A DNA stretch of 64,000 bases from the NCBI GenBank assembly GCA_965662335.1, contig CBFIGQ010000045.1, positions 1,156-65,155 of the forward strand. The letters are read 5' to 3'. Source of the DNA: Minisyncoccia bacterium (GTDB lineage Bacteria > Patescibacteriota > Minisyncoccia > Phycocordibacterales > UBA9973). Numbering within the stretch: position 1 is the stretch's first letter; each line of letters opens with the position of its first letter. Below, piece by piece: positions 1-64,000 of the stretch. The translations under genes were made by a program, and so were the position numbers. Below the pieces are notes generated by a model, which saw nothing but the letters and a program-made list of their open reading frames with translations, ran no database searches and had not been told where the DNA came from.

Positions 1-973
1 TCTTTTTTACCAACACTTCTATCGCAGCTGTTTCAAACTCTGCAGCAAGTGCGAGCTTTTGATTTTCAGACAGTTCGCCACTATCTCGAGCCGCATAGAG
101 TACCGCAGTTTTGATACCAGAAAATGAAAAATCATAGTCGCCTGAATGAAGCATGGGTCGAGGAAGGGTGAATTCGTTTTGTGTATCTGAATGTGCTTCT
201 CGCCATTCCTTTGCGAGACGTGATACTGCAGGTCCGCCTGGGTATGGGAGTCCGAGTACGCGAGCAACCTTATCAAATGCTTCGCCAACTGCATCGTCAC
301 GCGTTGCTCCTATTTTTTTATATGTACCAAATGACTCTGCAATCACAAGCTCGGTGTGGCCACCAGACACAAGGAGTGAGAGGACGGGGAATTGCAAATT
401 TGTAAATTGGTATGCTCTTTTCGCCAGGACAGAATTTTGTATGTCCTCGGTTCTCCGAGGCTGTGCCCCGGCCAGACCTACAAAATTCTGTCCCGGCTCA
501 AGAGCTGTAATCGCTGCTGTAATAATATGTCCTTCCATATGATTTATAGGAATGACGGGTATGTTCCAGACGCTTGCGAGAGCACGTGCGGCGTTCACAC
601 CTACCCAGAGTGCCGGCTCAAGTCCAGGACCTACGGTGACGGCGATGTAATCAATATCAGGTCTCGCGTGAGATGCAAAGAAATGCGTGAGCGTGTCCCG
701 AAGTGTTGCATCCTTGTCATCCATCCATGAGATGTCAAATAGTACACTGCCGTGCTTGAGCATACCGGCTTGGGTAAGTGCCTCAGAGAGTAGGTGGACG
801 AACTTTTCTGCATGTGCGCGCTTGGCAAGTGCTGGAAATACGCCGCCATACTGCGCATGAATCTCTATCTGAGACGCGAGGGCATTGCCGAGGATACGTA
901 TTTCACCCCCTATCTCTTCTAGGATGCATATCCCTGTTTCGTCACAGCTGGTTTCTATTGCGAGTACCTTCAT
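1..973 (-). CDS. tsaD: tRNA N6-adenosine threonylcarbamoyltransferase TsaD (Kae1/Gcp family), C-terminus runs off window start
   Basis: Manual minus-strand translation from ATG (revcomp of 971-973) gives MKVLAIETSCDETGICILEE...HMEGHI...GGVSAN-like Kae1/TsaD motifs. Not in the ORF track because it is open at the window edge. Supersedes spurious ORFs 19-300(-) and 153-730(+). Confidence 0.8.
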   Translation of the reverse strand, partial: MKVLAIETSCDETGICILEEIGGEIRILGNALASQIEIHAQYGGVFPALAKRAHAEKFVHLLSEALTQAGMLKHGSVLFDISWMDDKDATLRDTLTHFFASHARPDIDYIAVTVGPGLEPALWVGVNAARALASVWNIPVIPINHMEGHIITAAITALEPGQNFVGLAGAQPRRTEDIQNSVLAKRAYQFTNLQFPVLSLLVSGGHTELVIAESFGTYKKIGATRDDAVGEAFDKVARVLGLPYPGGPAVSRLAKEWREAHSDTQNEFTLPRPMLHSGDYDFSFSGIKTAVLYAARDSGELSENQKLALAAEFETAAIEVLVKK

Positions 974-994
974 ACACGCCACTATAGCAGGATA

Positions 995-1345
995 TTGTAT
1001 TTTCCGAAAGATGTGGTAAGGTTATGCAAAACTTATACCATGAAATATGCAATTGCAACTTTAATACAAATTGGCGGACATACGTTTTTGTGTATTACAA
1101 CCGCAGATAGTGCAGGAAGTTCTGCAACCTATGACATAGTAAAAAGCTTATGTGAAGAGTTTAAAAAAGTGGGCAAAGAAACTGGTTTTGGGTTAACTAC
1201 GCTGGATTTCGCAAGCCAAATAACCCTTGAAAAAGCTATACGAATAAAGGTCAAAGAAATTGCAAATCAGAACGAAGCCACAAGTATGTTCGATGCACTA
1301 AGAATTGATATCGCTGCACAATTGAATGAAAAATTTGGAAAGTAA
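995..1345 (+). CDS. hypothetical protein (probable true start at Met 1041)
   Basis: ORF track. No recognisable motif. Followed by a terminator. Confidence 0.3.
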   Translation: MYFPKDVVRLCKTYTMKYAIATLIQIGGHTFLCITTADSAGSSATYDIVKSLCEEFKKVGKETGFGLTTLDFASQITLEKAIRIKVKEIANQNEATSMFDALRIDIAAQLNEKFGK

Positions 1346-1350
1346 AAACC

Positions 1351-1374
1351 GCCTCCGTTGGAGGCATTTTTTTC
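1351..1374 (+). terminator. rho-independent terminator (gcctcc-gtt-ggaggc + T-run)
   Basis: Hairpin plus a run of 8 T read directly. Confidence 0.6.
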
Positions 1375-1411
1375 TGCAAAAAACCCTAAAAAATGCTAGA
1401 ATACACCCACT

Positions 1412-2032
1412 ATGAACCCGGTCGTACAGACTGTTATACCGTTTATTCTTCTCTACAAATACTGGGCGCTTTTTGGTATTACCTTTATTACTGCCCTTGT
1501 GCTACCTATTCCTCCAGGGACACTGATCATGGCGTCGTCCGCATTTGCATACCAGGGGTACTTTAATTTCGGATTTATTGTAGCAGTAGCGATTGCCGGT
1601 AATATCCTCGGAGATAATGTTGGATACTTTATTGCGCGTAGCTACGGCAAGACCATACTCTCAAAGATCGGTTTTGCAAAAGTACTCGAGTCAAAGCGAT
1701 ACCGCGGTATTGAACGCGCAGTCAAAAGGCGTCCGGGGCTTATCATATTTCTCAGTCGATTTGAAGTATTTACCAATCTTGCCGTAAACATTATTAGTGG
1801 ACTCAGCAAAGTACCATACCGCAAATACTTGCTCTACGAGGCAATAGGAGAAATTTTTCAGGTGACGCTCTATAGTACTATCGGCTATCTCTTTGCAAAT
1901 ACCTGGCAGTCAGTAAACTCGCTCGTCGGGAAGGTACTGTTTGCACTCCTTGTAGTCACTGCGCTGGTATTTCTGTTGTTTCTCCGAAAGAGTAAAAAGC
2001 ATACAATAGAAGAAGATGTCATGCTCAAATGA
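1412..2032 (+). CDS. DedA/SNARE-associated (VTT domain) membrane protein
   Basis: Multi-TM protein with a DedA-like GxxxGxxxGYxxG core. Confidence 0.65.
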   Translation: MNPVVQTVIPFILLYKYWALFGITFITALVLPIPPGTLIMASSAFAYQGYFNFGFIVAVAIAGNILGDNVGYFIARSYGKTILSKIGFAKVLESKRYRGIERAVKRRPGLIIFLSRFEVFTNLAVNIISGLSKVPYRKYLLYEAIGEIFQVTLYSTIGYLFANTWQSVNSLVGKVLFALLVVTALVFLLFLRKSKKHTIEEDVMLK

Positions 2033-3117
2033 ATACATTACCTCCAACCATTTTTATTATTGTCGGAGCAACAGGTGATGTATCACGGCGACTTGTACTA
2101 CCAGCGCTCGCTGTACTCAGAGAGCATGAAGCACTCCCAGTATTTTTTGAAACGATACAAACCAGTAGAAAAGATGTTCCTGGGTATTTACGCCTTCTAG
2201 ACTCAAACGACGCACACGAACTCGCTCGCGAAGTTCAGTCGATAGAAGAGAGACACAAGCAAGGCTGTCAGGTCATAGCGTACTTGGCAGTACCACCTGA
2301 GGGAGTACTTGAAATGGCAAGACTGCTCGGAGAAAGCGGGGTTGTGAGTCGGATCCTCCTTGAGAAACCATTTGGGACAGATGAAGAAAGTGCACGCGAG
2401 CTTTCAACTGAACTCTCATACTTTTTTACTCCTTCTCAGATCGTTCGTGTCGACCACTACCTTGCAAAACGTGTCGTCGCAGAATGCTCTGCGTACCTCG
2501 GGCAAATACAAGGCGATGTGCGAGTCATCGATATACACATATACGAATCGATAGGGGTAGAAGGCAGGGCTGTATTTTATGAGGCAACTGGCGCACTGCG
2601 GGATATGGTGCAAAGCCACGCGCTCCTCGTGGGAGCAGAGCTCTACGCATCTGCATATGATATATCCCGCACAGAAGCGCTCGAGAGAATAGCACCAATA
2701 GAGACTATTGTCCGCGCGCAGTACAGCGGCTACACGCACGATGTGGGGAATGAAGAAAGCCTCACAGAGACGTTTGTTTCTCTTGAAACAAAGATAGGTG
2801 ACACTTTACTGCGCATTACTACAGGTAAGGCACTCGACCACAAAGAAACCTCAGTCACGCTTACTACGGGGTATGGGGAGCATATAGAAACCAAAGTATT
2901 TAGAGACAGCCCGTACGAGACATGGCAGCCATTAGGGTATCAAAAGGTCCTCCTCGATAGTATGAACCCAGAGCAGGGCGGAGGAGGTATCACAGAAACA
3001 GAAATAGAGCTTTTGTGGAGGCGTATAGACCCTCTTGTAGCGGATTGGAAGAGGGAAACTCAGATCGCGACCTACTCAAAAGGAAGCACTGCTCAGGAGG
3101 TATTGACAAATATATAG
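2029..3117 (+). CDS. zwf: glucose-6-phosphate 1-dehydrogenase, short divergent form
   Basis: Motifs IVGATGDVSRR (NADP-binding GASGDLA-like), EKPFGTD, RVDHYLAKR (RIDHYLGK-like) and GALRDMVQSH (G6PD signature). Only 362 aa. ATGA overlap with upstream gene. Confidence 0.65.
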   Translation: MNTLPPTIFIIVGATGDVSRRLVLPALAVLREHEALPVFFETIQTSRKDVPGYLRLLDSNDAHELAREVQSIEERHKQGCQVIAYLAVPPEGVLEMARLLGESGVVSRILLEKPFGTDEESARELSTELSYFFTPSQIVRVDHYLAKRVVAECSAYLGQIQGDVRVIDIHIYESIGVEGRAVFYEATGALRDMVQSHALLVGAELYASAYDISRTEALERIAPIETIVRAQYSGYTHDVGNEESLTETFVSLETKIGDTLLRITTGKALDHKETSVTLTTGYGEHIETKVFRDSPYETWQPLGYQKVLLDSMNPEQGGGGITETEIELLWRRIDPLVADWKRETQIATYSKGSTAQEVLTNI

Positions 3118-3149
3118 TATGTGATAATCTAGTGCAAAATCAAGATGTA

Positions 3150-3371
3150 ATGGCACTAGTATTTTTATTTGGAGGTTGTGTTATTTTATTTCTGTACGGG
3201 CTGTACGATTCACAAAAATTTAAGAAAAAGCATGCGCATGAGCGTGCTCGCACAACAGAGTATTTTGATGCTATGCGTGCGAAAGAGCAAAGAAAGATAC
3301 CTCTTTCAGTTTCCCATAAAAGAAGTGAAGAGGAATATCACGAAGAATCAGCCGTTGCTGCAACTGCCTAA
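3150..3371 (+). CDS. small hypothetical membrane protein
   Basis: Sub-ORF of track ORF 3015-3371 starting after zwf. One hydrophobic helix followed by a K/E-rich tail. Confidence 0.25.
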   Translation: MALVFLFGGCVILFLYGLYDSQKFKKKHAHERARTTEYFDAMRAKEQRKIPLSVSHKRSEEEYHEESAVAATA

Positions 3372-3434
3372 ATAGGCTTAAAACCTTAAACACCTACCTT
3401 ATTCATTCCTCGGATTTTTTCCGGGGAATTTTTG

Positions 3435-3508
3435 TGCACGGTAGAGGGATCGAACCTCTCGCCTCAGCAATGTCAATGCTGCGCTCTAACCATATGAGCT
3501 AACCGCGC
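3435..3508 (-). tRNA. tRNA-Val (anticodon GAC)
   Basis: Hand-folded cloverleaf: acceptor GCGCGGT/ACCGTGC, D-stem GCTC/GAGC, anticodon stem CAGCA/TGCTG with loop TTGACAT, T-arm AGAGG-TTCGATC-CCTCT. No encoded CCA. Confidence 0.75.
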
Positions 3509-3596
3509 GGGTAGGGAAACTATACCATGAAAATTTGTCCGTGCTAAAACTTGCTTTTTAAGATATCTATGGTATTATGTCAAAAAACAAATTCCA

Positions 3597-4094
3597 ATGA
3601 CAATTCAAAACAAACCCTCTGTCCCTTTAAATGAAGCAGAAATTGCTTTTTTCCCTATTATTTATAATAAGCAAGACCGCCATCTATTTTCGGATACGGC
3701 GCGTACTCAACCATTTGCAGGAATTGCGCAGTTACCACCAATGGTTCCTCACCGGATAATTCTTAACGCAGTACATGGTAGAACCCATATTCAAGATGGA
3801 GTACCACTCTGTATTGCTCTGTATTCTGCAGATCACGATCAGTCACCCGAGACAATTTCAGCGTTCTGGATGGATTGCAAAAAGAAAAAGAGACCTTTCG
3901 GTCATGCAACACTATGGATCATTGCACCTGTACCAGTATGTGCGTTTATAACAGAAAATTTTCTGAAAAAAAATAAAAGCGTATACTACCACCCAGGGTC
4001 CCCAACAGATAAACAACATTTGTTTGCAGTTACTGTGTTAGGCAGGACAAGAACATATATAGCAGAGGATCCGTTTGTAAACACATTGAACTAG
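3597..4094 (+). CDS. hypothetical protein
   Basis: ORF track. No recognisable motif. Followed by a strong terminator. Confidence 0.4.
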   Translation: MTIQNKPSVPLNEAEIAFFPIIYNKQDRHLFSDTARTQPFAGIAQLPPMVPHRIILNAVHGRTHIQDGVPLCIALYSADHDQSPETISAFWMDCKKKKRPFGHATLWIIAPVPVCAFITENFLKKNKSVYYHPGSPTDKQHLFAVTVLGRTRTYIAEDPFVNTLN

Positions 4095-4110
4095 TACTTT
4101 CTCAATTTAA

Positions 4111-4136
4111 GGAGCCGCACGGCTCCTTGTTTTTTT
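4111..4136 (+). terminator. rho-independent terminator (ggagcc-gcac-ggctcc + T7)
   Basis: Read directly. Confidence 0.65.
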
Positions 4137-4165
4137 ATAAATATTTTGTACAATAGCTACTACTT

Positions 4166-4237
4166 GGCCCTATCGTCTAACGGTTAGGACGCCGGCTTTT
4201 CAAGCCGTTAATCGGGGTTCGATTCCCCGTAGGGTCA
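4166..4237 (+). tRNA. tRNA-Glu (anticodon UUC)
   Basis: Hand-folded: acceptor GGCCCTA/TAGGGTC, D-arm GTCT-AACGGTTA-GGAC, anticodon loop TTTTCAA, T-arm CGGGG-TTCGATT-CCCCG. Close to canonical bacterial tRNA-Glu. Confidence 0.75.
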
Positions 4238-5763
4238 CAATCAGATACTCGCTCAAAAAGTTGCCCCGCGCGCTGGCGCGCGATGGTGGTGAGTGGGTGG
4301 TGAAAATTCTCGCCCGCCTTGCGGGCACAAGCGAATTCTGTGGGTGGGCAAAATGAGACAGAGACGGACTTGTCCCGCAATTGCGGGTTCGTTCCAATTT
4401 TTTTGAAATAATCACGAATTTCAAAAAAATTATCAGTGGTCTGCAATTGCGTGGCTTTTTTCATATCCAAAATCCATTCCCGCAAGGGTTCGACCCAATT
4501 CTTTCTTTCTGCTCGGGCGGAATCGATTTTTTGAGCGAGAGACACTTTTTGTTTCAAAAGCTCGTTTTTCTTTGCGAGATAGTTTTCTTTCGGTATATCG
4601 TCATCTAAATACAAATTCACCAATTCATCGAGCTTTTGTTCTATCTCTCGCTCATTGTCTTTCATCCGCCCGAGCATGCTTCCCGACGAGGATTTTTCAC
4701 TTTTGTCCCATTCGTCAGTTTTGTTTAGCATACACTCAATCCACTCGTCGGGAAGAACGATTTTTTGAAGCTGTTCCTGTAATTGCAGAACAAGTGAATC
4801 TTCTCGCAAATACCCTTGCTCACATTTTCCTTTCTTTTTTGTGCAACGATAATAACGATATTTAGTACCGAAACGATTGGTTGACCATTGAGCAGTGATC
4901 ATGCTTCCACATTCACCACATTTAAATAATCCAGTGAAAGGAAAATTGTGGCTTTTCTTTGATTTGCGAGGATGAGAGCGTTCTTGCAATCTTTTCTGCA
5001 CAGCTTCAAATAGATCGTGAGAAAGAATTGGCGCAAAGCTTCCGTTAAAATACTCATCTTTGTGTTTCGTAAGCCCGAGATATGCTTTGTTCGTGAGTAT
5101 TCTTGATACGGAAGCTTTGCCAAGTGGCGTTCCGGACTTTGTCGTCACTCCATGCAAAGCCAAAAAATCCGACAATGATTCAAGGCTGTGATGACCTTTT
5201 GAATATTCTTTAAAAGCGCGGACGATAATTTTAGATTTCACCACATCAGGTTCAATATTTCTCGTTTTTGGATTGTTCACATAACCAAAAGGCGCTTTTG
5301 TAAGCCATTCACCACGGCGGAGTTTTTGGCGGATTCCACGCTCAACATTTTGTTTTAAATCGTCAGAATAATATTTAGATTGTCCGAACGCCACTTGAAG
5401 CATAAATAGCCCTTGCGGGGTTGGTTCAAACCAAAATGTCGGAAAGCGTAAAGAATTGATTTTGGTCGTGTCTACGGCGTAGATGATGCGCCCACCATCG
5501 ATACTATTGCGAGCAAGTCGATCAGGATGCCATGCGAGAATTCCCACACCATCCATATTTTCTATTTTCCCCATCATCTCGCCGAACTTTTCACGACCAG
5601 GTTTCTTTGCGCTTTTCGACTCTGTAAATTCTTCAAGAATTTGCAGATTTTCTTTACGCGCAAATTCCCGAAGCTCAAAAAGCTGTGCCTCAATAGACAT
5701 AACTTGTTTATCGTCATCTTCTGTTGATTTGCGAGCGTAAAGAAAATATTTTGGTTTATTCAT
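4177..5763 (-). CDS. large serine recombinase (phage-integrase/TnpX-type LSR); 3' end ill-defined
   Basis: N-terminal resolvase domain YARKSTEDDDKQ...SIEAQ (Ser nucleophile) and HPDRLARN. Recombinase domain, zinc ribbon CGECG...C..C, and a C-terminal coiled coil. ORF has no stop until inside antisense tRNA-Glu; the likely real end is near 4380. Confidence 0.85.
   Translation of the reverse strand: MNKPKYFLYARKSTEDDDKQVMSIEAQLFELREFARKENLQILEEFTESKSAKKPGREKFGEMMGKIENMDGVGILAWHPDRLARNSIDGGRIIYAVDTTKINSLRFPTFWFEPTPQGLFMLQVAFGQSKYYSDDLKQNVERGIRQKLRRGEWLTKAPFGYVNNPKTRNIEPDVVKSKIIVRAFKEYSKGHHSLESLSDFLALHGVTTKSGTPLGKASVSRILTNKAYLGLTKHKDEYFNGSFAPILSHDLFEAVQKRLQERSHPRKSKKSHNFPFTGLFKCGECGSMITAQWSTNRFGTKYRYYRCTKKKGKCEQGYLREDSLVLQLQEQLQKIVLPDEWIECMLNKTDEWDKSEKSSSGSMLGRMKDNEREIEQKLDELVNLYLDDDIPKENYLAKKNELLKQKVSLAQKIDSARAERKNWVEPLREWILDMKKATQLQTTDNFFEIRDYFKKIGTNPQLRDKSVSVSFCPPTEFACARKAGENFHHPLTTIARQRAGQLFERVSDCDPTGNRTPINGLKSRRPNR
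4243..4373. repeat. IRa-L: ~130-bp inverted repeat, partner of 5796-5928
   Basis: Reverse complement aligns by eye with 5796-5928 at roughly 90% identity with one ~11-bp indel. GC-rich and contains hairpins gcgcgc-tgg-cgcgcg and gcccgc-ctt-gcgggc. Confidence 0.8.
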
Positions 5764-5795
5764 ATATATCTTTAGATTATGAAAAAAGAATAGTC

Positions 5796-5928
5796 CGTAT
5801 TTGTCTCATTTCTTGCCTTTCTGCCCACCCACCGAATTCGATTGCGCCCGCACGGCGGGCGAGGATTTTCACCACCCACTCACCACCATCGCGCGACAGC
5901 GCGCGGGGCAACTTTTTGAGCAAGTATC
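5796..5928. repeat. IRa-R: inverted copy of IRa-L, immediately upstream of the recombinase start
   Basis: See IRa-L. It also produces the mirror ORF 5801-5983. Confidence 0.8.
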
Positions 5929-6108
5929 TGATTGTGATGTATTACTAACCTTTGCACGAACTTTTTTTGAACAAGAACACTAACGAATTCCGTCACGGCT
6001 CGGATTACCTCGCCGTTGCGCCCTTAGCCCTCATCGCTTTTCATTCTTGTTTTGTTTGGCGGGGGGATTCTTTTTGAAAAGGTATGGCGATGGGGCTTCG
6101 GGCGGGTA
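5929..6108. repeat. IRb-L: ~180-bp inverted repeat, partner of 11281-11460
   Basis: Reverse complement is near-identical to 11281-11460; only 1-2 mismatches seen by eye. Abuts IRa-R with no spacer. Confidence 0.85.
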
Positions 6109-6164
6109 ATTTAATTATATAACAACTTGGAATATAACACAAAGGAATATATCATAGAATATAT

Positions 6165-6386
6165 ATGAATAAGGCGATTTTTTCCAAAGATCATAAATAT
6201 ACTGTGGAACAGCTAAAAAAGGCACGTGCAGAGGCAGGTTTAGACCAAGTTGAGGTAGCAAAGATGCTTGGTAAAACTCAACCGCACATTTCAAAAATAG
6301 AAGCTGGGCAAAGACGACTTGATATTACGCAACTTAAAGAGTTTGCAAAAATTTATAAAAAATCTTTAACCTACTTCATAAAATAA
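6165..6386 (+). CDS. XRE-family HTH protein, probable R-M controller (C) protein
   Basis: 73-aa HTH_XRE fold (...VEVAKMLGKTQPHISKIEAGQRRL...). Sits directly upstream of, and co-oriented with, the putative endonuclease, as in C-R operons. Confidence 0.6.
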   Translation: MNKAIFSKDHKYTVEQLKKARAEAGLDQVEVAKMLGKTQPHISKIEAGQRRLDITQLKEFAKIYKKSLTYFIK

Positions 6387-6532
6387 TTTATGGCACTTTT
6401 TAAAATAAATAACAATATAGTAAAAAAGATTCTTACAAAAGATTTGGACTTGGAAAAAAATCTCCAAGGGCTTTTCGAAAATAATCTTGAAGAAATTTTA
6501 AACATAGTTTTTCTTGCCCATGAATAAATAAT

Positions 6533-7828
6533 ATGTATAAAATTAATTTACAAAAAACCTTCTTTCTTGCACTAGAAATATCGAGTCATTACAATAAAAG
6601 TTACTACAACACAAATGATTTGGTAAAATTGGCAAATCAATATAAATCTGATTTGGTTAGAACAAGAGTTGATAAAAAGGATTATAAATTTCTAGACGAT
6701 ACAAAATTCGGTGGATTACGAGGAAATTTCTCTACCTTGTTAACATTAAAAGGTTTTGTTAAACGAGGAAATAAAATTATACCTTTTTATTCTTTAGGGA
6801 TGGATGGTCGTATTGTAAATGCTGTAAATAATGGCGAGATAATACTTGATTCTTCTGATTTAACAGCTAATACAAAAAACGAGAGATTAAAAAATCTTCT
6901 TGAAAAAGAAGTATTTTTATCAAAGGTTAGGGAGAATCAGGCGCATATAAAAGTAATGCTTGAGAAAGATTCGGGCAAGCTTGGAATTAAAAGAGATAAT
7001 ATTTTTAAAAAAGATTCAGTCGTTGTAACCGAGAAAGGGCAATATTTTTTGAGATGTCTATTAAATAATTTTATAAATAATAATACAATTGAATACAGTT
7101 TATTTAATTACTGGTCAGGTAAGAAAATCATCAAAAAGAACATGCATATATTGATCAGTATTCCAACGATAGATAATTCTTGGGCTGAACTATATGCAAT
7201 TAAATTTGAAGATCTTATAAAAAACAAACCGATGTATTTGATGGTCTCTGTTGATACAAAAAAGTGCATGGATAGATCTGGTAATATTTATAATTTATAT
7301 AGTTTAGAACAAGCAAAGAATGAATTTTCTGATGGAAATGCAAATATAAATGAAAGATTATCTTATAATTGGAAAGATTTAATAAATAAAGAATGTAGTG
7401 ATGAGATTGAAATTCAAAAAGAGGTAAAACAACAGGAAACATGGATTTTTATTGATAAATTTCTACAATGGAAAAAACATTTTTCAATTGATGAAAAAGA
7501 TGTTGTTGATTACATAGTATCTAGTTCTGGTGGATGTGATGTTTTATTGAAATATTCAGGTGGAACAACACAAAAGCTAGAATTAGAACACGACTGGAAA
7601 AATTATATAGATCACAAACATCCTGAAAATAACGCATGGTCTGGTGCTTGGTTATTTGCCGAAGAAGAGTGGAATCCAGATCTAATAATTAAATTGTTTG
7701 AACCGCTAAAGAAAAAACATGGTGATAGAATACCAGATGTCTTCTTGTGCTTCGAAAACGGAGAAAGAAAAGCCTATAGAGCAAATTGGGGTAATAAAAA
7801 TTTCACTGAGCTATCTTTGTCTTTTTAA
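6533..7828 (+). CDS. putative Type II restriction endonuclease (hypothetical, very AT-rich)
   Basis: Positioned as R in a C-R / M-M convergent arrangement. C-terminal PDVFLCFENGERK fits a PD-x8-ExK nuclease motif. No other recognisable domain. Confidence 0.4.
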   Translation: MYKINLQKTFFLALEISSHYNKSYYNTNDLVKLANQYKSDLVRTRVDKKDYKFLDDTKFGGLRGNFSTLLTLKGFVKRGNKIIPFYSLGMDGRIVNAVNNGEIILDSSDLTANTKNERLKNLLEKEVFLSKVRENQAHIKVMLEKDSGKLGIKRDNIFKKDSVVVTEKGQYFLRCLLNNFINNNTIEYSLFNYWSGKKIIKKNMHILISIPTIDNSWAELYAIKFEDLIKNKPMYLMVSVDTKKCMDRSGNIYNLYSLEQAKNEFSDGNANINERLSYNWKDLINKECSDEIEIQKEVKQQETWIFIDKFLQWKKHFSIDEKDVVDYIVSSSGGCDVLLKYSGGTTQKLELEHDWKNYIDHKHPENNAWSGAWLFAEEEWNPDLIIKLFEPLKKKHGDRIPDVFLCFENGERKAYRANWGNKNFTELSLSF

Positions 7829-7829
7829 T

Positions 7830-8576
7830 TTAACTTTTTATATTTAGAACTTTTACTCCATCTATATCTTTTAATCGCTTTTTCATTATTTTAAAGAATT
7901 CTTGATCGTTTTCTATGTTTATAGAATTTCTTTTCATAGAGTCCGCAACTTCTGCTAAAGTCCCGCTACCAGCGAAGCAATCAAGTACTAGATCTTTTTC
8001 GTTAGTAAAAATTCTCATTAAATGTTCAATTACCTTTTTGGGTTTTTGTGTTGGATGTGCTGTTCTTTCTCTTCCCATACAAATTGGTGTTTGAATAAAA
8101 TTATGCATTTCATTTTGCTTTGAAAAGTTAAATGTATAAGATATTTTTTTATTATCAAAACCATGTGTAGCCCACAAAATAGCTTCACATGAAGACAAGA
8201 AACCGTTCTTCCTAATTTGTGGGGCGGGATTTGTTTTGTGCCAAATTATTGTAGCGTGATGTTTAAATCCTAATCTTTCATATATACGCTTTATATCACT
8301 TATATATTCCAATTTTGAAAATACTAAAAGATTTCCATTTTCCTTTAAAATAGGAGTAATCAATTTCAACCATTCTTCGGTAAATTTCAAGTAATCATTG
8401 TTGCTAAAATAATCCCATTTTCCAAAATCGGAAGACCTTGCTTTTCTACCCTTGAGAATCTTGGTATTTTTATTTGCTGTATTATAGGGTGGATCGACAA
8501 TAACAGCATCAATTTTGTTTTTTATTGTTGGCAATACTTTAAACACATCGCCTTTTATTAAATAATGTTTATTCAT
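7830..8576 (-). CDS. DNA amino-methyltransferase (beta class, N6A or N4C)
   Basis: Motif IV DPPYN comes before motif I FAGSGT (beta-class order). HPTQKP motif present. Confidence 0.8.
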   Translation of the reverse strand: MNKHYLIKGDVFKVLPTIKNKIDAVIVDPPYNTANKNTKILKGRKARSSDFGKWDYFSNNDYLKFTEEWLKLITPILKENGNLLVFSKLEYISDIKRIYERLGFKHHATIIWHKTNPAPQIRKNGFLSSCEAILWATHGFDNKKISYTFNFSKQNEMHNFIQTPICMGRERTAHPTQKPKKVIEHLMRIFTNEKDLVLDCFAGSGTLAEVADSMKRNSINIENDQEFFKIMKKRLKDIDGVKVLNIKS

Positions 8577-8582
8577 ATAATT

Positions 8583-16162: not shown

Positions 16163-18034
16163 TTAAAATCGATCAGGGTTTTGCTCTACTTTGTAGGGGA
16201 AGCGGAGACTTTCGAGCATGGCGAGCATACGTTGCCCCTCATCCTCTATATATGAGAGCGGAGCTTTAATAACCCATACCAGGAGTACTTTCATACTACC
16301 AGGACTGATGCGGCGTGCAGGGAGTACGGAGTATTCCATATCAGCAAAAAAAGAAGATACGTACTCCTTTACCTTTTGGCGGTGCCCCTCAGGGACTGTG
16401 ACCGAAACCTTAATCAGGAGTCCGAAGGGTGGATAGCCGAGTTCTTTGCGAAGCGTTATCTCTTCATCAAGAATAGTATTTATTTTTTGAGAGGCGAGTT
16501 GTTTGAGAAATGGATAGTCTGGGTGCCGGGTAAATACCAGTACTCCTTCGCTCGATACTTCATTACACTCCATCACGAGGCGAAGCGCCGACTCGCTTGT
16601 CGATAGTGATGGCGTAGAGAGAATGCGATCCATATACGGAATGAGTGTGTATTGAATGCTGCGCAAATAGGGGAGGACTTTTGGAGTACCTATTATAACT
16701 GCAAACTTTTTTTGATGAATACTTGCGAGCAGTTTTTCAATAGAGGCACTGTCAGGGGTTAGGTCGTCGTCGATGACCACAACACTTTCTTCTCCAACGA
16801 GTGATACAAGTTCTTCGGCAACACTTTCAGTGCCGATGGCAAGAGGGGTTATATTCCAGCTACCGCAATGCTCGCACAAGTAGTCATTTGGCCTCGTATC
16901 ACCACAGTGTGTACATATAAAGGTACGGACTCGCTGACCATCCTGAGTAATTTTGTAACGAAGCACCATAGGAAGACTACATGTCGGGCAACCGACGACG
17001 GTGCCGCAGTCCGCGCAGCGTGAGAGCGGTGCAATACCTTTGCGGTTGGTATAAATAAAAAGTCTAAACTTCTTTTTTTGGGCATGGCGCACCAGATCAA
17101 TGACTTCGCTTGGGAGCGTTGTTTTGTACGGCTCGACGGGGACTATATGGAGCTTTTGGGGCACATAGGTGCGTGGAAGGTGACTACTACCAAGCCGGGA
17201 GAGTGTTTCTATACGTGGTATCGCGTCACCCCATACGAGTTCGAGCTTCGCGCATTCAGCAAAGGCCTTGATGACGAGGCGTATGTCGATACCGTATCGA
17301 TCATTTGTTTTATAGAGACTGCTTCCTTCTTGTTCTGCGATGAGATAGCCAATATCATTTCGGGGTGTTAAAAGAAATCCGGGACTGACGAGTACTAAAA
17401 GTGGGCGTTCATTGGACTTGAGCTGCGCAAATGCTGACCGTAAGTTCTTTTTGGTCACTTTGCTGTGGAGGATGACGACGTGTTTTTGGATTCCTTTAGA
17501 GAGTTCTCTAAAGAGATGTTCTAAAGCCCGGATAGTTGGTGCTGTCACATACACACTTTTCTTTGCGGCGAATGCTGTACGAATGAGCCGTTTGTACCCA
17601 TCGATGCGATCACGAGAGGGTGCCGCGATGACTCGTTCAGTAAATACTCGCTCATTCTCCTTTGTAGATGATAAGATGTCCCTAATTTTTTCTCCATGTA
17701 TGTACTCAAATAAAAATTGCGGGATTGTACTACCTGCGATAGCACCGAGCGGGGCGAGAGAGAGGCTTGAGGCGGTTCGAAGTGTACCCACCACTTCTTC
17801 AAAATACGCGCTGTGTCCGAGTACTTGTTTTATTTTTTTCAGTGAAAATGACGCGCTCTTGATCAGAGTTTTTGCCTCGGCAAGTGGTACTGTTTCTATG
17901 ATAATCCCAAAAATAAGCTGCTTGCCAAAAGGAATGGAAACCAGCGTACCTTGTGTGAGTGCTTCGTGGGCGTAGTAGGTGAGGGTATCAAAGGGGATAC
18001 CTCGAGCAATCGGGATGACGGTTGCGACATACAT
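16163..18034 (-). CDS. priA: primosomal protein N' (PriA-like), Walker A not recognisable
   Basis: N-terminal 3' DNA-binding-domain pattern, cysteine-rich zinc module (CADCG...CPTC...CTHCG...CEHCG), and a C-terminal domain. The expected GxGKT segment could not be found by eye. Confidence 0.6.
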   Translation of the reverse strand: MYVATVIPIARGIPFDTLTYYAHEALTQGTLVSIPFGKQLIFGIIIETVPLAEAKTLIKSASFSLKKIKQVLGHSAYFEEVVGTLRTASSLSLAPLGAIAGSTIPQFLFEYIHGEKIRDILSSTKENERVFTERVIAAPSRDRIDGYKRLIRTAFAAKKSVYVTAPTIRALEHLFRELSKGIQKHVVILHSKVTKKNLRSAFAQLKSNERPLLVLVSPGFLLTPRNDIGYLIAEQEGSSLYKTNDRYGIDIRLVIKAFAECAKLELVWGDAIPRIETLSRLGSSHLPRTYVPQKLHIVPVEPYKTTLPSEVIDLVRHAQKKKFRLFIYTNRKGIAPLSRCADCGTVVGCPTCSLPMVLRYKITQDGQRVRTFICTHCGDTRPNDYLCEHCGSWNITPLAIGTESVAEELVSLVGEESVVVIDDDLTPDSASIEKLLASIHQKKFAVIIGTPKVLPYLRSIQYTLIPYMDRILSTPSLSTSESALRLVMECNEVSSEGVLVFTRHPDYPFLKQLASQKINTILDEEITLRKELGYPPFGLLIKVSVTVPEGHRQKVKEYVSSFFADMEYSVLPARRISPGSMKVLLVWVIKAPLSYIEDEGQRMLAMLESLRFPYKVEQNPDRF

Positions 18035-18061
18035 GAAACCACTATACTATTTGGAGTGCAT

Positions 18062-19072
18062 ATGTGGAAAGTCTCTAAAAAAATCGGTATTGATCTCGGC
18101 ACAACCAACACCTTGGTCTATGTTGCAGGTAAAGGTATCGTGCTCAATGAGCCGACTGTTGTAGCGATAGACAGAACCAACAAAAGTGTTGTCGCAATTG
18201 GCGCAGAAGCCAAAGACATGATAGGTAAGATCCCTGAAAGTATCGCAGTGTATCGCCCGATGCAGGACGGAGCTATTGCAGACTATACGATCACGTACGC
18301 AATGCTCAAATACTTTCTCACCAAGGCGCTCGGTCGTGCACTCTTTAAACCAGACGTGCTCGTCTCAGTGCCTGCAGGCATTACTTCAACTGAGCGGCGT
18401 GCAGTTGTTGAGGCGACTATGAAAGCAGGAGCAAAGAGCGCAATCATTGTAAAGGAAGCAATCCTTGCAGCACTCGGTGCAGGAGTGCCAATAAATGACG
18501 CAAAGGGTTGCATGATCATTGACTCTGGTGGAGGTACTACTGATATTGCAGTTATTTCACTTGGCGGAATTGTTGCATCGACTTCAGTAAAGTGTGGTGG
18601 CAACAAGCTTGACCAAGCAATCATCGACTACATCAAGCGCACATACAATGTCGTCATTGGTGATCAAACTGCTGAAGAACTCAAAAAGACGCTTGCATCC
18701 GCACTCCCTATCACTCCAGATGTTACAGGGTCAGTCAAAGGGCGAGACTGTGTGTCAGGACTCCCAACAACACTCTCTATCACAACCAACGAACTCGTAA
18801 AGGCAATAGACTACGAACTCAAACTCATCATTAAGGCTATAAAAAGCGTGCTCGAGCAAACACCTCCAGAGCTCGCAAGTGATATTATCGACAACGGTAT
18901 CGTCATGTCAGGTGGGACTTCCGGACTTGCGCACTTGCCAGCACTCATTCAGCAGCAGACCGGTATCCAGGTTAGTGTTGCGCCAGACGCGCTGTTCTCC
19001 GTGGCAAGTGGGGCAGGTATACTCCTCGATCACCTTGACGACTACAAGCGATCTATTTTAGTGAAGCGCTAA
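18062..19072 (+). CDS. mreB: rod-shape protein MreB
   Basis: [10 protein letters not shown] and DSGGGTTD actin-fold motifs. Start at MWKVSKK inside track ORF 17951-19072. Confidence 0.9.
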   Translation: MWKVSKKIGIDLGTTNTLVYVAGKGIVLNEPTVVAIDRTNKSVVAIGAEAKDMIGKIPESIAVYRPMQDGAIADYTITYAMLKYFLTKALGRALFKPDVLVSVPAGITSTERRAVVEATMKAGAKSAIIVKEAILAALGAGVPINDAKGCMIIDSGGGTTDIAVISLGGIVASTSVKCGGNKLDQAIIDYIKRTYNVVIGDQTAEELKKTLASALPITPDVTGSVKGRDCVSGLPTTLSITTNELVKAIDYELKLIIKAIKSVLEQTPPELASDIIDNGIVMSGGTSGLAHLPALIQQQTGIQVSVAPDALFSVASGAGILLDHLDDYKRSILVKR

Positions 19073-19091
19073 TGTAGTCTATACTCTCTCT

Positions 19092-19700
19092 ATGATCGAC
19101 TTTGAGCAGTACGCACCGCAGCGAATATGTTTGGTACAAGGTACACCGCGTACCTGCGAAGAGATAGTGGCAGCTATGCAAAAGAGCGTACCACTCGTGC
19201 ATGTGCTCGAAGTCCCAAGACTTACGCTTGATCATGCGCGTTCTATCGCGAGTTTTGCAATAGAGGGAAATGGTACGCGCCGGTGTATGGTGGTGTACTT
19301 TGCTCTCTTTTCACCAGATGCAGCTCAAGTGCTTCTAAAGTCTCTCGAAGAACCTGATCCCGATACAACTATTATTTTTATTACGCAGTACCCATACCTG
19401 GTGCCACAGACGGTCCGCTCACGTGTACTACTTTTATCGGGCAGTACCTACTCCGAGGTAGAAAAGCCGCTTACCAAGGCCCAGGCATTTCTATATATCA
19501 AAGACGAACTTTCTGGAGAGAGCGATGATGACGCGGCAACGCGACGCGCAAAGGCTATCGCATTTCTTGATAGGCTCGAGCGACAACTTTCACAAGACAA
19601 GGCAAAGGTACACTATGTATATGAAGCTAAGGATATGCTCTTTGGGAGTAATATGCCGACAAAGTATGTTGCTGAGTATGCGGCAACAGCTGTGCTATGA
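19092..19700 (+). CDS. holB: DNA polymerase III clamp-loader delta'-like subunit (short)
   Basis: LLKSLEEP...TIIFIT...VRSRV matches the clamp-loader sensor motifs. Only 202 aa. Confidence 0.55.
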   Translation: MIDFEQYAPQRICLVQGTPRTCEEIVAAMQKSVPLVHVLEVPRLTLDHARSIASFAIEGNGTRRCMVVYFALFSPDAAQVLLKSLEEPDPDTTIIFITQYPYLVPQTVRSRVLLLSGSTYSEVEKPLTKAQAFLYIKDELSGESDDDAATRRAKAIAFLDRLERQLSQDKAKVHYVYEAKDMLFGSNMPTKYVAEYAATAVL

Positions 19701-20245
19701 TACTCTTCATGTATACATTAGATGGATTTACTACTGAAGCAAAACAGACCGAAGAATGGCTCGTAAAGGAATATAGTCAGATACATACTGGACGCGCAGC
19801 TCCAGTACTCCTCGACGGTGTCTATATAGAAAGCTATGGAGCAACCCAGCCTGTTAAAAACATCGCCTCTATCACTATCGAAGACCCAAAAACACTCCGG
19901 GTAGTACCGTGGGATAAGTCCCAGATCAAAGACATTGAACGAGCACTTCATGCAGCAAACCTCGGCTTCTCTATAGCAGTTGATGATGCTGGCATTAGAG
20001 TGATAATCCCAGCACTTACAACAGAGACGCGCACACAACTTGCAAAAATAGCAAAAGACAAGCTCGAAGACGCACGTATCCGACTGCGGAAGGCTCGCGA
20101 AACTATGCTCGATATCCTCAAGGCCGAGAAGCTTCCTGAAGATACACTGCGCAGTGCAAAAGAAGACCTGCAAGAGAGAGTTGATACTGCAAATACCAAT
20201 CTTGAAGCGCAATACAAGCGTAAAGAGACTGAAATACAGAGTTAG
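19697..20245 (+). CDS. frr: ribosome recycling factor
   Basis: Typical RRF length with a charged helical C-terminus. Start overlaps the holB stop. Confidence 0.8.
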   Translation: MILFMYTLDGFTTEAKQTEEWLVKEYSQIHTGRAAPVLLDGVYIESYGATQPVKNIASITIEDPKTLRVVPWDKSQIKDIERALHAANLGFSIAVDDAGIRVIIPALTTETRTQLAKIAKDKLEDARIRLRKARETMLDILKAEKLPEDTLRSAKEDLQERVDTANTNLEAQYKRKETEIQS

Positions 20246-20247
20246 CT

Positions 20248-21291
20248 ATGGTAGTAGTGTTATTTATTGTTGTTCTTCTTATCTGTGTACTCGTGCATGA
20301 GTGGGGACATTTTATCGTTGCAAAGAAAAGTGGCATGCTCGTAGAAGAGTTTGGATTTGGTATTCCACCAAGGCTATGGAGCTTTAAAAAAGGTGAGACC
20401 AAGTACTCTATCAATGCGCTTCCAATAGGAGGATTTGTGAAAATAGCGGGCGAGAACGGACAGGAGAGCGGTGTGCCATTTGAGAGACAGTTTGAGTCAA
20501 AGTCGTGGTACAAAAAAAGTGCCGTACTCCTTGCTGGTGTATGTATGAACCTCGTTCTCGCACTCGTACTCTTTAGCGTTGCATACATGATAGGTCTACC
20601 AGGAGTTGTAGATGAAGGTGGCACTCCTACCGTACTGTCAGTAGTTGAGAAAAGTCCGGTTGCGCTTGCAGGGATCACAACAGGCGACACTATTACGAGT
20701 GTCTTTGTAGGAGATACAAAAGTAGAAGATGTGAGGACAGAGTCGCTCCATGATGCCATTGTGCATTCTACAAAGGATGTAGTTATCACATACGAACATG
20801 GAGGGATGAGTAAGCAGGCAGTCATCACTCCCACAAGCGAGCGCACCATCGGCGTAAGTATCGAATCACTCGGAGTAGTACGACTCTCATTTTTTAAGGC
20901 TGTCATGCATGCAGGTACGCACGTGTGGTCACTCACAAAAAGTATTGCGCATGCTATCGGCGAACTCGTTGGGAGAGTGATTCATGGCGCACCGTCTGCA
21001 CAAGGCCTGATAGGTCCAGTAGGTCTTGCGCGTGAAATAGGAAGTGCTTCTACATTTGGATTTGCGTATTTGCTCGCATTTATTGCGATGATATCGGTAA
21101 ATCTAGCAGTCCTCAATGTCATGCCGTTCCCGGCACTGGACGGGGGAAGACTCATAGTGGTGTGGGGAGAAGCACTCACGGGACGCAAATTCTCTCCCAT
21201 GACAATAGGACTTATCCATACGATAGGATTCCTTGTTTTGATCGGCCTCATGGTAGCACTCACTGTAGGAGATATCAAAAAAGCCTTATAA
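20248..21291 (+). CDS. rseP: RIP metalloprotease RseP (site-2 protease, M50)
   Basis: HEWGHFIVAKK HExxH motif in TM1, a PDZ region, and a C-terminal LDGG motif. Confidence 0.8.
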   Translation: MVVVLFIVVLLICVLVHEWGHFIVAKKSGMLVEEFGFGIPPRLWSFKKGETKYSINALPIGGFVKIAGENGQESGVPFERQFESKSWYKKSAVLLAGVCMNLVLALVLFSVAYMIGLPGVVDEGGTPTVLSVVEKSPVALAGITTGDTITSVFVGDTKVEDVRTESLHDAIVHSTKDVVITYEHGGMSKQAVITPTSERTIGVSIESLGVVRLSFFKAVMHAGTHVWSLTKSIAHAIGELVGRVIHGAPSAQGLIGPVGLAREIGSASTFGFAYLLAFIAMISVNLAVLNVMPFPALDGGRLIVVWGEALTGRKFSPMTIGLIHTIGFLVLIGLMVALTVGDIKKAL

Positions 21292-21378
21292 ATTAAACTC
21301 CTGAAGAGGTTGACAAAAGTTTGACTTTTTTTATATCCATGATAAAGTAGGACATACCAATAAATCATTTCACCACAT

Positions 21379-22410
21379 ATGCCAGTTATTAGTTTCAAAC
21401 CAAAACAAGTGACCAAACGTCTACTCTCGAATCTTCAAGATCGAGCGTATGACATTATTGTGAACCGCTACGGACTCTCAGATAGCGCAGATTCAAAGAC
21501 TCTGGAAGCTATCGGTAAAAAGTACGGCATCACTCGAGAGCGTGTACGCCAGATAGAGAACGCAGCACTCGCCGCTATTCGTAAGAGTGATACCTTTAAG
21601 ACCGAGCACAAGATCTTTTCTGAACTCAAAGACCTTCTTGAATCCAGTGGCTCACTCGTGCATGAAGATGATTTTCTCTCATATATCTCAAAGGACAAGG
21701 CAGTCCAAAACCATATCCGTTTCTACCTCGTACTTGGTGACCAGTTTACTAAAATAAAAGAAGACGATCACTTTAGTGCTCGATGGACAGTCGACGAAGA
21801 CCTCTCTGAAGCCGTACACGAAGCACTTCATGGTGTGTATCGATCGCTCGACGACAAAGAACTCCTTTCTGAAAACGATCTTGTCTCTCGATTCCTCAAA
21901 GAACTCAAGGACGTCGCGGATCAGTATAAAAATGAAGAAGTCGCACGACGATGGCTCAAGATTTCAAAAAAGATCGCAAAAAACCCGCTCGGTGAATGGG
22001 GCCCATCGGAGTCTCAAAACATCAAGACTCGCGGCATCAAGGACTATGCATTTCTCATGATGCGCAAGCATGGCTCTCCAATGCACTTTCGTGAAGTAGC
22101 AAAGGCAATCCAGGACACCTTTGGCAAAAAGACGCACGTCGCAACCACACACAACGAACTCATTAAGGATTCACGATTTGTGCTCGTCGGTCGTGGATAC
22201 TACGCACTCTCAGAGTGGGGCTACAAGCCAGGTATCGTACGTGACGTGATCAAAGACATTCTTGTAAAGGAAGGTCCGATGACAAAGGAAGAAGTCATTG
22301 ATCGAGTTCTCAAAGAACGATTCTTAAAGAAAAACACAATCCTTGTGAATCTCCAGAATGCAAAATATTTCAAGAAGATGAGCGACGGACGCTATACCGT
22401 AGCAAAATAA
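21379..22410 (+). CDS. sigma-70 region-4-like HTH domain protein with unknown C-terminal domain
   Basis: N-terminal ...RYGL...TLEAIGKKYGITRERVRQIENAAL matches sigma region 4.2. No regions 2-3 recognised. Confidence 0.4.
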   Translation: MPVISFKPKQVTKRLLSNLQDRAYDIIVNRYGLSDSADSKTLEAIGKKYGITRERVRQIENAALAAIRKSDTFKTEHKIFSELKDLLESSGSLVHEDDFLSYISKDKAVQNHIRFYLVLGDQFTKIKEDDHFSARWTVDEDLSEAVHEALHGVYRSLDDKELLSENDLVSRFLKELKDVADQYKNEEVARRWLKISKKIAKNPLGEWGPSESQNIKTRGIKDYAFLMMRKHGSPMHFREVAKAIQDTFGKKTHVATTHNELIKDSRFVLVGRGYYALSEWGYKPGIVRDVIKDILVKEGPMTKEEVIDRVLKERFLKKNTILVNLQNAKYFKKMSDGRYTVAK

Positions 22411-22412
22411 AT

Positions 22413-22439
22413 AAAACCCTCTTACTCAAGAGGGTTTTA
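22413..22439 (+). terminator. rho-independent terminator (aaaaccctctt-actc-aagagggtttt)
   Basis: Read directly. Confidence 0.7.
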
Positions 22440-22441
22440 TC

Positions 22442-22942
22442 ATGCTACACTTTCTATATATGGCAGATGCAGGAGGAGGTGGTGCAACATGGGAACCATT
22501 TGAAATAGTGCTCGTGATACTTCTTGTGGCAGGTGTACTTATGCATTTGCAAGGAAAGTCTTTTGACACTACACCTATCTCTTCTACATCTACACAAAGC
22601 GAAGAAATCGTAAATACTCCTGATGTATGTGGTATACAGGTCGACTCGCCTATACCAAAACAAAAAGTAACGAACACTATACATCTTTCGGGATATACCA
22701 ACGGATGCAATTGGCCGACAAAAAATGGAGTTGTGCTATACGCACAAGTTGTTGATGCAAAGGGAATGCCTGCATCTGTGTATACGACTGTTACCGGAGA
22801 AACCATTGGTGATCAGCACCGCTTTGATACAGTGATAGCTATCACACCTAAACCCGCCAAGGGCACTGGGTATCTCATACTTGTGCCATTACAAGACGGT
22901 ACCGGCAGATCACAAACACTTCGTATCCCGATAACGCTGTAA
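22442..22942 (+). CDS. hypothetical secreted/membrane-anchored protein
   Basis: N-terminal TM helix followed by a Ser/Thr-rich linker. Confidence 0.35.
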   Translation: MLHFLYMADAGGGGATWEPFEIVLVILLVAGVLMHLQGKSFDTTPISSTSTQSEEIVNTPDVCGIQVDSPIPKQKVTNTIHLSGYTNGCNWPTKNGVVLYAQVVDAKGMPASVYTTVTGETIGDQHRFDTVIAITPKPAKGTGYLILVPLQDGTGRSQTLRIPITL

Positions 22943-22958
22943 GTGCTATACTTTTCTT

Positions 22959-24212
22959 ATGCAAGCGATTGATATATTTTTGAGCGACGTTGGTACCGCT
23001 ATAGCGCTTGTAGTAATAGCGGTGCTTGCATGGAACCTTTGGGTCACCTATATCAATCTTATATACCTCAAATCAATACCGTGGGTACTGGTAGAAATAG
23101 TGCCTCCAAAAGAAGTATTTAAGTCCCCAGAAGCAATGGAGCTTGTACTTAATGTGTTTAACGGAGGAGGTGCGGGCAACTGGTATGAAAAGTACTGGAA
23201 AGGAGAACTTGCGCAGTATTATTCACTAGAAATAGTTTCAACTGAAGGAAAGATACACTTTTACGCTCGCTTTCATTCAAAATTCAAAAAAGCATTTGAA
23301 GCACAACTCTATGCCCAGTACCCTCAAGCTGAAGTAAAGGAAGTCGAAGACTATACCAAAAAGATTCCAAGCTTTACGAGTGGGCTTATTAGTATGTTTG
23401 CGTATACGCTCAAACTCAAAAAAGATGATCCATATCCTATTAAAAGTTATGTGGACTTTGGACTGGACCGTGCCATTGGATCGCTCGATGAGGAGCAGCG
23501 TATCGACCCAATCACTCCAACACTTGAAACTATGGGCTCTATTGGAGTAGGTGAACATATATGGGTACAGATCAACTTTCGCCAAGCAATAAAGCGCCAT
23601 GAAGTAAAGGATGGAGATAAAGTAGAAAAGGAAAAGGCGTGGACGGATAAAAGTAAGGAAATTATCAAAGGCCTGCGTGCTGCGGCAAATACCAAAGACG
23701 CAGAAGGCAAGACCGTAGCAGGGCGACTCACTAAAGGTGAGCAACAAGTCATAGAAGCTATAGAGCGGCATCGCAACAAGCCTGGCTTTGATTGCGGTAT
23801 GCGCGTGCTCTATATCGCCGAGAAAGATAAATTTAGTGGCAATACTATTTCAGCTTTTACTGCAATGTTTCGTCAGTACAATACAGAAGATATGAACTCG
23901 CTCAGTATGGTCGACCTCACTAAAACCCCGGATGCAATGCCGTGGAAGGACCCATTTGATATGAAAGTAAAGAAAATGAAAAAGGATTATCTTGATGATT
24001 ACAAAGATCGAGCCTTTTTTTACGGCGGTTTTACATTTTCAAAAATACAAAAATATTTTACCCATCCTGAGAAGTCTGGAAGTGATGGATTTCTGCTTTC
24101 CTCAGAAGAACTCGCAACACTCTACCATTTGCCAGGTAAGGTAGTGGAGACGCCAACAGTTGGTCGTATTGAATCAAAGAAAGGTGAGCCACCAGCAAAC
24201 CTTCCTATCTAA
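22959..24212 (+). CDS. hypothetical membrane protein
   Basis: N-terminal TM helices. No recognisable motif. Confidence 0.4.
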   Translation: MQAIDIFLSDVGTAIALVVIAVLAWNLWVTYINLIYLKSIPWVLVEIVPPKEVFKSPEAMELVLNVFNGGGAGNWYEKYWKGELAQYYSLEIVSTEGKIHFYARFHSKFKKAFEAQLYAQYPQAEVKEVEDYTKKIPSFTSGLISMFAYTLKLKKDDPYPIKSYVDFGLDRAIGSLDEEQRIDPITPTLETMGSIGVGEHIWVQINFRQAIKRHEVKDGDKVEKEKAWTDKSKEIIKGLRAAANTKDAEGKTVAGRLTKGEQQVIEAIERHRNKPGFDCGMRVLYIAEKDKFSGNTISAFTAMFRQYNTEDMNSLSMVDLTKTPDAMPWKDPFDMKVKKMKKDYLDDYKDRAFFYGGFTFSKIQKYFTHPEKSGSDGFLLSSEELATLYHLPGKVVETPTVGRIESKKGEPPANLPI

Positions 24213-24217
24213 TAGCT

Positions 24218-25177
24218 ATGTCATATTTTTTACGACGCATTGTTTTGTTCGTTCTCTCAATCGGCGTTTTGATAGCAGTATTCATGTTACTGTTTAGATA
24301 CTTTATCGCAGCGCCAAAGGATTTTCCGACGCCATACCATTTGACGATAGAGCGAGGTCAGACGCTCTTTTCAGTATCGCACGAGCTATATGATGCGCAT
24401 GTTATCAAGTACCCACGGGCTTTTGAACTCTTTATGATTAGCTTGGGTAGCGAAAAGAATGTTAGCGAAGGCGAATACTATTTCGAATCGCCGGTATCCG
24501 CACTTGAAGTTGCGCTGCGTATTTCTGGAAAACAGTTTGGAATTGACCGAAAAAAAGTCACCTTTCCAGAGGGGTTTACCAACAAGCAAATGGCAGCTCG
24601 GCTCGGACAGGCATTTCCGGGATTTGATACAGAAGTATTTTTGACGCTTGCCCATGAGTATGAAGGATATTTGTTCCCTGATACGTACGGCTTTTTTCCT
24701 TCAGTCACACCCGATCTCGTCGTTTCGACACTTCGCAAAAATTTTGCAGCAAAGACTGCTTCACTTGAGTCACTATTTGCAGCATCCCAGCATAGTAAAC
24801 AACAAGTCATGATTATGGCGTCTATCATTGAAAAAGAAGCGAGAGGGAACGATGACCGCAGTGTGATCTCTGGAATCCTATGGAAGCGGTACGAGAGCGG
24901 CATTCCACTACAAGTAGATGCGCCATTTCTCTATATACTCGGCAAGGAAAGCAGGGATCTCACGCAAAAAGATTTGGCACTGAACTCGCCCTATAATACC
25001 TACAAAAACAAAGGACTTCCTCCGACCCCTATCAGTAACCCAGGTATTCTCTCTATCAAGGCTGCGCTTGAACCGGTAGGATCGCCATACCTATATTATC
25101 TCCATGACAAAGATGGCATGATACACTATGCTTCCACCTACGCCGAGCATAAGAAAAATATACAGAACTATTTGTAA
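24218..25177 (+). CDS. mltG: endolytic murein transglycosylase MltG (YceG-like)
   Basis: N-terminal TM plus an ...NSPYNTYKNKGLPPTPISNPG... YceG signature. Confidence 0.8.
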   Translation: MSYFLRRIVLFVLSIGVLIAVFMLLFRYFIAAPKDFPTPYHLTIERGQTLFSVSHELYDAHVIKYPRAFELFMISLGSEKNVSEGEYYFESPVSALEVALRISGKQFGIDRKKVTFPEGFTNKQMAARLGQAFPGFDTEVFLTLAHEYEGYLFPDTYGFFPSVTPDLVVSTLRKNFAAKTASLESLFAASQHSKQQVMIMASIIEKEARGNDDRSVISGILWKRYESGIPLQVDAPFLYILGKESRDLTQKDLALNSPYNTYKNKGLPPTPISNPGILSIKAALEPVGSPYLYYLHDKDGMIHYASTYAEHKKNIQNYL

Positions 25178-25183
25178 CAACCT

Positions 25184-25726
25184 ATGATATTACAGCAGTC
25201 ACTTGCCTTTATTGATATTGAAACAACTGGACTCGACTATGAAAAGGGCGAGATTATTGAGCTCGGCGTTGTGCTTACGCGCATGAAGGAAGGATCACTT
25301 GAAGTTATCGGCGAGCTTGATCTCAAAATTGCTCCAAAGCATATTGAGACTGCCGACGCTCAAGCACTGCGTATCAATGGATATAATGAGGCAGACTGGA
25401 TATTTGCCGTGTCTATCGAGGAGGCTCTCAAAGCATTTGTCGAAAAGACCGAAGGAGCAATATTTGTTGCACACAACATCACCTTTGATTATGGATTTAT
25501 AGAGGCAAATTTGCGGCGCTACGGTATAGAAAGCCGCATGCATTACCACAAACTCGATACACTTGCGCTGGCATTTGGCATCCTTCATACCAACGACGAT
25601 ATAGGCAAACTCTCACTTCGTGCACTGTGTGAGAAATACGGCATCGAAAACAAAAAGGCGCACAGCGCCTTTGCAGACGCCTATGCGACCTATGAAGTCT
25701 TCAAAAAGTTGATGAATTTGAAATAG
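25184..25726 (+). CDS. DnaQ-like 3'-5' exonuclease (DEDDh)
   Basis: FIDIETTG (Exo I), VAHNITFD (Exo II) and HSAFADA (Exo III). Confidence 0.75.
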   Translation: MILQQSLAFIDIETTGLDYEKGEIIELGVVLTRMKEGSLEVIGELDLKIAPKHIETADAQALRINGYNEADWIFAVSIEEALKAFVEKTEGAIFVAHNITFDYGFIEANLRRYGIESRMHYHKLDTLALAFGILHTNDDIGKLSLRALCEKYGIENKKAHSAFADAYATYEVFKKLMNLK

Positions 25727-25746
25727 GGTGTGGTAGTATCACGGTT

Positions 25747-26799
25747 GTGAAAACAAAGAAGAAAAAAATATTTGTCGGCATATCCGGTGGGGTAGACTCA
25801 TCTGTCGCCGCATATCTACTCAAGCAACAAGGTCACGATGTGCATGGCGTTTTCGTAAAAACATGGTCGCCAGAGTGGCTCCCCTGTACTTGGCTCGATG
25901 AAAAGAGAGATGCGATGCGCGTGTGTGCATCGCTAGGTATTCCATTTCATTTCCTTGATGCAGAGTCCGAGTATAAAGAAGGTGTTGCAGAGTATATGAT
26001 AGATGAATACAAAAGAGGGCGCACGCCCAACCCTGATGTGCTCTGTAACCGCGTCATAAAGTTCGGCGTGATGTGGGAGTATGCACGCGCGCATGGTGCC
26101 GATGCTATAGCGACTGGACACTACGCGCAAACTGATGGAGCGCACCTTTTGAAGGCGGTTGATGAATCTAAAGATCAGTCATACTTTTTATGGATGATAA
26201 CCCAGGCGGAGCTCGCGCACATCGTGTTTCCCATCGGAGGTATGCCAAAGGCGCAGGTGCGTGCACTTGCGCAAAAAGCAGGGCTCTTTACCGCAGACAA
26301 GAAAGACAGTCAGGGCATTTGCTTTCTTGGGGATGTGGATATGCGAAAGTTTCTCAGTCATTATATTGAGCAAACGCCAGGAAGCGTAGTCACAACGAGC
26401 GGTGAAATCATCGGAGAACATAGCGGTGTCTGGTTTTATACTCTAGGAGAGCGACACGGATTTATCATTACTCGCCAGGGTACAAATGATCCGAAATACT
26501 ACGTAGTAGGAAAAAATATAGAAAAAAATATTCTCTATGTCGACACAAGTCCTACAGTATCGATAGAGCACACTATACAAACTATAACTTTGCGCGAAAC
26601 AAATTGGCACACTGAGAATACGGGCAGGGTACAATGTCTGGCACAGATTAGATATCACGGAGAGCTTATACCTGCAGTAATACTTGGTAAGGACCGTGTC
26701 GAGCTCCACTACAGCAACGTTGTTGCGCTCGGTCAGTCGCTTGTACTGTACCAAGGAGAGCAGCTTATTGGAGGAGGTATCATTGATAGCATTTCATAA
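25747..26799 (+). CDS. mnmA: tRNA-specific 2-thiouridylase MnmA
   Basis: SGGVDSSV PP-loop and MnmA core. Confidence 0.9.
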   Translation: MKTKKKKIFVGISGGVDSSVAAYLLKQQGHDVHGVFVKTWSPEWLPCTWLDEKRDAMRVCASLGIPFHFLDAESEYKEGVAEYMIDEYKRGRTPNPDVLCNRVIKFGVMWEYARAHGADAIATGHYAQTDGAHLLKAVDESKDQSYFLWMITQAELAHIVFPIGGMPKAQVRALAQKAGLFTADKKDSQGICFLGDVDMRKFLSHYIEQTPGSVVTTSGEIIGEHSGVWFYTLGERHGFIITRQGTNDPKYYVVGKNIEKNILYVDTSPTVSIEHTIQTITLRETNWHTENTGRVQCLAQIRYHGELIPAVILGKDRVELHYSNVVALGQSLVLYQGEQLIGGGIIDSIS

Positions 26800-26817
26800 G
26801 AGCGCTATACTATACGC

Positions 26818-27288
26818 ATGATTCAATCAATAGTTGGTGATCCGACCGTAACAGGTCTCTTGCTCGCGATGCTGCTCGGTATGATACTGGGGGTGGAACG
26901 TTTCCTTGCTCACAAAACTGCAGGAATGCGCACCTACACATTTGTCTCACTTGGAGCTGCACTTTTTATTATTATCTCCCGGATAGTAGCGATCGAGTTC
27001 CCATCAACTATTGGGTATGATCATCACATTGCAGCACAGATCATTGCAGCTGCAGGATTCCTCGGCGTTGGTGCTATCTTTCATAGCAATAAGCACATCA
27101 GCGGTATCACTACCGCTTCCGGTCTCTGGGTTGCCGCAGGTATTGGTATGGCATGTGGATTTGGCTTCTATAAGCTAGCAATCATTGTGACCCTTCTTGC
27201 ACTTTTTACGTTTATTGTGATGTGGTTTCTCGAAGAGCAAATTCGCAAGCTCCCCATCACACAATCAGAAGATCAAGACCCTCTCTAG
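26818..27288 (+). CDS. MgtC/SapB family membrane protein
   Basis: ...LGMILGVERFLAHKTAGMRTY... MgtC signature. Confidence 0.7.
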   Translation: MIQSIVGDPTVTGLLLAMLLGMILGVERFLAHKTAGMRTYTFVSLGAALFIIISRIVAIEFPSTIGYDHHIAAQIIAAAGFLGVGAIFHSNKHISGITTASGLWVAAGIGMACGFGFYKLAIIVTLLALFTFIVMWFLEEQIRKLPITQSEDQDPL

Positions 27289-27312
27289 GCAGATACGCAA
27301 GCATTCGCCCCA

Positions 27313-29106
27313 TTGGGGCTTTTTTGCTATGATCGGGGGATGAAATATAAGACTGAATGGAATTTGGGGCTTTTGTACAAAAATGAGAAAGATCCACAAA
27401 TAGAGAAGGATATGCATGCCATTGAAATGGCATGTGCTTCATTTGAAAAAAAATACAGAAATAAAGATTTTACATCTAGCTCTATGAGACTATTGTCTGC
27501 ACTAAAGGACTATGAGCTTTTTTTATCACAATCTACGTATAAGCCATTATGGTACTTTGGGTTAATAAAAAGTATCCAGACTAACAATACGTATGCAGAA
27601 GGAATGGAGCTGAAATTCAATGAACGCCAACGGAACGCTTTCAATAAAGTATTATTTTTTGAGATTTCGCTGGGTAGGCTTCCTGTATTAAAACAAAAGC
27701 AATATATAAAGGATCCAAAACTTGCTCATTTTAGATACTACTTAAAAAAAGTATTTACTCGTTCTAAACATACTCTAGATGAAAAAGAAGAAAAAATCCT
27801 TTCACTGGTATCACTGCCATCAGAGAAAATGTGGCTTGATGCACAAACTAAATTGTTGAGCGCACAGCAAATAGAGTATAAGGATAAATATATTTCACTT
27901 TCTGAAGCTTCAGAGTTGTATACTTCGCTACGAGAAAAATCCGAAAGATGGCAGTTGTATCAAAAGATTATCGCTTCACGAAAAAACACGGCGTTTCTCG
28001 CGGAGGCAGAGCTGAATGCCCTCTATACGTCAAAAAAAATTTCCGACACACTACGTGGTTACAAAAGACCATATACTCAGACATTAGTTAATTATGAAAA
28101 CGATGAAAAGGAAATAGAACATCTTATTTCTGAAACAACCAGATTATATTCAATAAGTAAAAAGTTTTACGCACTTCATAAAAAATTAATTAACGACAAG
28201 AACATGACTGTGGCAGATTTGTATGTTGAATTAGGAACCTTTAAAAGGGAATTTACTTTTAATGAATCAGTATTATTAGTGAAAAATGCATTTTCAAGAT
28301 TTGATCCTAAATATGCAGATTTACTTGATACCTATTTACAAAATGGGCAGATAGATGTGTTTCCTCGAGCACATAAACAAGGCGGTGGATATTGTATAGG
28401 TCTTGGAACTTTACCAGTGTACATATTTTTGAATCACATCAATAATTTGAAGTCAGTAGAAACACTTGCACATGAAATGGGGCATGCAATTCATACCGAG
28501 CTTAGTAAGCCGCTCGATCCTCTCTATAATGAATATTCAACATCTGTCGCAGAGGTCGCGAGTATATTCTTTGAGCAGTTCGTTTCAGATGAAATATTTG
28601 AAACAGCAACAGATGATGAAAAGATCACCTTACTCCATAGCCGCATCAACAGAGATGTAATGAGCGTATTTAGGCAAGTGGCTTGCTTTAATTGTGAATT
28701 AGAACTCCATGAGCGCATACGTTCGACTGGATATGTTACAAAAGAAGAAATGGCACAGATAATGCAAAAACACCTAGCTGCATATTTAGGTCCTGCAGTA
28801 CATATAACCGAAGATGATGGTTATATATTTACCTCATGGCCTCATCTACGATTTTCTTTTTATGTGTATACGTATGCATATGGCCTTTTAGTAAGCCGAG
28901 CGCTTTATGAAAAATGGAAATTAGACAATTCCTTTAAATCAAAAGTCGAACAATTTCTTTCCGCAGGAGGGTCTATGAGTCCTAAGGATATTTTTAAAAG
29001 CATTGGTATTAGTACGGACAAATCATTCTTTGAAGCCGGGTTAAAAGCAATCGAAGCTGACATACAGCGACTAGAAAAACTAGCTAAAAAGCAGAAGCTT
29101 ATATAA
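27313..29106 (+). CDS. pepF: oligoendopeptidase F (M3B)
   Basis: HEMGHAIH HExxH zinc motif in an ~600-aa M3-family context. Confidence 0.8.
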   Translation: MGLFCYDRGMKYKTEWNLGLLYKNEKDPQIEKDMHAIEMACASFEKKYRNKDFTSSSMRLLSALKDYELFLSQSTYKPLWYFGLIKSIQTNNTYAEGMELKFNERQRNAFNKVLFFEISLGRLPVLKQKQYIKDPKLAHFRYYLKKVFTRSKHTLDEKEEKILSLVSLPSEKMWLDAQTKLLSAQQIEYKDKYISLSEASELYTSLREKSERWQLYQKIIASRKNTAFLAEAELNALYTSKKISDTLRGYKRPYTQTLVNYENDEKEIEHLISETTRLYSISKKFYALHKKLINDKNMTVADLYVELGTFKREFTFNESVLLVKNAFSRFDPKYADLLDTYLQNGQIDVFPRAHKQGGGYCIGLGTLPVYIFLNHINNLKSVETLAHEMGHAIHTELSKPLDPLYNEYSTSVAEVASIFFEQFVSDEIFETATDDEKITLLHSRINRDVMSVFRQVACFNCELELHERIRSTGYVTKEEMAQIMQKHLAAYLGPAVHITEDDGYIFTSWPHLRFSFYVYTYAYGLLVSRALYEKWKLDNSFKSKVEQFLSAGGSMSPKDIFKSIGISTDKSFFEAGLKAIEADIQRLEKLAKKQKLI

Positions 29107-29312
29107 TTTGCAAAAAAGAGATTTGCGTATATAGTCTGAAAAAAAGAATATGAACACACATAGATTTGCTGTTTTCTTTACCGGAGTTGCTAGTTTCAAT
29201 CAATGGATATTTGTACTATCCCTGGTCATACTTGCTCGTATCTGTACATCATCCAGCGATGAACAATATAGTTGCAAAAAATAATAGAAGGTTATAGAGT
29301 TATTAAAAAATA

Positions 29313-29447
29313 ATGCTTATGACACTCGTTAAAAGATTTCAGACTGAAACTGAATCCACTGAACCAATCTTTGGTAAAGGAATGAAAATAGCCATCATTT
29401 TGACTATCATTATCGCACTTGCGGTATTTAGTACTGCATTTATTTAA
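29313..29447 (+). CDS. small hydrophobic ORF (44 aa) in the alaS leader
   Basis: Manual translation MLMTLVKRFQTETESTEPIFGKGMKIAIILTIIIALAVFSTAFI. Followed by a terminator. Below the track size cut-off. Confidence 0.25.
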   Translation: MLMTLVKRFQTETESTEPIFGKGMKIAIILTIIIALAVFSTAFI

Positions 29448-29460
29448 ATCTGCTAAAAGA

Positions 29461-29485
29461 GTCGGCACGTGCCGGCTTTTTTTAT
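29461..29485 (+). terminator. rho-independent terminator (gtcggcac/gtgccggc + T8)
   Basis: Read directly. Sits between the small ORF and alaS. Confidence 0.6.
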
Positions 29486-29511
29486 TACCTATTTTTTGCT
29501 ACAGTACCCCC

Positions 29512-31251
29512 ATGACTTCAGCAGAAATCAGACAGCGATTTTTGGACTTTTTTGCAAAACGTGGACACGCCATTCTCCCTAGCGCTTCTCTGGTACCAAA
29601 AAATGACCCTTCAGTACTCTTTAATACTGCGGGTATGCAGCCACTTGTACCATACCTCCTCGGTGAGCCGCATCCGCTTGGAAGGCGTCTTGCAAGCTGT
29701 CAGAAATGCGTGCGCACTGGAGATATTGAAGAAGTGGGCAATCACAAGAACCTTACTTTTTTTGAAATGCTTGGCAACTGGTCGCTCGGGGATTATTTCA
29801 AGGAGGAAGCGATACAGTGGAGCTATGAATTTCTCACCTCAAAAGAAGAAGGGCTTGGACTGGACCCTACACGTCTCTATGTGACCGTATTTGAAGGTGA
29901 TGCTGATGCGCCGCGCGATATGGAGGCGGTAGAGATCTGGAAGCAGTATGTTCCAGAGAACCGCATTTACTTTCTTCCAAAGAAAAATAACTGGTGGAGT
30001 GCGGGTGACAATGGTCCGTGCGGACCTGACACTGAAATGTTTTATGATGTGACGGAGTCCGGACTTGGAGACCTCTCGCATGAGGAGTACATGGCAGCAG
30101 ATGATGAGGGGCGAGTGGTGGAGATCTGGAACGATGTCTTTATGCAGTATCTGTCAAAGGGCGGGAAAGTAGTCGGGCAGCTTCCCCAAAAAAATATCGA
30201 TACTGGTAGCGGGCTTGAACGTATCGCAATGATCGTCCAAGGCAAGTCCAACGTCTATGAAGCAGACATATTTGCACCGGTAATGGCAAAAATCGAAGAG
30301 TATGCAGAAAAATACGATGAGCGTGGCGCGCGTATTGTTGCAGACCATACTCGCAGTGCGGTATTTTTGATTGCTGACGGGGTGTTGCCGGGCAATAAGG
30401 ACCAAGGATACATACTTCGCAGACTTATTCGCCGAGCAGTAATGCAGGCAAAAAAGCTTGGACTCTCAACTCATTTTCTAGGAGGTATCGCAGCTCTATT
30501 TGGAGAGTTGTACAAGGATGCGTATCCAGAAGTCGTTGCGGTAGACATTGAACGAGCGATCAATCAAGAAGAAGATAAATTTTCTAAAACCCTTGATGCG
30601 GGGTTAAAAGAATTTACCAAAGGAACTGATCCGTTTATATTGGCTACAACGTACGGATTTCCGGTTGAGTTAACCGAAGAGCTCGCAGCAGAACAGGGAA
30701 CTGTCATCGATAGGGCAGCGTTTGACGCTCAAATGAAGGCACACCAGAGTGCATCACGCGCGGGTGCTGAACAAAAGTTCAAAGGCGGCCTTGCTAACAC
30801 GAGCGAGATGACGACAAAGCTTCACACTGCACACCACTTGCTACTCAAGGCGCTCCAAGAAGTAGTAAGTCCAGACATTCACCAAAAAGGTTCAAATATT
30901 ACCGAAGAACGCCTCCGTATTGATTTTAATTTTGATCGAAAACTTACCCCTGAGGAAATAGCTGCAGTTGAAAGTCTTGTGAACGAGAAAATTAAAGAAG
31001 ACCTTACCGTCACAAAGCGTGAAATGCCTCGAGCTGAGGCAGAAGCTCTCGGTGCTGAGATGGAGTTTGGTACCAAGTACCCAGACATTGTGAGTGTCTA
31101 CATGATCCATGATGCTGCTGACAATATTTTCTCAAAGGAATTTTGTGGCGGACCACACGTAGAACATACAGGAGTACTAGGAACATTTAAAATTCAAAAA
31201 GAAGAAGCATCAAGCGCGGGAGTGAGACGTATCAAGGCCACACTTTTGTAA
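29512..31251 (+). CDS. alaS: alanine--tRNA ligase, short form without C-Ala domain
   Basis: Catalytic-domain motifs (...FNTAGMQP..., WGGP-like), editing-domain HxxxH (HTAHHLL) and CGGPH. About 580 aa from MTSAEIRQRF. The track's N-terminal extension is rejected. Confidence 0.85.
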   Translation: MTSAEIRQRFLDFFAKRGHAILPSASLVPKNDPSVLFNTAGMQPLVPYLLGEPHPLGRRLASCQKCVRTGDIEEVGNHKNLTFFEMLGNWSLGDYFKEEAIQWSYEFLTSKEEGLGLDPTRLYVTVFEGDADAPRDMEAVEIWKQYVPENRIYFLPKKNNWWSAGDNGPCGPDTEMFYDVTESGLGDLSHEEYMAADDEGRVVEIWNDVFMQYLSKGGKVVGQLPQKNIDTGSGLERIAMIVQGKSNVYEADIFAPVMAKIEEYAEKYDERGARIVADHTRSAVFLIADGVLPGNKDQGYILRRLIRRAVMQAKKLGLSTHFLGGIAALFGELYKDAYPEVVAVDIERAINQEEDKFSKTLDAGLKEFTKGTDPFILATTYGFPVELTEELAAEQGTVIDRAAFDAQMKAHQSASRAGAEQKFKGGLANTSEMTTKLHTAHHLLLKALQEVVSPDIHQKGSNITEERLRIDFNFDRKLTPEEIAAVESLVNEKIKEDLTVTKREMPRAEAEALGAEMEFGTKYPDIVSVYMIHDAADNIFSKEFCGGPHVEHTGVLGTFKIQKEEASSAGVRRIKATLL

Positions 31252-31293
31252 TGTGCTGTGTGCAAACAACCATTTGGTTGATATACTATACGC

Positions 31294-32436
31294 ATGAAGC
31301 ACAATGCAGAAGTATTTGCTGTCTATGACATTAGTTCAAGCTCAGTTGCTGGAGCACATGTTCTATTTGAGAACAATCAAACACATTTTTTAGCAAGTCA
31401 TAGACTACTCACCCCACTCCAAGAAGACATCACGATGGAGCGCTTTGTCACTGAAACCATCTCTTCACTTTCACAGACTACGACACACATTAGAAATAAC
31501 GATGTGCACCATCCTACGTTTATTCAAGTAACGCTCGCCTCTCCATGGTACTCATCGCAGACTCGAACTATTTCCTATACCAAAAAAACTCCCTTTGTAT
31601 GTACAAAAAAGCTTGTTGAGGACCTGGTACGTTCCGAAATAACTCATATCCTTACCAAGGAGAGCGGTGTATTTGGTGCATATGGCAAGGAGTCTATCAT
31701 TATAGAAAAGCAGCTTGCTTCTTTCATTCTCAACGGGTACCACACTACTGACCCGTATAAGAAAAAAACAACTACACTTGAGTTCTCTCTCACTGTTACG
31801 AGTGCACCAAAAGATATTCTCACGAGATTTAGTGAGGTACTACAGCGTGCGTACGGGGCACGCGATATCAGGTATACGACAAGTTGCTGGACGACTCATG
31901 TCGTGATGCGGGATCGTATCAAAGAAGAAGGGTCGTGCATGATTGTAGATATTGGAGAAGAAATATCTGATGTCGGCATCGTGAAAAATGGCTCATTTAC
32001 CTCTCACCATTCATTTCCAGTCGGTACGTATGGGTTGTATAGGGCACTTTCAGGTCGTTCACGCAACACTGCACGTGAATCCATGACCCATCTTGAGTCT
32101 TACCGGCTCGGCAAGCTTTCCCAGGCGGCGTCAAAATCCGTCGAAACTGCGATTCATTCTTACGCAACTCATTGGCAGTCATGGTTTGACCAAGTGCTTG
32201 AAACAACTACAGGGGTACTGCCGCATACGATATGTATTACTGCGGATTCTCGGTTTGAACAAATATTTACTACCACAGTCGCGCAGGATCCGCTTGTACT
32301 CTCAGGATCAGTTGAATCACCGCGAGTGCTCTTTATGAAGCCGTCACTGATTTTGGGCGTTCACACCGACCAGAGTATAGATGTACCGCTACTCGTAGCT
32401 GCACAATTTGCAGTTCATCCCGTATACTATTTATGA
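31294..32436 (+). CDS. actin-like ATPase fold protein (PilM/FtsA-like)
   Basis: Phosphate-1-like AVYDISSSSVA and phosphate-2-like IVDIGEEISDVGIV. Confidence 0.4.
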   Translation: MKHNAEVFAVYDISSSSVAGAHVLFENNQTHFLASHRLLTPLQEDITMERFVTETISSLSQTTTHIRNNDVHHPTFIQVTLASPWYSSQTRTISYTKKTPFVCTKKLVEDLVRSEITHILTKESGVFGAYGKESIIIEKQLASFILNGYHTTDPYKKKTTTLEFSLTVTSAPKDILTRFSEVLQRAYGARDIRYTTSCWTTHVVMRDRIKEEGSCMIVDIGEEISDVGIVKNGSFTSHHSFPVGTYGLYRALSGRSRNTARESMTHLESYRLGKLSQAASKSVETAIHSYATHWQSWFDQVLETTTGVLPHTICITADSRFEQIFTTTVAQDPLVLSGSVESPRVLFMKPSLILGVHTDQSIDVPLLVAAQFAVHPVYYL

Positions 32437-33671
32437 TGAAGTTGTATGATGTCATTCGAAAGGAGAAAATGGAGAAGGAAGGAGATGTAGTACAAGAATC
32501 TCCCGCTTCAACATACACCTACAGCCCCAGACCTGGCTCTCGCTGGAAAAGCATCCTTGTCGTTGGTATTGGTGCGCTATTTTTAGTTATGCTCTATGTA
32601 GTAGGGATGAAAGTTGTGCATGCAAAAGTGGTCGTTACTGAGAAAAGAATTCCATTTACCTTAAACGGGGTCGAGCTCGAACTCACGCATGAAGAAGAAG
32701 CGGGGGAAGGAAGGCTTGCCTACCAGACCATGCTTGTCCCGGGAGAAGTGTCACGGCAAGTATTTGGTTCAGAGGTCTCCTCAAGCACGAGTAATGCTCA
32801 CGGTTCTGTTGTCTTTTTCAATGAATACAGCACCAAAGCTCAAACTATTAAAAAGGGAACAACACTCACCAGTAAGGAAGGTAAAAAGTACACGACTGGA
32901 GCACAGGTAAGTGTGCCTGGATACACAACAAAAAGCGGCAAGAAAGTACCAGGAACATCTACTACAGTATCTATAACTGCAGCGGCAAGCGGACCTTCAT
33001 ACAACTCAAGTGGAACAACGTTTACAGTCTCAGGGTATTCCAAGACTCTCTACGCACAGTCATCAGGCGCGATTACTGGAGGGGACGACGGCGCTGCGCA
33101 CAGTGTCGCGGAAAAGGATAGAGCAGATGTCATTGCCAACCTCCAGGCGCAGCTCGTAGAACGTCTCAAGCGAGAAACCCGTGCCCAGATCCCGTCCCAG
33201 CTTATTACCTTCCCAGATCTTCAGGTTACAAACATCGATACGAGCTCTACACAACTCAAAGGTACAACGATCAAATTCCCCGCTACAATGAAGGGTTCGA
33301 TGACTACGTACCTCATTGACCGGGACCTACTCGAAGCCGCAATAGCAAGACAGGCACTGTATGACAAGACATATACTGATGTGTCGATTCCAAACCTTGC
33401 AGATATTGTAGTTGAGCCAGTGAGCGCTCTACCGAGTGACCCTGAGTCTGCTCCAGAGACAATACGAGTAAAGGTCTCAGGTCAAGGTACTATCATTGCA
33501 AAGGCTCCGCTTATTCACATAAAAGAATCGCTCCTCGGGGCTAAAAAATCCACCTTTGCAAACCTTCTCAGCACGATACCCGAAGTCGATAGTGCCGAGT
33601 ACCATTTTTATCCATTCTGGGCACCATTTTTCCCCTCAAAGGAGAGCCGTATCACGATTGAATCCAAATAG
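32433..33671 (+). CDS. hypothetical membrane-anchored protein with Thr/Ser/Gly-rich region
   Basis: Single N-terminal TM. Overlaps the upstream gene stop. Confidence 0.35.
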   Translation: MMKLYDVIRKEKMEKEGDVVQESPASTYTYSPRPGSRWKSILVVGIGALFLVMLYVVGMKVVHAKVVVTEKRIPFTLNGVELELTHEEEAGEGRLAYQTMLVPGEVSRQVFGSEVSSSTSNAHGSVVFFNEYSTKAQTIKKGTTLTSKEGKKYTTGAQVSVPGYTTKSGKKVPGTSTTVSITAAASGPSYNSSGTTFTVSGYSKTLYAQSSGAITGGDDGAAHSVAEKDRADVIANLQAQLVERLKRETRAQIPSQLITFPDLQVTNIDTSSTQLKGTTIKFPATMKGSMTTYLIDRDLLEAAIARQALYDKTYTDVSIPNLADIVVEPVSALPSDPESAPETIRVKVSGQGTIIAKAPLIHIKESLLGAKKSTFANLLSTIPEVDSAEYHFYPFWAPFFPSKESRITIESK

Positions 33672-33714
33672 TTGACCCGTCTGTAACTCTATAGTATATT
33701 TAAATCCTTACTAC

Positions 33715-33924
33715 ATGCCGACACCAACAGAAGCAATTAAAGGGGTTATAAGCGAAGCTCTACCAAATACAATGTTCCGAGTACAGCTTGAAAATAACCA
33801 AGAGATTATTGCGTATTTGGCAGGCAAAATGAGACTGCACCGTATCAAGGTACTGGTCGGAGACTCAGTAGAGGTCGTCATAGACCCGTACGGTGGAAAA
33901 GGACGTATTGTCAGACGCGGATAA
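33715..33924 (+). CDS. infA: translation initiation factor IF-1
   Basis: S1-like 69-aa protein ...[18 protein letters not shown]... Confidence 0.9.
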
Positions 33925-33974
33925 GTAGTGTATACTCTCCCGGCTACCAATTTTTGTACGCAAATCAATTTTTT

Positions 33975-34085
33975 ATGAAAATCAGATCAACAGTCAAAAA
34001 GATGTGTGACAAATGCAAGATTGTAAAGCGCAATCGCCATTTGCACGTGATCTGTGATAACCCAAAACACAAGCAAAAGCAATAA
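33975..34085 (+). CDS. rpmJ: 50S ribosomal protein L36
   Basis: Manual translation [36 protein letters not shown] (zinc ribbon C..C..C..H). Below the track size cut-off. Confidence 0.85.
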
Positions 34086-34088
34086 TCT

Positions 34089-34469
34089 ATGCGTATCCTC
34101 GGTATTACTATCCCAAATGAAAAGCGTCTAGACATTGGTCTGACTACTCTGTACGGTATTGGTCTTTCTACTGCTACCAAAATCCTCAAGGAAGTAAATG
34201 TTGATCCAAGCCTTAAGGCAAAGGATATTTCAATTGACCAAGAAAACGATATCCGCAAACTCATCGAAGAGCGCACTATAGAAGGCAACCTCAAGCGTGA
34301 AATTGCCGGCAATATCAAACGACTCAAGGATATCAAGGCATATCGTGGCGTTCGTCACATGCGCCGATTACCAGTAAATGGACAGCGCACCAAAACCAAC
34401 TCTCGTACCGTTCGGGGAAATGTTCGAAACACAATGGGAAGTGGTCGTCGTAAGGAAAGTAAGACATAG
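34089..34469 (+). CDS. rpsM: 30S ribosomal protein S13
   Basis: MRILGITIPNEKRL... conserved S13 N-terminus. Confidence 0.9.
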   Translation: MRILGITIPNEKRLDIGLTTLYGIGLSTATKILKEVNVDPSLKAKDISIDQENDIRKLIEERTIEGNLKREIAGNIKRLKDIKAYRGVRHMRRLPVNGQRTKTNSRTVRGNVRNTMGSGRRKESKT

Positions 34470-34477
34470 TCAATAAT

Positions 34478-34912
34478 ATGGGAAAAAAACGCATCATAAC
34501 TCAAGAAGGACAACTCGTAGACCAAGAAAAGCGCGGCCGTGCAGTTGCTCGTACTACCAAAAAGAAGCTCACCACAGCTATGCTTTCTATCGAAGCGACC
34601 TTTAATAACACAAAAGCAGTTGTTTCGGACCTCAAAGGGAATGCACTCTTTTGGTCTTCATCTGGCTCACTCGGCTTTAAAGGTGCTAAAAAGGGCACCC
34701 CATTCGCAGCATCAAAGGTTGGCGAAGTACTTGCTGAAAAGGCAACTACCGCAGGTATCAAAGAAGTGGTAGCGATTGTAAAGGGGGTAGGAAGCGGTCG
34801 AGAGCCACTTATCCGTGCATTCATTGGCACAGGTATTGAACTTTTGTCAGTAAAGGATCGAACCCCAGTACCACACAACGGTCCAAAAGCTAAGAAACCA
34901 CGACGAGTATAA
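34478..34912 (+). CDS. rpsK: 30S ribosomal protein S11
   Basis: Conserved S11 core. Confidence 0.9.
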   Translation: MGKKRIITQEGQLVDQEKRGRAVARTTKKKLTTAMLSIEATFNNTKAVVSDLKGNALFWSSSGSLGFKGAKKGTPFAASKVGEVLAEKATTAGIKEVVAIVKGVGSGREPLIRAFIGTGIELLSVKDRTPVPHNGPKAKKPRRV

Positions 34913-34916
34913 CCAT

Positions 34917-35519
34917 ATGAAACTAGGAGCAAAATACAAAATGTGTCGACGATTGGGATCAGGAGTGTTTGAAAAGTGTCAAACACAAAAGTACACTCAG
35001 TCAGAAACCAAAAAAGCAAAGACAGGAAAGCGCCCAAAGCAGCTCTCTGACTACGGCCGTCAACTTATCGAAAAGCAGAAAGTTCGTTTTTCGTATGGTA
35101 TTAGTGAGAAACAGCTCTCAAACTACGTTGAAAAGGCGGGTACTACCAAGGGTATGCCGGTAACTGACAAGCTATTTGAGCTCCTTGAGTCTCGCCTTGA
35201 TAACGTTGTCTATCGTCTCGGATTTGCGCCGACACGGCGTATGGCACGTCAGCTTGTCTCCCATGGTCACTTTACTGTTAATGGCACCAAAGTAACCATC
35301 CCATCTCTTGCGGTGCGTGTTGGAGATGTGATAGCCGTTCGCGAGGGGTCACGCAAGAGTGTCGTATTCGCGGAAATGAATAAGAAAACTGAAACACATA
35401 CATGGCCAAACTGGCTCAAATTTACACCTGCAGCACTTTCTGCGGAGGTGGCCGCAAAGCCAAAAAATGATGAGCAATTTTTGCAGCTGGACACCGTGCT
35501 TGAGTTCTATAGTCGTTAA
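34917..35519 (+). CDS. rpsD: 30S ribosomal protein S4
   Basis: S4 domain plus N-terminal zinc-finger-like C..C. Confidence 0.9.
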   Translation: MKLGAKYKMCRRLGSGVFEKCQTQKYTQSETKKAKTGKRPKQLSDYGRQLIEKQKVRFSYGISEKQLSNYVEKAGTTKGMPVTDKLFELLESRLDNVVYRLGFAPTRRMARQLVSHGHFTVNGTKVTIPSLAVRVGDVIAVREGSRKSVVFAEMNKKTETHTWPNWLKFTPAALSAEVAAKPKNDEQFLQLDTVLEFYSR

Positions 35520-35531
35520 TAGGACACAAAC

Positions 35532-36563
35532 TTGGAGTTTTTACAAATTAATGGTACAATAACTTTCCATATGAACAACATTATGCTTCCATCAAAACCA
35601 AAGGCAACGTTCGAAGAGGGCAACAAAGGCGTATTTGAAATCGACGGTCTTGTTCCAGGATACGGCTATACGCTCGGTAACTCACTTCGTCGCATTATTC
35701 TTTCTTCTCTAACCGGTGCTGCAGTTACCGCAGTTAAAATTGATGGAGTAAGTCATGAGTTTGCAACAATGGATGGCATTAAAGAGGATGTCATCACCAT
35801 GCTTCTCAATCTCAAAAATGTTCGATTTTCTAGCACTTCTGACGAAGCACAAACTATTTCATTTTCTGTAAAGGGTCCAAAGGTTGTCACCGCTGCTGAT
35901 ATTGGCGCAAAGGGGGTAGTTACTGTTGCAAATCCTGATCAGTATATTTGCGAAATTACCGGAAAAACAACACTTTCAGTAGAACTCACTATTGAAAAGG
36001 GGCTTGGATACGTACCACGTGAGGCGCACCACAAACAAATGGCTGATATCGGTACTATTTTCCTCGATGCAGTATTTTCTCCAATTCGTCGCGTATCATA
36101 CGATGTCGAAGAGATGCGTGTTGGCGACAAGACAAACTTCAACCGACTTCGCATGACTATTGAAACTGATGGCACTCTTTCACCACGAGAGGCGCTTGAG
36201 CAGTCAGTACGCGTCATGATCGAGCAGCTTGCTGCTGTGGTATCTATTGATGCAGGTATGGCAATAAGTGATGTACAGGCTCGTATGGAAGCACCAGCAC
36301 GGTCTTTAGAAGCGGAGGATTCAAATGAAGAAATGGATGGTGATACCAATGTAGACGTGACCGATGTTCTCAAAAACCGTATTGATGCAATAGGTCTCTC
36401 TACACGCACGCTCAACGCTCTCACTGCAGCAAATATCCGCACAGTCGGCGGTATAGCTCGCAAGCACGTATCAGACCTTCTTGAAATAGACGGTATCGGC
36501 GACAAAGGTATTACTGAGATCCGCGAAGCACTTGCAGCCTTTGACTTGTCTTTGAAGGAGTAA
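35532..36563 (+). CDS. rpoA: DNA-directed RNA polymerase alpha subunit
   Basis: N-terminal dimerisation domain and C-terminal alphaCTD (...GLSTRTLNAL...). Confidence 0.9.
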   Translation: MEFLQINGTITFHMNNIMLPSKPKATFEEGNKGVFEIDGLVPGYGYTLGNSLRRIILSSLTGAAVTAVKIDGVSHEFATMDGIKEDVITMLLNLKNVRFSSTSDEAQTISFSVKGPKVVTAADIGAKGVVTVANPDQYICEITGKTTLSVELTIEKGLGYVPREAHHKQMADIGTIFLDAVFSPIRRVSYDVEEMRVGDKTNFNRLRMTIETDGTLSPREALEQSVRVMIEQLAAVVSIDAGMAISDVQARMEAPARSLEAEDSNEEMDGDTNVDVTDVLKNRIDAIGLSTRTLNALTAANIRTVGGIARKHVSDLLEIDGIGDKGITEIREALAAFDLSLKE

Positions 36564-36586
36564 TACTGTATAACACTTGTACTTAT

Positions 36587-36943
36587 ATGCGACACCACAA
36601 CAATGTACGAAAATTTGGAAGAGAGAAGAACGGCCGTATCGCACTTATGCGCGGACTTGTTGCATCTCTTATTGCTCATGGCAAAATCCTTACAACCGAA
36701 GCTAAGGCAAAAGAAATTCGTCCAAAAGTTGAAAAAATGGTGACTCGCGCAAAAAACCCTACCCTTGCTAACCGCCGTGTACTTCTCTCGGGTCTGTATA
36801 ACAACGAATCAGTTGTCTCAAAGCTTATTGATGACATTGCGCCAAAGTACACAGAGCGCCCAGGTGGCTATACACGCATTACCAAGCTCGTGCAACGCAA
36901 GAGTGATGGTTCTCCTATGGCAGTAATCGAATTTGTTAAATAA
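36587..36943 (+). CDS. rplQ: 50S ribosomal protein L17
   Basis: MRHHNNVRKFGR... conserved L17 start. Confidence 0.9.
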   Translation: MRHHNNVRKFGREKNGRIALMRGLVASLIAHGKILTTEAKAKEIRPKVEKMVTRAKNPTLANRRVLLSGLYNNESVVSKLIDDIAPKYTERPGGYTRITKLVQRKSDGSPMAVIEFVK

Positions 36944-36948
36944 TTTTT

Positions 36949-37293
36949 ATGAACTACACTATCGACGCAACAAATAAATCACTCGGACGCCTTGCTTCAG
37001 AAGTAGCAAGCATTCTCATGGGTAAAAATGATGCTTCATTCGTACGAAATGCAGTATCAGGCAATACAGTAACTGTGACCAATGCTTCAAAGCTCAAGCA
37101 AGATCCTCGCAAACTCGATACCAAAGTATACAAGAGCTTTTCTGGGTATCCAGGAGGACTCAAGCTCTCAAGCATGGAGCATGTCTCAAAGCAAAAAGGC
37201 TGGAGCTTCATAGTATCGAATGCCGTAAAAGGAATGCTTCCTGACAATAAGCTCAAGAAGGATATGATGAAGAATTTAACGATCACCGAATAA
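36949..37293 (+). CDS. rplM: 50S ribosomal protein L13 (short)
   Basis: L13 core. 114 aa. Confidence 0.8.
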   Translation: MNYTIDATNKSLGRLASEVASILMGKNDASFVRNAVSGNTVTVTNASKLKQDPRKLDTKVYKSFSGYPGGLKLSSMEHVSKQKGWSFIVSNAVKGMLPDNKLKKDMMKNLTITE

Positions 37294-37294
37294 T

Positions 37295-37696
37295 ATGGCT
37301 ACCACCGACAAGAAAAAATACATAGAAACGATTGGACGACGCAAGACTGCAACTGCTCGCGTACGTATTACTCCGGCAACTAAGGCAAGTTATATTATCA
37401 ATGATCAGGACCTTGCAACATATTTCCCAACTGCTGAACTCCAAAAGATAGTAACTGATCCATTTCGGGTTGCAGAAAAGACATACGCAGTATCAGTACT
37501 CGTAAAGGGTAGTGGTATCCACTCTCAAGCTGAGGCAGTGCGCCACGGCATCGCTCGCGGACTTGTGAAGGAAGATGAAGCTGACAAAACCAAACTCAAA
37601 ACAGAAGGCTTCCTCAAACGTGACCCACGCAGTAAGGAGCGTCGCAAGTTCGGTCTCAAGAAAGCTCGTAAGAGCCCACAGTGGAGTAAGCGTTAG
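37295..37696 (+). CDS. rpsI: 30S ribosomal protein S9
   Basis: C-terminal ...RRKFGLKKARKSPQWSKR signature. Confidence 0.9.
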   Translation: MATTDKKKYIETIGRRKTATARVRITPATKASYIINDQDLATYFPTAELQKIVTDPFRVAEKTYAVSVLVKGSGIHSQAEAVRHGIARGLVKEDEADKTKLKTEGFLKRDPRSKERRKFGLKKARKSPQWSKR

Positions 37697-37757
37697 TTAA
37701 AAGAGTCCCATACCAGGGGGCTTTTTTGTTTTGAAAAAATTAGTATAATGATGCCGT

Positions 37758-38315
37758 ATGAAGGACGAAAACGAAGTTGTACTAGATCCTGAGTTTGTTG
37801 AGTCACATGAGGACGGGGATGAACTTGTGGGTACTGACCAAATCAAGAAACTCAAAGAAAAAATAAAGGAGCTTGAAAAAGAAAAGACCGAGTACCTCGA
37901 CGGCTGGCAACGCGCGCGCGCCGATTACGCCAACCTCCAAAAGACCACAGACGAGGACAAAAAGCGCTTTCGCGAGCACTTTGCCGCACGCTTTGTAGAG
38001 GACTTGCTCCCAGTGATGGATAGTTTTGCTATGGCAATGTCGAACAAGGAGGCATGGGAGAAGGTAGACCAGACGTGGCGCACAGGTGTCGAATATATCT
38101 ACAATCAGCTCATGAACGCGCTCAAAGAGCATAATTTAGAGCAAATAGGTGAAAGCGGTGACACCTTTGACCCCAGCCTCCACGAGGCAGTATCAGAAGT
38201 CGAAACAAACGACAAGCGCTTTGATGGTAAAATAGATAAGGTGCTCCAGCAAGGATACAAGCTTGGAGACTCAGTACTTAGACCCGCCCGAGTTACAGTA
38301 CTCATCTACAAATAA
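37758..38315 (+). CDS. grpE: nucleotide exchange factor GrpE
   Basis: Coiled-coil N-terminus and GrpE core ...WQRARADYANLQKR-like. Confidence 0.85.
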   Translation: MKDENEVVLDPEFVESHEDGDELVGTDQIKKLKEKIKELEKEKTEYLDGWQRARADYANLQKTTDEDKKRFREHFAARFVEDLLPVMDSFAMAMSNKEAWEKVDQTWRTGVEYIYNQLMNALKEHNLEQIGESGDTFDPSLHEAVSEVETNDKRFDGKIDKVLQQGYKLGDSVLRPARVTVLIYK

Positions 38316-38325
38316 GACCCAAAAA

Positions 38326-38348
38326 GAGCCATAAATGGCTCTTTTTGC
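38326..38348 (+). terminator. rho-independent terminator (agagccat-aa-atggctct + T5)
   Basis: Read directly. Confidence 0.6.
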
Positions 38349-38415
38349 ATGTATTGACATATAGATAGATATATGCTATTATGTAGCTAGATTGTAAACC
38401 TTTAAATTATTCTAT

Positions 38416-38880
38416 ATGCGTTCCTTACTAATTTTTATCGGACTTTTTTCACTGGTAAGTTGCCAGAAACCTGCAGTCGATCCGTATGGATATGTAGATC
38501 AGCAACCAAGCGTTGCGTTTACTGCATTACTGAGTCAGACTAATGCATCACCGGATGGAAATATGGATATATATGATCTCATTCTTTCATCCAATATGTA
38601 CATTGGCCCAGCTACGGTAGAGGTGTACTACATCGCTGCGCCGTGTGGTATGTATCCATATCAGGATGTACAGACCATCTATACCACAGTGTACGCTGGA
38701 GATAACTATTTTGCTGAAGTAAAAATTGGCGAGATTACCGCAGTGTTTGTTAACGGTTGCCAAATCTATAATATCTGGCAGGAGAATTATGATGGTAAAA
38801 TTGCCACCGGAAAAACTGCACAAGGCAAGCACATACAGGTGCTACCCAAAAAGTCTGAGAAATTCACGCTCCGTCTCTGA
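38416..38880 (+). CDS. hypothetical lipoprotein
   Basis: Signal peptide with lipobox LVSC. Confidence 0.4.
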   Translation: MRSLLIFIGLFSLVSCQKPAVDPYGYVDQQPSVAFTALLSQTNASPDGNMDIYDLILSSNMYIGPATVEVYYIAAPCGMYPYQDVQTIYTTVYAGDNYFAEVKIGEITAVFVNGCQIYNIWQENYDGKIATGKTAQGKHIQVLPKKSEKFTLRL

Positions 38881-39381
38881 GTCGATAGAGTCAGTGACGA
38901 TGATAAAGACTTCAGTTGCTAAACTGAGGTCTTTTTTTATATTTGAAAAGAGATGTTCAAATGGCTGTTGGCTGATCCAAACACCATTTTTAACGAGTGC
39001 AAAACCTGCCTTTTTGAGGAGATACCGCATTGCGTCGCGCTCGCTTTTGCGATCTTCGGGGAAGTCGAGCATTACGATGCGCCATTTTTTATCCCAGTAA
39101 GGATTGTAAAGGGTATGCTCGTGGTCGAGATGTATACTATGTGACTTGCGGCGACCTTCTGCGGTGAGTCTCGCATAGGTTTGCTGGCCAGAGCTGTGCT
39201 CACTGATAAGGCCGCTCTCGCGCAGGTTACGCAGCGACCGAGTAAGGGCGTAGGATGTCCTGCTTTCGCCTTGTCCCGTGAGCTCTAGGCGCAAAGACTC
39301 GAGTGAGGTGAGGGGCTTAGTAGAGAGGTGCTTGATGATTTTTCGAGAAAAGTCACTTTTGTGTGGTGATTTGCTTGACAT
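38842..39381 (-). CDS. winged-helix transcriptional regulator (PaaX/PadR-like)
   Basis: N-terminal wHTH (...YALTRSLRNLRESGLI...RLTAEGRR) and a C-terminal domain resembling PaaX_C. Divergent from dnaK. Confidence 0.35.
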   Translation of the reverse strand: MSSKSPHKSDFSRKIIKHLSTKPLTSLESLRLELTGQGESRTSYALTRSLRNLRESGLISEHSSGQQTYARLTAEGRRKSHSIHLDHEHTLYNPYWDKKWRIVMLDFPEDRKSERDAMRYLLKKAGFALVKNGVWISQQPFEHLFSNIKKDLSLATEVFIIVTDSIDSETEREFLRLFG

Positions 39382-39498
39382 GCAAAAATACTAGCACTAT
39401 ACTTCTTTTTGTACAAGTATTTTGCGGTCGCGAAATTACTGTTAAAACACCGAAATAGCTGAAAATACTTTTAGAAATTAATTATTTTTGAATTACAT

Positions 39499-41397
39499 AT
39501 GGCAAAAATCATTGGAATTGACCTTGGAACTACAAATAGTGCTGTCGCCATCATCGAAGGTGGCCAGCCAAAAATTATTGAAAACATTGAGGGTGCTCGC
39601 ACAACGCCCTCTATTGTCGCAACTGGCAAAAATGGAGACCGCCTTGTCGGACTTCTCGCAAAACGTCAGGCAGTGACCAATCCAGAGAACACCATCTACG
39701 GTATCAAGCGATTCATGGGTCATAAATACGATGACCCAGGTATCGATAAGGTGATCAAGAGTTCTGCATTTAAGGTATCAAAGGGTACTGACGGCGGCGC
39801 ACTCGTCACCATGAGCGGCAAAGACTATCGTCCAGAAGAAATCTCAGCAATGATCCTGCAAAAGATCAAGGCAGATGTCGAGGCAAAGCTTGGTGAAAAG
39901 GTAACTGAAGCAATCATTACCGTGCCTGCGTACTTTAACGATGCGCAGCGAAAAGCTACCAAGGACGCCGGTGCGATCGCCGGACTTGAAGTGAAGCGTA
40001 TCATCAACGAACCTACCGCAGCAGCGCTCGCATACGGATTTAACTCAAAGAAAAATGAAAAGATCGCCGTATACGACTTCGGTGGAGGAACGTTTGACGT
40101 ATCTATTCTCGAAGTGTCTGACATCGATGATATGCAGTCTATCGAAGTGAAGTCTACTGATGGTGACTCACTCATGGGAGGTCGCGATATTGATCAGAAG
40201 ATCATGCACTGGATTGCGGATGAATTCAAAAAGCAGTCAGGTGTCGATGTGCTCAGCGACCCGCTCGCAAAGCAGCGACTCGATGAAGCCGCAGAAAAGG
40301 CAAAGATAGAGCTCTCAACCACAATGGAAACTGAAATCAATATTCCATTCATCACGAGTACTGACGCAGGACCGCAACACCTCTTGCTCAAAATGACCCG
40401 TGCACAGCTTGAGTCTATCGCAGATGAGTACATCGCTCGATCTATTGAGATCACCAAGCGCGCAGTTGAGGCAAGTCCATTCAAGATGAGCGAGATCAAT
40501 GAAGTCATTCTCGTTGGAGGACAGACGCGCATGCCAAAGATCGTAGAGGAAGTAAAGAAGCTGTTTGGCAAAGAACCAAATCGCTCTATCAACCCAGATG
40601 AAGTGGTTGCGCTTGGAGCAGCAGTGCAAGGTGGTGTGCTCCAGGGTGATGTGCGAGATGTGCTCCTTCTTGATGTGATCCCGCTTTCTCTCGGTATCGA
40701 AACCATGGGAGGTGTCGCAACCAAGCTTATTGAGCGCAACACTACTATTCCATCCTCAAAGAGTCAGATCTTTTCTACTGCGACTGACAATCAGCCGTCA
40801 GTTGAGATCCATATCACGCAGGGTGAGCGTCCAATGGCAGCAGACAACAAGTCTCTCGGACGATTTGTGCTCGACGGTATTGCGCCAGCGCCACGCGGCA
40901 TGCCGCAAATTGAAGTCACCTTTGATGTGGACTCAAACGGCATACTGTCTGTGAAAGCTAAGGACAAGGCAACTGGCAAAGAGCAGTCTATCCGTATTGA
41001 GGCATCATCAGGACTTACTCCAGAAGACATTGAGAAAATGAAAAAGGATGCAGAAATGAATGCAACAGCAGATGCGCAAAAGAAAGAGCTTGCCGATGCA
41101 AAGAACACCGCAGATATGATGATCTTTTCTGCAGAGAAAGCGCTCACTGAGCACGGCGCAAACATTACTGACGAGATCAAGTCAGGCGTCCAGGCAAAGA
41201 TTGACGAAGCAAAGAAAGCTAAAGAGGGAACTGACAAAGCTGCAATGGAAGCCGCAACAAATGCACTTTCTACTGAAATGCAAAAGATTGGTGAACACAT
41301 TCAGAAAAACGCTCCCCAGCCCGAGCAGACAACAGGTGAGCAGTCAGCACCAAAGGATGCCCAAGCGACTGATACGACTGGCGAAGAAACAAAATAG
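39499..41397 (+). CDS. dnaK: chaperone DnaK (Hsp70)
   Basis: [18 protein letters not shown] and the full Hsp70 architecture. Confidence 0.95.
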
Positions 41398-41413
41398 TCA
41401 TAAAAATAAAAAA

Positions 41414-41437
41414 AGCCTATTATTGAGGCTTTTTTTA
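41414..41437 (+). terminator. rho-independent terminator (agcct-attattg-aggct + T7)
   Basis: Read directly. Confidence 0.55.
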
Positions 41438-41600
41438 TTTCCAAAATATGCTATAGTTTACACATGAACAAGAAGCGAAAAATTGCAGCAAAAAAGAATC
41501 GCAAGAAGGACGGCAAGACTGTCTCAATGCGTCACCGATAAGAAGAATTGCCCCATCCAGCGGGCATTTTCTTTTGACAAGTCTGTGGTATAATCCTCAC

Positions 41601-42665
41601 ATGGCAAAAGACTATTACGCAACACTCGGCGTCCAAAAAGGCGCATCAAAAGATGAAATCAAAAAGGCATTTCACAAAATGGCGCATAAGTATCACCCCG
41701 ACAAAAACGGTGGTGACGAAGCAAAGTTCAAGGAGGTAAATGAGGCATACCAGGTGCTCTCAGACGACCAAAAGCGCACGCAGTATGATCAGTTTGGCTC
41801 AGAAGGACCGCAGATGGGTGGAGGCGGACAAGGATTTGGAGGATTTGATTTCAGTGGCTTTGGGCAAGGTCAGCATGGATTTGAATTTGATCTTGGGGAT
41901 ATGTTTGGAGACTTTTTTGGAGGAGGAAGTCGCGCACGGTCGCGCCGTGGGGCAGATCTACAGACCACGGTACAGGTCAGCTTCAAAGATGCCGTGTTTG
42001 GTATTGAGCATTCAATCAAAATTAAAAAGCCTTCTACCTGCAGCACATGCAAAGGAAATGGTGCTGAGCCTGGAACACATCTAGAAACCTGTACGCAGTG
42101 TCAGGGTAAGGGGCAGGTGCGAAATATTCAGCGTACTATTCTCGGATCTATCGCGACAAACGAGATCTGCGATAAGTGTCATGGAACTGGTAAAATTCCA
42201 AAAGTTGCCTGCAAGCACTGCCACGGCCGCGGTGTTGTAAACGAAGAACGCACTATCAAAATAGCTATCCCGGCAGGCATCCAAAATGGCGAGACCCTCA
42301 GACTTGCGGGTATGGGGGAGGCTATACAGGGCGGACAGTCTGGTGACCTGTATGTGCACATCACCGTTGCGCCGCACAAGAGCATACGCCGTGAGAAGTC
42401 TGATTTGGTGACAACGCTCCCGATCAAGCTCACCGATGCGCTTCTCGGTGCGACATATGCAGTCGAGACGCTCGATGGTATGGAGTCGATCACGATCCCT
42501 GCAGGCACTCGCGTCGGCGATAGTGTCACACTTAAAGGTAAAGGTGTCCCAGTCTCAAGCCACAAACGCGGCAACTTCATCATCAAGCTCGACATCAAGC
42601 TTCCCGAGAAACTTTCAAAACATGCAAAGGAGGTGATAGAGGAGCTTAAAAAGGAGGGAATATAA
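41601..42665 (+). CDS. dnaJ: chaperone DnaJ
   Basis: J-domain HPD (KYHPDKN), G/F region, and four CxxCxGxG zinc repeats. ATG 41601 preferred over track TTG 41574. Confidence 0.9.
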
Positions 42666-42708
42666 AAACCAAGCACATAACTGTACTTGGTAAGCTTTTA
42701 GCAACTTC

Positions 42709-42981
42709 TTAATTTTTAATAATACCCTCTGCGGTATTCCAGTTAACTTTTGTAATATGCAAATAATCCTGACTCGTTAGTTCCCTATCGGGAATTTTTT
42801 TGATTGTGACGATAGTAAAATCATCTGGGTCATCCTTTGTATCTGCTACACAAATCTGAGTACCATATGGATAAATTTTTGCATAGTGAACTTTACCGGT
42901 TTTTTTAATTTCCATGGGCCTATCGGTTGCTGTACGAATATTAAAGCCTTTATGGAGCTTTGAGAGTGATTCATTTGCCAT
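42709..42981 (-). CDS. hypothetical protein
   Basis: ORF track only. Confidence 0.3.
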   Translation of the reverse strand: MANESLSKLHKGFNIRTATDRPMEIKKTGKVHYAKIYPYGTQICVADTKDDPDDFTIVTIKKIPDRELTSQDYLHITKVNWNTAEGIIKN

Positions 42982-43069
42982 TGGTTTTACAATTTGAACT
43001 CATTATAGTCTCTAAAGGTGCTAAGTCAAAGAATGTACAAAAATCTATTTTTTAGTACAATTTGCTCAT

Positions 43070-44527
43070 ATGGCATCGACTGAAGAACTGCGAAATGAAC
43101 GGCTGAAAAAGAAGGCACTACTTGAGTCAAAAGGTATTAATCCATACCCGGCGACTACTGCACGCACTCACCCCATAGATATATTTATTGACGAGTTCTC
43201 ACTTCTTGAGGAGCCCAAGGAAGTTGTCACACTTGCAGGGCGCATCATGAGTAAGCGCGGACAGGGTGGGCTCGCATTTGCAGATATATTTGATGGCACG
43301 GGCACGATGCAGCTCTTTTTAAAGAGTGATGAGATGGACTCCGACCTGTATCAGCTCTGGAATGACACAACTGATGTCGGTGACTTCGTTGAGGCAACAG
43401 GTATTGCATACACGACCAAGCGTGGTGAAAAGGCGCTCTTTGTATCGGGTTGGAGTATGCTTACCAAGTCACTCCTTCCGCTTCCTGAGAAATGGCATGG
43501 CCTCACTGATGATGATGAGCGCTACCGCAAGCGATACCTCGACATCCTCACCAACCCAGAGCTCCGCGCAATGTTTGAGAAGAAGGCGAAGTTTTGGGAC
43601 GTGACGCGCACCTTCATGAAGGAGCACGGATTTATGGAAGTCGAAACGCCGACGCTCGAGGTCACGACTGGCGGTGCCGAGGCCAATCCATTCAAGACAT
43701 TCCACAAGGACTTTGCCCTCGATGTGTTCATGCGCATCTCAGTCGGCGAGCTCTGGCAGAAGCGCCTGATGGCAGCCGGGTTTCCCAAGACCTTTGAGAT
43801 CGGACGAGTGTACCGCAACGAAGGAAGTAGTCCTGATCATCTCCAGGAGTTTACCAACATGGAGTTCTACTGGGCATATGCCGACTATGAAAAGGGTATG
43901 AGACTTGTGGAGGAACTCTATAAGCGTATCGCGACGGAAGTGTTTGGTACGACAACATTTACTACCCGAGGACATACCTTTGACCTAAACGATGAGTGGA
44001 AGAAAATAAACTACGTACAGGAAATAGAGAAACAAACTGGTATCAATGTACTCGATGCCTCAGAATCCGACATGACTGCAAAGCTCGACGAACTCGGTGT
44101 GAAATACACCGGTACCAACAAGGAGCGCCTGACTGATACGCTCTGGAAGTACTGCCGGAAAAATATATCTGGTCCTGCATTTCTCGTGCGCGTACCCAAG
44201 CTTGTATCTCCGCTTGCAAAGTCTGCCTCAGATGATCCTCGTGTGACTGAACGATTCCAAGTACTTATTGCAGGATCTGAAGTTGGAAATGGCTTCAGCG
44301 AGCTCAATGACCCAGTTGATCAGCGCGCACGATTTACACAACAGCAAGAGATGATCGAGCGGGGAGACGACGAAGCGATGATGCCTGAATGGGAATTCGT
44401 CGACATGCTCGAGCACGGTATGCCGCCGACGTGCGGATTTGGATTTGGCGAGCGACTCTTTGCGTTCCTTGTTGACAAACCGCTCCGCGAAACGCAGTTG
44501 TTTCCATTGCTGAAACCAAGAGAGTAG
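43070..44527 (+). CDS. lysS: lysine--tRNA ligase (class II)
   Basis: Class II motifs and the ...FGFGERLFAFLVDKP... C-terminus typical of LysRS. Confidence 0.9.
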   Translation: MASTEELRNERLKKKALLESKGINPYPATTARTHPIDIFIDEFSLLEEPKEVVTLAGRIMSKRGQGGLAFADIFDGTGTMQLFLKSDEMDSDLYQLWNDTTDVGDFVEATGIAYTTKRGEKALFVSGWSMLTKSLLPLPEKWHGLTDDDERYRKRYLDILTNPELRAMFEKKAKFWDVTRTFMKEHGFMEVETPTLEVTTGGAEANPFKTFHKDFALDVFMRISVGELWQKRLMAAGFPKTFEIGRVYRNEGSSPDHLQEFTNMEFYWAYADYEKGMRLVEELYKRIATEVFGTTTFTTRGHTFDLNDEWKKINYVQEIEKQTGINVLDASESDMTAKLDELGVKYTGTNKERLTDTLWKYCRKNISGPAFLVRVPKLVSPLAKSASDDPRVTERFQVLIAGSEVGNGFSELNDPVDQRARFTQQQEMIERGDDEAMMPEWEFVDMLEHGMPPTCGFGFGERLFAFLVDKPLRETQLFPLLKPRE

Positions 44528-44677
44528 TGCGTTCGGTTTCTTGACTTTTTGAAAATAGAGTCAAGCAAGGACCGTCCTTGCTGGACTCAAAAGATCGTTG
44601 ACTTCTCCCAAAACCTCATAGTATACTAGGCATACTATGCAGAAAAGGGATAAAATGCATAGTACAATATACATATT

Positions 44678-45955
44678 ATGCTAAAATCAACTGTTTTCAA
44701 GCAAAAAGAGGATCGAGACAGACTTTTGTCGCTTCCATACATAGAGAGAACCAAGGAGAAAGACATGGAAAAATGGCTCTCTTCGGACTTGATAAAAGTC
44801 ATTCTCGGTCCTCGCCGAGCGGGAAAATCCGTCTTTGCTCTGATGCTTCTCAAAGGGCAGGATTTTGCGTATTTCAACTTCGACGATGAATCGCTTGTCG
44901 ACGAAAAGATTGATCTCGACGAACTCCTTTCGGAACTCAAACAAGTCTATGGAGATACGAAATACATTTTCCTTGATGAAATACAAAACCTGCCGGGCTG
45001 GGAACTATTTGCCAATCGTCTGCACCGAGCAGGATATAATCTCGTACTTACCGGATCAAATGCCTCGCTTCTTTCAAAAGAACTTGCAACGCACCTTACC
45101 GGCAGGCATATTCCGATAGAAATATTGCCATTTGATTTCAAGGAAATTCTAAAAGCGAAACAGTATAAATTCAGAGCAGACAACATGCTTCTGCCTGAAG
45201 AAAAAGCAACACTTCAGGGATATATAATCCAGTACATGACCAACGGAGGGTATCCAGAGGTTGTTATCAAAGACCTCGAACCACGAGGGTATCTTGATAT
45301 GTTTTTTGATTCAGTCCTTTTTAAGGACGTTATCAAGCGTCACAATGTTCGTTTTTCTAAACAGATAGATGGTCTTGGTTCATATCTTATAAACAATGTT
45401 GCAAGCCAGTATACCGCTCGAAAATTGGCCAATGTACTTGCATTCAAAAGCGATGTGACAGTATCAAAATATCTCGGGTATCTCACCGAGGCGTATGTGA
45501 TTTTCTCCCTCGATCGACATTCAACAAAAGCCGGCAGCAGACTTCAATCTCCAAAGAAAACATACGTTGTAGATAATGGTCTTGTTACTGCGAAAGCAGT
45601 CCAGCATTCTCCAAACACTGGCAAGCTGATGGAAAACCTCGTATTCATAGAATTGGTAAAAAGGGGCAATCAGCCAAACCGCGAATTATTTTATTACAAA
45701 ACCCGCAATGATCGAGAAATAGATTTCGTCCGGAAAGAAGGATATAAGGTGGTAGAGCTTATACAGACGTCGTATGATGTGAGCAATCCTGATACCTTAG
45801 GGCGGGAGATAAAAGCGCTTGTCGAGGCCGGAGAGGAACTGGATGTCACAAAACTCACACTAATTACGTGGAATGAAAAACGGGAGGTAGAAAAGGGTGG
45901 AGTGACCATTCAGGTTGTCCCGTTGTGGGAGTGGCTCATGGAGTCGACGCGGTAA
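44678..45955 (+). CDS. AAA-superfamily ATPase (AAA_14 + DUF4143 type)
   Basis: Walker A GPRRAGKS, Walker B IFLDEIQ, and a DUF4143-like C-terminus. Confidence 0.7.
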   Translation: MLKSTVFKQKEDRDRLLSLPYIERTKEKDMEKWLSSDLIKVILGPRRAGKSVFALMLLKGQDFAYFNFDDESLVDEKIDLDELLSELKQVYGDTKYIFLDEIQNLPGWELFANRLHRAGYNLVLTGSNASLLSKELATHLTGRHIPIEILPFDFKEILKAKQYKFRADNMLLPEEKATLQGYIIQYMTNGGYPEVVIKDLEPRGYLDMFFDSVLFKDVIKRHNVRFSKQIDGLGSYLINNVASQYTARKLANVLAFKSDVTVSKYLGYLTEAYVIFSLDRHSTKAGSRLQSPKKTYVVDNGLVTAKAVQHSPNTGKLMENLVFIELVKRGNQPNRELFYYKTRNDREIDFVRKEGYKVVELIQTSYDVSNPDTLGREIKALVEAGEELDVTKLTLITWNEKREVEKGGVTIQVVPLWEWLMESTR

Positions 45956-46099
45956 TCCGCTGTCCAAGACATCATCAACGACCTCGTCGCGCAATACGAA
46001 CGCCTCTTTGGCAAAGCATCACACGAAGTGTGCAAGCATGCAGTGGCGGGGTTGATTACGCAGCTTGGGGAAGGGGAGGTGCCAAAAGCGTGTAGTTGA
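45956..46099 (+). pseudogene. promoter-less 3' remnant of a paralogue of gene 53486-53767
   Basis: In frame directly after the ATPase stop codon. Translation ...DLVAQYERLFGKASHEVCKHAV... matches the C-terminal 45 aa of ORF 53486-53767 (~65% aa identity by eye). Confidence 0.5.
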
Positions 46100-46134
46100 T
46101 GTTAGTCTATGAAAAATCCGTAGGTATGGTATAA

Positions 46135-47568
46135 TTGACTGCAATACTTGCAGGGTTCAGCGGGGTGATCCCTCCTGGGAAAGACTGTGTAGAAGCATAC
46201 AATATGGATTATAGAGCTATTGCAAATACAATAACCACTAGAGCACTTGAATTCTTCGGTAGTCGTTTAGATGCCGTTTTGTTATACGGGTCTACAACTA
46301 CAAAATCTCAAAAACCGAACGACCTTGATCTGATTATTGTTTTAAAAGAAAGGGAGACTATTGGCGATTTTTCTTTTGTAGGAGAACAAATGAAGCACTA
46401 TTCAATAGAGATGGATATTCAAATAATAAATACTTCCGACATTCGAGCTGATTATTTTTCTCATGATTCGCACGGTCAGTTTTTTATAAAGTTCTTACAA
46501 AAAGAGTCACAAGTGCTTTATGGACAAAATCCATTTCTTAATTATTTCCCCAAATACTCAAGTCAAGTGATAAGTGTTTTGCAGAAAGCGCAATATTATT
46601 ATTTTAGAGCAAAAAAGACTCAGGCCGATGATGCTATTAATAGCATTGACAGCAGATTTCATAGGAAAAAATTACTACTTATGCTTGCTGATTTTTGGCT
46701 TATATACAACGGAGAATGTATCAAAATTCAAGATAAAACAGAGCTTGAAAAAGTCGTAGCTGCCTTGACTAAAGTACCTGTAGTTGCAAGCGATATCAAA
46801 TTTTTATTAGAAGAGGGGCAAAATGACGCTCCGTGGAGCGATATTTTTGATATATATCAGAGGTATTATTTTTCTTTTTTGGATATTGTGCAGAAAAGAA
46901 TAACCATCTCATCATTTACTGCCGAGGGTATACATATTGAGTTACGAAAAGTGCCCTTAACAAAAAAACTTGTTATTCTCGCATCCGGCTGGCCAAGTCA
47001 TTATGATGAATCGGAAATAGCTACCTTTTTTGCGATACGAAACTATGACGTTGCAACATTTCATTATCCCGCAACTGGTATGAGCGACAGCATTGCTTTT
47101 GGTGACCCAATAAAAGCACTTTCTGGGGTTATAAAAGCATTTTCTCAAGATCATACATATGATGAAATTGAAATCATTGGGAATAGCTATGGAGGGTATG
47201 CTGTACTGGGTATTGATGAGACTCATCGCATGCTAGTAAATAAAATAATCGCGGTTTCTCCTGTACTCAATTTTCGAGCAGTCAAGGGTATTGAGACTTT
47301 ACCAAATTTCTTATATGAACAAGACAAGCATTGGTATCGATTTGCTCCAGGAGAGTTTGCTGCATTTATTAACGAGACCCCATCAATTACTCAGGCGAGG
47401 GATAAAACATATATAATCCATGGTGTGCACGACGATCAAATTTCAATTTCCGAAATTCAGAGTTTCTGTGATAAAAATAATATTCCGCTTGAAAAGGTAG
47501 ATGCCGGACACCTGTCATTCAACAGGGTAAGCAGGGAACAGTTATATGCGATAGCAAAATTTTTGTAA
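46135..47568 (+). CDS. nucleotidyltransferase (Pol-beta-like) / alpha-beta hydrolase fusion protein
   Basis: N-terminal YGSTTT...NDLDLIIV (minimal NTase G[SG]...D.D). C-terminal GNSYGG nucleophile elbow (GxSxG). Confidence 0.5.
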   Translation: MTAILAGFSGVIPPGKDCVEAYNMDYRAIANTITTRALEFFGSRLDAVLLYGSTTTKSQKPNDLDLIIVLKERETIGDFSFVGEQMKHYSIEMDIQIINTSDIRADYFSHDSHGQFFIKFLQKESQVLYGQNPFLNYFPKYSSQVISVLQKAQYYYFRAKKTQADDAINSIDSRFHRKKLLLMLADFWLIYNGECIKIQDKTELEKVVAALTKVPVVASDIKFLLEEGQNDAPWSDIFDIYQRYYFSFLDIVQKRITISSFTAEGIHIELRKVPLTKKLVILASGWPSHYDESEIATFFAIRNYDVATFHYPATGMSDSIAFGDPIKALSGVIKAFSQDHTYDEIEIIGNSYGGYAVLGIDETHRMLVNKIIAVSPVLNFRAVKGIETLPNFLYEQDKHWYRFAPGEFAAFINETPSITQARDKTYIIHGVHDDQISISEIQSFCDKNNIPLEKVDAGHLSFNRVSREQLYAIAKFL

Positions 47569-47572
47569 GGTT

Positions 47573-48448
47573 ATGTTTTATTGTAAAAATTGCAAAAAAG
47601 TATTAAGTCTTCGACAACAAATATCTCTTTCAAAAGAATGGAGGTTTGATACTATAGAAAATTTTTTTAAAGAAACCCAAGAGGTATATCCTGATCCGAT
47701 CAGGTGTTCTCATTGCAGTGAGATATTTGATAAATATGCTCTTACAGAAATTGGTATGTACCATCATTTCCCGCACAGAAAGCAGGGAACCGGTACCAAT
47801 TTTCATAGTATTTATAAGAAACGTGCAAATATATACCATCAATTTAGTCTCGCCGAAGACCAAGAGGGGTTGATTTTGCAGAAAATCATTGATCTTTCTG
47901 TTGGAGCAAATACTCTCCTCGATATTGGTTGTGGTACTGGTAAATATGTTAATCAGTTGAGCGAGGTTTTTAAAAAAATATATGCACTTGATAATTCTTC
48001 TGAACTCCTTACTTTCGCAAGGAAAAATAACAAAAAAATCTCCAATATAGAATATCTTCTTGCTGATGCCGCACATATACCGCTTCTTGATAAAAGCGTC
48101 GATGTAATAATATCGACGTGGGGTTCGTTTTCGCCCAACGAAACCGTTCATGAGATGAAACGTGTACTATCTGACAGTGGAATTATTATCCGTATCGGTA
48201 TAACTGCACTTGATGATCTTACTGAGTTTTTTGGTGAATTTGATAAGAAATATGTATCTGAAAATAACGACTATTTTGCATTGCTTGGATTTGCTACTGA
48301 ATATATGAAAATCAATGTTACCTTTGATACACTTGCAGAGGCAAAGCACGTGATTGCTGCCATAACTGGAAAGCCGATGAATACCATCACCCAAAAAACA
48401 CTCATCCACAAGGTTATAGTACAGACATACAAAAAGCCGACCAATTAA
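47573..48448 (+). CDS. class I SAM-dependent methyltransferase with N-terminal zinc ribbon
   Basis: CKNCKK...CSHCSE zinc ribbon and LLDIGCGTGKY motif I. Confidence 0.7.
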   Translation: MFYCKNCKKVLSLRQQISLSKEWRFDTIENFFKETQEVYPDPIRCSHCSEIFDKYALTEIGMYHHFPHRKQGTGTNFHSIYKKRANIYHQFSLAEDQEGLILQKIIDLSVGANTLLDIGCGTGKYVNQLSEVFKKIYALDNSSELLTFARKNNKKISNIEYLLADAAHIPLLDKSVDVIISTWGSFSPNETVHEMKRVLSDSGIIIRIGITALDDLTEFFGEFDKKYVSENNDYFALLGFATEYMKINVTFDTLAEAKHVIAAITGKPMNTITQKTLIHKVIVQTYKKPTN

Positions 48449-48461
48449 TCAATAGGTCGGC

Positions 48462-49295
48462 TTATACTCGCAACTCCTTTCTACTTGTTAAGAACCCTTT
48501 TGTCATTTTACCGATGTCTTCTTTGGTTATCTCTGAAATACTTTTCTTGGTATCAAGCCAAACACAGGGTAATCCTTTGAGGTGTATTTGCAGTGATGGC
48601 TCGATGGTTTTTGCCAATAACCCACACAGAAATGCCTGGCTGGAAACTCGATGTACAAAGTGGAGTGTAATATCCTTTTTTCCCCAAAGGTTGCTCAAAT
48701 AAACAAGCCCGTATGCCCATACTACCTGATGTTTGAGGCCAAAAACTTTTGTACCCAATTTGATTTTTATCGGTCCGCTCTCCTTGCTAATTTTATACCG
48801 TACTCCATTGTTTCGTTCTCTAAAACTAGTGAGATCATTCTTGACCCATTGTTGGTTTTCAGAAATAAAGGGAAGAGTATTATCCAAGGATAAGCTAAGA
48901 ACTTCAATTTCTTCTTCAAAAAGCGGCGTTTCGCAATATGTGCAAACGTGCTCCTGAACCCTTCGCTGGTTATACATGCGTATTCCTGATATTTCTTCAA
49001 ACATTTTGCAAGTACAGGTTGTGACTACTTGTGGGTGCACAGTAGTTTTAAGCGCAGGTACTCTATGTTGCAAATATAACAGAAACGATGGATCAGCGTC
49101 CTTGAAAAAACCGTCAAAAGGGGCAATTTTTTGTAAAACAAGAGTTTTATAGGCTTCTGATTCCGATGGATCGGCATTCATGGTAGTAAGTGACAAAATA
49201 CGAATTCCAGACGATTGTTGAATTGACAAAGGAGTAAATAAAGATTCTGCCGGGGCTTTGAGTTTTGGTTGGAGCGGAAGGCTTACATGTATCAT
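48462..49295 (-). CDS. hypothetical protein
   Basis: ORF track. Cys pairs (CTC, CTYC) hint at a zinc site. Confidence 0.35.
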   Translation of the reverse strand: MIHVSLPLQPKLKAPAESLFTPLSIQQSSGIRILSLTTMNADPSESEAYKTLVLQKIAPFDGFFKDADPSFLLYLQHRVPALKTTVHPQVVTTCTCKMFEEISGIRMYNQRRVQEHVCTYCETPLFEEEIEVLSLSLDNTLPFISENQQWVKNDLTSFRERNNGVRYKISKESGPIKIKLGTKVFGLKHQVVWAYGLVYLSNLWGKKDITLHFVHRVSSQAFLCGLLAKTIEPSLQIHLKGLPCVWLDTKKSISEITKEDIGKMTKGFLTSRKELRV

Positions 49296-49487
49296 TATTT
49301 AATTTTTTATTAAACAATATATTTAAATAATAAAATGTCAATAGCTGCCAGTCGAGATCTTTATACAAGAACAAATCACGAAGCGAGGCGAGGATAAATA
49401 TGTCGTATTTCGGGTTTCGTGGTATAGCTGAATGCATAATGCAACACGAACTCTTGATTGCAATACTCGCAGGGCTCGGTGAAAAGA

Positions 49488-49606
49488 CTTGAGCACGGCA
49501 TGCCGCCGACCTGCGGATTTGGATTTGGCGAGCGACTCTTTGCATTCCTTGTCGACAAGCCGCTTCGCGAAACACAGTTGTTTCCACTGCTAAAACCTAA
49601 GGAGTA
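49488..49606 (+). pseudogene. diverged duplicate of the last ~40 codons of lysS (island boundary/att remnant)
   Basis: Aligns to 44408-44527 at roughly 90% nt identity by eye. Encodes ...EHGMPPTCGFGFGERLFAFLVDKPLRETQLFPLLKPKE* with mostly synonymous differences. Confidence 0.7.
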
Positions 49607-49656
49607 GTATTGACTAAAAAAATATTTCATGGTATTGTTTCAAAAAAATAAGAACC

Positions 49657-50265
49657 ATGAAATGTGTAATCTTGTGTACTCTTTTTGCGCTTTTTGGAGC
49701 GACTGTAACAGGTCAGAGATTGTATTCTATTACTGAACACCAGATGCTGTACAAAGGTGAATACTATCTCACCAACTACACGTCCTATAAGCTCACAGAC
49801 CGCTTTGGAATATCCATAGATGTGGGTAAATACCCTGGCTACCTTGACGCGGGGGCGGGTGTAGTATTTGCAAGTAATTCTGATGTGCATCCCAAATTTT
49901 ATTGGGAAGCAGGTATGGGGCTGGGCACTACTTTTTCATCCACTAAAGGAGAAAAAAATACGTACTACTCACAGCTTTATATCTGGATGGAAAATCTTCC
50001 CGATCAACAGCTTGCTGAGGGTAAGGTATGTATTCAGCTCAACCCTGCATATGCCTTCGGGTCAGATGATCCTTGGTGGATGCAGCACTATATCGTGTAT
50101 AGCATTACTAAAAACATTGCGATCGGAGCGCACTATCAGGCCCATAGCGCCTCAGGCGTGCGTGCTGAGTTCAATCTCAGACTCGCAGAAGGGGTAGTGC
50201 TTCGCACGTATGGGGTTATGGGTACATCCGGACTTATTGGAGTATCTTTTATAGTATTAAGGTAA
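49657..50265 (+). CDS. hypothetical secreted protein
   Basis: N-terminal signal peptide. Tyr/Gly-rich, possibly a beta-barrel-like protein. Confidence 0.35.
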   Translation: MKCVILCTLFALFGATVTGQRLYSITEHQMLYKGEYYLTNYTSYKLTDRFGISIDVGKYPGYLDAGAGVVFASNSDVHPKFYWEAGMGLGTTFSSTKGEKNTYYSQLYIWMENLPDQQLAEGKVCIQLNPAYAFGSDDPWWMQHYIVYSITKNIAIGAHYQAHSASGVRAEFNLRLAEGVVLRTYGVMGTSGLIGVSFIVLR

Positions 50266-50281
50266 GTATTTAGTCATTTCG

Positions 50282-50308
50282 ACCGGCATTCGTGCCGGTT
50301 GTTTTTTT
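50282..50308 (+). terminator. rho-independent terminator (accggca-UUCG-tgccggt + T8)
   Basis: Read directly. The UUCG tetraloop hairpin overlaps the track start of the next ORF. Confidence 0.65.
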
Positions 50309-50333
50309 TATGTATATGTGGTCAAATAACGGA

Positions 50334-50729
50334 ATGGAAACAACTACGTTCGGTGAGCACCTTATGCTTGATTGTTATGGTGCAAACAAGGAACTTCTAA
50401 ACTCCCGTGAGCTCGTAGAAAAAGTGCTGCGCGAACTTCCGTCAGAACTCGGCATGCATCTTTTATCAAAGCCTGAGGTGTACTTTGCAGAGGATAATGG
50501 CAAAAAGGACCCGGGTGGGTGGAGTGGCTTTGTGGTCATCATGGAAAGTCATTTGAGTATTCATACGTTTGTAGGTCGAGAATTCCTAAGCGCAGATATC
50601 TATACCTGTAAAAATGGCATGGATATTGAATATATTATCGAATATTTCAGAAACGCATTTCAAGCAAAAGACATAGAAGTAAATTTTGTGAAGCGTGGAA
50701 CGAGATATCCTTTAGCAGATATTGAGTAA
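50334..50729 (+). CDS. speH: S-adenosylmethionine decarboxylase proenzyme (small, SpeH-type)
   Basis: ...LLMLDCYGAN... and the self-processing ESHLSIHTF motif (cleavage between E and S gives the pyruvoyl group). Start moved to METTTF downstream of the terminator. Confidence 0.6.
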   Translation: METTTFGEHLMLDCYGANKELLNSRELVEKVLRELPSELGMHLLSKPEVYFAEDNGKKDPGGWSGFVVIMESHLSIHTFVGREFLSADIYTCKNGMDIEYIIEYFRNAFQAKDIEVNFVKRGTRYPLADIE

Positions 50730-50734
50730 GTAGT

Positions 50735-51667
50735 ATGTGGATTTTTTTAACATTTATTTCCGTATTTCTGTGGTCACTTGTAAATATTTCCGACCATTAC
50801 CTAACTGAAAAAAATAAGGCAATAGGCCACCCTGTGGGAGCACTGGTTATATTTTCAAGCGTCTTTGCAATCATTGTTTCCGCGCTTGTGTACGTCTTTC
50901 TAGGAAACAGCGTTGCTATCTCCTGGCATAGTCTTTGGATAGTACTTATCGCCGGTGTATGCAACCTGTTGTGGATCGTATTTTATCTTAATGCACTTGC
51001 AGATGAGGAGGTGTCATATGTTATCCCATGGTTTCTAACTGTGCCACTCTTTGGGTACTTGTTCGGGTATCTTTTTTTAGGAGAGACACTTACTACAATG
51101 CAGATTATTGGCGGACTTATTGTCATCATTGGAGGGCTCATATTCTCTGTAAAAAAGGACAAGGACGAAAACGGGGAAACGCTCGGTACCTACTCAGTCA
51201 AATGGAAGCTGATTGGGCTAATGGTCGTTTCTTCGCTATTGATTGCGCTTTGGATCACATTGTTTAAGTTTGTTGCAGAGGCAACAAGCTTTTGGCAGGC
51301 AACGTTTTGGGAGCATATCGGTCTGTTCATTGCAGGACTGATGGTACTCATTTTTATAAAAAGTTACCGAGATGGATTTATGGGCATGTTGCGAAAGGGA
51401 GGAAGACAGACGCTTGCTATTAACGCCTTCTCAGAAACTGCAACTATTGTTGGAAACCTGATTGCAAACTATGCTGTGCTCGCTGTTCCTGTAGCTCTCA
51501 TACTTGTACTTGAGGTAGCGCAACCTGTTATTGTGTTTCTTCTTGGTATTGTGACAACCTTATATTTCCCGCATATTCTAAAAGAAGATATTTCAAGGCC
51601 GACAATACTCTATAAATCGTTGTGCCTTGTCATAATGGTCATCGGAGCAATCCTGATGGCATACTAA
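50735..51667 (+). CDS. EamA/DMT-family transporter
   Basis: About 10 TM helices arranged as two EamA-like repeats. Confidence 0.6.
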   Translation: MWIFLTFISVFLWSLVNISDHYLTEKNKAIGHPVGALVIFSSVFAIIVSALVYVFLGNSVAISWHSLWIVLIAGVCNLLWIVFYLNALADEEVSYVIPWFLTVPLFGYLFGYLFLGETLTTMQIIGGLIVIIGGLIFSVKKDKDENGETLGTYSVKWKLIGLMVVSSLLIALWITLFKFVAEATSFWQATFWEHIGLFIAGLMVLIFIKSYRDGFMGMLRKGGRQTLAINAFSETATIVGNLIANYAVLAVPVALILVLEVAQPVIVFLLGIVTTLYFPHILKEDISRPTILYKSLCLVIMVIGAILMAY

Positions 51668-51702
51668 GAACTCTTTTTTGTGCTATATTCTTTAGACCGT
51701 TT

Positions 51703-52632
51703 ATGATTCCAACATTTCCAGAATTTAAGCCTCTTGAACTCAGTGATCGCGATGAGGTACGCCAGCTTACCGGGCAATATCCCCCTTATTCTGATTTCAA
51801 CTTTATTTCAATGTGGTCGTGGGATATTAAGGGAGAAATGCGATTGTCGATGCTCTATGGCAATCTCGTTGTACGATTTAACGACTATCTGACGGGCCAA
51901 CCATTCTATTCATTCATCGGTACCACAAACGTAAATGAAACTGCTACTACACTTCTTGAGTACTGCAAGGCACATGATATACAGGCAAAACTATGTCTCG
52001 TACCAGAGGTCAGTGCGAGTCTACTTGATACCAATACGTTCTCGATAGAAGAGGAGCGCGATCATTTTGATTATATATACGAAGTCGAAAAGGTTAAAAC
52101 CTACGAGGGTGGTACGCATAAAAGCCATCGCAAGTCAGTTCGTTATTTTGAGCAAAACCACACCTACGAACAAAAAATACTCGATATCACACAAGAAGAA
52201 AATCAGGAGCGACTCATTGCTCTAGTACAGCTTTGGATAAAAAATAAATCTGAAAAAAACCTTGCGGCAAATGAACTCGATGATTTTTTTAACGAATACC
52301 TTGCTCTAAAACGTATCTTTTCTGCCCCGAAGGAGCTTTTAGATTCTGTCATTTGTTTCAGTGTCTTTGTTGATGGAGAGCTCAGCGGCTTTATGATAGA
52401 TGAGCGTGTTGCAGACAAGTACTGTATCTCACACTTTGGTAAAACAAATATTGCACACAAAGGCGCCATGCAATTTTTGATGAAAACAAGCACAAACAAT
52501 TTCTTTGATCTTGGAGTGCATTATTATAATGATGAGCAAGACCTCGGATTGCCAAGTCTTCGGAGAACCAAAAGCTCGTACCATTTGGCACACTTTTTGA
52601 GAAAGTACAGTGTTTCTTTTAAAAATGGATAG
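51703..52632 (+). CDS. DUF2156 (MprF/LPG-synthase C-terminal-like) domain protein
   Basis: N-terminal ...LELSDRDEVRQLTGQYPPYSDFNFISMWSW matches the hallmark start of the aminoacyl-PG synthase C-domain family. Start moved to Met 51703 to avoid overlap with the transporter. Confidence 0.45.
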   Translation: MIPTFPEFKPLELSDRDEVRQLTGQYPPYSDFNFISMWSWDIKGEMRLSMLYGNLVVRFNDYLTGQPFYSFIGTTNVNETATTLLEYCKAHDIQAKLCLVPEVSASLLDTNTFSIEEERDHFDYIYEVEKVKTYEGGTHKSHRKSVRYFEQNHTYEQKILDITQEENQERLIALVQLWIKNKSEKNLAANELDDFFNEYLALKRIFSAPKELLDSVICFSVFVDGELSGFMIDERVADKYCISHFGKTNIAHKGAMQFLMKTSTNNFFDLGVHYYNDEQDLGLPSLRRTKSSYHLAHFLRKYSVSFKNG

Positions 52633-52648
52633 TATATACTTTTAGTAT

Positions 52649-53470
52649 ATGGAAGAAGCAAAGGCAACGCTGGCTCATAAATTTATCATTATTCCAACAA
52701 TTTTATTTATCTTCTTTACTGGATGGTTTTTATATCTGCATGTAGTACATGCAGATCCTGAGAGTACTAGTGCGCAGGTATGGGCAGCTTCGTATCAAAT
52801 TGTCGCGCTTGTAGGTGCGTTTTATGGATTGTATTACTCAAGAATTTGGGGTGGATGGAAAAGCGTACTTGGCCGTGCAAATATAATGTTTGCTATTGGA
52901 CTATTTCTACAGGCATTTGGACAATCAGTATTTAGTTACTTCTTTTATATAGGAGTTGAGGCTCCGTACCCATCTTTGGCCGATGCTGGCTTCTTTGGAA
53001 GTATATTCTTTTATATCTATGCAATAGTGCTTCTATCACGTGCTATGGGTGTACATGATTCATTAAAATCATTTTCAAAAAAGGTAGTGTATCTACTGCT
53101 TCCGATTGCCTTACTCATTATGACCTATGTTCTATTTCTTAAGGACTACAGCGTGGATCCATCTTCGCCACTGACCACATTCCTTGATTTTGGATATCCG
53201 ATTGGTCAGGTTATCTACGTAGCACTTGCGGTATCTGCGTATATTAGCTCACGAAACTTTCTTGGTGGTGTCATGAGGAAGCCAATTGTACTTTTTATTG
53301 CGGCGCTCGTAGTTCAATATGTTGCTGATTTTGTCTTTTTGCTACAGACCAGTAACGGTACCTATACGGGCAGTCAAAATGTTGATTACATTTACTTCCT
53401 TGCATACTTCCTAATGACTATTAGCTTGATTCGTCTCGGATCTGTATTTTATAAAATTCGAAACGCATAA
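52649..53470 (+). CDS. polytopic membrane protein, candidate detached sensor module
   Basis: 7-8 TM helices. Sits directly upstream of a TM-less histidine kinase. Confidence 0.4.
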   Translation: MEEAKATLAHKFIIIPTILFIFFTGWFLYLHVVHADPESTSAQVWAASYQIVALVGAFYGLYYSRIWGGWKSVLGRANIMFAIGLFLQAFGQSVFSYFFYIGVEAPYPSLADAGFFGSIFFYIYAIVLLSRAMGVHDSLKSFSKKVVYLLLPIALLIMTYVLFLKDYSVDPSSPLTTFLDFGYPIGQVIYVALAVSAYISSRNFLGGVMRKPIVLFIAALVVQYVADFVFLLQTSNGTYTGSQNVDYIYFLAYFLMTISLIRLGSVFYKIRNA

Positions 53471-53485
53471 CCGCAGAGTTAGTAT

Positions 53486-53767
53486 ATGGATATCTTTACT
53501 CAAATTATCACACGAATAATCAAAGAGCAGGAACTCATCATCGGTCCGCTTGCATGGATTGAGGCAAACAAAGTCGAGGGGCTTGAGGTGCATGAGCAAG
53601 GTGTTATTACCATCTCGCCACAAACACGACCGCAAAAAGTTGTGGATGATCTTGTCGCGCAGTACGAAAGACTTTTTGGAAAGGCGTCTCACCAGGTATG
53701 CAAAAATGCAGTAATTGCACTCATTAGTCAGCTTACCCCCGAAGAGCTTCCTGCAAGTCTTGCCTAA
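53486..53767 (+). CDS. small hypothetical protein (a paralogous remnant lies at 45956-46099)
   Basis: ORF track. Lies between the membrane protein and the HK. Confidence 0.35.
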   Translation: MDIFTQIITRIIKEQELIIGPLAWIEANKVEGLEVHEQGVITISPQTRPQKVVDDLVAQYERLFGKASHQVCKNAVIALISQLTPEELPASLA

Positions 53768-53772
53768 GCCTT

Positions 53773-54627
53773 ATGTCTAGCGATCCCTCCTCAGATGAAT
53801 TTCAGAAAGCAACCGAAGAGCTCTACAAGCAAAACTTGGAGGTTGTTAAGCTTAATAAGCGACTAGGAGATCTAACTCATCAGCTTGAGAAATCAAACAT
53901 CGACCTTGCCGATGCCAATGAAAAATTGAAAAGTGTGGACAAACTCAAAACCGAGTTTCTTTCACTTGCATCTCACCAGCTTCGTAGTCCTCTCACTGCG
54001 ATCAAGGGGTACTCGTCAATGCTTATCGAGGGATCTTTTGGAGAAATGCCCGAAAAAATAGCTGAGCCAGTAAAGCGTATTTATACTTCTGCGCAAGGCT
54101 TGGTCAGTATTGTCGAGGACCTGCTCAATGTCTCAAAAATAGAGCAGGGAGGAATGAAATATGAAATGTCTGAGGTTGACCTCGCGCCACTCGTAAAAAC
54201 GTTATTTGCAGAAATGCAGATTCCAGCGCAAAACAAAAAAATTAATTTTACTATGCACGTTGCAGAAAATGAAAAATTTATGACTCTCGCCGATGCTGTG
54301 AAAATCAAACAGGTACTCCTCAATCTCACTGATAACAGTATCAAATACACCCCGGAAGGCGGAACGGTAGATATATCACTAACTCGTGTTGACGGTACTA
54401 TAGAGTTTGCGGTCAAAGACAATGGTGTAGGTATTTCACCAGAAACAAAGGCAAAACTATTTGAAAAGTTCTCACGAGGTGAGGGCGGCAAGATGAATAC
54501 TGGAGGATCAGGGCTTGGGCTCTATCTTGCAAAGCAGATAGCACTCGCGCATAAAGGCGACATCGTCATTGAAAGTGAAGGATTGGGCAAGGGATCAGTC
54601 TTTAAGGTAGTATTGCCGTCACTGTAG
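53773..54627 (+). CDS. sensor histidine kinase (cytoplasmic HisKA + HATPase_c)
   Basis: H-box LASHQLRSPL, N-box LTDNSIKYT, and G-boxes DNGVGI and GGSGLGL. No TM segment and no adjacent response regulator. Confidence 0.8.
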   Translation: MSSDPSSDEFQKATEELYKQNLEVVKLNKRLGDLTHQLEKSNIDLADANEKLKSVDKLKTEFLSLASHQLRSPLTAIKGYSSMLIEGSFGEMPEKIAEPVKRIYTSAQGLVSIVEDLLNVSKIEQGGMKYEMSEVDLAPLVKTLFAEMQIPAQNKKINFTMHVAENEKFMTLADAVKIKQVLLNLTDNSIKYTPEGGTVDISLTRVDGTIEFAVKDNGVGISPETKAKLFEKFSRGEGGKMNTGGSGLGLYLAKQIALAHKGDIVIESEGLGKGSVFKVVLPSL

Positions 54628-56007
54628 CTCGGTACCGTTTGGAGTATCGAGTACCTCGTAGCCAAGCGCTTCGAGATTTTTGCGGAGCTCATCTGATGCG
54701 GCATAGTCCTTTATCGCTCGGGCTGCATCGCGCTTTTTTACAAGCGCTTGTGCCTCATGGGTAATAATGAATTTTGGTAAAACAGCAAGATCAAGACCGA
54801 ACACTTCATCAAATTTTAGGAGTGTCGCCCATTTGTCTGCATCATCCAGTGTAGCGTCGCCCATGAGCTCCCAGAGCACTGCGAGTGCACGAGCAGTGTT
54901 GAGATCGTCTGATAGCGCATCTGTAAACTGATCTATATAGAGAGAGGATACTGTGCCTATAGTTTCTTGGTGTGAAGCAAATTTTTGAAGCTTTTTGAGC
55001 TGGAGGTCTGCGGCATGGAGCGCCTCCCAGGTGAAGTTGAGCGGCTTACGATAACTAGTCTGCATTGCAACCAAACGCATAGCAACTGGGTCTATGTTGC
55101 GAGCCAAAATATCATCAAGCGTAACAAAGTTTTCCTTACTCTTACTCATCTTTTCACCATTAATAAGTAGCATTTCGTGATGGACCCAATATCTTACAAA
55201 TTCATGACCTGTTGCACACTCACTCTGGGCTATCTCATTTTCATGGTGAACAGGAATATGTTCAATACCTCCGGTGTGAATATCGATGGTCTCTCCAAGA
55301 TATTGCATCGACATTGCAGAACACTCAATATGCCATCCGGGAAACCCGTCACCCCACGGACTTGGCCAATACATAGTATGAGTTTCAAATTTTCCAATTC
55401 GTTTAAACCAAAGTGAAAAATCTGCAGGATTGCGTTTATCAGTATCAATCACAATCTCACCTCGAACAGCAACCTCTTTATCTTCTTGTTTTTGGCGAGA
55501 TAATTTCCCGTACTCAGAATCTTTGGACACATCAAAATAAATAGCATGGGTAGTTTCGTACGCATACCCCTTTTGTAGAAGTTTCTCAACCAATTCAATC
55601 ATTGCTGGAATGTGTTCCGTTGCTTTTGTTTCGTGCGTGGGCGGCAGTACATTGATTGCACTCATTGTATTGTGAAAATAGTCAGTATAAAACTTTGCTA
55701 TTTCCCATGCTGTTTTCCCCTCGCGTACTGCATTTTTTTCAAGTTTATCTTCGCCATTGTCACCATCGTCAGTGAGGTGTCCTACGTCCGTAATGTTCAT
55801 AACATGATTTACGCTATATCCGAAAAGTGTAAGCGTTCTACGCAAAATATCGTCACCAATATATTTTTTCATATGACCAAGATGGGTGTAATTGTTGACT
55901 GTAATACCACACGCATACATAGTCACCGTTGGCGGGTGTAGTGGCGTGAATTCCTCTATTGAGCGGGTGAGTGTATTGTAGAGCCGGAGTCCCATACCTA
56001 TATCCAT
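54619..56007 (-). CDS. cysS: cysteine--tRNA ligase
   Basis: HIGH-region HLGH and KMSKS. Confidence 0.9.
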   Translation of the reverse strand: MDIGMGLRLYNTLTRSIEEFTPLHPPTVTMYACGITVNNYTHLGHMKKYIGDDILRRTLTLFGYSVNHVMNITDVGHLTDDGDNGEDKLEKNAVREGKTAWEIAKFYTDYFHNTMSAINVLPPTHETKATEHIPAMIELVEKLLQKGYAYETTHAIYFDVSKDSEYGKLSRQKQEDKEVAVRGEIVIDTDKRNPADFSLWFKRIGKFETHTMYWPSPWGDGFPGWHIECSAMSMQYLGETIDIHTGGIEHIPVHHENEIAQSECATGHEFVRYWVHHEMLLINGEKMSKSKENFVTLDDILARNIDPVAMRLVAMQTSYRKPLNFTWEALHAADLQLKKLQKFASHQETIGTVSSLYIDQFTDALSDDLNTARALAVLWELMGDATLDDADKWATLLKFDEVFGLDLAVLPKFIITHEAQALVKKRDAARAIKDYAASDELRKNLEALGYEVLDTPNGTELQ

Positions 56008-56942
56008 CGTCTAATCTTGAAAAATAAGAATAGCACAAGCCCTGTGATAGTCATTGCCCCTATTACAAAGAAAAAGTCAGACATACTTTTTATAAAGAGG
56101 ATGCCAGGCGCCATGTTCATACCAAAGACTCCCGTGATGAGCGTGAGCGGAAGCATGACAAATGTCATGATAGTGAAGTTTTTCATGATTTCGTTACTCG
56201 TGGTAGAGAGGAGAGTGTCATTGGTGCGCTGGAGTTCTGCGAGGACATCGCGCAAACTCTCAAGCATTGAGCCAACCTTTCTGTACTCGTTGCCGACCAT
56301 TTCGCCGTAGTAAGTGTATTCATCTCCAAATAGGCGCTTGCTCGCTGAGAGGTATGATGAAAGCACTTCTCCATGAAATCGCACTGACTGTTTGAAGTCG
56401 AGGAGCTGGTGAGATATCTTGGAGAGCTCTCGCACAACTGACGAAGGATGCTTGGTGGCAAAGATGGTGCTTTCTATTTTCTTGAGGTCTTTGGTGAGGC
56501 CTTCGAGTTGGTGAAAACAATTGTGGTAAAGCAGCTTTGTAAGCTGCATAAAGAGAAACGTGCCATGACTAGTCATTGCGGTTTGGTTGGCGAGTGCATT
56601 GTTTTCAAACAGTTTCGCAAATGAGTGGAGTGCCTCTATCTTTTCATACCGTACGGTCACCAGGAACTTTTCTCCAACAATAAAGTCTACCTCATGCTCT
56701 GTGGCGACCGGCACATTTGTCCCGATGATGGGGAAGTGGAGGACGAGGTACAAAAAGTCGTTGTATAAATCAACTTTTGAGCGGACCGTATGATCGATCA
56801 GTTCATGACTGACAAGGCTTGGAATGCCAAATTCCTCTGAGATATGGAGGGTTTCGTCTGCGGTAGGGTTCTCTAGGTCTATCCAGGTGAGGCCATTGGC
56901 TGCAAAGCGAGTTATCATGGCCTTAGTGTACCATGCTTGCAA
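55998..56942 (-). CDS. corA: magnesium transporter CorA
   Basis: GVFGMNM (GMN) motif and two C-terminal TM helices. Confidence 0.85.
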   Translation of the reverse strand: MQAWYTKAMITRFAANGLTWIDLENPTADETLHISEEFGIPSLVSHELIDHTVRSKVDLYNDFLYLVLHFPIIGTNVPVATEHEVDFIVGEKFLVTVRYEKIEALHSFAKLFENNALANQTAMTSHGTFLFMQLTKLLYHNCFHQLEGLTKDLKKIESTIFATKHPSSVVRELSKISHQLLDFKQSVRFHGEVLSSYLSASKRLFGDEYTYYGEMVGNEYRKVGSMLESLRDVLAELQRTNDTLLSTTSNEIMKNFTIMTFVMLPLTLITGVFGMNMAPGILFIKSMSDFFFVIGAMTITGLVLFLFFKIRRWI

Positions 56943-56962
56943 ATACGCCGTAAATAAGTATA

Positions 56963-57364
56963 ATGAGCTCTACTATGGCAGTCGCAAAAACAACTAAAAC
57001 TAAGGCACCGGCTAAAAAAGCAGTCGCAAAAAAGGCTCCAAAAACTGACGGCTTTGCAGTTATTGCGACCGGCGGCAAGCAATATATTGCCCAGGTTGGA
57101 GATACTCTCACTATCGAAAAGCTCGCAGGGGATTTCAAAAAAGGTGACAGCGTTACGTTTGACCAAGTGCTTCTCTCAGACTCAGGCTCAGACACTATTA
57201 TCGGCGCTCCTACAGTGTCGGGTGCAAGTGTTACTGCTGAAATCACGACTATCGGCCGCGCACAAAAGGTGACAGTGCTGAAGTACAAACAAAAGTCACG
57301 CTACCAAAAGAAAAATGGCCACCGCCAGCCATTCTTTAAGGTAAAGATTACTGCTATCAAATAA
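56963..57364 (+). CDS. rplU: 50S ribosomal protein L21 with Lys/Ala-rich N-terminal extension
   Basis: FAVIATGGKQYIAQVGD core. About 30-aa K/A-rich extension. Confidence 0.8.
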   Translation: MSSTMAVAKTTKTKAPAKKAVAKKAPKTDGFAVIATGGKQYIAQVGDTLTIEKLAGDFKKGDSVTFDQVLLSDSGSDTIIGAPTVSGASVTAEITTIGRAQKVTVLKYKQKSRYQKKNGHRQPFFKVKITAIK

Positions 57365-57372
57365 AAAAAGAT

Positions 57373-57396
57373 CCCGGTAATTCCGGGGCTTTTTTA
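57373..57396. terminator. bidirectional terminator (cccgg-taatt-ccggg flanked by A/T runs) between rplU and recR
   Basis: Read directly. Confidence 0.65.
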
Positions 57397-57987
57397 TTCT
57401 CTCTTCTTAAGCGATGCATTAAGGCTCGCCGCATCTGCATACTCGAGCTCGGTACCGCTTGAGAGGCCGCGGCCAAGACTTGAGAGCTCTATAGGGTATT
57501 GTGCGAGCATTTCGCGCACGATGGTATCAGTATGATCGCCGTTTGGGGTAAGGGGGAAGGCAAGGATGACCTCATAGTCCGCCATGGACTCAAAGGCAAC
57601 ACGTTCTTTGAGCTTATCAATATTGGTACCGGCCAGTACATTTTTCTGGACTATTGGGATAAGGCCGCCGAGTACAAAAAAGAGTCCGTTGTAGTCAGTC
57701 TTCTTGAAGCTATCAATATCCTGGCTTTTTTCTACGACCAGCAGCTTGCTTTGGTCACGGCTAGGATTTGCGCAGATATCGCATCTGTCTCCAGACCCTT
57801 CAAATATACGCAAACAGCGAGTACAGGTATGCGCCTGCTGCCTTGTATCAAGGAGAGTACGGGCAAGGCTTGCAACGTAGTGTTCCGGCTGTGTCAGTAT
57901 GAAATAGGCAAAGCGAGCTGCCTGGCGCTGTCCGATGCCCGGGAATTTAAGAAAGAGCTGCGTAAGGCGCTCGAGTTGCTGATCCAT
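57394..57987 (-). CDS. recR: recombination protein RecR
   Basis: HhH ...FPGIGQRQAARFAYF... C4 zinc finger CTRC...CDIC, and a Toprim domain. Confidence 0.9.
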   Translation of the reverse strand: MDQQLERLTQLFLKFPGIGQRQAARFAYFILTQPEHYVASLARTLLDTRQQAHTCTRCLRIFEGSGDRCDICANPSRDQSKLLVVEKSQDIDSFKKTDYNGLFFVLGGLIPIVQKNVLAGTNIDKLKERVAFESMADYEVILAFPLTPNGDHTDTIVREMLAQYPIELSSLGRGLSSGTELEYADAASLNASLKKRE

Positions 57988-57990
57988 AGA

Positions 57991-59373
57991 TTAAAAGTCA
58001 TCAAACGATGTCGCCTTTTTAACACCGTAGTCAACATGCTCCTTGTCGAGTGGGAGGAAGCTGGTCGTCTTGCCATCAAAGAGGAGTTGTACTGAGCCAA
58101 CCGCACCGTTACGATGCTTCTCGACTAGGATATCAGCAATGCCGTCCTTTTCATCCTTGTAACGGTCGTCTCGGTGAATGAACATCACGAGATCTGCGTC
58201 TTGCTCAATGGATCCAGAGTCACGGAGGTCAGAGAGACGTGGTTTGCCACCGCGCTGCTCCACGTTACGAGAAAGCTGTGAGAGCGCGAGTACGGGCACG
58301 TCGAGCTCACGGGCGAGCTGCTTAAGAGATCGGGAGATTTCAGTCACTTGGTTGACCATGGAGTCATAATTTTTGCTCGTCGTCATGAGCTGGAGGTAGT
58401 CCACCACAATGAGCCCAAGTCCGTGCTCACTTTTGAGCCGGCGGGCGACAGAGCGCATTTTGACTATGGAGTTTCCAGCTTGGTCATCGATATATATTGG
58501 GGCCTTTTGGAGACGCGATGCGGCTTCTTGGAGCGTTGTGAAATGTTGGTTGGTGATGCCGTGACCGGTACGGATGGCCCATGCGTCAACGCGGGACTCG
58601 GCAGAGAGCATACGCTGGACGAGCTGTTGTGCGCTCATTTCAAGCGAAAATATTCCCACTGGAATACCAGAAAGGGCAACGTTGCGCGCAATATCGAGCG
58701 CAAATGTGGTCTTACCCATACTAGGCCTGGCTGCGAGGATGATGAGATCGGACTTTTGGAGTCCCGCGAGAAGATTGTCCAGATCGCCAAAGCCAGTAGG
58801 GACACCACGGAGCTCGTCTTTGTTTTCTCGGAGGTATTCTATCTGCTCGACTGTTTCAAGGAGCGACTGCTTGATAGAGACAAAGGCGTTTTTGGTCTGC
58901 ATACTTGATGACACCTTGAAAATCGACTTTTCAGCCGCATCGAGAATGTCTGCTGTTTCCATATCATTTTCTTCATACGAAAGGGTAGCAATAGATTCTG
59001 ATGCATCGATGAGTGATCGCAAGATATACTTTTTGTAGACAATATCTGCATAATGACGAACATTGACTGTAGAGGGAACATTTGACATGAGCTCATTGAG
59101 ATACACATTGCCGCCGATATCCTGAAGCTGCTTCTTTTCCTTGAGACAGTTGGCAATAGAGAGTACATCTATTGGCTCATTTTTCAGTGAAAGCTCAAGA
59201 ATATTACGAAAGATAATTGCATGCTTTTTGGCATAAAACATGTCAGGCGTGAGGAGGTCAACTATCTCGTGTATTGCGGCTGGTCTGAGCATGAGCGCGC
59301 CAAGTACTGCCTGCTCGCTCTCGATGGAGTGTGGCGGAACGCGAAGATTGGTGAGACTCTGAGTCTTTTGCAT
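57991..59373 (-). CDS. dnaB: replicative DNA helicase DnaB
   Basis: N-terminal ...SIESEQAVLGALML... Walker A GARPSMGKT. Confidence 0.9.
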   Translation of the reverse strand: MQKTQSLTNLRVPPHSIESEQAVLGALMLRPAAIHEIVDLLTPDMFYAKKHAIIFRNILELSLKNEPIDVLSIANCLKEKKQLQDIGGNVYLNELMSNVPSTVNVRHYADIVYKKYILRSLIDASESIATLSYEENDMETADILDAAEKSIFKVSSSMQTKNAFVSIKQSLLETVEQIEYLRENKDELRGVPTGFGDLDNLLAGLQKSDLIILAARPSMGKTTFALDIARNVALSGIPVGIFSLEMSAQQLVQRMLSAESRVDAWAIRTGHGITNQHFTTLQEAASRLQKAPIYIDDQAGNSIVKMRSVARRLKSEHGLGLIVVDYLQLMTTSKNYDSMVNQVTEISRSLKQLARELDVPVLALSQLSRNVEQRGGKPRLSDLRDSGSIEQDADLVMFIHRDDRYKDEKDGIADILVEKHRNGAVGSVQLLFDGKTTSFLPLDKEHVDYGVKKATSFDDF

Positions 59374-59434
59374 AGAGAGATTGTACCACTTTGCCTAGCT
59401 TTAAAAAATCCACTATTTTTGGTACTATATACAC

Positions 59435-60403
59435 ATGAAATCCACACCTAAGAGGCTTATCTCAGGCGTAAAGCCAACAGGTCGACCACATATTGGCAAC
59501 TATTTTGGAGCGATGAAGCAGTTTGTGGAGCTGCAGAATCAATACGAAACAATTATATTTATTGCTGACTTGCACGCGCTCAACTTTATTCAAAACAAAG
59601 ATGAGATGCAAAAATTATCACACGATCTCATACTTGATTATCTGGGTATTGGACTAGATCCAGAAAAGGTCTTGTTATTTAAGCAGTCATCGGTGCCCGC
59701 ACATACGCAGCTGACCTGGATATTTGATACACTCGTGACCGTGCCATTTATGATGCGCGCGCATGCATACAAGGATGCATTGGCCAAAGATATTGAGCCT
59801 GGGATGGGGCTTTTTAACTATCCAGTGCTTATGTCAGCAGATATTCTCGTATATGATGCCGATGTAGTACCGGTTGGCAAAGATCAAAAGCAACATATTG
59901 AGTATGCTCGAGATATAGCGGGTAAGTTTAATCACCAGTATGGAGAACATTTCAAACTTCCGAACGAACTTATTCTCGAAGACGTAGCAATTGTGCCAGG
60001 CACAGACGGTCAAAAGATGAGCAAGAGCTATGGTAACACCATCCCGCTTTTTGGAACTGACGAAGAAATCACCAAAGCGGTGATGAGTATTGCGACTGAC
60101 TCTCGTGGCAAGGATGAAGAGAAAAATCCCGATGATCTGATCCTGTATCAGATTCACAAACTCTTTAACCCATCAGAGGAACTCAAATCCCAATACGCTC
60201 AAGGTCTCGGCTATGGGGATGCAAAGAAAATACTGATCCAGGACATCATCACCTTCGTCACTCCTATGCGCGAGCGACGCAAGAAATACGAAGACAATCC
60301 AAAACTCGTCCAAGAGATCCTCGTCCGCGGCGCCATGAAGGCAAATGACATCGCGATGAAAAAGATATTTGAAGTGTATGAGGCGGTAGGTTTGACGGAG
60401 TAG
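59435..60403 (+). CDS. trpS: tryptophan--tRNA ligase
   Basis: ...GRPHIGNYFGA... HIGH-like motif and KMSKS. Confidence 0.9.
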   Translation: MKSTPKRLISGVKPTGRPHIGNYFGAMKQFVELQNQYETIIFIADLHALNFIQNKDEMQKLSHDLILDYLGIGLDPEKVLLFKQSSVPAHTQLTWIFDTLVTVPFMMRAHAYKDALAKDIEPGMGLFNYPVLMSADILVYDADVVPVGKDQKQHIEYARDIAGKFNHQYGEHFKLPNELILEDVAIVPGTDGQKMSKSYGNTIPLFGTDEEITKAVMSIATDSRGKDEEKNPDDLILYQIHKLFNPSEELKSQYAQGLGYGDAKKILIQDIITFVTPMRERRKKYEDNPKLVQEILVRGAMKANDIAMKKIFEVYEAVGLTE

Positions 60404-60405
60404 GT

Positions 60406-60714
60406 ATGGAAACAGTTGAAAAAGAATCGTATAGAGAGTTATTCCGCGTCATTAGACGATCTATTTCATTTGCATGGAAATATGAAAAAGGTCTTTTCCT
60501 CTTTCAAATTGTTCTCGCTATTCTTAGTGCTGTAGTCGTATATTTTCAGTTGATATCGTTTTCAACAATAATCAATGAAATCATACGTATTAAATCCGTA
60601 GGGATTGGTATTACCCACCAACTCGTCAAAAGTTCAATTTTTTTAGGAATCACTTTGTTTGTCCCATCGCTTTTATGGAAAAGATCTATTGGCCCAAGAC
60701 CATGTGTCTTGTAG
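60406..60714 (+). pseudogene. truncated N-terminal fragment of an ABC exporter transmembrane domain
   Basis: ...SFAWKYEKGLFLFQIVLAILSAVVVYFQL... is the characteristic first TM region of ABC exporters. ORF stops after ~100 aa with no ATPase domain downstream. Confidence 0.4.
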
Positions 60715-60910
60715 AGATTCTTGCTTTTGCAGGAAGAGAAGTAGAAGAGAGAGAAAAAGTAAAGGCGCGGCGTGAACATAAGCGCCGAAATCGTAAACCA
60801 TTAAAAATGTAACCTAACAAAAACCAGCCTCTAACGAGGCTGTTGACTTTTGATATAAAATAAGCATAATGTTTATAAACTAATTTATATAATCTTTAAA
60901 ACAATACATA

Positions 60911-62176
60911 ATGCGAAAGAAATACAGTCTCAAAGACTTTGCAGCTTCTCGAAAAGAAACAGTACTTGAAAATGGGCTTAAGGTTGTTCTCTATCAAAAG
61001 CGACATGCGCCGATTCGGGCACATCTTATGATCCGCGCAGGTTCAATTTATGATGTGCCAGGAAAGGAAGGATTGGCACATCTAGCAGAGCACTTACTTG
61101 CTGCAGGATCGAGGAAGGTACACAAAGAAGAATTTTGGGGTATTATGGAATCCGTAGGAGGATTTCGAAATGCATCTACATCATGCACATGGATGGCCGT
61201 AAAGTCTGAAATCGCTATCAAATCACATTTGCCTAAAATGTATAAGCATTTCTACCACGCAATCTCCGAAATGTATGTAACGGAGCAACTATTGAGCAAG
61301 GAAAAGCAAATCATTTATTCCGAAATTAAAAAGGCAAACTCAAAACCTGAAAGACACGAACACAATTTCGTGAACAATGTATTAGCAAATGGCACGAATT
61401 GGAACAAAGATAGCTTGGGAACAATGGAATCTCTAAATACTATATCAGTACATGATGTGGAAGATTTTTATACTAAACACATCATTGCTGAAAATATGGT
61501 TATGGTGATTGCCGGCGACTGTGAGTTGTCTGACATACAAAAGTACTTTTCAAAACTTCCCATAAGACGCGGTGTAGAAATAGTGCTACCTACGGATCCT
61601 AGACCGATTTCTAAAGGTAGTTACTACAACCATATACTTCCAATTGAGGAAACGAGGGTACGTGTATTATTTGAAGCGCCACGCGAAAATACTCCTGAAT
61701 ACGAAATGGTACGGTTTGCACTAGCACATAGCCACGACGGATTGACTTCACGTTTCTATCGCAGTCTTCGCACTGACAAAAATCTCGCGTACGGCCTGAA
61801 TAGAATTGAATACGGTTATAATAGAAATGGATACTTTGGTACGTATGTTGGGATACCTCCAGAAAAAACTGAGGCTGCAATTAGCGCGATTATTCAAAGC
61901 TATGAAGATTTGCTTCGTAAAGGATTTACTCGCATTGAAGTCGCTCGCAAAAATGAAACATGGTTTTACTCATTGATGCGTACTATGCAACGCAGTGAAG
62001 ACTGGGTTCAAAGATTTCAGCTTGAAGAATTGTATCCTCACATGAAATCATTTTATGGACCCTTTCCTGAAATATTCAATATTCGCCCGAAGTTTGATAT
62101 TGATGAATTAAATGAAGCGATAAGGCACTGGCTCAATCCTACCAAAGCCTCAAAGATCAAAGTTGGAAATTTCTGA
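60911..62176 (+). CDS. M16-family (pitrilysin-like) zinc peptidase
   Basis: Inverted zinc motif HLAEHLL (HxxEH). Confidence 0.75.
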   Translation: MRKKYSLKDFAASRKETVLENGLKVVLYQKRHAPIRAHLMIRAGSIYDVPGKEGLAHLAEHLLAAGSRKVHKEEFWGIMESVGGFRNASTSCTWMAVKSEIAIKSHLPKMYKHFYHAISEMYVTEQLLSKEKQIIYSEIKKANSKPERHEHNFVNNVLANGTNWNKDSLGTMESLNTISVHDVEDFYTKHIIAENMVMVIAGDCELSDIQKYFSKLPIRRGVEIVLPTDPRPISKGSYYNHILPIEETRVRVLFEAPRENTPEYEMVRFALAHSHDGLTSRFYRSLRTDKNLAYGLNRIEYGYNRNGYFGTYVGIPPEKTEAAISAIIQSYEDLLRKGFTRIEVARKNETWFYSLMRTMQRSEDWVQRFQLEELYPHMKSFYGPFPEIFNIRPKFDIDELNEAIRHWLNPTKASKIKVGNF

Positions 62177-62180
62177 CTTA

Positions 62181-62207
62181 AAGCCCGGAATCCCCGGGCT
62201 TTTTTTA
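62181..62207 (+). terminator. rho-independent terminator (aagcccgg-aatcc-ccgggctt + T7)
   Basis: Read directly. Lies inside the rejected N-terminal extension of aspS. Confidence 0.65.
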
Positions 62208-62237
62208 TTGCGTTTTCTATGGCATAATGTGGGAACT

Positions 62238-63674
62238 ATGACAGAGGAACATACTCGCGTACTTATTGGAGACCTTGGGGTAAAGGCAGGGGAAACAGTA
62301 CTGATCAAAGGCTGGATTGATGTCCGTCGTGATCAGGGCAAGATGGTGTTTTTTGATTTCCGTGATATGAGCGGATACATCCAAGGTGTTGTGCTTCCAA
62401 ACCGTCCGGAGGTGATAGAAATAGCCAAGACCTGCCGGCCAGAAACAGTGGTGAAGGTAGAAGGAATAGTAAACAAAAGACCCGAACGCAATGTCCAGAA
62501 TGACAAGCAGAATGGTGATATTGAGCTGGAGGTGACTGGTATCGAGATCCTCAATCATGCAGAGCCACTCCCATTTGAAATCAACGTCGATACAAAAGAG
62601 GTGAGTGAAGAGGTACGTCTCAAGTACCGCTACCTCGACATGCGCAGCAGCCGTATGCAGCGCAACATGCGCATGCGTGATGCAGTGGTGCAGTATGTGC
62701 GCAACGTACTCCATGGCGAGAAATTCATCGAAGTAGAAACGCCGATCCTCACCAAGAGTACCCCAGAAGGTGCTCGCGACTATATTGTCCCTGCACGATT
62801 GTATCCTGGGACTTTTTATGCGCTGCCGCAGTCTCCGCAGCAGTACAAGCAGCTCCTTATGGCAGGTGGTGTTGAGCGATACTTCCAGTTTGCAAAGTGT
62901 ATGCGTGACGAAGACGGGCGCGGTGATCGCCAACCAGAATTTACCCAGCTCGACATGGAACTCTCGTTCGTGGAGCGTGAAGACGTGATGCAGCTCAACG
63001 AGCAGCTTCTCATCGAAGTTGTACAAAATTTTTTCCCAGAAAAGAAGATCCAGCAGATCCCATTCCCGCGCATTTCATACGCAGAAGCAATGTCCAAGTA
63101 CGGCAACGACCGGCCAGACATACGTGAGAACAAAGACGACCCCAACACCCTCGCATTTTGCTGGGTCGTAGACTTCCCATTCTTTGAGTCTACGGAGAAG
63201 TCCGACAATCCTGACGCAACGGGCGCATGGACTTACACGCACAACCCATTCTCTCGTCCCATCCCGGAGCACATGGAAAACTTGATGAATAAAAAAGATA
63301 TTGGCTCAATTCTCACAACGCAGTACGACATAGTCCTCAACGGCTACGAGATCGGTGGAGGATCAATCCGTAACCATACCTATGATGCACTCATGAAAGT
63401 ATTTGAAATTCTTGGGCATGGAGCAGACGCTATTGAAAAGGACTTTGGCCACATGATCCACGCCTTCAAGACTGGTACGCCTCCACATGGCGGTATTGCA
63501 TGGGGATTTGATCGTCTCATGATGCTGCTCCTCGACGAGCCCAATATTCGCGAAGTAATGGCATTTCCAAAGACTGGAGAAGGCAAAGACCCAATGATGC
63601 AGGCACCGTCTGAAGTATCAAGCAAGCAATTGGATGAGCTCAATATAGTGCTCAAGAAAATAGAGAAGAAATAA
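62238..63674 (+). CDS. aspS: aspartate--tRNA ligase (short, no GAD insertion)
   Basis: OB-fold N-terminus and class II motifs (...FRDMSGYIQ..., QSPQQYKQLL, GGGSIR). Start at MTEEHTR. Confidence 0.9.
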   Translation: MTEEHTRVLIGDLGVKAGETVLIKGWIDVRRDQGKMVFFDFRDMSGYIQGVVLPNRPEVIEIAKTCRPETVVKVEGIVNKRPERNVQNDKQNGDIELEVTGIEILNHAEPLPFEINVDTKEVSEEVRLKYRYLDMRSSRMQRNMRMRDAVVQYVRNVLHGEKFIEVETPILTKSTPEGARDYIVPARLYPGTFYALPQSPQQYKQLLMAGGVERYFQFAKCMRDEDGRGDRQPEFTQLDMELSFVEREDVMQLNEQLLIEVVQNFFPEKKIQQIPFPRISYAEAMSKYGNDRPDIRENKDDPNTLAFCWVVDFPFFESTEKSDNPDATGAWTYTHNPFSRPIPEHMENLMNKKDIGSILTTQYDIVLNGYEIGGGSIRNHTYDALMKVFEILGHGADAIEKDFGHMIHAFKTGTPPHGGIAWGFDRLMMLLLDEPNIREVMAFPKTGEGKDPMMQAPSEVSSKQLDELNIVLKKIEKK

Positions 63675-63678
63675 AAAA

Positions 63679-63706
63679 TCCTCCGTAAGAACGGGGGATT
63701 TTATAT
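63679..63706 (+). terminator. rho-independent terminator (atcctccg-taagaa-cgggggat + T-rich)
   Basis: Read directly. Confidence 0.5.
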
Positions 63707-63711
63707 TTTGT

Positions 63712-63933
63712 TCAAAATATTTTTACTTCAGCCATATAACTTTTATCCAAAGCAACAGTAGTAGGATCAATATTCTTTTCTTTTAGAAACTCAATGAGAT
63801 CCTTCAGGTTTAATTTACTCCTATCGCCGTTGTATACATGATTAGTTACAAGGAGCGCTTTTCCTTTGTCTCTACCTTTCTTTGGTGCTGAATATAAAAA
63901 GAACTTATCAGTTTTATTTCTCGTATTTGGCAT
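63712..63933 (-). CDS. hypothetical small protein
   Basis: ORF track only. Confidence 0.3.
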   Translation of the reverse strand: MPNTRNKTDKFFLYSAPKKGRDKGKALLVTNHVYNGDRSKLNLKDLIEFLKEKNIDPTTVALDKSYMAEVKIF

Positions 63934-64000
63934 ATTGGGTAGTTTTTGATTTTTCTTATTATATCATATATAAAAATATAGTCAATATGTAATAAAAAAG

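Follow-up and report, generated by a model that had tools for sequence, protein, structure and literature searches.

Large serine recombinases (LSRs) are prized for genome engineering as simple and unidirectional integrases. Their natural directionality is generally ascribed to separate RDF proteins, and their standard rules forbid synapsis of attL with attP. Targeting of tRNA and tmRNA 3' ends is typical of tyrosine integrases and is not known to be typical of serine ones. Broussard and colleagues reportedly found in 2013 that mycobacteriophages of the BPs and Brujita type have attP within the terminal 3' part of a gene for a regulator, where integration alters the C-terminus, activity or stability of the product. 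'Suicidal' integrases are discussed as a form of directionality control in a review (PMC8371274), according to which archaea are the only known source of such enzymes. The family described here would differ from other LSRs in an integrase gene that is rewritten by integration, a spare mirrored attP and a universally conserved target at tRNA/tmRNA 3' ends.

The stretch of DNA analysed (64 kb, called the window below) contains, at 4239-11455, what is probably an integrated 7.2-kb island belonging to a large Patescibacteria family, driven by an LSR and targeted to tRNA/tmRNA 3' ends. The features are the following.

4166-4238, + strand: tRNA-Glu(UUC), from ARAGORN and Rfam (tRNA, 62.9 bits; Rfam end 4237)
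within 4166-4238, + strand: 3' end of the tRNA gene, which forms the bacterial (B) arm at the left junction
4177-5763, - strand: LSR ORF in the integrated state, 528 aa, from domain search and homologues with like tails
4235-4240, + strand: core copy 1, TCACAA, site 1, the attL-like tRNA/IRa junction
4235-4370, unstranded: IRa-L, the P' arm, coding for LSR residues from ~465 onward
5792-5937, unstranded: IRa-R, the inverted P' arm with a copy of the LSR 3' end and a 10-nt insertion at ~5812-5821
5801-5983, + strand: open fragment repeating the C-terminal ~60 codons of the LSR, followed by the native tail (CDVLLTFARTFFEQEH and stop)
5932-5937, - strand: core copy 2, TTGTGA, in the middle of site 2, an inverted junction of attP type (IRb(rc)-core-IRa)
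5932-6107, unstranded: IRb-L, the P arm, which opens with 17 codons (5933-5983) for the conserved LSR tail in the LSR frame
6165-6386, + strand: small Xre-type HTH gene, divergent from the LSR (Pfam HTH_3, E = 3.7e-15)
6533-10803, unstranded: variable cargo, 30-32% GC, differing among relatives
within 6533-10803, + strand: cargo, 431-aa unknown ORF
7830-8576, - strand: cargo, N4/N6 methyltransferase
8583-10013, - strand: cargo, LexA-S24-methyltransferase fusion
10039-10803, + strand: cargo, 254-aa unknown ORF
10804-11279, + strand: GC-rich non-coding structured element with conserved core 10890-11190, from fold z-score and compensatory changes
11280-11455, unstranded: IRb-R, the P arm at the attR-like right junction; tail codons 11404-11454 on the minus strand
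11450-11455, + strand: core copy 3, TCACAA, site 3, direct relative to copy 1 and end of the 7.2-kb island
11464-11705, + strand: host OmdA/YdeI-like gene, the B' flank (Pfam PF13376, E = 1.6e-16)

The repeat search divided IRa into a main part of 119 nt with 93% identity (4235-4353 and 5819-5937) and a second part of 20 nt with 90% identity (4351-4370 and 5792-5811), split by the 10-nt insertion in the right arm. IRb (5932-6107 and 11280-11455) is 176 nt long and 99% identical. Chance is excluded because these are the only two pairs of inverted repeats of at least 40 nt in the window. An earlier note on this DNA had recognised the IRa pair, which is real, with other limits than those given there: the right arm extends over 5792-5937 instead of 5796-5928, and the left arm (4235-4370), said to start 5 bp past the tRNA, overlaps the last 3-4 nt of the tRNA, with the shared TCACAA at 4235-4240. 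A conserved AAGTWTC-N5-TGTGA motif and a GC hairpin are found within IRa-L. IRa-R abuts IRb-L, and TTGTGA at 5932-5937 is common to both.

The island has three copies of the 6-bp core. Site 1 is of attL composition and site 3 of attR composition. At site 2 (IRa'|IRb), which separates the LSR from the cargo, a complete junction of attP type is found in inverted orientation, so that the island has two P' arms, the IRa copies, and two P arms, the IRb copies. Its ends share the 6-bp core in direct orientation, as the attL and attR of an LSR element would, but the extra inverted attP copy adds repeats of 136 and 176 bp, which is atypical for such an element. The earlier note had correctly anchored the element at the 3' end of tRNA-Glu, and was also right that the long repeats are not ordinary products of attL and attR formation. 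They are neither hix-like sites nor transposon ends, as it had gone on to propose, but the arms of an inverted second attP region that includes the LSR 3' end. The predicted empty site reads tRNA-Glu ..GGGTCACAA joined to CACAGGTATG.., and a pattern search of metagenome contigs for this tRNA-Glu/OmdA junction gave 0 matches.

Two transposons inserted side by side, an LSR unit and a cargo unit, would also each have long terminal inverted repeats of their own. This origin is highly improbable: the same 6 bp (5932-5937) are common to both units at their junction, the outer ends are the shared, tRNA-matching core with no target-site duplication, and serine recombinases do not transpose via terminal inverted repeats. 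The pairing of LSR and cargo and the position at a tRNA 3' end are invariant; transposons and IS of this type insert at many sites, whereas the elements always lie at tRNA/tmRNA 3' ends.

Rfam gave no match in IRa, IRb or the GC-rich element, either at the gathering threshold or at E < 1, the tRNA being the sole match. Scans for promoters in IRa-R, IRb and at the right end of the island gave no useful information. The IRa hairpins were considered as intrinsic terminators that would give a non-stop mRNA; this was rejected, as they were not called in the terminator scan, itself uninformative, and coding constraint is found past the hairpins.

The same layout is present in ~70 Patescibacteria loci with LSRs that are 65-95% identical, and the architecture and the tail motif described below also occur in a clade that is just 40% identical. 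An assembly artefact was rejected because the layout recurs in ~70 independent assemblies. The order is throughout tRNA/tmRNA 3' end, core, IRa, LSR, IRa', core', IRb, cargo, IRb', core and host. A pair of inverted repeats of at least 100 nt brackets the LSR in 60 of the 80 genome loci, and in the window; most of the loci without a full pair are partial or have lost an arm at a contig end. In 66 of the 80 loci the LSR gene has its 3' end towards a tRNA or tmRNA (Glu 37, Ala 11, Arg 4, tmRNA 3, Ile 3 and others), and the core co-varies with the target tRNA among relatives. The second pair of repeats, with the same core at the distal end, was found in 11 loci with a cargo of 1.4-8.9 kb. The distal IRb arm has a direct core in 10 of 11 relatives, the exception being L050, which has no core at site 3. 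The arms of IRa differ in length by 6-11 nt in about half of the relatives, as in the window. The full-text literature search found no description of LSRs with a mirrored attP or of tRNA-targeting LSR islands in Patescibacteria; the family of small mobile islands is widespread in Patescibacteria and apparently undescribed.

The repeats are much more alike within loci than between them. The outer 115 nt of IRa have a median identity of 99.1% within loci and 58.8% between loci, and the best match of an IRa arm was the other arm of the same locus in 58 of 60 cases. The corresponding values for IRb are 96-100% and 54%. The comparison shows that both copies of each arm evolve in concert. The idea that IRa is older than IRb or not homogenised is contradicted by the family median of 99%, with the 93% of the window at its low end. 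Some copies may be decaying, such as IRa of the window and site 3 of L050.

A neutral relic would be expected to show similar concerted evolution, as the product of gene conversion between the inverted repeats after one ancestral inverted duplication of attP that has no function, and IRa of the window shows that decay can occur. Such an origin is unlikely. The layout persists among LSRs that are only 40% identical, across over 10 different targets and alongside widely differing cargo, and the duplicate ends exactly at the core every time with reading frame and stop codon kept. Without selection, inverted repeats this long are normally unstable.

The gene in the window encodes a large serine recombinase, as the earlier note had proposed. 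The Pfam domains are Resolvase (PF00239, E = 6e-20, residues 7-153), Recombinase (PF07508, E = 4e-13) and Zn_ribbon_recom (PF13408, E = 8e-12). The YARKS motif, which includes R11 and S13, is invariant in an alignment of 24 sequences, as are the cysteines C282, C285, C307 and C314. The protein thus has the resolvase domain with nucleophilic serine, and the recombinase and zinc-ribbon domains with a coiled-coil insertion, that define the LSR family. Similarity to SprA/YokA (E = 1e-7) and A118 Int (E = 4e-4) is weak but significant, and an exact-protein look-up found no record of the LSR of the window. The AlphaFold2 model of a homologue with native tail, made with a 61-sequence alignment, gave a plausible body with long helices at 339-386 and 392-419 in the coiled-coil region (339-419). 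The tail had no confident structure or docking in the model, with pLDDT below 55 from residue 458 (458-525). No RDF candidate was found, the conserved small HTH gene aside.

The LSR ORF starts at 5763 on the minus strand, 28 nt downstream of IRa-R. Start and strand agree with those first reported; the stop near 4380 does not, since the ORF runs on to 4177, through IRa-L and into antisense tRNA sequence, which provides the last ~20 codons. The crossing of the junction had been missed. Homologues elsewhere end in antisense-tRNA tails too. When the ORF is instead read across the attP junction, a stop is reached 14-18 codons past the core, at the end of a conserved, codon-periodic peptide (..TFARTFFEQ.. 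and stop); the tail motif ..[IL][IL]TFART[FY]FE..stop is thus located in the P arm. The continuation of the ORF past the attP core into this conserved tail shows that the LSR gene spans attP and that integration exchanges its tail for antisense-tRNA sequence. The C-terminal peptides of the two forms are ..TFARTFFEQEH and ..PTGNRTPINGLK.

The entropy at codon positions 1, 2 and 3 of the P arm is 0.64, 0.55 and 1.01. The LSR frame lacks a stop before codon 11 in all 38 unique sequences, compared with 24-29 for the other two frames. The linker of ~45 codons within IRa is poorly conserved, yet open every time. When the attP form is assembled in silico, ~50 of the 54 loci analysed give an ORF of ~517-536 aa (in most cases 520-528) that bears the conserved tail; in the integrated form the ORF varies from 510 to 596 aa. 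The fragment at 5801-5983 is open in all loci, yet many of them have no in-frame start codon, and a stand-alone gene was therefore rejected; the fragment is a spare 3' gene end and no independent gene.

The P-arm tail is carried by ~11 of 120 database homologues (~9%), with the caveat that the contigs L005, L040 (NN gap), L081 and P0181 are short or possibly assembler paths through identical repeats. P0180 and P0181 are identical at 527 of 529 positions to the core, after which one has tRNA-Ile antisense sequence and the other the P tail. In L056 a sense tRNA-Glu lies directly upstream of the 5' arm of the LSR. In L082 a tRNA-Ile is upstream and an intact native ORF runs into the P arm; the arms of this locus are too dissimilar for an assembly mix-up. 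In L012 the cargo is in the opposite orientation. The LSR module and the cargo are thus each found in nature in either orientation, and the state with the LSR 3' end towards the tRNA dominates. Only 1 of the 80 genome loci is reversed.

The earlier proposal of a flippable recombinase module is supported in part by the flipped states and alternative tails among relatives. Frequent flipping as in hin is unlikely because the orientation is near fixed, at 66 to 1. An arrangement fixed in all relatives, which the same proposal took as its counter-test, is nearly and not wholly what was found. The spare site could be one that is never used for flipping.

The location of the recombinase gene within a segment flanked by inverted repeats, as for hin, and the flipped LSRs of L056 and L082, co-directional with and downstream of a tRNA, would also agree with a phase switch that acts on transcription only. 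Inversion would then place the LSR behind or against the tRNA promoter and the exchange of the C-terminus would be irrelevant. This is a rather unlikely reading, as coding constraint acts on the P-arm tail, which stays conserved even where LSR identity falls to 40%, and the orientation ratio does not correspond to balanced phase variation. The protein is an LSR of 520 aa rather than an invertase of ~190 aa with a Fis enhancer. The other features of the Hin/Gin type are not seen here either: the proteins are of 524-528 aa with LSR domains, the repeats of 136 and 176 bp end at a tRNA-matching core, and one orientation prevails.

The interpretation that on balance fits the locus best is a tRNA-targeting island with an integrase that in part breaks up its own gene and with a mirrored spare attP that makes both modules invertible. 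From the comparison of loci we infer a function in switching of tail and module. The free element would be a circle in which two inverted attP regions part an LSR segment from a cargo segment. Integration via the attP within the gene would give the stable state that is observed, with an integrase gene that has lost its native tail and runs towards the tRNA in convergent orientation, which amounts to a partial 'suicide'. The IRa arms could then recombine, by homology or at the cores, and flip the LSR module onto the spare P arm; the native ORF would be restored and would have the tRNA promoter upstream of it. As a built-in latch, the mirrored attP would set on/off state and direction. The standard rules allow no synapsis of attL and attP for flipping by the LSR, and homologous recombination would then be required.

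A further-reaching version is put forward tentatively. The integrase may be a bacterial serine counterpart of the archaeal 'suicidal' integrases with a reset, in which integration strips the tail and locks the island, and inversion at IRa restores an active enzyme, driven by the tRNA promoter, that could remobilise the island. Direction would be set by DNA topology and the swappable tail with no separate RDF, and the LSR and cargo modules with their palindromic ends would be re-orientable, exchangeable cassettes.

The predicted circle has the same topology as the yeast 2-micron plasmid, with two long inverted repeats that bear sites, a recombinase segment and a second unique segment, and both segments are seen in both orientations. 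A replicating circle may be imagined in which recombinase-driven fork reversal would amplify the copies, the integrated copy inheriting the repeats; the conserved structured non-coding element by the P arm could be the origin. This possibility is very unlikely. No replication gene was found in the cargo, the smallest of which is one ORF, and no circular contig, as judged by terminal overlap, was found among 83 loci. The search for LSR relatives in viral contigs found none, and attP with attP is not normally recombined by LSRs.

The HTH gene is the sole cargo gene common to elements with differing cargo, and its homologues adjoin the proximal IRb arm in L002, L030, L046, L061, L075 and L078. 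Site 2 occupies the entire divergent intergenic region (5764-6164) between it and the LSR gene, and the mirrored attP is probably also an operator between the two. It is doubtful that site 2 would be mainly an operator, at which the LSR binds the attP copy and autoregulates HTH and LSR, as happens at Tn3/gamma-delta res between tnpA and tnpR, with the repeats and their homogenisation as by-products and flipping incidental. The extent of site 2, the conservation of the HTH gene as the only such neighbour and the near-fixed orientation agree with this, and no non-canonical LSR reaction would be required. An operator of ~50 bp would do, compared with 310 bp that stay 96-100% identical to the ends, and neither the preservation of the complete open 3' part of the gene, stop codon included, nor the flipped isomers with restored ORF are explained. 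An operator role is compatible with the self-disrupting, invertible island and does not exclude it.

The cargo of the window is probably a restriction-modification module. The GC-rich element next to it has a fold z-score of -6.9 on the + strand and compensatory changes in the long closing helix. It adjoins the IRb arm in 12-13 loci, and these features make it a candidate ncRNA of the element backbone.

If the self-disrupting island is confirmed, the principle of the 'suicidal' integrase extends from archaeal tyrosine to bacterial serine enzymes, and a directionality switch that depends on the tail and is free of RDF becomes a directly testable hypothesis. The family would be a major vehicle for defence genes (restriction-modification) in the poorly understood Patescibacteria, and would explain the frequent breaks of assemblies at its loci. 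Synthesis and testing could start at once with the attP arms, the cores and the matching tRNA targets of the family.

Compared with phiC31, Bxb1, A118/LI, SPbeta SprA, TnpX and CcrAB, the enzyme has the same domain order and a zinc ribbon with a long coiled-coil insertion. The island resembles those of phage and ICE LSRs in site-specific insertion, a short common core and an integrase gene at one end of the element. It differs from them in that the gene crosses the crossover point, in that a complete inverted attP is kept in the integrated state, giving inverted repeats of 130-260 bp, and in its tRNA/tmRNA 3'-end targets with no RDF evident.

In the Hin, Gin and Cin systems, too, inverted repeats enclose a segment that contains or adjoins a serine recombinase gene. 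Their recombinases are of ~190 aa with a C-terminal HTH, 26-bp sites, a Fis-bound enhancer and balanced inversion, whereas here a 524-aa LSR has whole att arms as repeats, a biased orientation and a place in an integrative island. Tn3 and gamma-delta res likewise have a recombination site in a divergent promoter region (tnpA/tnpR) and a serine recombinase as possible repressor, but res occurs as a single copy, a resolution site made up of three subsites at which a small resolvase acts, and is no inverted duplicate of an integration site. The 2-micron circle (FLP/FRT) is similar in its two site-bearing inverted repeats and two flippable segments; it differs in being a plasmid of a eukaryote that uses a tyrosine recombinase and has known functions in replication, whereas no such functions are seen here.

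The likeness to BPs and Brujita is that integration changes the C-terminus of a protein; there it is the repressor gene that is affected, the integrase is of the tyrosine type and there is no inverted duplicate. With the archaeal integrases of the SSV1 type the island shares a tRNA target and an attP crossover inside the integrase ORF, so that integration alters or disrupts the gene. Those integrases are tyrosine recombinases with a gene split in two, whereas here the enzyme is a bacterial serine recombinase, with 80 of 80 loci from Patescibacteria MAGs and none from archaea, and the exchange affects just the last ~16 codons. The island, unlike those integrases, also brings along a mirrored spare of the end that is lost.

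The 64-kb window contains only two inverted pairs of at least 40 nt, IRa around the large serine recombinase (LSR) gene and IRb around the cargo, and IRa is therefore not due to chance. The features at this locus are as follows.

4166-4238, tRNA-Glu(UUC) gene, identified with ARAGORN and Rfam
4235-4353 and 5819-5937, IRa main block, inverted, 119 nt with 93% identity in the repeat search
4351-4370 and 5792-5811, IRa second block, past a 10-nt insertion in the right arm
5932-6107 and 11280-11455, IRb, 176 nt with 99% identity
4235-4240, core copy 1 (TCACAA), at the boundary of tRNA and IRa-L
5932-5937, core copy 2 (TCACAA, inverted), at the boundary of IRa-R and IRb-L
11450-11455, core copy 3 (TCACAA), at the boundary of IRb-R and host DNA
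6165-6386, plus strand, Xre-type HTH gene, between the IRb arms

An earlier note on this DNA had recognized the repeats bracketing the recombinase gene, which is borne out here, but placed the start of IRa-L 5 bp past the tRNA; the repeat in fact shares 3-4 nt with the 3' end of the tRNA. That reading also missed the hexamer TTGTGA at 5932-5937, which is common to IRa-R and IRb-L. Core copies 1 and 3 are direct and bound a 7.2-kb island between tRNA-Glu and a host OmdA-like gene. With B and B' for bacterial and P and P' for element half-sites, site 1 reads B-core-P' (attL-like) and site 3 reads P-core-B' (attR-like). On the minus strand, site 2 reads P-core-P' and so forms a complete attP-like junction, in opposite orientation to the island ends. 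The P' arm thus occurs twice, as the two copies of IRa, and so does the P arm, as the two copies of IRb.

The Resolvase, Recombinase and Zn_ribbon_recom domains of the minus-strand ORF confirm the earlier identification of the gene, and by its domains the product is a bona fide LSR, distantly related to SprA and A118 Int. The gene was said to end at about 4380. No stop is found there, and the integrated ORF of 528 aa continues through IRa-L into the antisense tRNA, ending at 4177. The attP form of the ORF was built in silico by joining the LSR, via its 3' arm and core, to the site-2 P arm, as would be the case in an excised circle or a flipped module. The joined ORF stops 14-18 codons beyond the core in about 50 of the 54 loci analysed and ends in a conserved tail peptide, C-[DEG]-x-[IL]-[IL]-[TS]-F-A-R-T-[FY]-F-E-[QN]..stop. 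It comprises about 517-536 aa, in most loci 520-528, compared with 510-596 aa for the integrated form, whose tails vary with the target. The tail in the window is CDVLLTFARTFFEQEH followed by a stop, coded at 5933-5983 with a mirror copy at 11454-11404. An in-register alignment of 38 unique P arms gave entropies of 0.64, 0.55 and 1.01 at codon positions 1, 2 and 3, and none of these arms had a stop before codon 11 in the LSR frame, against 24-29 with stops in the other two frames. The tail motif is shared by a distant LSR clade (..VRMYFGQ.., ..IRTFFE..). AlphaFold gave no confident model of residues 458-525.

Together these comparisons show that the LSR gene spans the predicted attP, the native C-terminus lying beyond the crossover and being exchanged for antisense-tRNA sequence after integration. 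This explains why the poorly conserved IRa linker of about 45 codons never has a stop. At site 2, the final 60 or so LSR codons recur in an open fragment (5801-5983). A stand-alone gene was ruled out here because the start codon is missing in many loci, and the fragment is instead a spare gene end.

The layout is a trait of a large family and not local to the window. More than 6000 LSR homologues were found in the database; the best 120 are 64-94% identical and nearly all about 515-530 aa, and the few with a named source come from Patescibacteria. The homologues terminate in antisense-translated tRNA T-arms, for example ..CDPTGNRTPI.., in which GNRT is read from GGGAATCGAACC. A genome scan with one genome per species gave 80 loci, all in Patescibacteria MAGs. 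Sixty of these, in addition to the window, have an inverted pair of 100-155 nt around the LSR; the others mostly have partial pairs or an arm lost at the contig end. The LSR 3' arm lies against the antisense 3' end of a tRNA or tmRNA (ARAGORN) in 66 of the 80 loci. The targets are Glu (37), Ala (11), Arg (4), tmRNA (3), Ile (3), Gly (2), Ser (2), and Leu, Val and Pro (one each). The final 4-6 nt of the repeat fit the end of the locus' own tRNA (tgtga, tgtgg, tgtgc, tgtcc, gcgga), and within each locus the inverted internal core copy is identical in nucleotides to the copy at the tRNA end. In one 640-kb contig (L083, 11530-21560) the 3' arm and core are followed by an AT-rich island in place of a tRNA. 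This island carries genes for ResIII, SLFN/AlbA, a methyltransferase, HTH_17 and a further serine recombinase, and probably represents a second element at the same insertion site.

The upstream IRa arm is invariably followed by the start of IRb, with the conserved ..CCTTTGCGCGAACTTTTTT.. sequence. Loci with enough sequence have a second inverted pair of 134-265 nt (95.5-100% identity) around 1.4-8.9 kb of cargo. Its distal end is the core followed by host DNA in ten loci (L002, L019, L030, L041, L043, L046, L061, L074, L075 and L078), and one locus, L050, has the pair without a distal core. Many contigs end 45-180 nt past IRa, within IRb, as expected for perfect repeats. At L035 (around 9800-9831) the P arm ends 7 nt past the core (TCTAATC) and unrelated sequence follows; the locus resembles a degenerate, cargo-less solo LSR module. 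A second LSR clade, 40% identical, is found at tRNA-Ser with 120-122-nt, 99%-identical repeats around the gene. Its members include L074 (6396-8045), where two elements lie back to back, and L015 (reverse strand, near the contig end); the ORF runs into antisense tRNA-Ser and the P-arm tail is related to that of the window family. No account of such an architecture came up in a full-text literature search.

The outer 115 nt of the IRa arms have a median identity of 99.1% within a locus and 58.8% between loci, and the best match of an arm was its own partner in 58 of 60 loci. For IRb the values are 96-100% within and 54% between loci. The arms are consequently actively homogenised or regenerated. 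The 93% of the window is at the low end of the family. The upstream arm exceeds the downstream one by 6-11 nt in about half of the loci; in the window the excess is 10 nt, placed after the F codon and before the C codon of ..SVSFCPPTEF.., and other subfamilies have arms of equal length and identity up to 100%. Near the core, the P' arm has a conserved AAGTWTC-N5-TGTGx motif and, about 25 nt further in, a GC hairpin with a co-varying stem and UUCG or GCAA loops. CGAAC occurs in both the P arm and the tRNA arm, the distance from its start to that of TGTGA being 24 nt in the former and 18 nt in the latter. In the A118/LI model the zinc-ribbon motif lies about 5 bp further out in attP than in attB half-sites, and by analogy the CGAAC spacing may echo this shift.

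The cargo has 30-32% GC and is probably a restriction-modification module, with ORFs for a 431-aa unknown protein, an N4/N6 methyltransferase, a LexA-S24-methyltransferase fusion and a 254-aa unknown protein. The unusual fusion combines LexA DNA-binding, S24 peptidase and N4/N6 DNA methyltransferase domains in one 476-aa ORF (8583-10013, minus strand); it is possibly a self-cleaving, SOS-responsive methylase or a controller of the restriction-modification cargo. Elsewhere in the window, a 121-nt direct repeat (44408-44528 and 49488-49608, 89%, 5.1 kb apart) brackets a stretch of lower GC (about 36-40%, 46-50 kb) that could be another island, and a second low-GC patch (35-39% against a background of about 45%) lies at 27001-29000. 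Between loci with complete IRb pairs the cargo is wholly different, save for the Xre HTH gene (65-82 aa), common to the window, L002, L030, L046, L061, L075 and L078. It always lies beside the proximal IRb arm, in divergent orientation to the LSR gene, and its product is a candidate regulator or directionality factor. Site 2 fills the divergent HTH/LSR promoter region and could thereby act as an operator.

Just inside the other IRb arm is a GC-rich non-coding stretch of 476 nt (10804-11279, conserved core 10890-11190), kept in 12-13 related loci of the subfamily closest to the window and without a match in Rfam. Its fold z-score is -6.9 on the plus and -4.6 on the minus strand, and a closing helix of about 27 bp has compensatory changes in 6 pairs. 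The plus strand is favoured by more G-U-compatible variation and by folding energy (-68 vs -55 kcal/mol). These features make it a candidate new structured RNA (ncRNA) or origin. In L012 it is found at the proximal and not the distal arm, meaning that the cargo is in the opposite orientation.

The earlier note proposed a tRNA-anchored island with a flippable recombinase module. The anchoring holds, and flipped layouts occur, but orientation is strongly biased: the LSR 3' end faces the tRNA in 66 loci and the reverse is seen in one. In L056, the arm with the insertion and then the LSR 5' end come immediately after tRNA-Val, tRNA-Ser and tRNA-Glu. In L082 the order is tRNA-Ile(UAU), core GGACAA, arm, LSR (intact and native-tailed), a different arm, TTGTGA, P arm and cargo. 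The two L082 arms share only 51 nt at 76%, which excludes assembler confusion. The contigs of these two relatives indicate that the module can occur flipped. The LSR 3' end is also joined to a P arm in L005, whose contig starts within the upstream arm, and in L040, whose contig has an NN scaffold gap. The first reading missed what the repeats represent: a mirrored attP, and with it the end of an integrase gene that crosses its own crossover site.

The P-arm tail terminates about 11 of 120 database cluster representatives (9%). Two homologues from two samples of one study, P0180 and P0181, are identical at 527 of 529 positions up to the core and split past it, with antisense tRNA-Ile in one and the P tail in the other. 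In L081, positions 1-100 and 8391-8490 hold the same IRa followed by two P arms (TGTGA-CTCTATAC.. and TGTGG-AGTAATTC..), which suggests alternative cargo cassettes beside one LSR, or a circular or tandem form. Within one 90% cluster (P0191, P0057 and P0185), LSR bodies are near-identical and the 3' modules (C-terminal 90 or so residues, arm and core) differ; the 3' end and attP appear to have been swapped as a unit between elements with different tRNA targets. L081 and P0191 hint at an exchange of palindromic-ended modules. No circular contig was found among the 83 loci, no empty site (tRNA-Glu joined to the OmdA gene) in metagenome contigs and no LSR relatives in viral contigs.

The element is shown to be a tRNA/tmRNA-targeting LSR island whose gene spans attP and which carries an inverted second attP region. 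The free form would be circular, with a pair of inverted attP regions. Integration via the in-gene attP would give the dominant state, in which the LSR lacks the conserved tail and converges on the tRNA. If the IRa arms then recombined, the gene would be rejoined to the spare P arm and the native ORF restored, in the same direction as the tRNA, which is the layout of L056 and L082. This step could be of RecA type, which would also explain the homogenisation of the arms; alternatively, the LSR itself may act at the cores, in a non-canonical reaction.

The finding is of high interest to recombinase and mobile-element specialists. In mycobacteriophage integration-dependent immunity the C-terminus of a protein is rewritten by integration, and the likeness to the present element is this C-terminal rewriting. 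Inverted repeats on both sides of a recombinase gene are reminiscent of hin, and the circle predicted for the free form resembles the 2-micron plasmid; the defining features of hin-type systems are absent, and no replication gene was found in the cargo. The self-disruption principle is like that of the SSV1-type 'suicidal' integrases, which according to a 2021 review (PMC8371274) are known only in archaea. Those enzymes are tyrosine recombinases, whereas the gene that crosses its own attachment site here encodes a large serine recombinase.

Follow-up and report, generated by a model that had tools for sequence, protein, structure and literature searches.

In a genome of the Patescibacteria, about 5 kb of accessory genes separate the lysyl-tRNA synthetase gene (lysS) from an orphan, diverged copy of its own last 120 bases. 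How an essential gene came to have a second 3' end, and what brought in the DNA between the two, is the question addressed here, within the whole 64-kb stretch of DNA that was analysed (the window; Table 1). The end of the functional gene is referred to as the L copy, the orphan tail as the R copy and the DNA between them as the lysS island. The protein encoded by the intact gene is 63-89% identical to those of 80 Patescibacteria loci.

Table 1. Features in and around the lysS island (positions in the window; L-numbers denote related loci)
Feature	Position	Strand	Basis
Intact lysS, class II lysyl-tRNA synthetase, 485 aa	43070-44527	+	Pfam tRNA-synt_2 (E=4e-67), OB anticodon domain
L copy, functional lysS end, last 39 codons and TAG	44408-44527	+	Repeat search, alignment, codon count
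Longest exact L/R run, 32 nt, encoding aaRS motif 3 (CGFGFGERLF)	44432-44463; twin 49512-49543	+	Exact comparison
Downstream flank of L copy, foreign-type: TTGACT-containing stretch and hairpin with 15-bp stem (44558-44588)	44528-44588	+	Inverted repeat
Module A core, DUF4143/AAA_14 ATPase cassette (ORF 44678-45955)	44589-45957	+	Pfam AAA_14 and DUF4143; PADLOC PDC-S01
X' remnant, C-terminal 47 codons and stop, no start codon; homologue of 93-aa ORF 53486-53767	45958-46100	+	tblastx
D5-left, 24-nt direct repeat that bounds module B on the left and closely follows a TATAAT box	46135-46158	+	Repeat search
Module B gene 1, Pol-beta-type nucleotidyltransferase fused to alpha/beta hydrolase (S9-like)	46204-47568	+	Pfam
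Module B gene 2, class I SAM methyltransferase with N-terminal Cys pairs	47573-48448	+	Methyltransf_11 (E=4e-18)
Module B gene 3 (hyp277), predicted stand-alone protein resembling a class I aaRS catalytic core, 277 aa	48462-49295	-	AF2, Foldseek
D5-right, second 24-nt copy (21/24), 10 nt before R copy	49454-49477	+	Repeat search
R copy, orphan lysS 3' end, 39 codons and TAG	49488-49607	+	Repeat search, alignment, codon count
Native-type DNA joined to R copy: promoter, hyp202 (49657-50265), intrinsic terminator	49608-50310	+	Alignment with relatives
speD-EamA-LPG_synthase_C block	50334-52632	+	Follows lysS directly in L002, L003 and L006

The repeat search paired 44408-44528 with 49488-49608 at 89% identity and a spacing of 5080, one of just three long repeats within the window. 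MAFFT found no similarity to the left of 44408/49488 and none to the right of the base after the stop codon; upstream of the R copy lysS homology is absent and an in-frame stop lies at 49455. By exact count, 107 of 120 positions agree, and 11 of the 13 differences are transitions. Of the 12 differing codons, 11 are synonymous and one changes AGA to AAG (R to K), and both copies retain the frame with its TAG stop. The exact pairwise alignment thus comes out not much lower than the roughly 90% that the first-pass annotation had estimated by eye for a lysS-tail repeat in this place, and the mostly synonymous changes and common stop codon that it described are also seen. In 100,000 simulations, each of 13 substitutions placed at random with the observed transition bias, one or no amino-acid change never occurred (mean 8.3), and random mutation cannot produce the observed pattern (P<1e-5). 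Because 11 of the 12 differing codons are synonymous, both tails were functional lysS ends in different genomes and must have diverged there under purifying selection, as the first-pass annotation had proposed. Among the lysS tails of relatives, those nearest to the L copy belong to L013 (85%) and L006 (84%), and that nearest to the R copy to L014 (85%). The R copy is probably the resident tail, although it is no closer to lysS of L001 (85%) than the L copy is (88%).

Synonymous-type divergence could also have arisen without any special integration mechanism, if the tail was duplicated in situ as identical copies (e.g., at insertion) and a diverged allele later took the place of the functional lysS with its L copy via ordinary homologous recombination. 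An allelic replacement of lysS in the lineage of the window or in that of L001 would fit the identities between these two genomes, which are 92% for dnaJ and just 80% for lysS, whereas in all other relatives lysS is more conserved than dnaJ. The interval between lysS and a histidine kinase gene is occupied by differing sets of genes in members of the clade, and the lysS region is recombinationally active. Such a course of events is nevertheless very unlikely: it requires two independent events, the R copy is not the closer of the two to L001, and the flank of the L copy (44528-44588) also looks foreign, so that the replaced tract must have stopped somewhere between 44588 and the cassette.

The 32-nt run of perfect identity between the copies, which could be taken for an att core, is almost unchanged in L001 and L013 as well. 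Since it consists of motif-3 codons that are conserved in relatives, selection suffices to account for it and no att core needs to be invoked. The run also bears on the integrity of the assembly, as Logan assemblies (De Bruijn, k=31) break exactly there and a k=31 graph by itself would look alike for an integrated island and for an unoccupied site accompanied by a circle. A chimeric joining of strains at the conserved lysS tail is all the same extremely improbable, given that the variants at 44431 and 44464 lie on either side of the run, within 34 nt of sequence, and are therefore phased by ordinary reads. The same island contig was moreover obtained from three independent samples with 99.3-100% identity and the same end bases, SRR27197495 and ERR15116721 also give the downstream contig with the same start base in both, and the window contig crosses both junctions.

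The R copy is followed by a promoter (TTGACT at 49610, 17-nt spacer, TATTGT) and by hyp202 with its terminator (50280-50301 and a T-run). This flank aligns to the DNA and promoter downstream of lysS in L014, L005 and L015, and in L014 a hyp202 homologue stands directly after lysS. In L002, L003 and L006, lysS and speD are contiguous, 13-20 nt apart, which is the unoccupied-site arrangement in a species-level comparison; an empty site at strain level was not found. A second lysS tail or any island gene was seen at none of the 80 related lysS loci. Because the R copy is joined to the promoter that follows lysS in relatives, the DNA between the two copies is, by alignment, an insertion relative to them. 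The insertion at the lysS 3' end claimed by the first-pass annotation is accordingly borne out, including the uninterrupted lysS junction that it proposed to look for in relatives, and the counter-evidence that it had named, i.e., relatives with the same duplicate in the same place, did not turn up (0/80). The flank of the L copy, whose hairpin has a fold energy of -19.8 kcal/mol and which ends exactly 90 nt ahead of the DUF4143 ATG, matches no relative (44528-44588), and it has a TTGACT box soon after the lysS stop, as relatives do.

The DUF4143 cassette following this flank has a promoter (TTGACT at 44598, 18-nt spacer, TATACT) and an inverted repeat in its leader (44633-44641/44656-44664). 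The leader appears to be covarying and operator-like, which we note as a lead and not as a result. The ATPase matches PDC-S01 (AAA_14 and DUF4143, COG1373), a PADLOC candidate defence gene model, end to end (E=3e-103), a match that names the cargo, in a family with no established defence activity or mobility mechanism. Its homologues number more than 5,600, and the best 120 of these are 74-100% identical (74-88% when the window's own sequence is left aside) and come from several CPR phyla according to their source names. Across CPR phyla the cassette is 74-91% identical with unrelated flanks, and at more than 70 loci nucleotide homology to module A is limited to about 44592-45943. Sequence comparison of this kind shows a cassette that is independently mobile and has clearly spread across CPR phyla.

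Directly to the right of the cassette lies the X' remnant, with 62% identity over 45 aa to positions 53633-53767 of the window and 62% to positions 15122-15238 of L004. Its family was seen nowhere but in the window and in L004, lying some 4 kb past lysS each time. Scraps from the lysS neighbourhood of a related genome flank module A, one of them being the 3' half of a gene homologous to the 93-aa ORF. Module B is of low GC content and holds rare genes between the D5 direct repeats, for which two matches with at most three mismatches were found and none is expected (100 shuffles). The nucleotidyltransferase/hydrolase fusion, which most likely starts at ATG 46204, has 16 matches in 5.8e9 proteins and elsewhere stands in an operon with a small P-loop kinase and a 329-aa ORF, and for the methyltransferase all NCBIfam matches are sub-threshold. 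The third gene, hyp277, has just about 12 homologues in 1.84e9 representatives and no Pfam match. Its AF2 model (pLDDT 91) finds MetRS, GluRS and CysRS as best Foldseek matches (E=1e-7, TM 0.6), and the protein has an invariant CxC...CxxC zinc knuckle and a conserved KISK, a clear HIGH being absent. The model offers the lead that hyp277 may be a class I aaRS-like protein, a rare paralogue; as its predicted fold is that of a class I aaRS catalytic domain, it was ruled out as a recombinase. The ATPase, the fusion and the methyltransferase named in the first-pass annotation stand, its hypothetical protein is instead probably aaRS-like, and its gene remnant is the end of a homologue of the 93-aa ORF. 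The island is not one single element but a mosaic, in which a promiscuous DUF4143 cassette and a distinct low-GC module are combined with two scraps of chromosomal 3' ends from a related genome.

The insertion had initially been ascribed to an integrase-borne element whose integrase was lost or acts in trans. In its general form, this would be a site-specific element of the type of e14 or phage 21 at icd, now a CIME-like remnant or mobilised in trans, whose attP brought the replacement lysS tail with a crossover in the motif-3 region and to which module B accreted later. The arrangement does resemble attL and attR, with 120-nt direct repeats (89%) in the right topology around a restored reading frame and an intact lysS ORF. 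The insertion targets a highly conserved part of an essential gene, homology sets in about 24 nt ahead of the 32-nt run and ends with the stop codon, the repeat scars inside the island (D5, X') resemble products of tandem accretion, and e14/icd/icdC presents the same pattern of synonymous differences (PMC13626634). A large serine recombinase (4177-5763) is also present and may act in trans; it is the sole recombinase in the window, but lies 40 kb from the lysS island in a separate island of its own between two tRNA genes. The lysS island itself contains no integrase, excisionase or replication/transfer genes, none of its ORFs has a recombinase domain in Pfam, NCBIfam, PHROGs and PADLOC scans, and its DNA has no phage or plasmid match. 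The same element was found at none of the 80 lysS loci of related species, the island genes occur apart and do not travel together in other genomes, and motif-3 selection accounts for the identical run. We therefore consider this explanation unlikely, and the initial ascription is unsupported.

A different agent would be the DUF4143 cassette itself, inserting by hairpins and gene 3' ends and duplicating a target of 25-120 nt, perhaps via its own AAA+/PD-(D/E)XK protein, in which case the lysS repeat would be its footprint, later stretched by module B at D5. Besides the conservation of the cassette between unrelated flanks, direct repeats that tightly bracket single DUF4143 genes would favour this, i.e., 99 nt at L117 (98%; host gene tail and hairpin, both differences synonymous), 107 nt at L144 (86%; tail of a convergent sugar-transferase gene), 108 nt at L138, 105 nt at L143 and 58 nt at L159. 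At five other DUF4143 loci, the upstream repeat ends 88-90 nt before the ATG, the position at which the hairpin of the window ends, and DUF4143 has been classed as a PD-(D/E)XK domain (PMC3424549). A fresh target duplication is, however, identical, whereas here 11% of positions differ, nearly all synonymously, which needs two genomes, and it is X' and not a lysS tail that lies immediately right of the cassette. About 55 of 66 DUF4143 loci lack a flanking repeat within 600 nt, and some short repeats, as at L137, are genome-wide intergenic repeats. We know of no transposase-like chemistry for the DUF4143 family, and no solved-structure relative was found. This explanation is distinctly doubtful. 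The same holds for its extension, by which DUF4143/PDC-S01 genes would be self-contained single-gene mobile cassettes of CPR bacteria with their own promoter and operator, inserting 3' of hairpins and gene ends and duplicating tens to about 120 nt without a conventional transposase or integrase. Their AAA+/PD-(D/E)XK protein itself might then power the insertion, or the cassettes might be excised between repeats and, once DNA has been taken up, be re-inserted under the guidance of homology. The recurrence of long duplications (58-108 nt) around other DUF4143 cassettes is in itself a lead and not a result.

Our tentative preference, with a probability of about 45%, is that the locus is the scar left when chromosomal DNA of a related genome, of Paceibacteria type, was acquired independently of any recombinase and anchored on lysS homology. 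The incoming DNA would have consisted of the donor lysS tail and its downstream flank, the DUF4143 defence-candidate cassette, the leftover of the 93-aa gene and the low-GC three-gene module. It would have paired with the resident lysS by homology, while its non-homologous end was joined inside the resident gene, 120 nt before the stop, by homology-facilitated illegitimate recombination or, equivalently, by one crossover after the fragment had circularised. The functional lysS would now carry the donor tail, and the resident tail would have been displaced 5 kb downstream with its own promoter and hyp202 still attached. Homology is in fact confined to one side, the lysS tail on the left, and the joint at 49487/49488 is abrupt with no homology upstream. 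That the incoming DNA was chromosomal rather than element-like, and that it came from a related organism, is suggested both by X', a 3' fragment of a clade-only gene family found about 4 kb past lysS, and by the TTGACT box kept after the stop in the L flank as in relatives; the discordance between lysS and dnaJ identities also speaks for the related origin. By what pathway the DNA recombined, which way it was transferred and in what order the events took place is what we infer from these traces. Several observations speak against such an acquisition. The homologous stretch opens only 24 nt ahead of the best-conserved part of lysS and ends exactly at the stop, and a purpose-built attP would look alike; no donor with lysS next to DUF4143 occurs among 80 DUF4143 loci; the R copy is not the closer one to lysS of L001; and the 58-108-nt duplications at other DUF4143 cassettes hint at a more systematic mechanism.

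Parallels exist among known systems. CIMEs (cis-mobilisable elements) and the tandem accretion of ICEs and IMEs yield integrase-less cargo, att-like direct repeats and composite islands with internal repeat scars, all of which the lysS island shares; unlike CIMEs, it has no cognate lysS-targeting integrase element that could be found, and its repeat identity is explained by coding constraint. As with e14 and phage 21 in icd of E. coli, the insertion lies at the 3' end of an essential housekeeping gene with a replacement tail on the element side, and the displaced original persists at the far junction as a partial direct repeat, the replacement tail of e14 differing mostly synonymously from the C-terminal pseudogene icdC left behind (PMC13626634). 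In contrast to e14, which has its own integrase and SOS-induced excision, the lysS island has no recombinase, phage genes or phage/plasmid similarity and holds chromosomal scraps of a related genome. In the orphan arrays of V. cholerae T6SS effector-immunity genes and the orphan C-terminal modules of Rhs/CDI systems, DNA that is anchored on a conserved part of the gene upstream similarly shifts the old 3' end and the downstream genes along, rather than replacing them, without an integrase, and these displaced ends have been attributed to homology-facilitated illegitimate recombination (PMC5361080). Orphan arrays, however, diversify toxin tips, whereas the lysS island duplicates conserved housekeeping sequence, with one displaced layer that is certain and a pattern seen in none of 80 relatives.

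The lysS island, although of a fairly ordinary kind, is a genuine scar left by the uptake of DNA of a related genome, and a diverged 3'-end duplicate alone is no signature of an integrase. Should DUF4143 cassettes be self-mobile after all, they would be one of the main ways in which defence genes pass between streamlined CPR genomes, with the lysS duplication as a footprint. Patescibacteria have tiny genomes with few recognisable mobile elements, and for this reason their gain of accessory and defence genes is poorly documented. The lysS locus offers a clean, datable case, in which the orphan tail records the displaced allele and cargo that includes a defence-candidate ATPase would have arrived without an element-encoded recombinase, via homology to an essential gene.

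Exact alignment of the two lysS tails gives 107 of 120 identical bases between the 3' end of the gene (L copy, 44408-44527) and the orphaned tail (R copy, 49488-49607) at a spacing of 5,080 nt, and the diverged duplicate described in the first-pass annotation is thereby borne out. The 13 differing positions affect 12 codons, of which 11 change synonymously and one from AGA to AAG (R to K), and both copies end in TAG, in agreement with the mostly synonymous changes and common stop reported there. When 13 random substitutions were simulated with the transition bias as observed, 0 of 100,000 simulations gave one amino acid change or fewer (mean 8.3), so the divergence built up while both tails belonged to working lysS genes, as had been proposed in the claim that the copies diverged under selection before joining. 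The left edge of the similarity is abrupt, as the in-frame peptide 5' of the R copy (LQYSQGSVKR) is unrelated to lysS and is preceded by a stop codon, and at the right edge the similarity ends one base past the stop codon. As to which tail was resident, site-by-site states in relatives and in L001, a lysS locus of a relative, are ambiguous and the phylogeny is star-like; an exact-protein look-up of lysS matched no record.

The host genome belongs to the Patescibacteria (CPR) and is of Paceibacteria/Nomurabacteria type, as are the metagenome-assembled genomes that hold all of the 80 closest lysS loci among GTDB species representatives (63-89% protein identity). The gene order in the window is dnaK-dnaJ-(hyp90)-lysS-island-lysS'-hyp202-speD-EamA-LPG_synthase_C-orf273-X93-histidine kinase-cysS, in which lysS' is the R copy and X93 a 93-aa ORF. 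The lysS-to-downstream junction is uninterrupted in three relatives (L002, L003 and L006), where speD follows lysS after 13-20 nt and precedes EamA and LPG_synthase_C, like the DNA 3' of the window island. Across the 80 loci, no further lysS C-terminus was found within 10 kb, and no island gene either. Directly 3' of the R copy, 25-45 nt (TAGTATTGACT...TATTGT, a promoter-like site) align with the DNA downstream of lysS in L014, L005 and L015, the first of which has a hyp202 homologue in the same position, whereas the DNA 3' of the L copy has no match among the relatives; the R copy thus keeps the ancestral-type link to the downstream DNA. These comparisons confirm a true insertion that has displaced the tail of a gene. 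The earlier proposal of a genomic island at lysS is partly supported: the insertion stands, but an integrase-borne origin is improbable.

Searches with Pfam, NCBIfam, PHROGs and PADLOC detected no integrase, transposase, relaxase or replication function in the island, blastn of its DNA against 50,697 phage and 72,556 plasmid records gave no match, and Rfam yielded nothing over the island at the gathering cut-off or at E<=1. The main rival, put forward in the first-pass annotation, is an element comparable with e14 at icd (PMC13626634) whose integrase has been lost or acts in trans. It would fit a homology that starts just upstream of the most conserved segment of lysS and stops at the stop codon, but the island has no integrase, does not recur among the 80 relatives and has no co-travelling gene set, and we consider this origin unlikely; the locus is probably not an integrase-borne island. 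Also, the 32-nt exact run shared by the copies (44432-44463) encodes CGFGFGERLF, motif 3 of class II aminoacyl-tRNA synthetases (aaRS), and is almost unchanged in L001 and L013, so that its identity needs no attachment-site explanation. The single large serine recombinase of the window (4177-5763, minus strand) lies in another island between two tRNA genes, and its action in trans on the lysS island is conceivable but unsupported. This second island (4166-11947, between tRNA-Glu at 4166-4238 and tRNA-Ser at 11860-11947) could represent an R-M element, either invertible or integrated. Its recombinase gene sits between 146-nt inverted repeats (4235-4370 and 5792-5937, 87%), and 176-nt inverted repeats (5932-6107 and 11280-11455, 99.4%) enclose an HTH gene, a 431-aa ORF, an N6/N4 DNA methylase and a LexA-S24::methylase fusion.

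Our preferred reading, held tentatively at a probability of about 0.45, is that chromosomal DNA of a related genome was captured independently of any recombinase. Incoming DNA would pair with the resident lysS and its non-homologous end would join 120 nt ahead of the resident stop codon, by homology-facilitated illegitimate recombination or, if the fragment had circularised, by a single crossover, whereupon the donor tail would complete lysS and the resident tail would be left orphaned. A proposal along the same lines exists for the orphan arrays of T6SS, Rhs and CDI loci (PMC5361080).

In the dnaJ-to-lysS region (window 42032-44527), nucleotide identity of dnaJ is 92% between the window and L001 and at most 73% against all other relatives, whereas lysS reaches only 80% against L001, no better than against any other relative, although it is better conserved than dnaJ in every other comparison; lysS was thus allelically replaced in the lineage of the window or of L001. 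Duplication of the tail in situ, followed by allelic replacement, is a less likely source of the pair and in our judgement improbable. The window and L001 cannot be aligned across the dnaJ-lysS spacer. Its length in relatives varies between 178 and 946 nt, so the 90-aa ORFan that it holds in the window (42709-42981, minus strand; no family match, 35% GC patch) is a further small variable insertion. The contig of L001 stops within the lysS stop codon itself, which looks like another assembly break at a lysS-tail repeat. Alternative gene sets occupy the lysS-to-histidine-kinase interval across the clade (window 49657-54627 versus L002-L015), namely speD-EamA-LPG_synthase_C in one group (L002, L003 and L006) and, in the other (L014, L015 and L005), a hyp202-like gene with two small ORFs. 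The window joins the first gene of the latter set, with the R copy ahead of it, to the former; the R copy and hyp202 (49657-50265) may, on this slender indication, be an earlier displaced layer, and a weak resemblance between the DNA ahead of speD and the type-1 lysS-speD spacer is no more than suggestive. At 284 aa, the histidine kinase of the window is shorter than those of relatives (547-574 aa), orf273 and the 93-aa ORF lie directly upstream of it, and the other window ORFs, judged by eye, are housekeeping genes.

The same structure occurs at 99.3-100% identity in Logan assemblies of three samples (same species; hyp277 and hyp202 look-ups), and an assembly artefact is in our view very improbable. 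Every Logan contig breaks inside the shared 32-mer on both sides, a k-mer effect that is no evidence for a circle and says nothing about an empty site; island contigs of 5,108 nt were rejected as circles, their ends being merely a k-mer-limited repeat.

Features of the lysS island and direct repeats around DUF4143 genes at other loci
Feature	Locus	Coordinates	Description
Module A	window	44528-46134	GC 40-51%
Module A left flank	window		61 nt (44528-44588), ends in 15-bp-stem hairpin 44558-44588
DUF4143/AAA_14 ATPase gene	window	44678-45955	own promoter TTGACT at 44598, 18-nt spacer, TATACT; leader inverted repeat
X' fragment	window	45958-46100	143 nt; C-terminal half of homologue of 93-aa ORF 53486-53767, 62% identity
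Module B	window	46135-49477	GC 33-40%; NTase/hydrolase fusion, SAM methyltransferase, aaRS-like gene
D5 direct repeat bracketing module B	window	46135-46158 / 49454-49477	24 nt, 21/24 identical; chance expectation none
Direct repeat	L117	1686-1784 / 3189-3287	99 nt, 98%; host gene tail and hairpin; both differences synonymous
Direct repeat	L144	86-192 / 1617-1723	107 nt, 86%; tail of convergent sugar-transferase gene
Direct repeat	L138	1-108 / 1501-1608	around DUF4143
Direct repeat	L143	1484-1588 / 2703-2807	around DUF4143
Direct repeat	L159	1-58 / 1598-1655	around DUF4143

Within module B, the NTase/hydrolase fusion is rare (16 relatives among 5.8 billion proteins), and elsewhere it stands in a different operon. 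At three such loci (L169, L173 and L176) this operon is conserved and holds three genes, a 177-aa P-loop kinase-like gene, the NTase/alpha-beta-hydrolase fusion and a 325-329-aa ORF without Pfam match, partners that differ from those in the window; the gene partnerships of module B are not kept elsewhere. The sole island ORF without annotation, hyp277 (48462-49295, minus strand), has about 12 homologues in 1.84 billion representatives. Its AlphaFold2 model reached pLDDT 91 with the 12-sequence alignment (33 from the single sequence) and matched the catalytic domains of MetRS, GluRS and CysRS in Foldseek at E=1e-7. The protein shows a KISK motif and, as a zinc knuckle, the invariant CxC...CxxC, and it has no anticodon-binding domain. 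Judging from the model, hyp277 is a predicted rare stand-alone class I aaRS-like paralogue; a cryptic recombinase was rejected on the Foldseek match. With the neighbouring fusion and methyltransferase, it may make up a small aminoacyl-dependent module for modification or biosynthesis.

The family of the 93-aa ORF related to the X' fragment of module A is found, besides the window, only in L004, likewise about 4 kb downstream of lysS. The leader of the DUF4143 cassette (44598-44677; equivalents in L089-L138) has a strong promoter and then a 9-10-bp inverted repeat (44633-44641 and 44656-44664) with a Shine-Dalgarno-like AAAGGG in its loop, compensatory changes at 4/6 pairs (30 loci) and no match in Rfam. 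A third half-site overlaps the -10 box, which gives the leader the look of a putative autoregulatory operator or leader hairpin. Single DUF4143 genes on unrelated metagenomic contigs are tightly enclosed by 58-108-nt direct repeats with host gene tails and/or strong hairpins, and the upstream copy stops 88-90 nt short of the ATG in five loci, at the exact place where the window hairpin ends. Both observations would suit a cassette that is itself the mobile agent, with autonomous mobility of DUF4143/PDC-S01 genes in CPR, but such repeats are missing from most DUF4143 loci, some short repeats are generic intergenic sequence and the 11% synonymous divergence at lysS is incompatible with a fresh target duplication, and we regard this explanation as quite improbable. 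Short repeats flanking DUF4143 in L137 were discarded as non-specific, their copies being intergenic and genome-wide. In L091 and L191, DUF4143 paralogues of 379 and 423 aa lie in tandem, and ahead of each stands a 127-nt repeat of hairpin and promoter whose copies are 100% identical (L091: 1633-1759 and 3051-3177); the L091 hairpin recurs before the next gene (4549-4571) in a cassette-array-like layout.

Literature on DUF4143 or COG1373 is almost absent from what we found, the PDB holds no relative of the protein and no DUF4143 relatives were found in viral contigs. The ATPase matches the PADLOC candidate system PDC-S01 at E=3e-103; its homologues number more than 5,600, of which the best 120 show 74-100% identity (74-88% without the window's own sequence). 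At 70+ metagenomic loci, nucleotide similarity is limited to about 44592-45943, that is, to promoter, leader and ORF, and the rest of the island is absent. Homologues P0003-P0122 are named by their sources as Gracilibacteria, Peregrinibacteria, Vogelbacteria, Jacksonbacteria and Paceibacterota, many on short contigs. The ATPase is far better conserved than lysS, which falls to 63% already among the 80 closest loci, and this conservation points to recent horizontal spread of the ATPase gene across phyla within the CPR.
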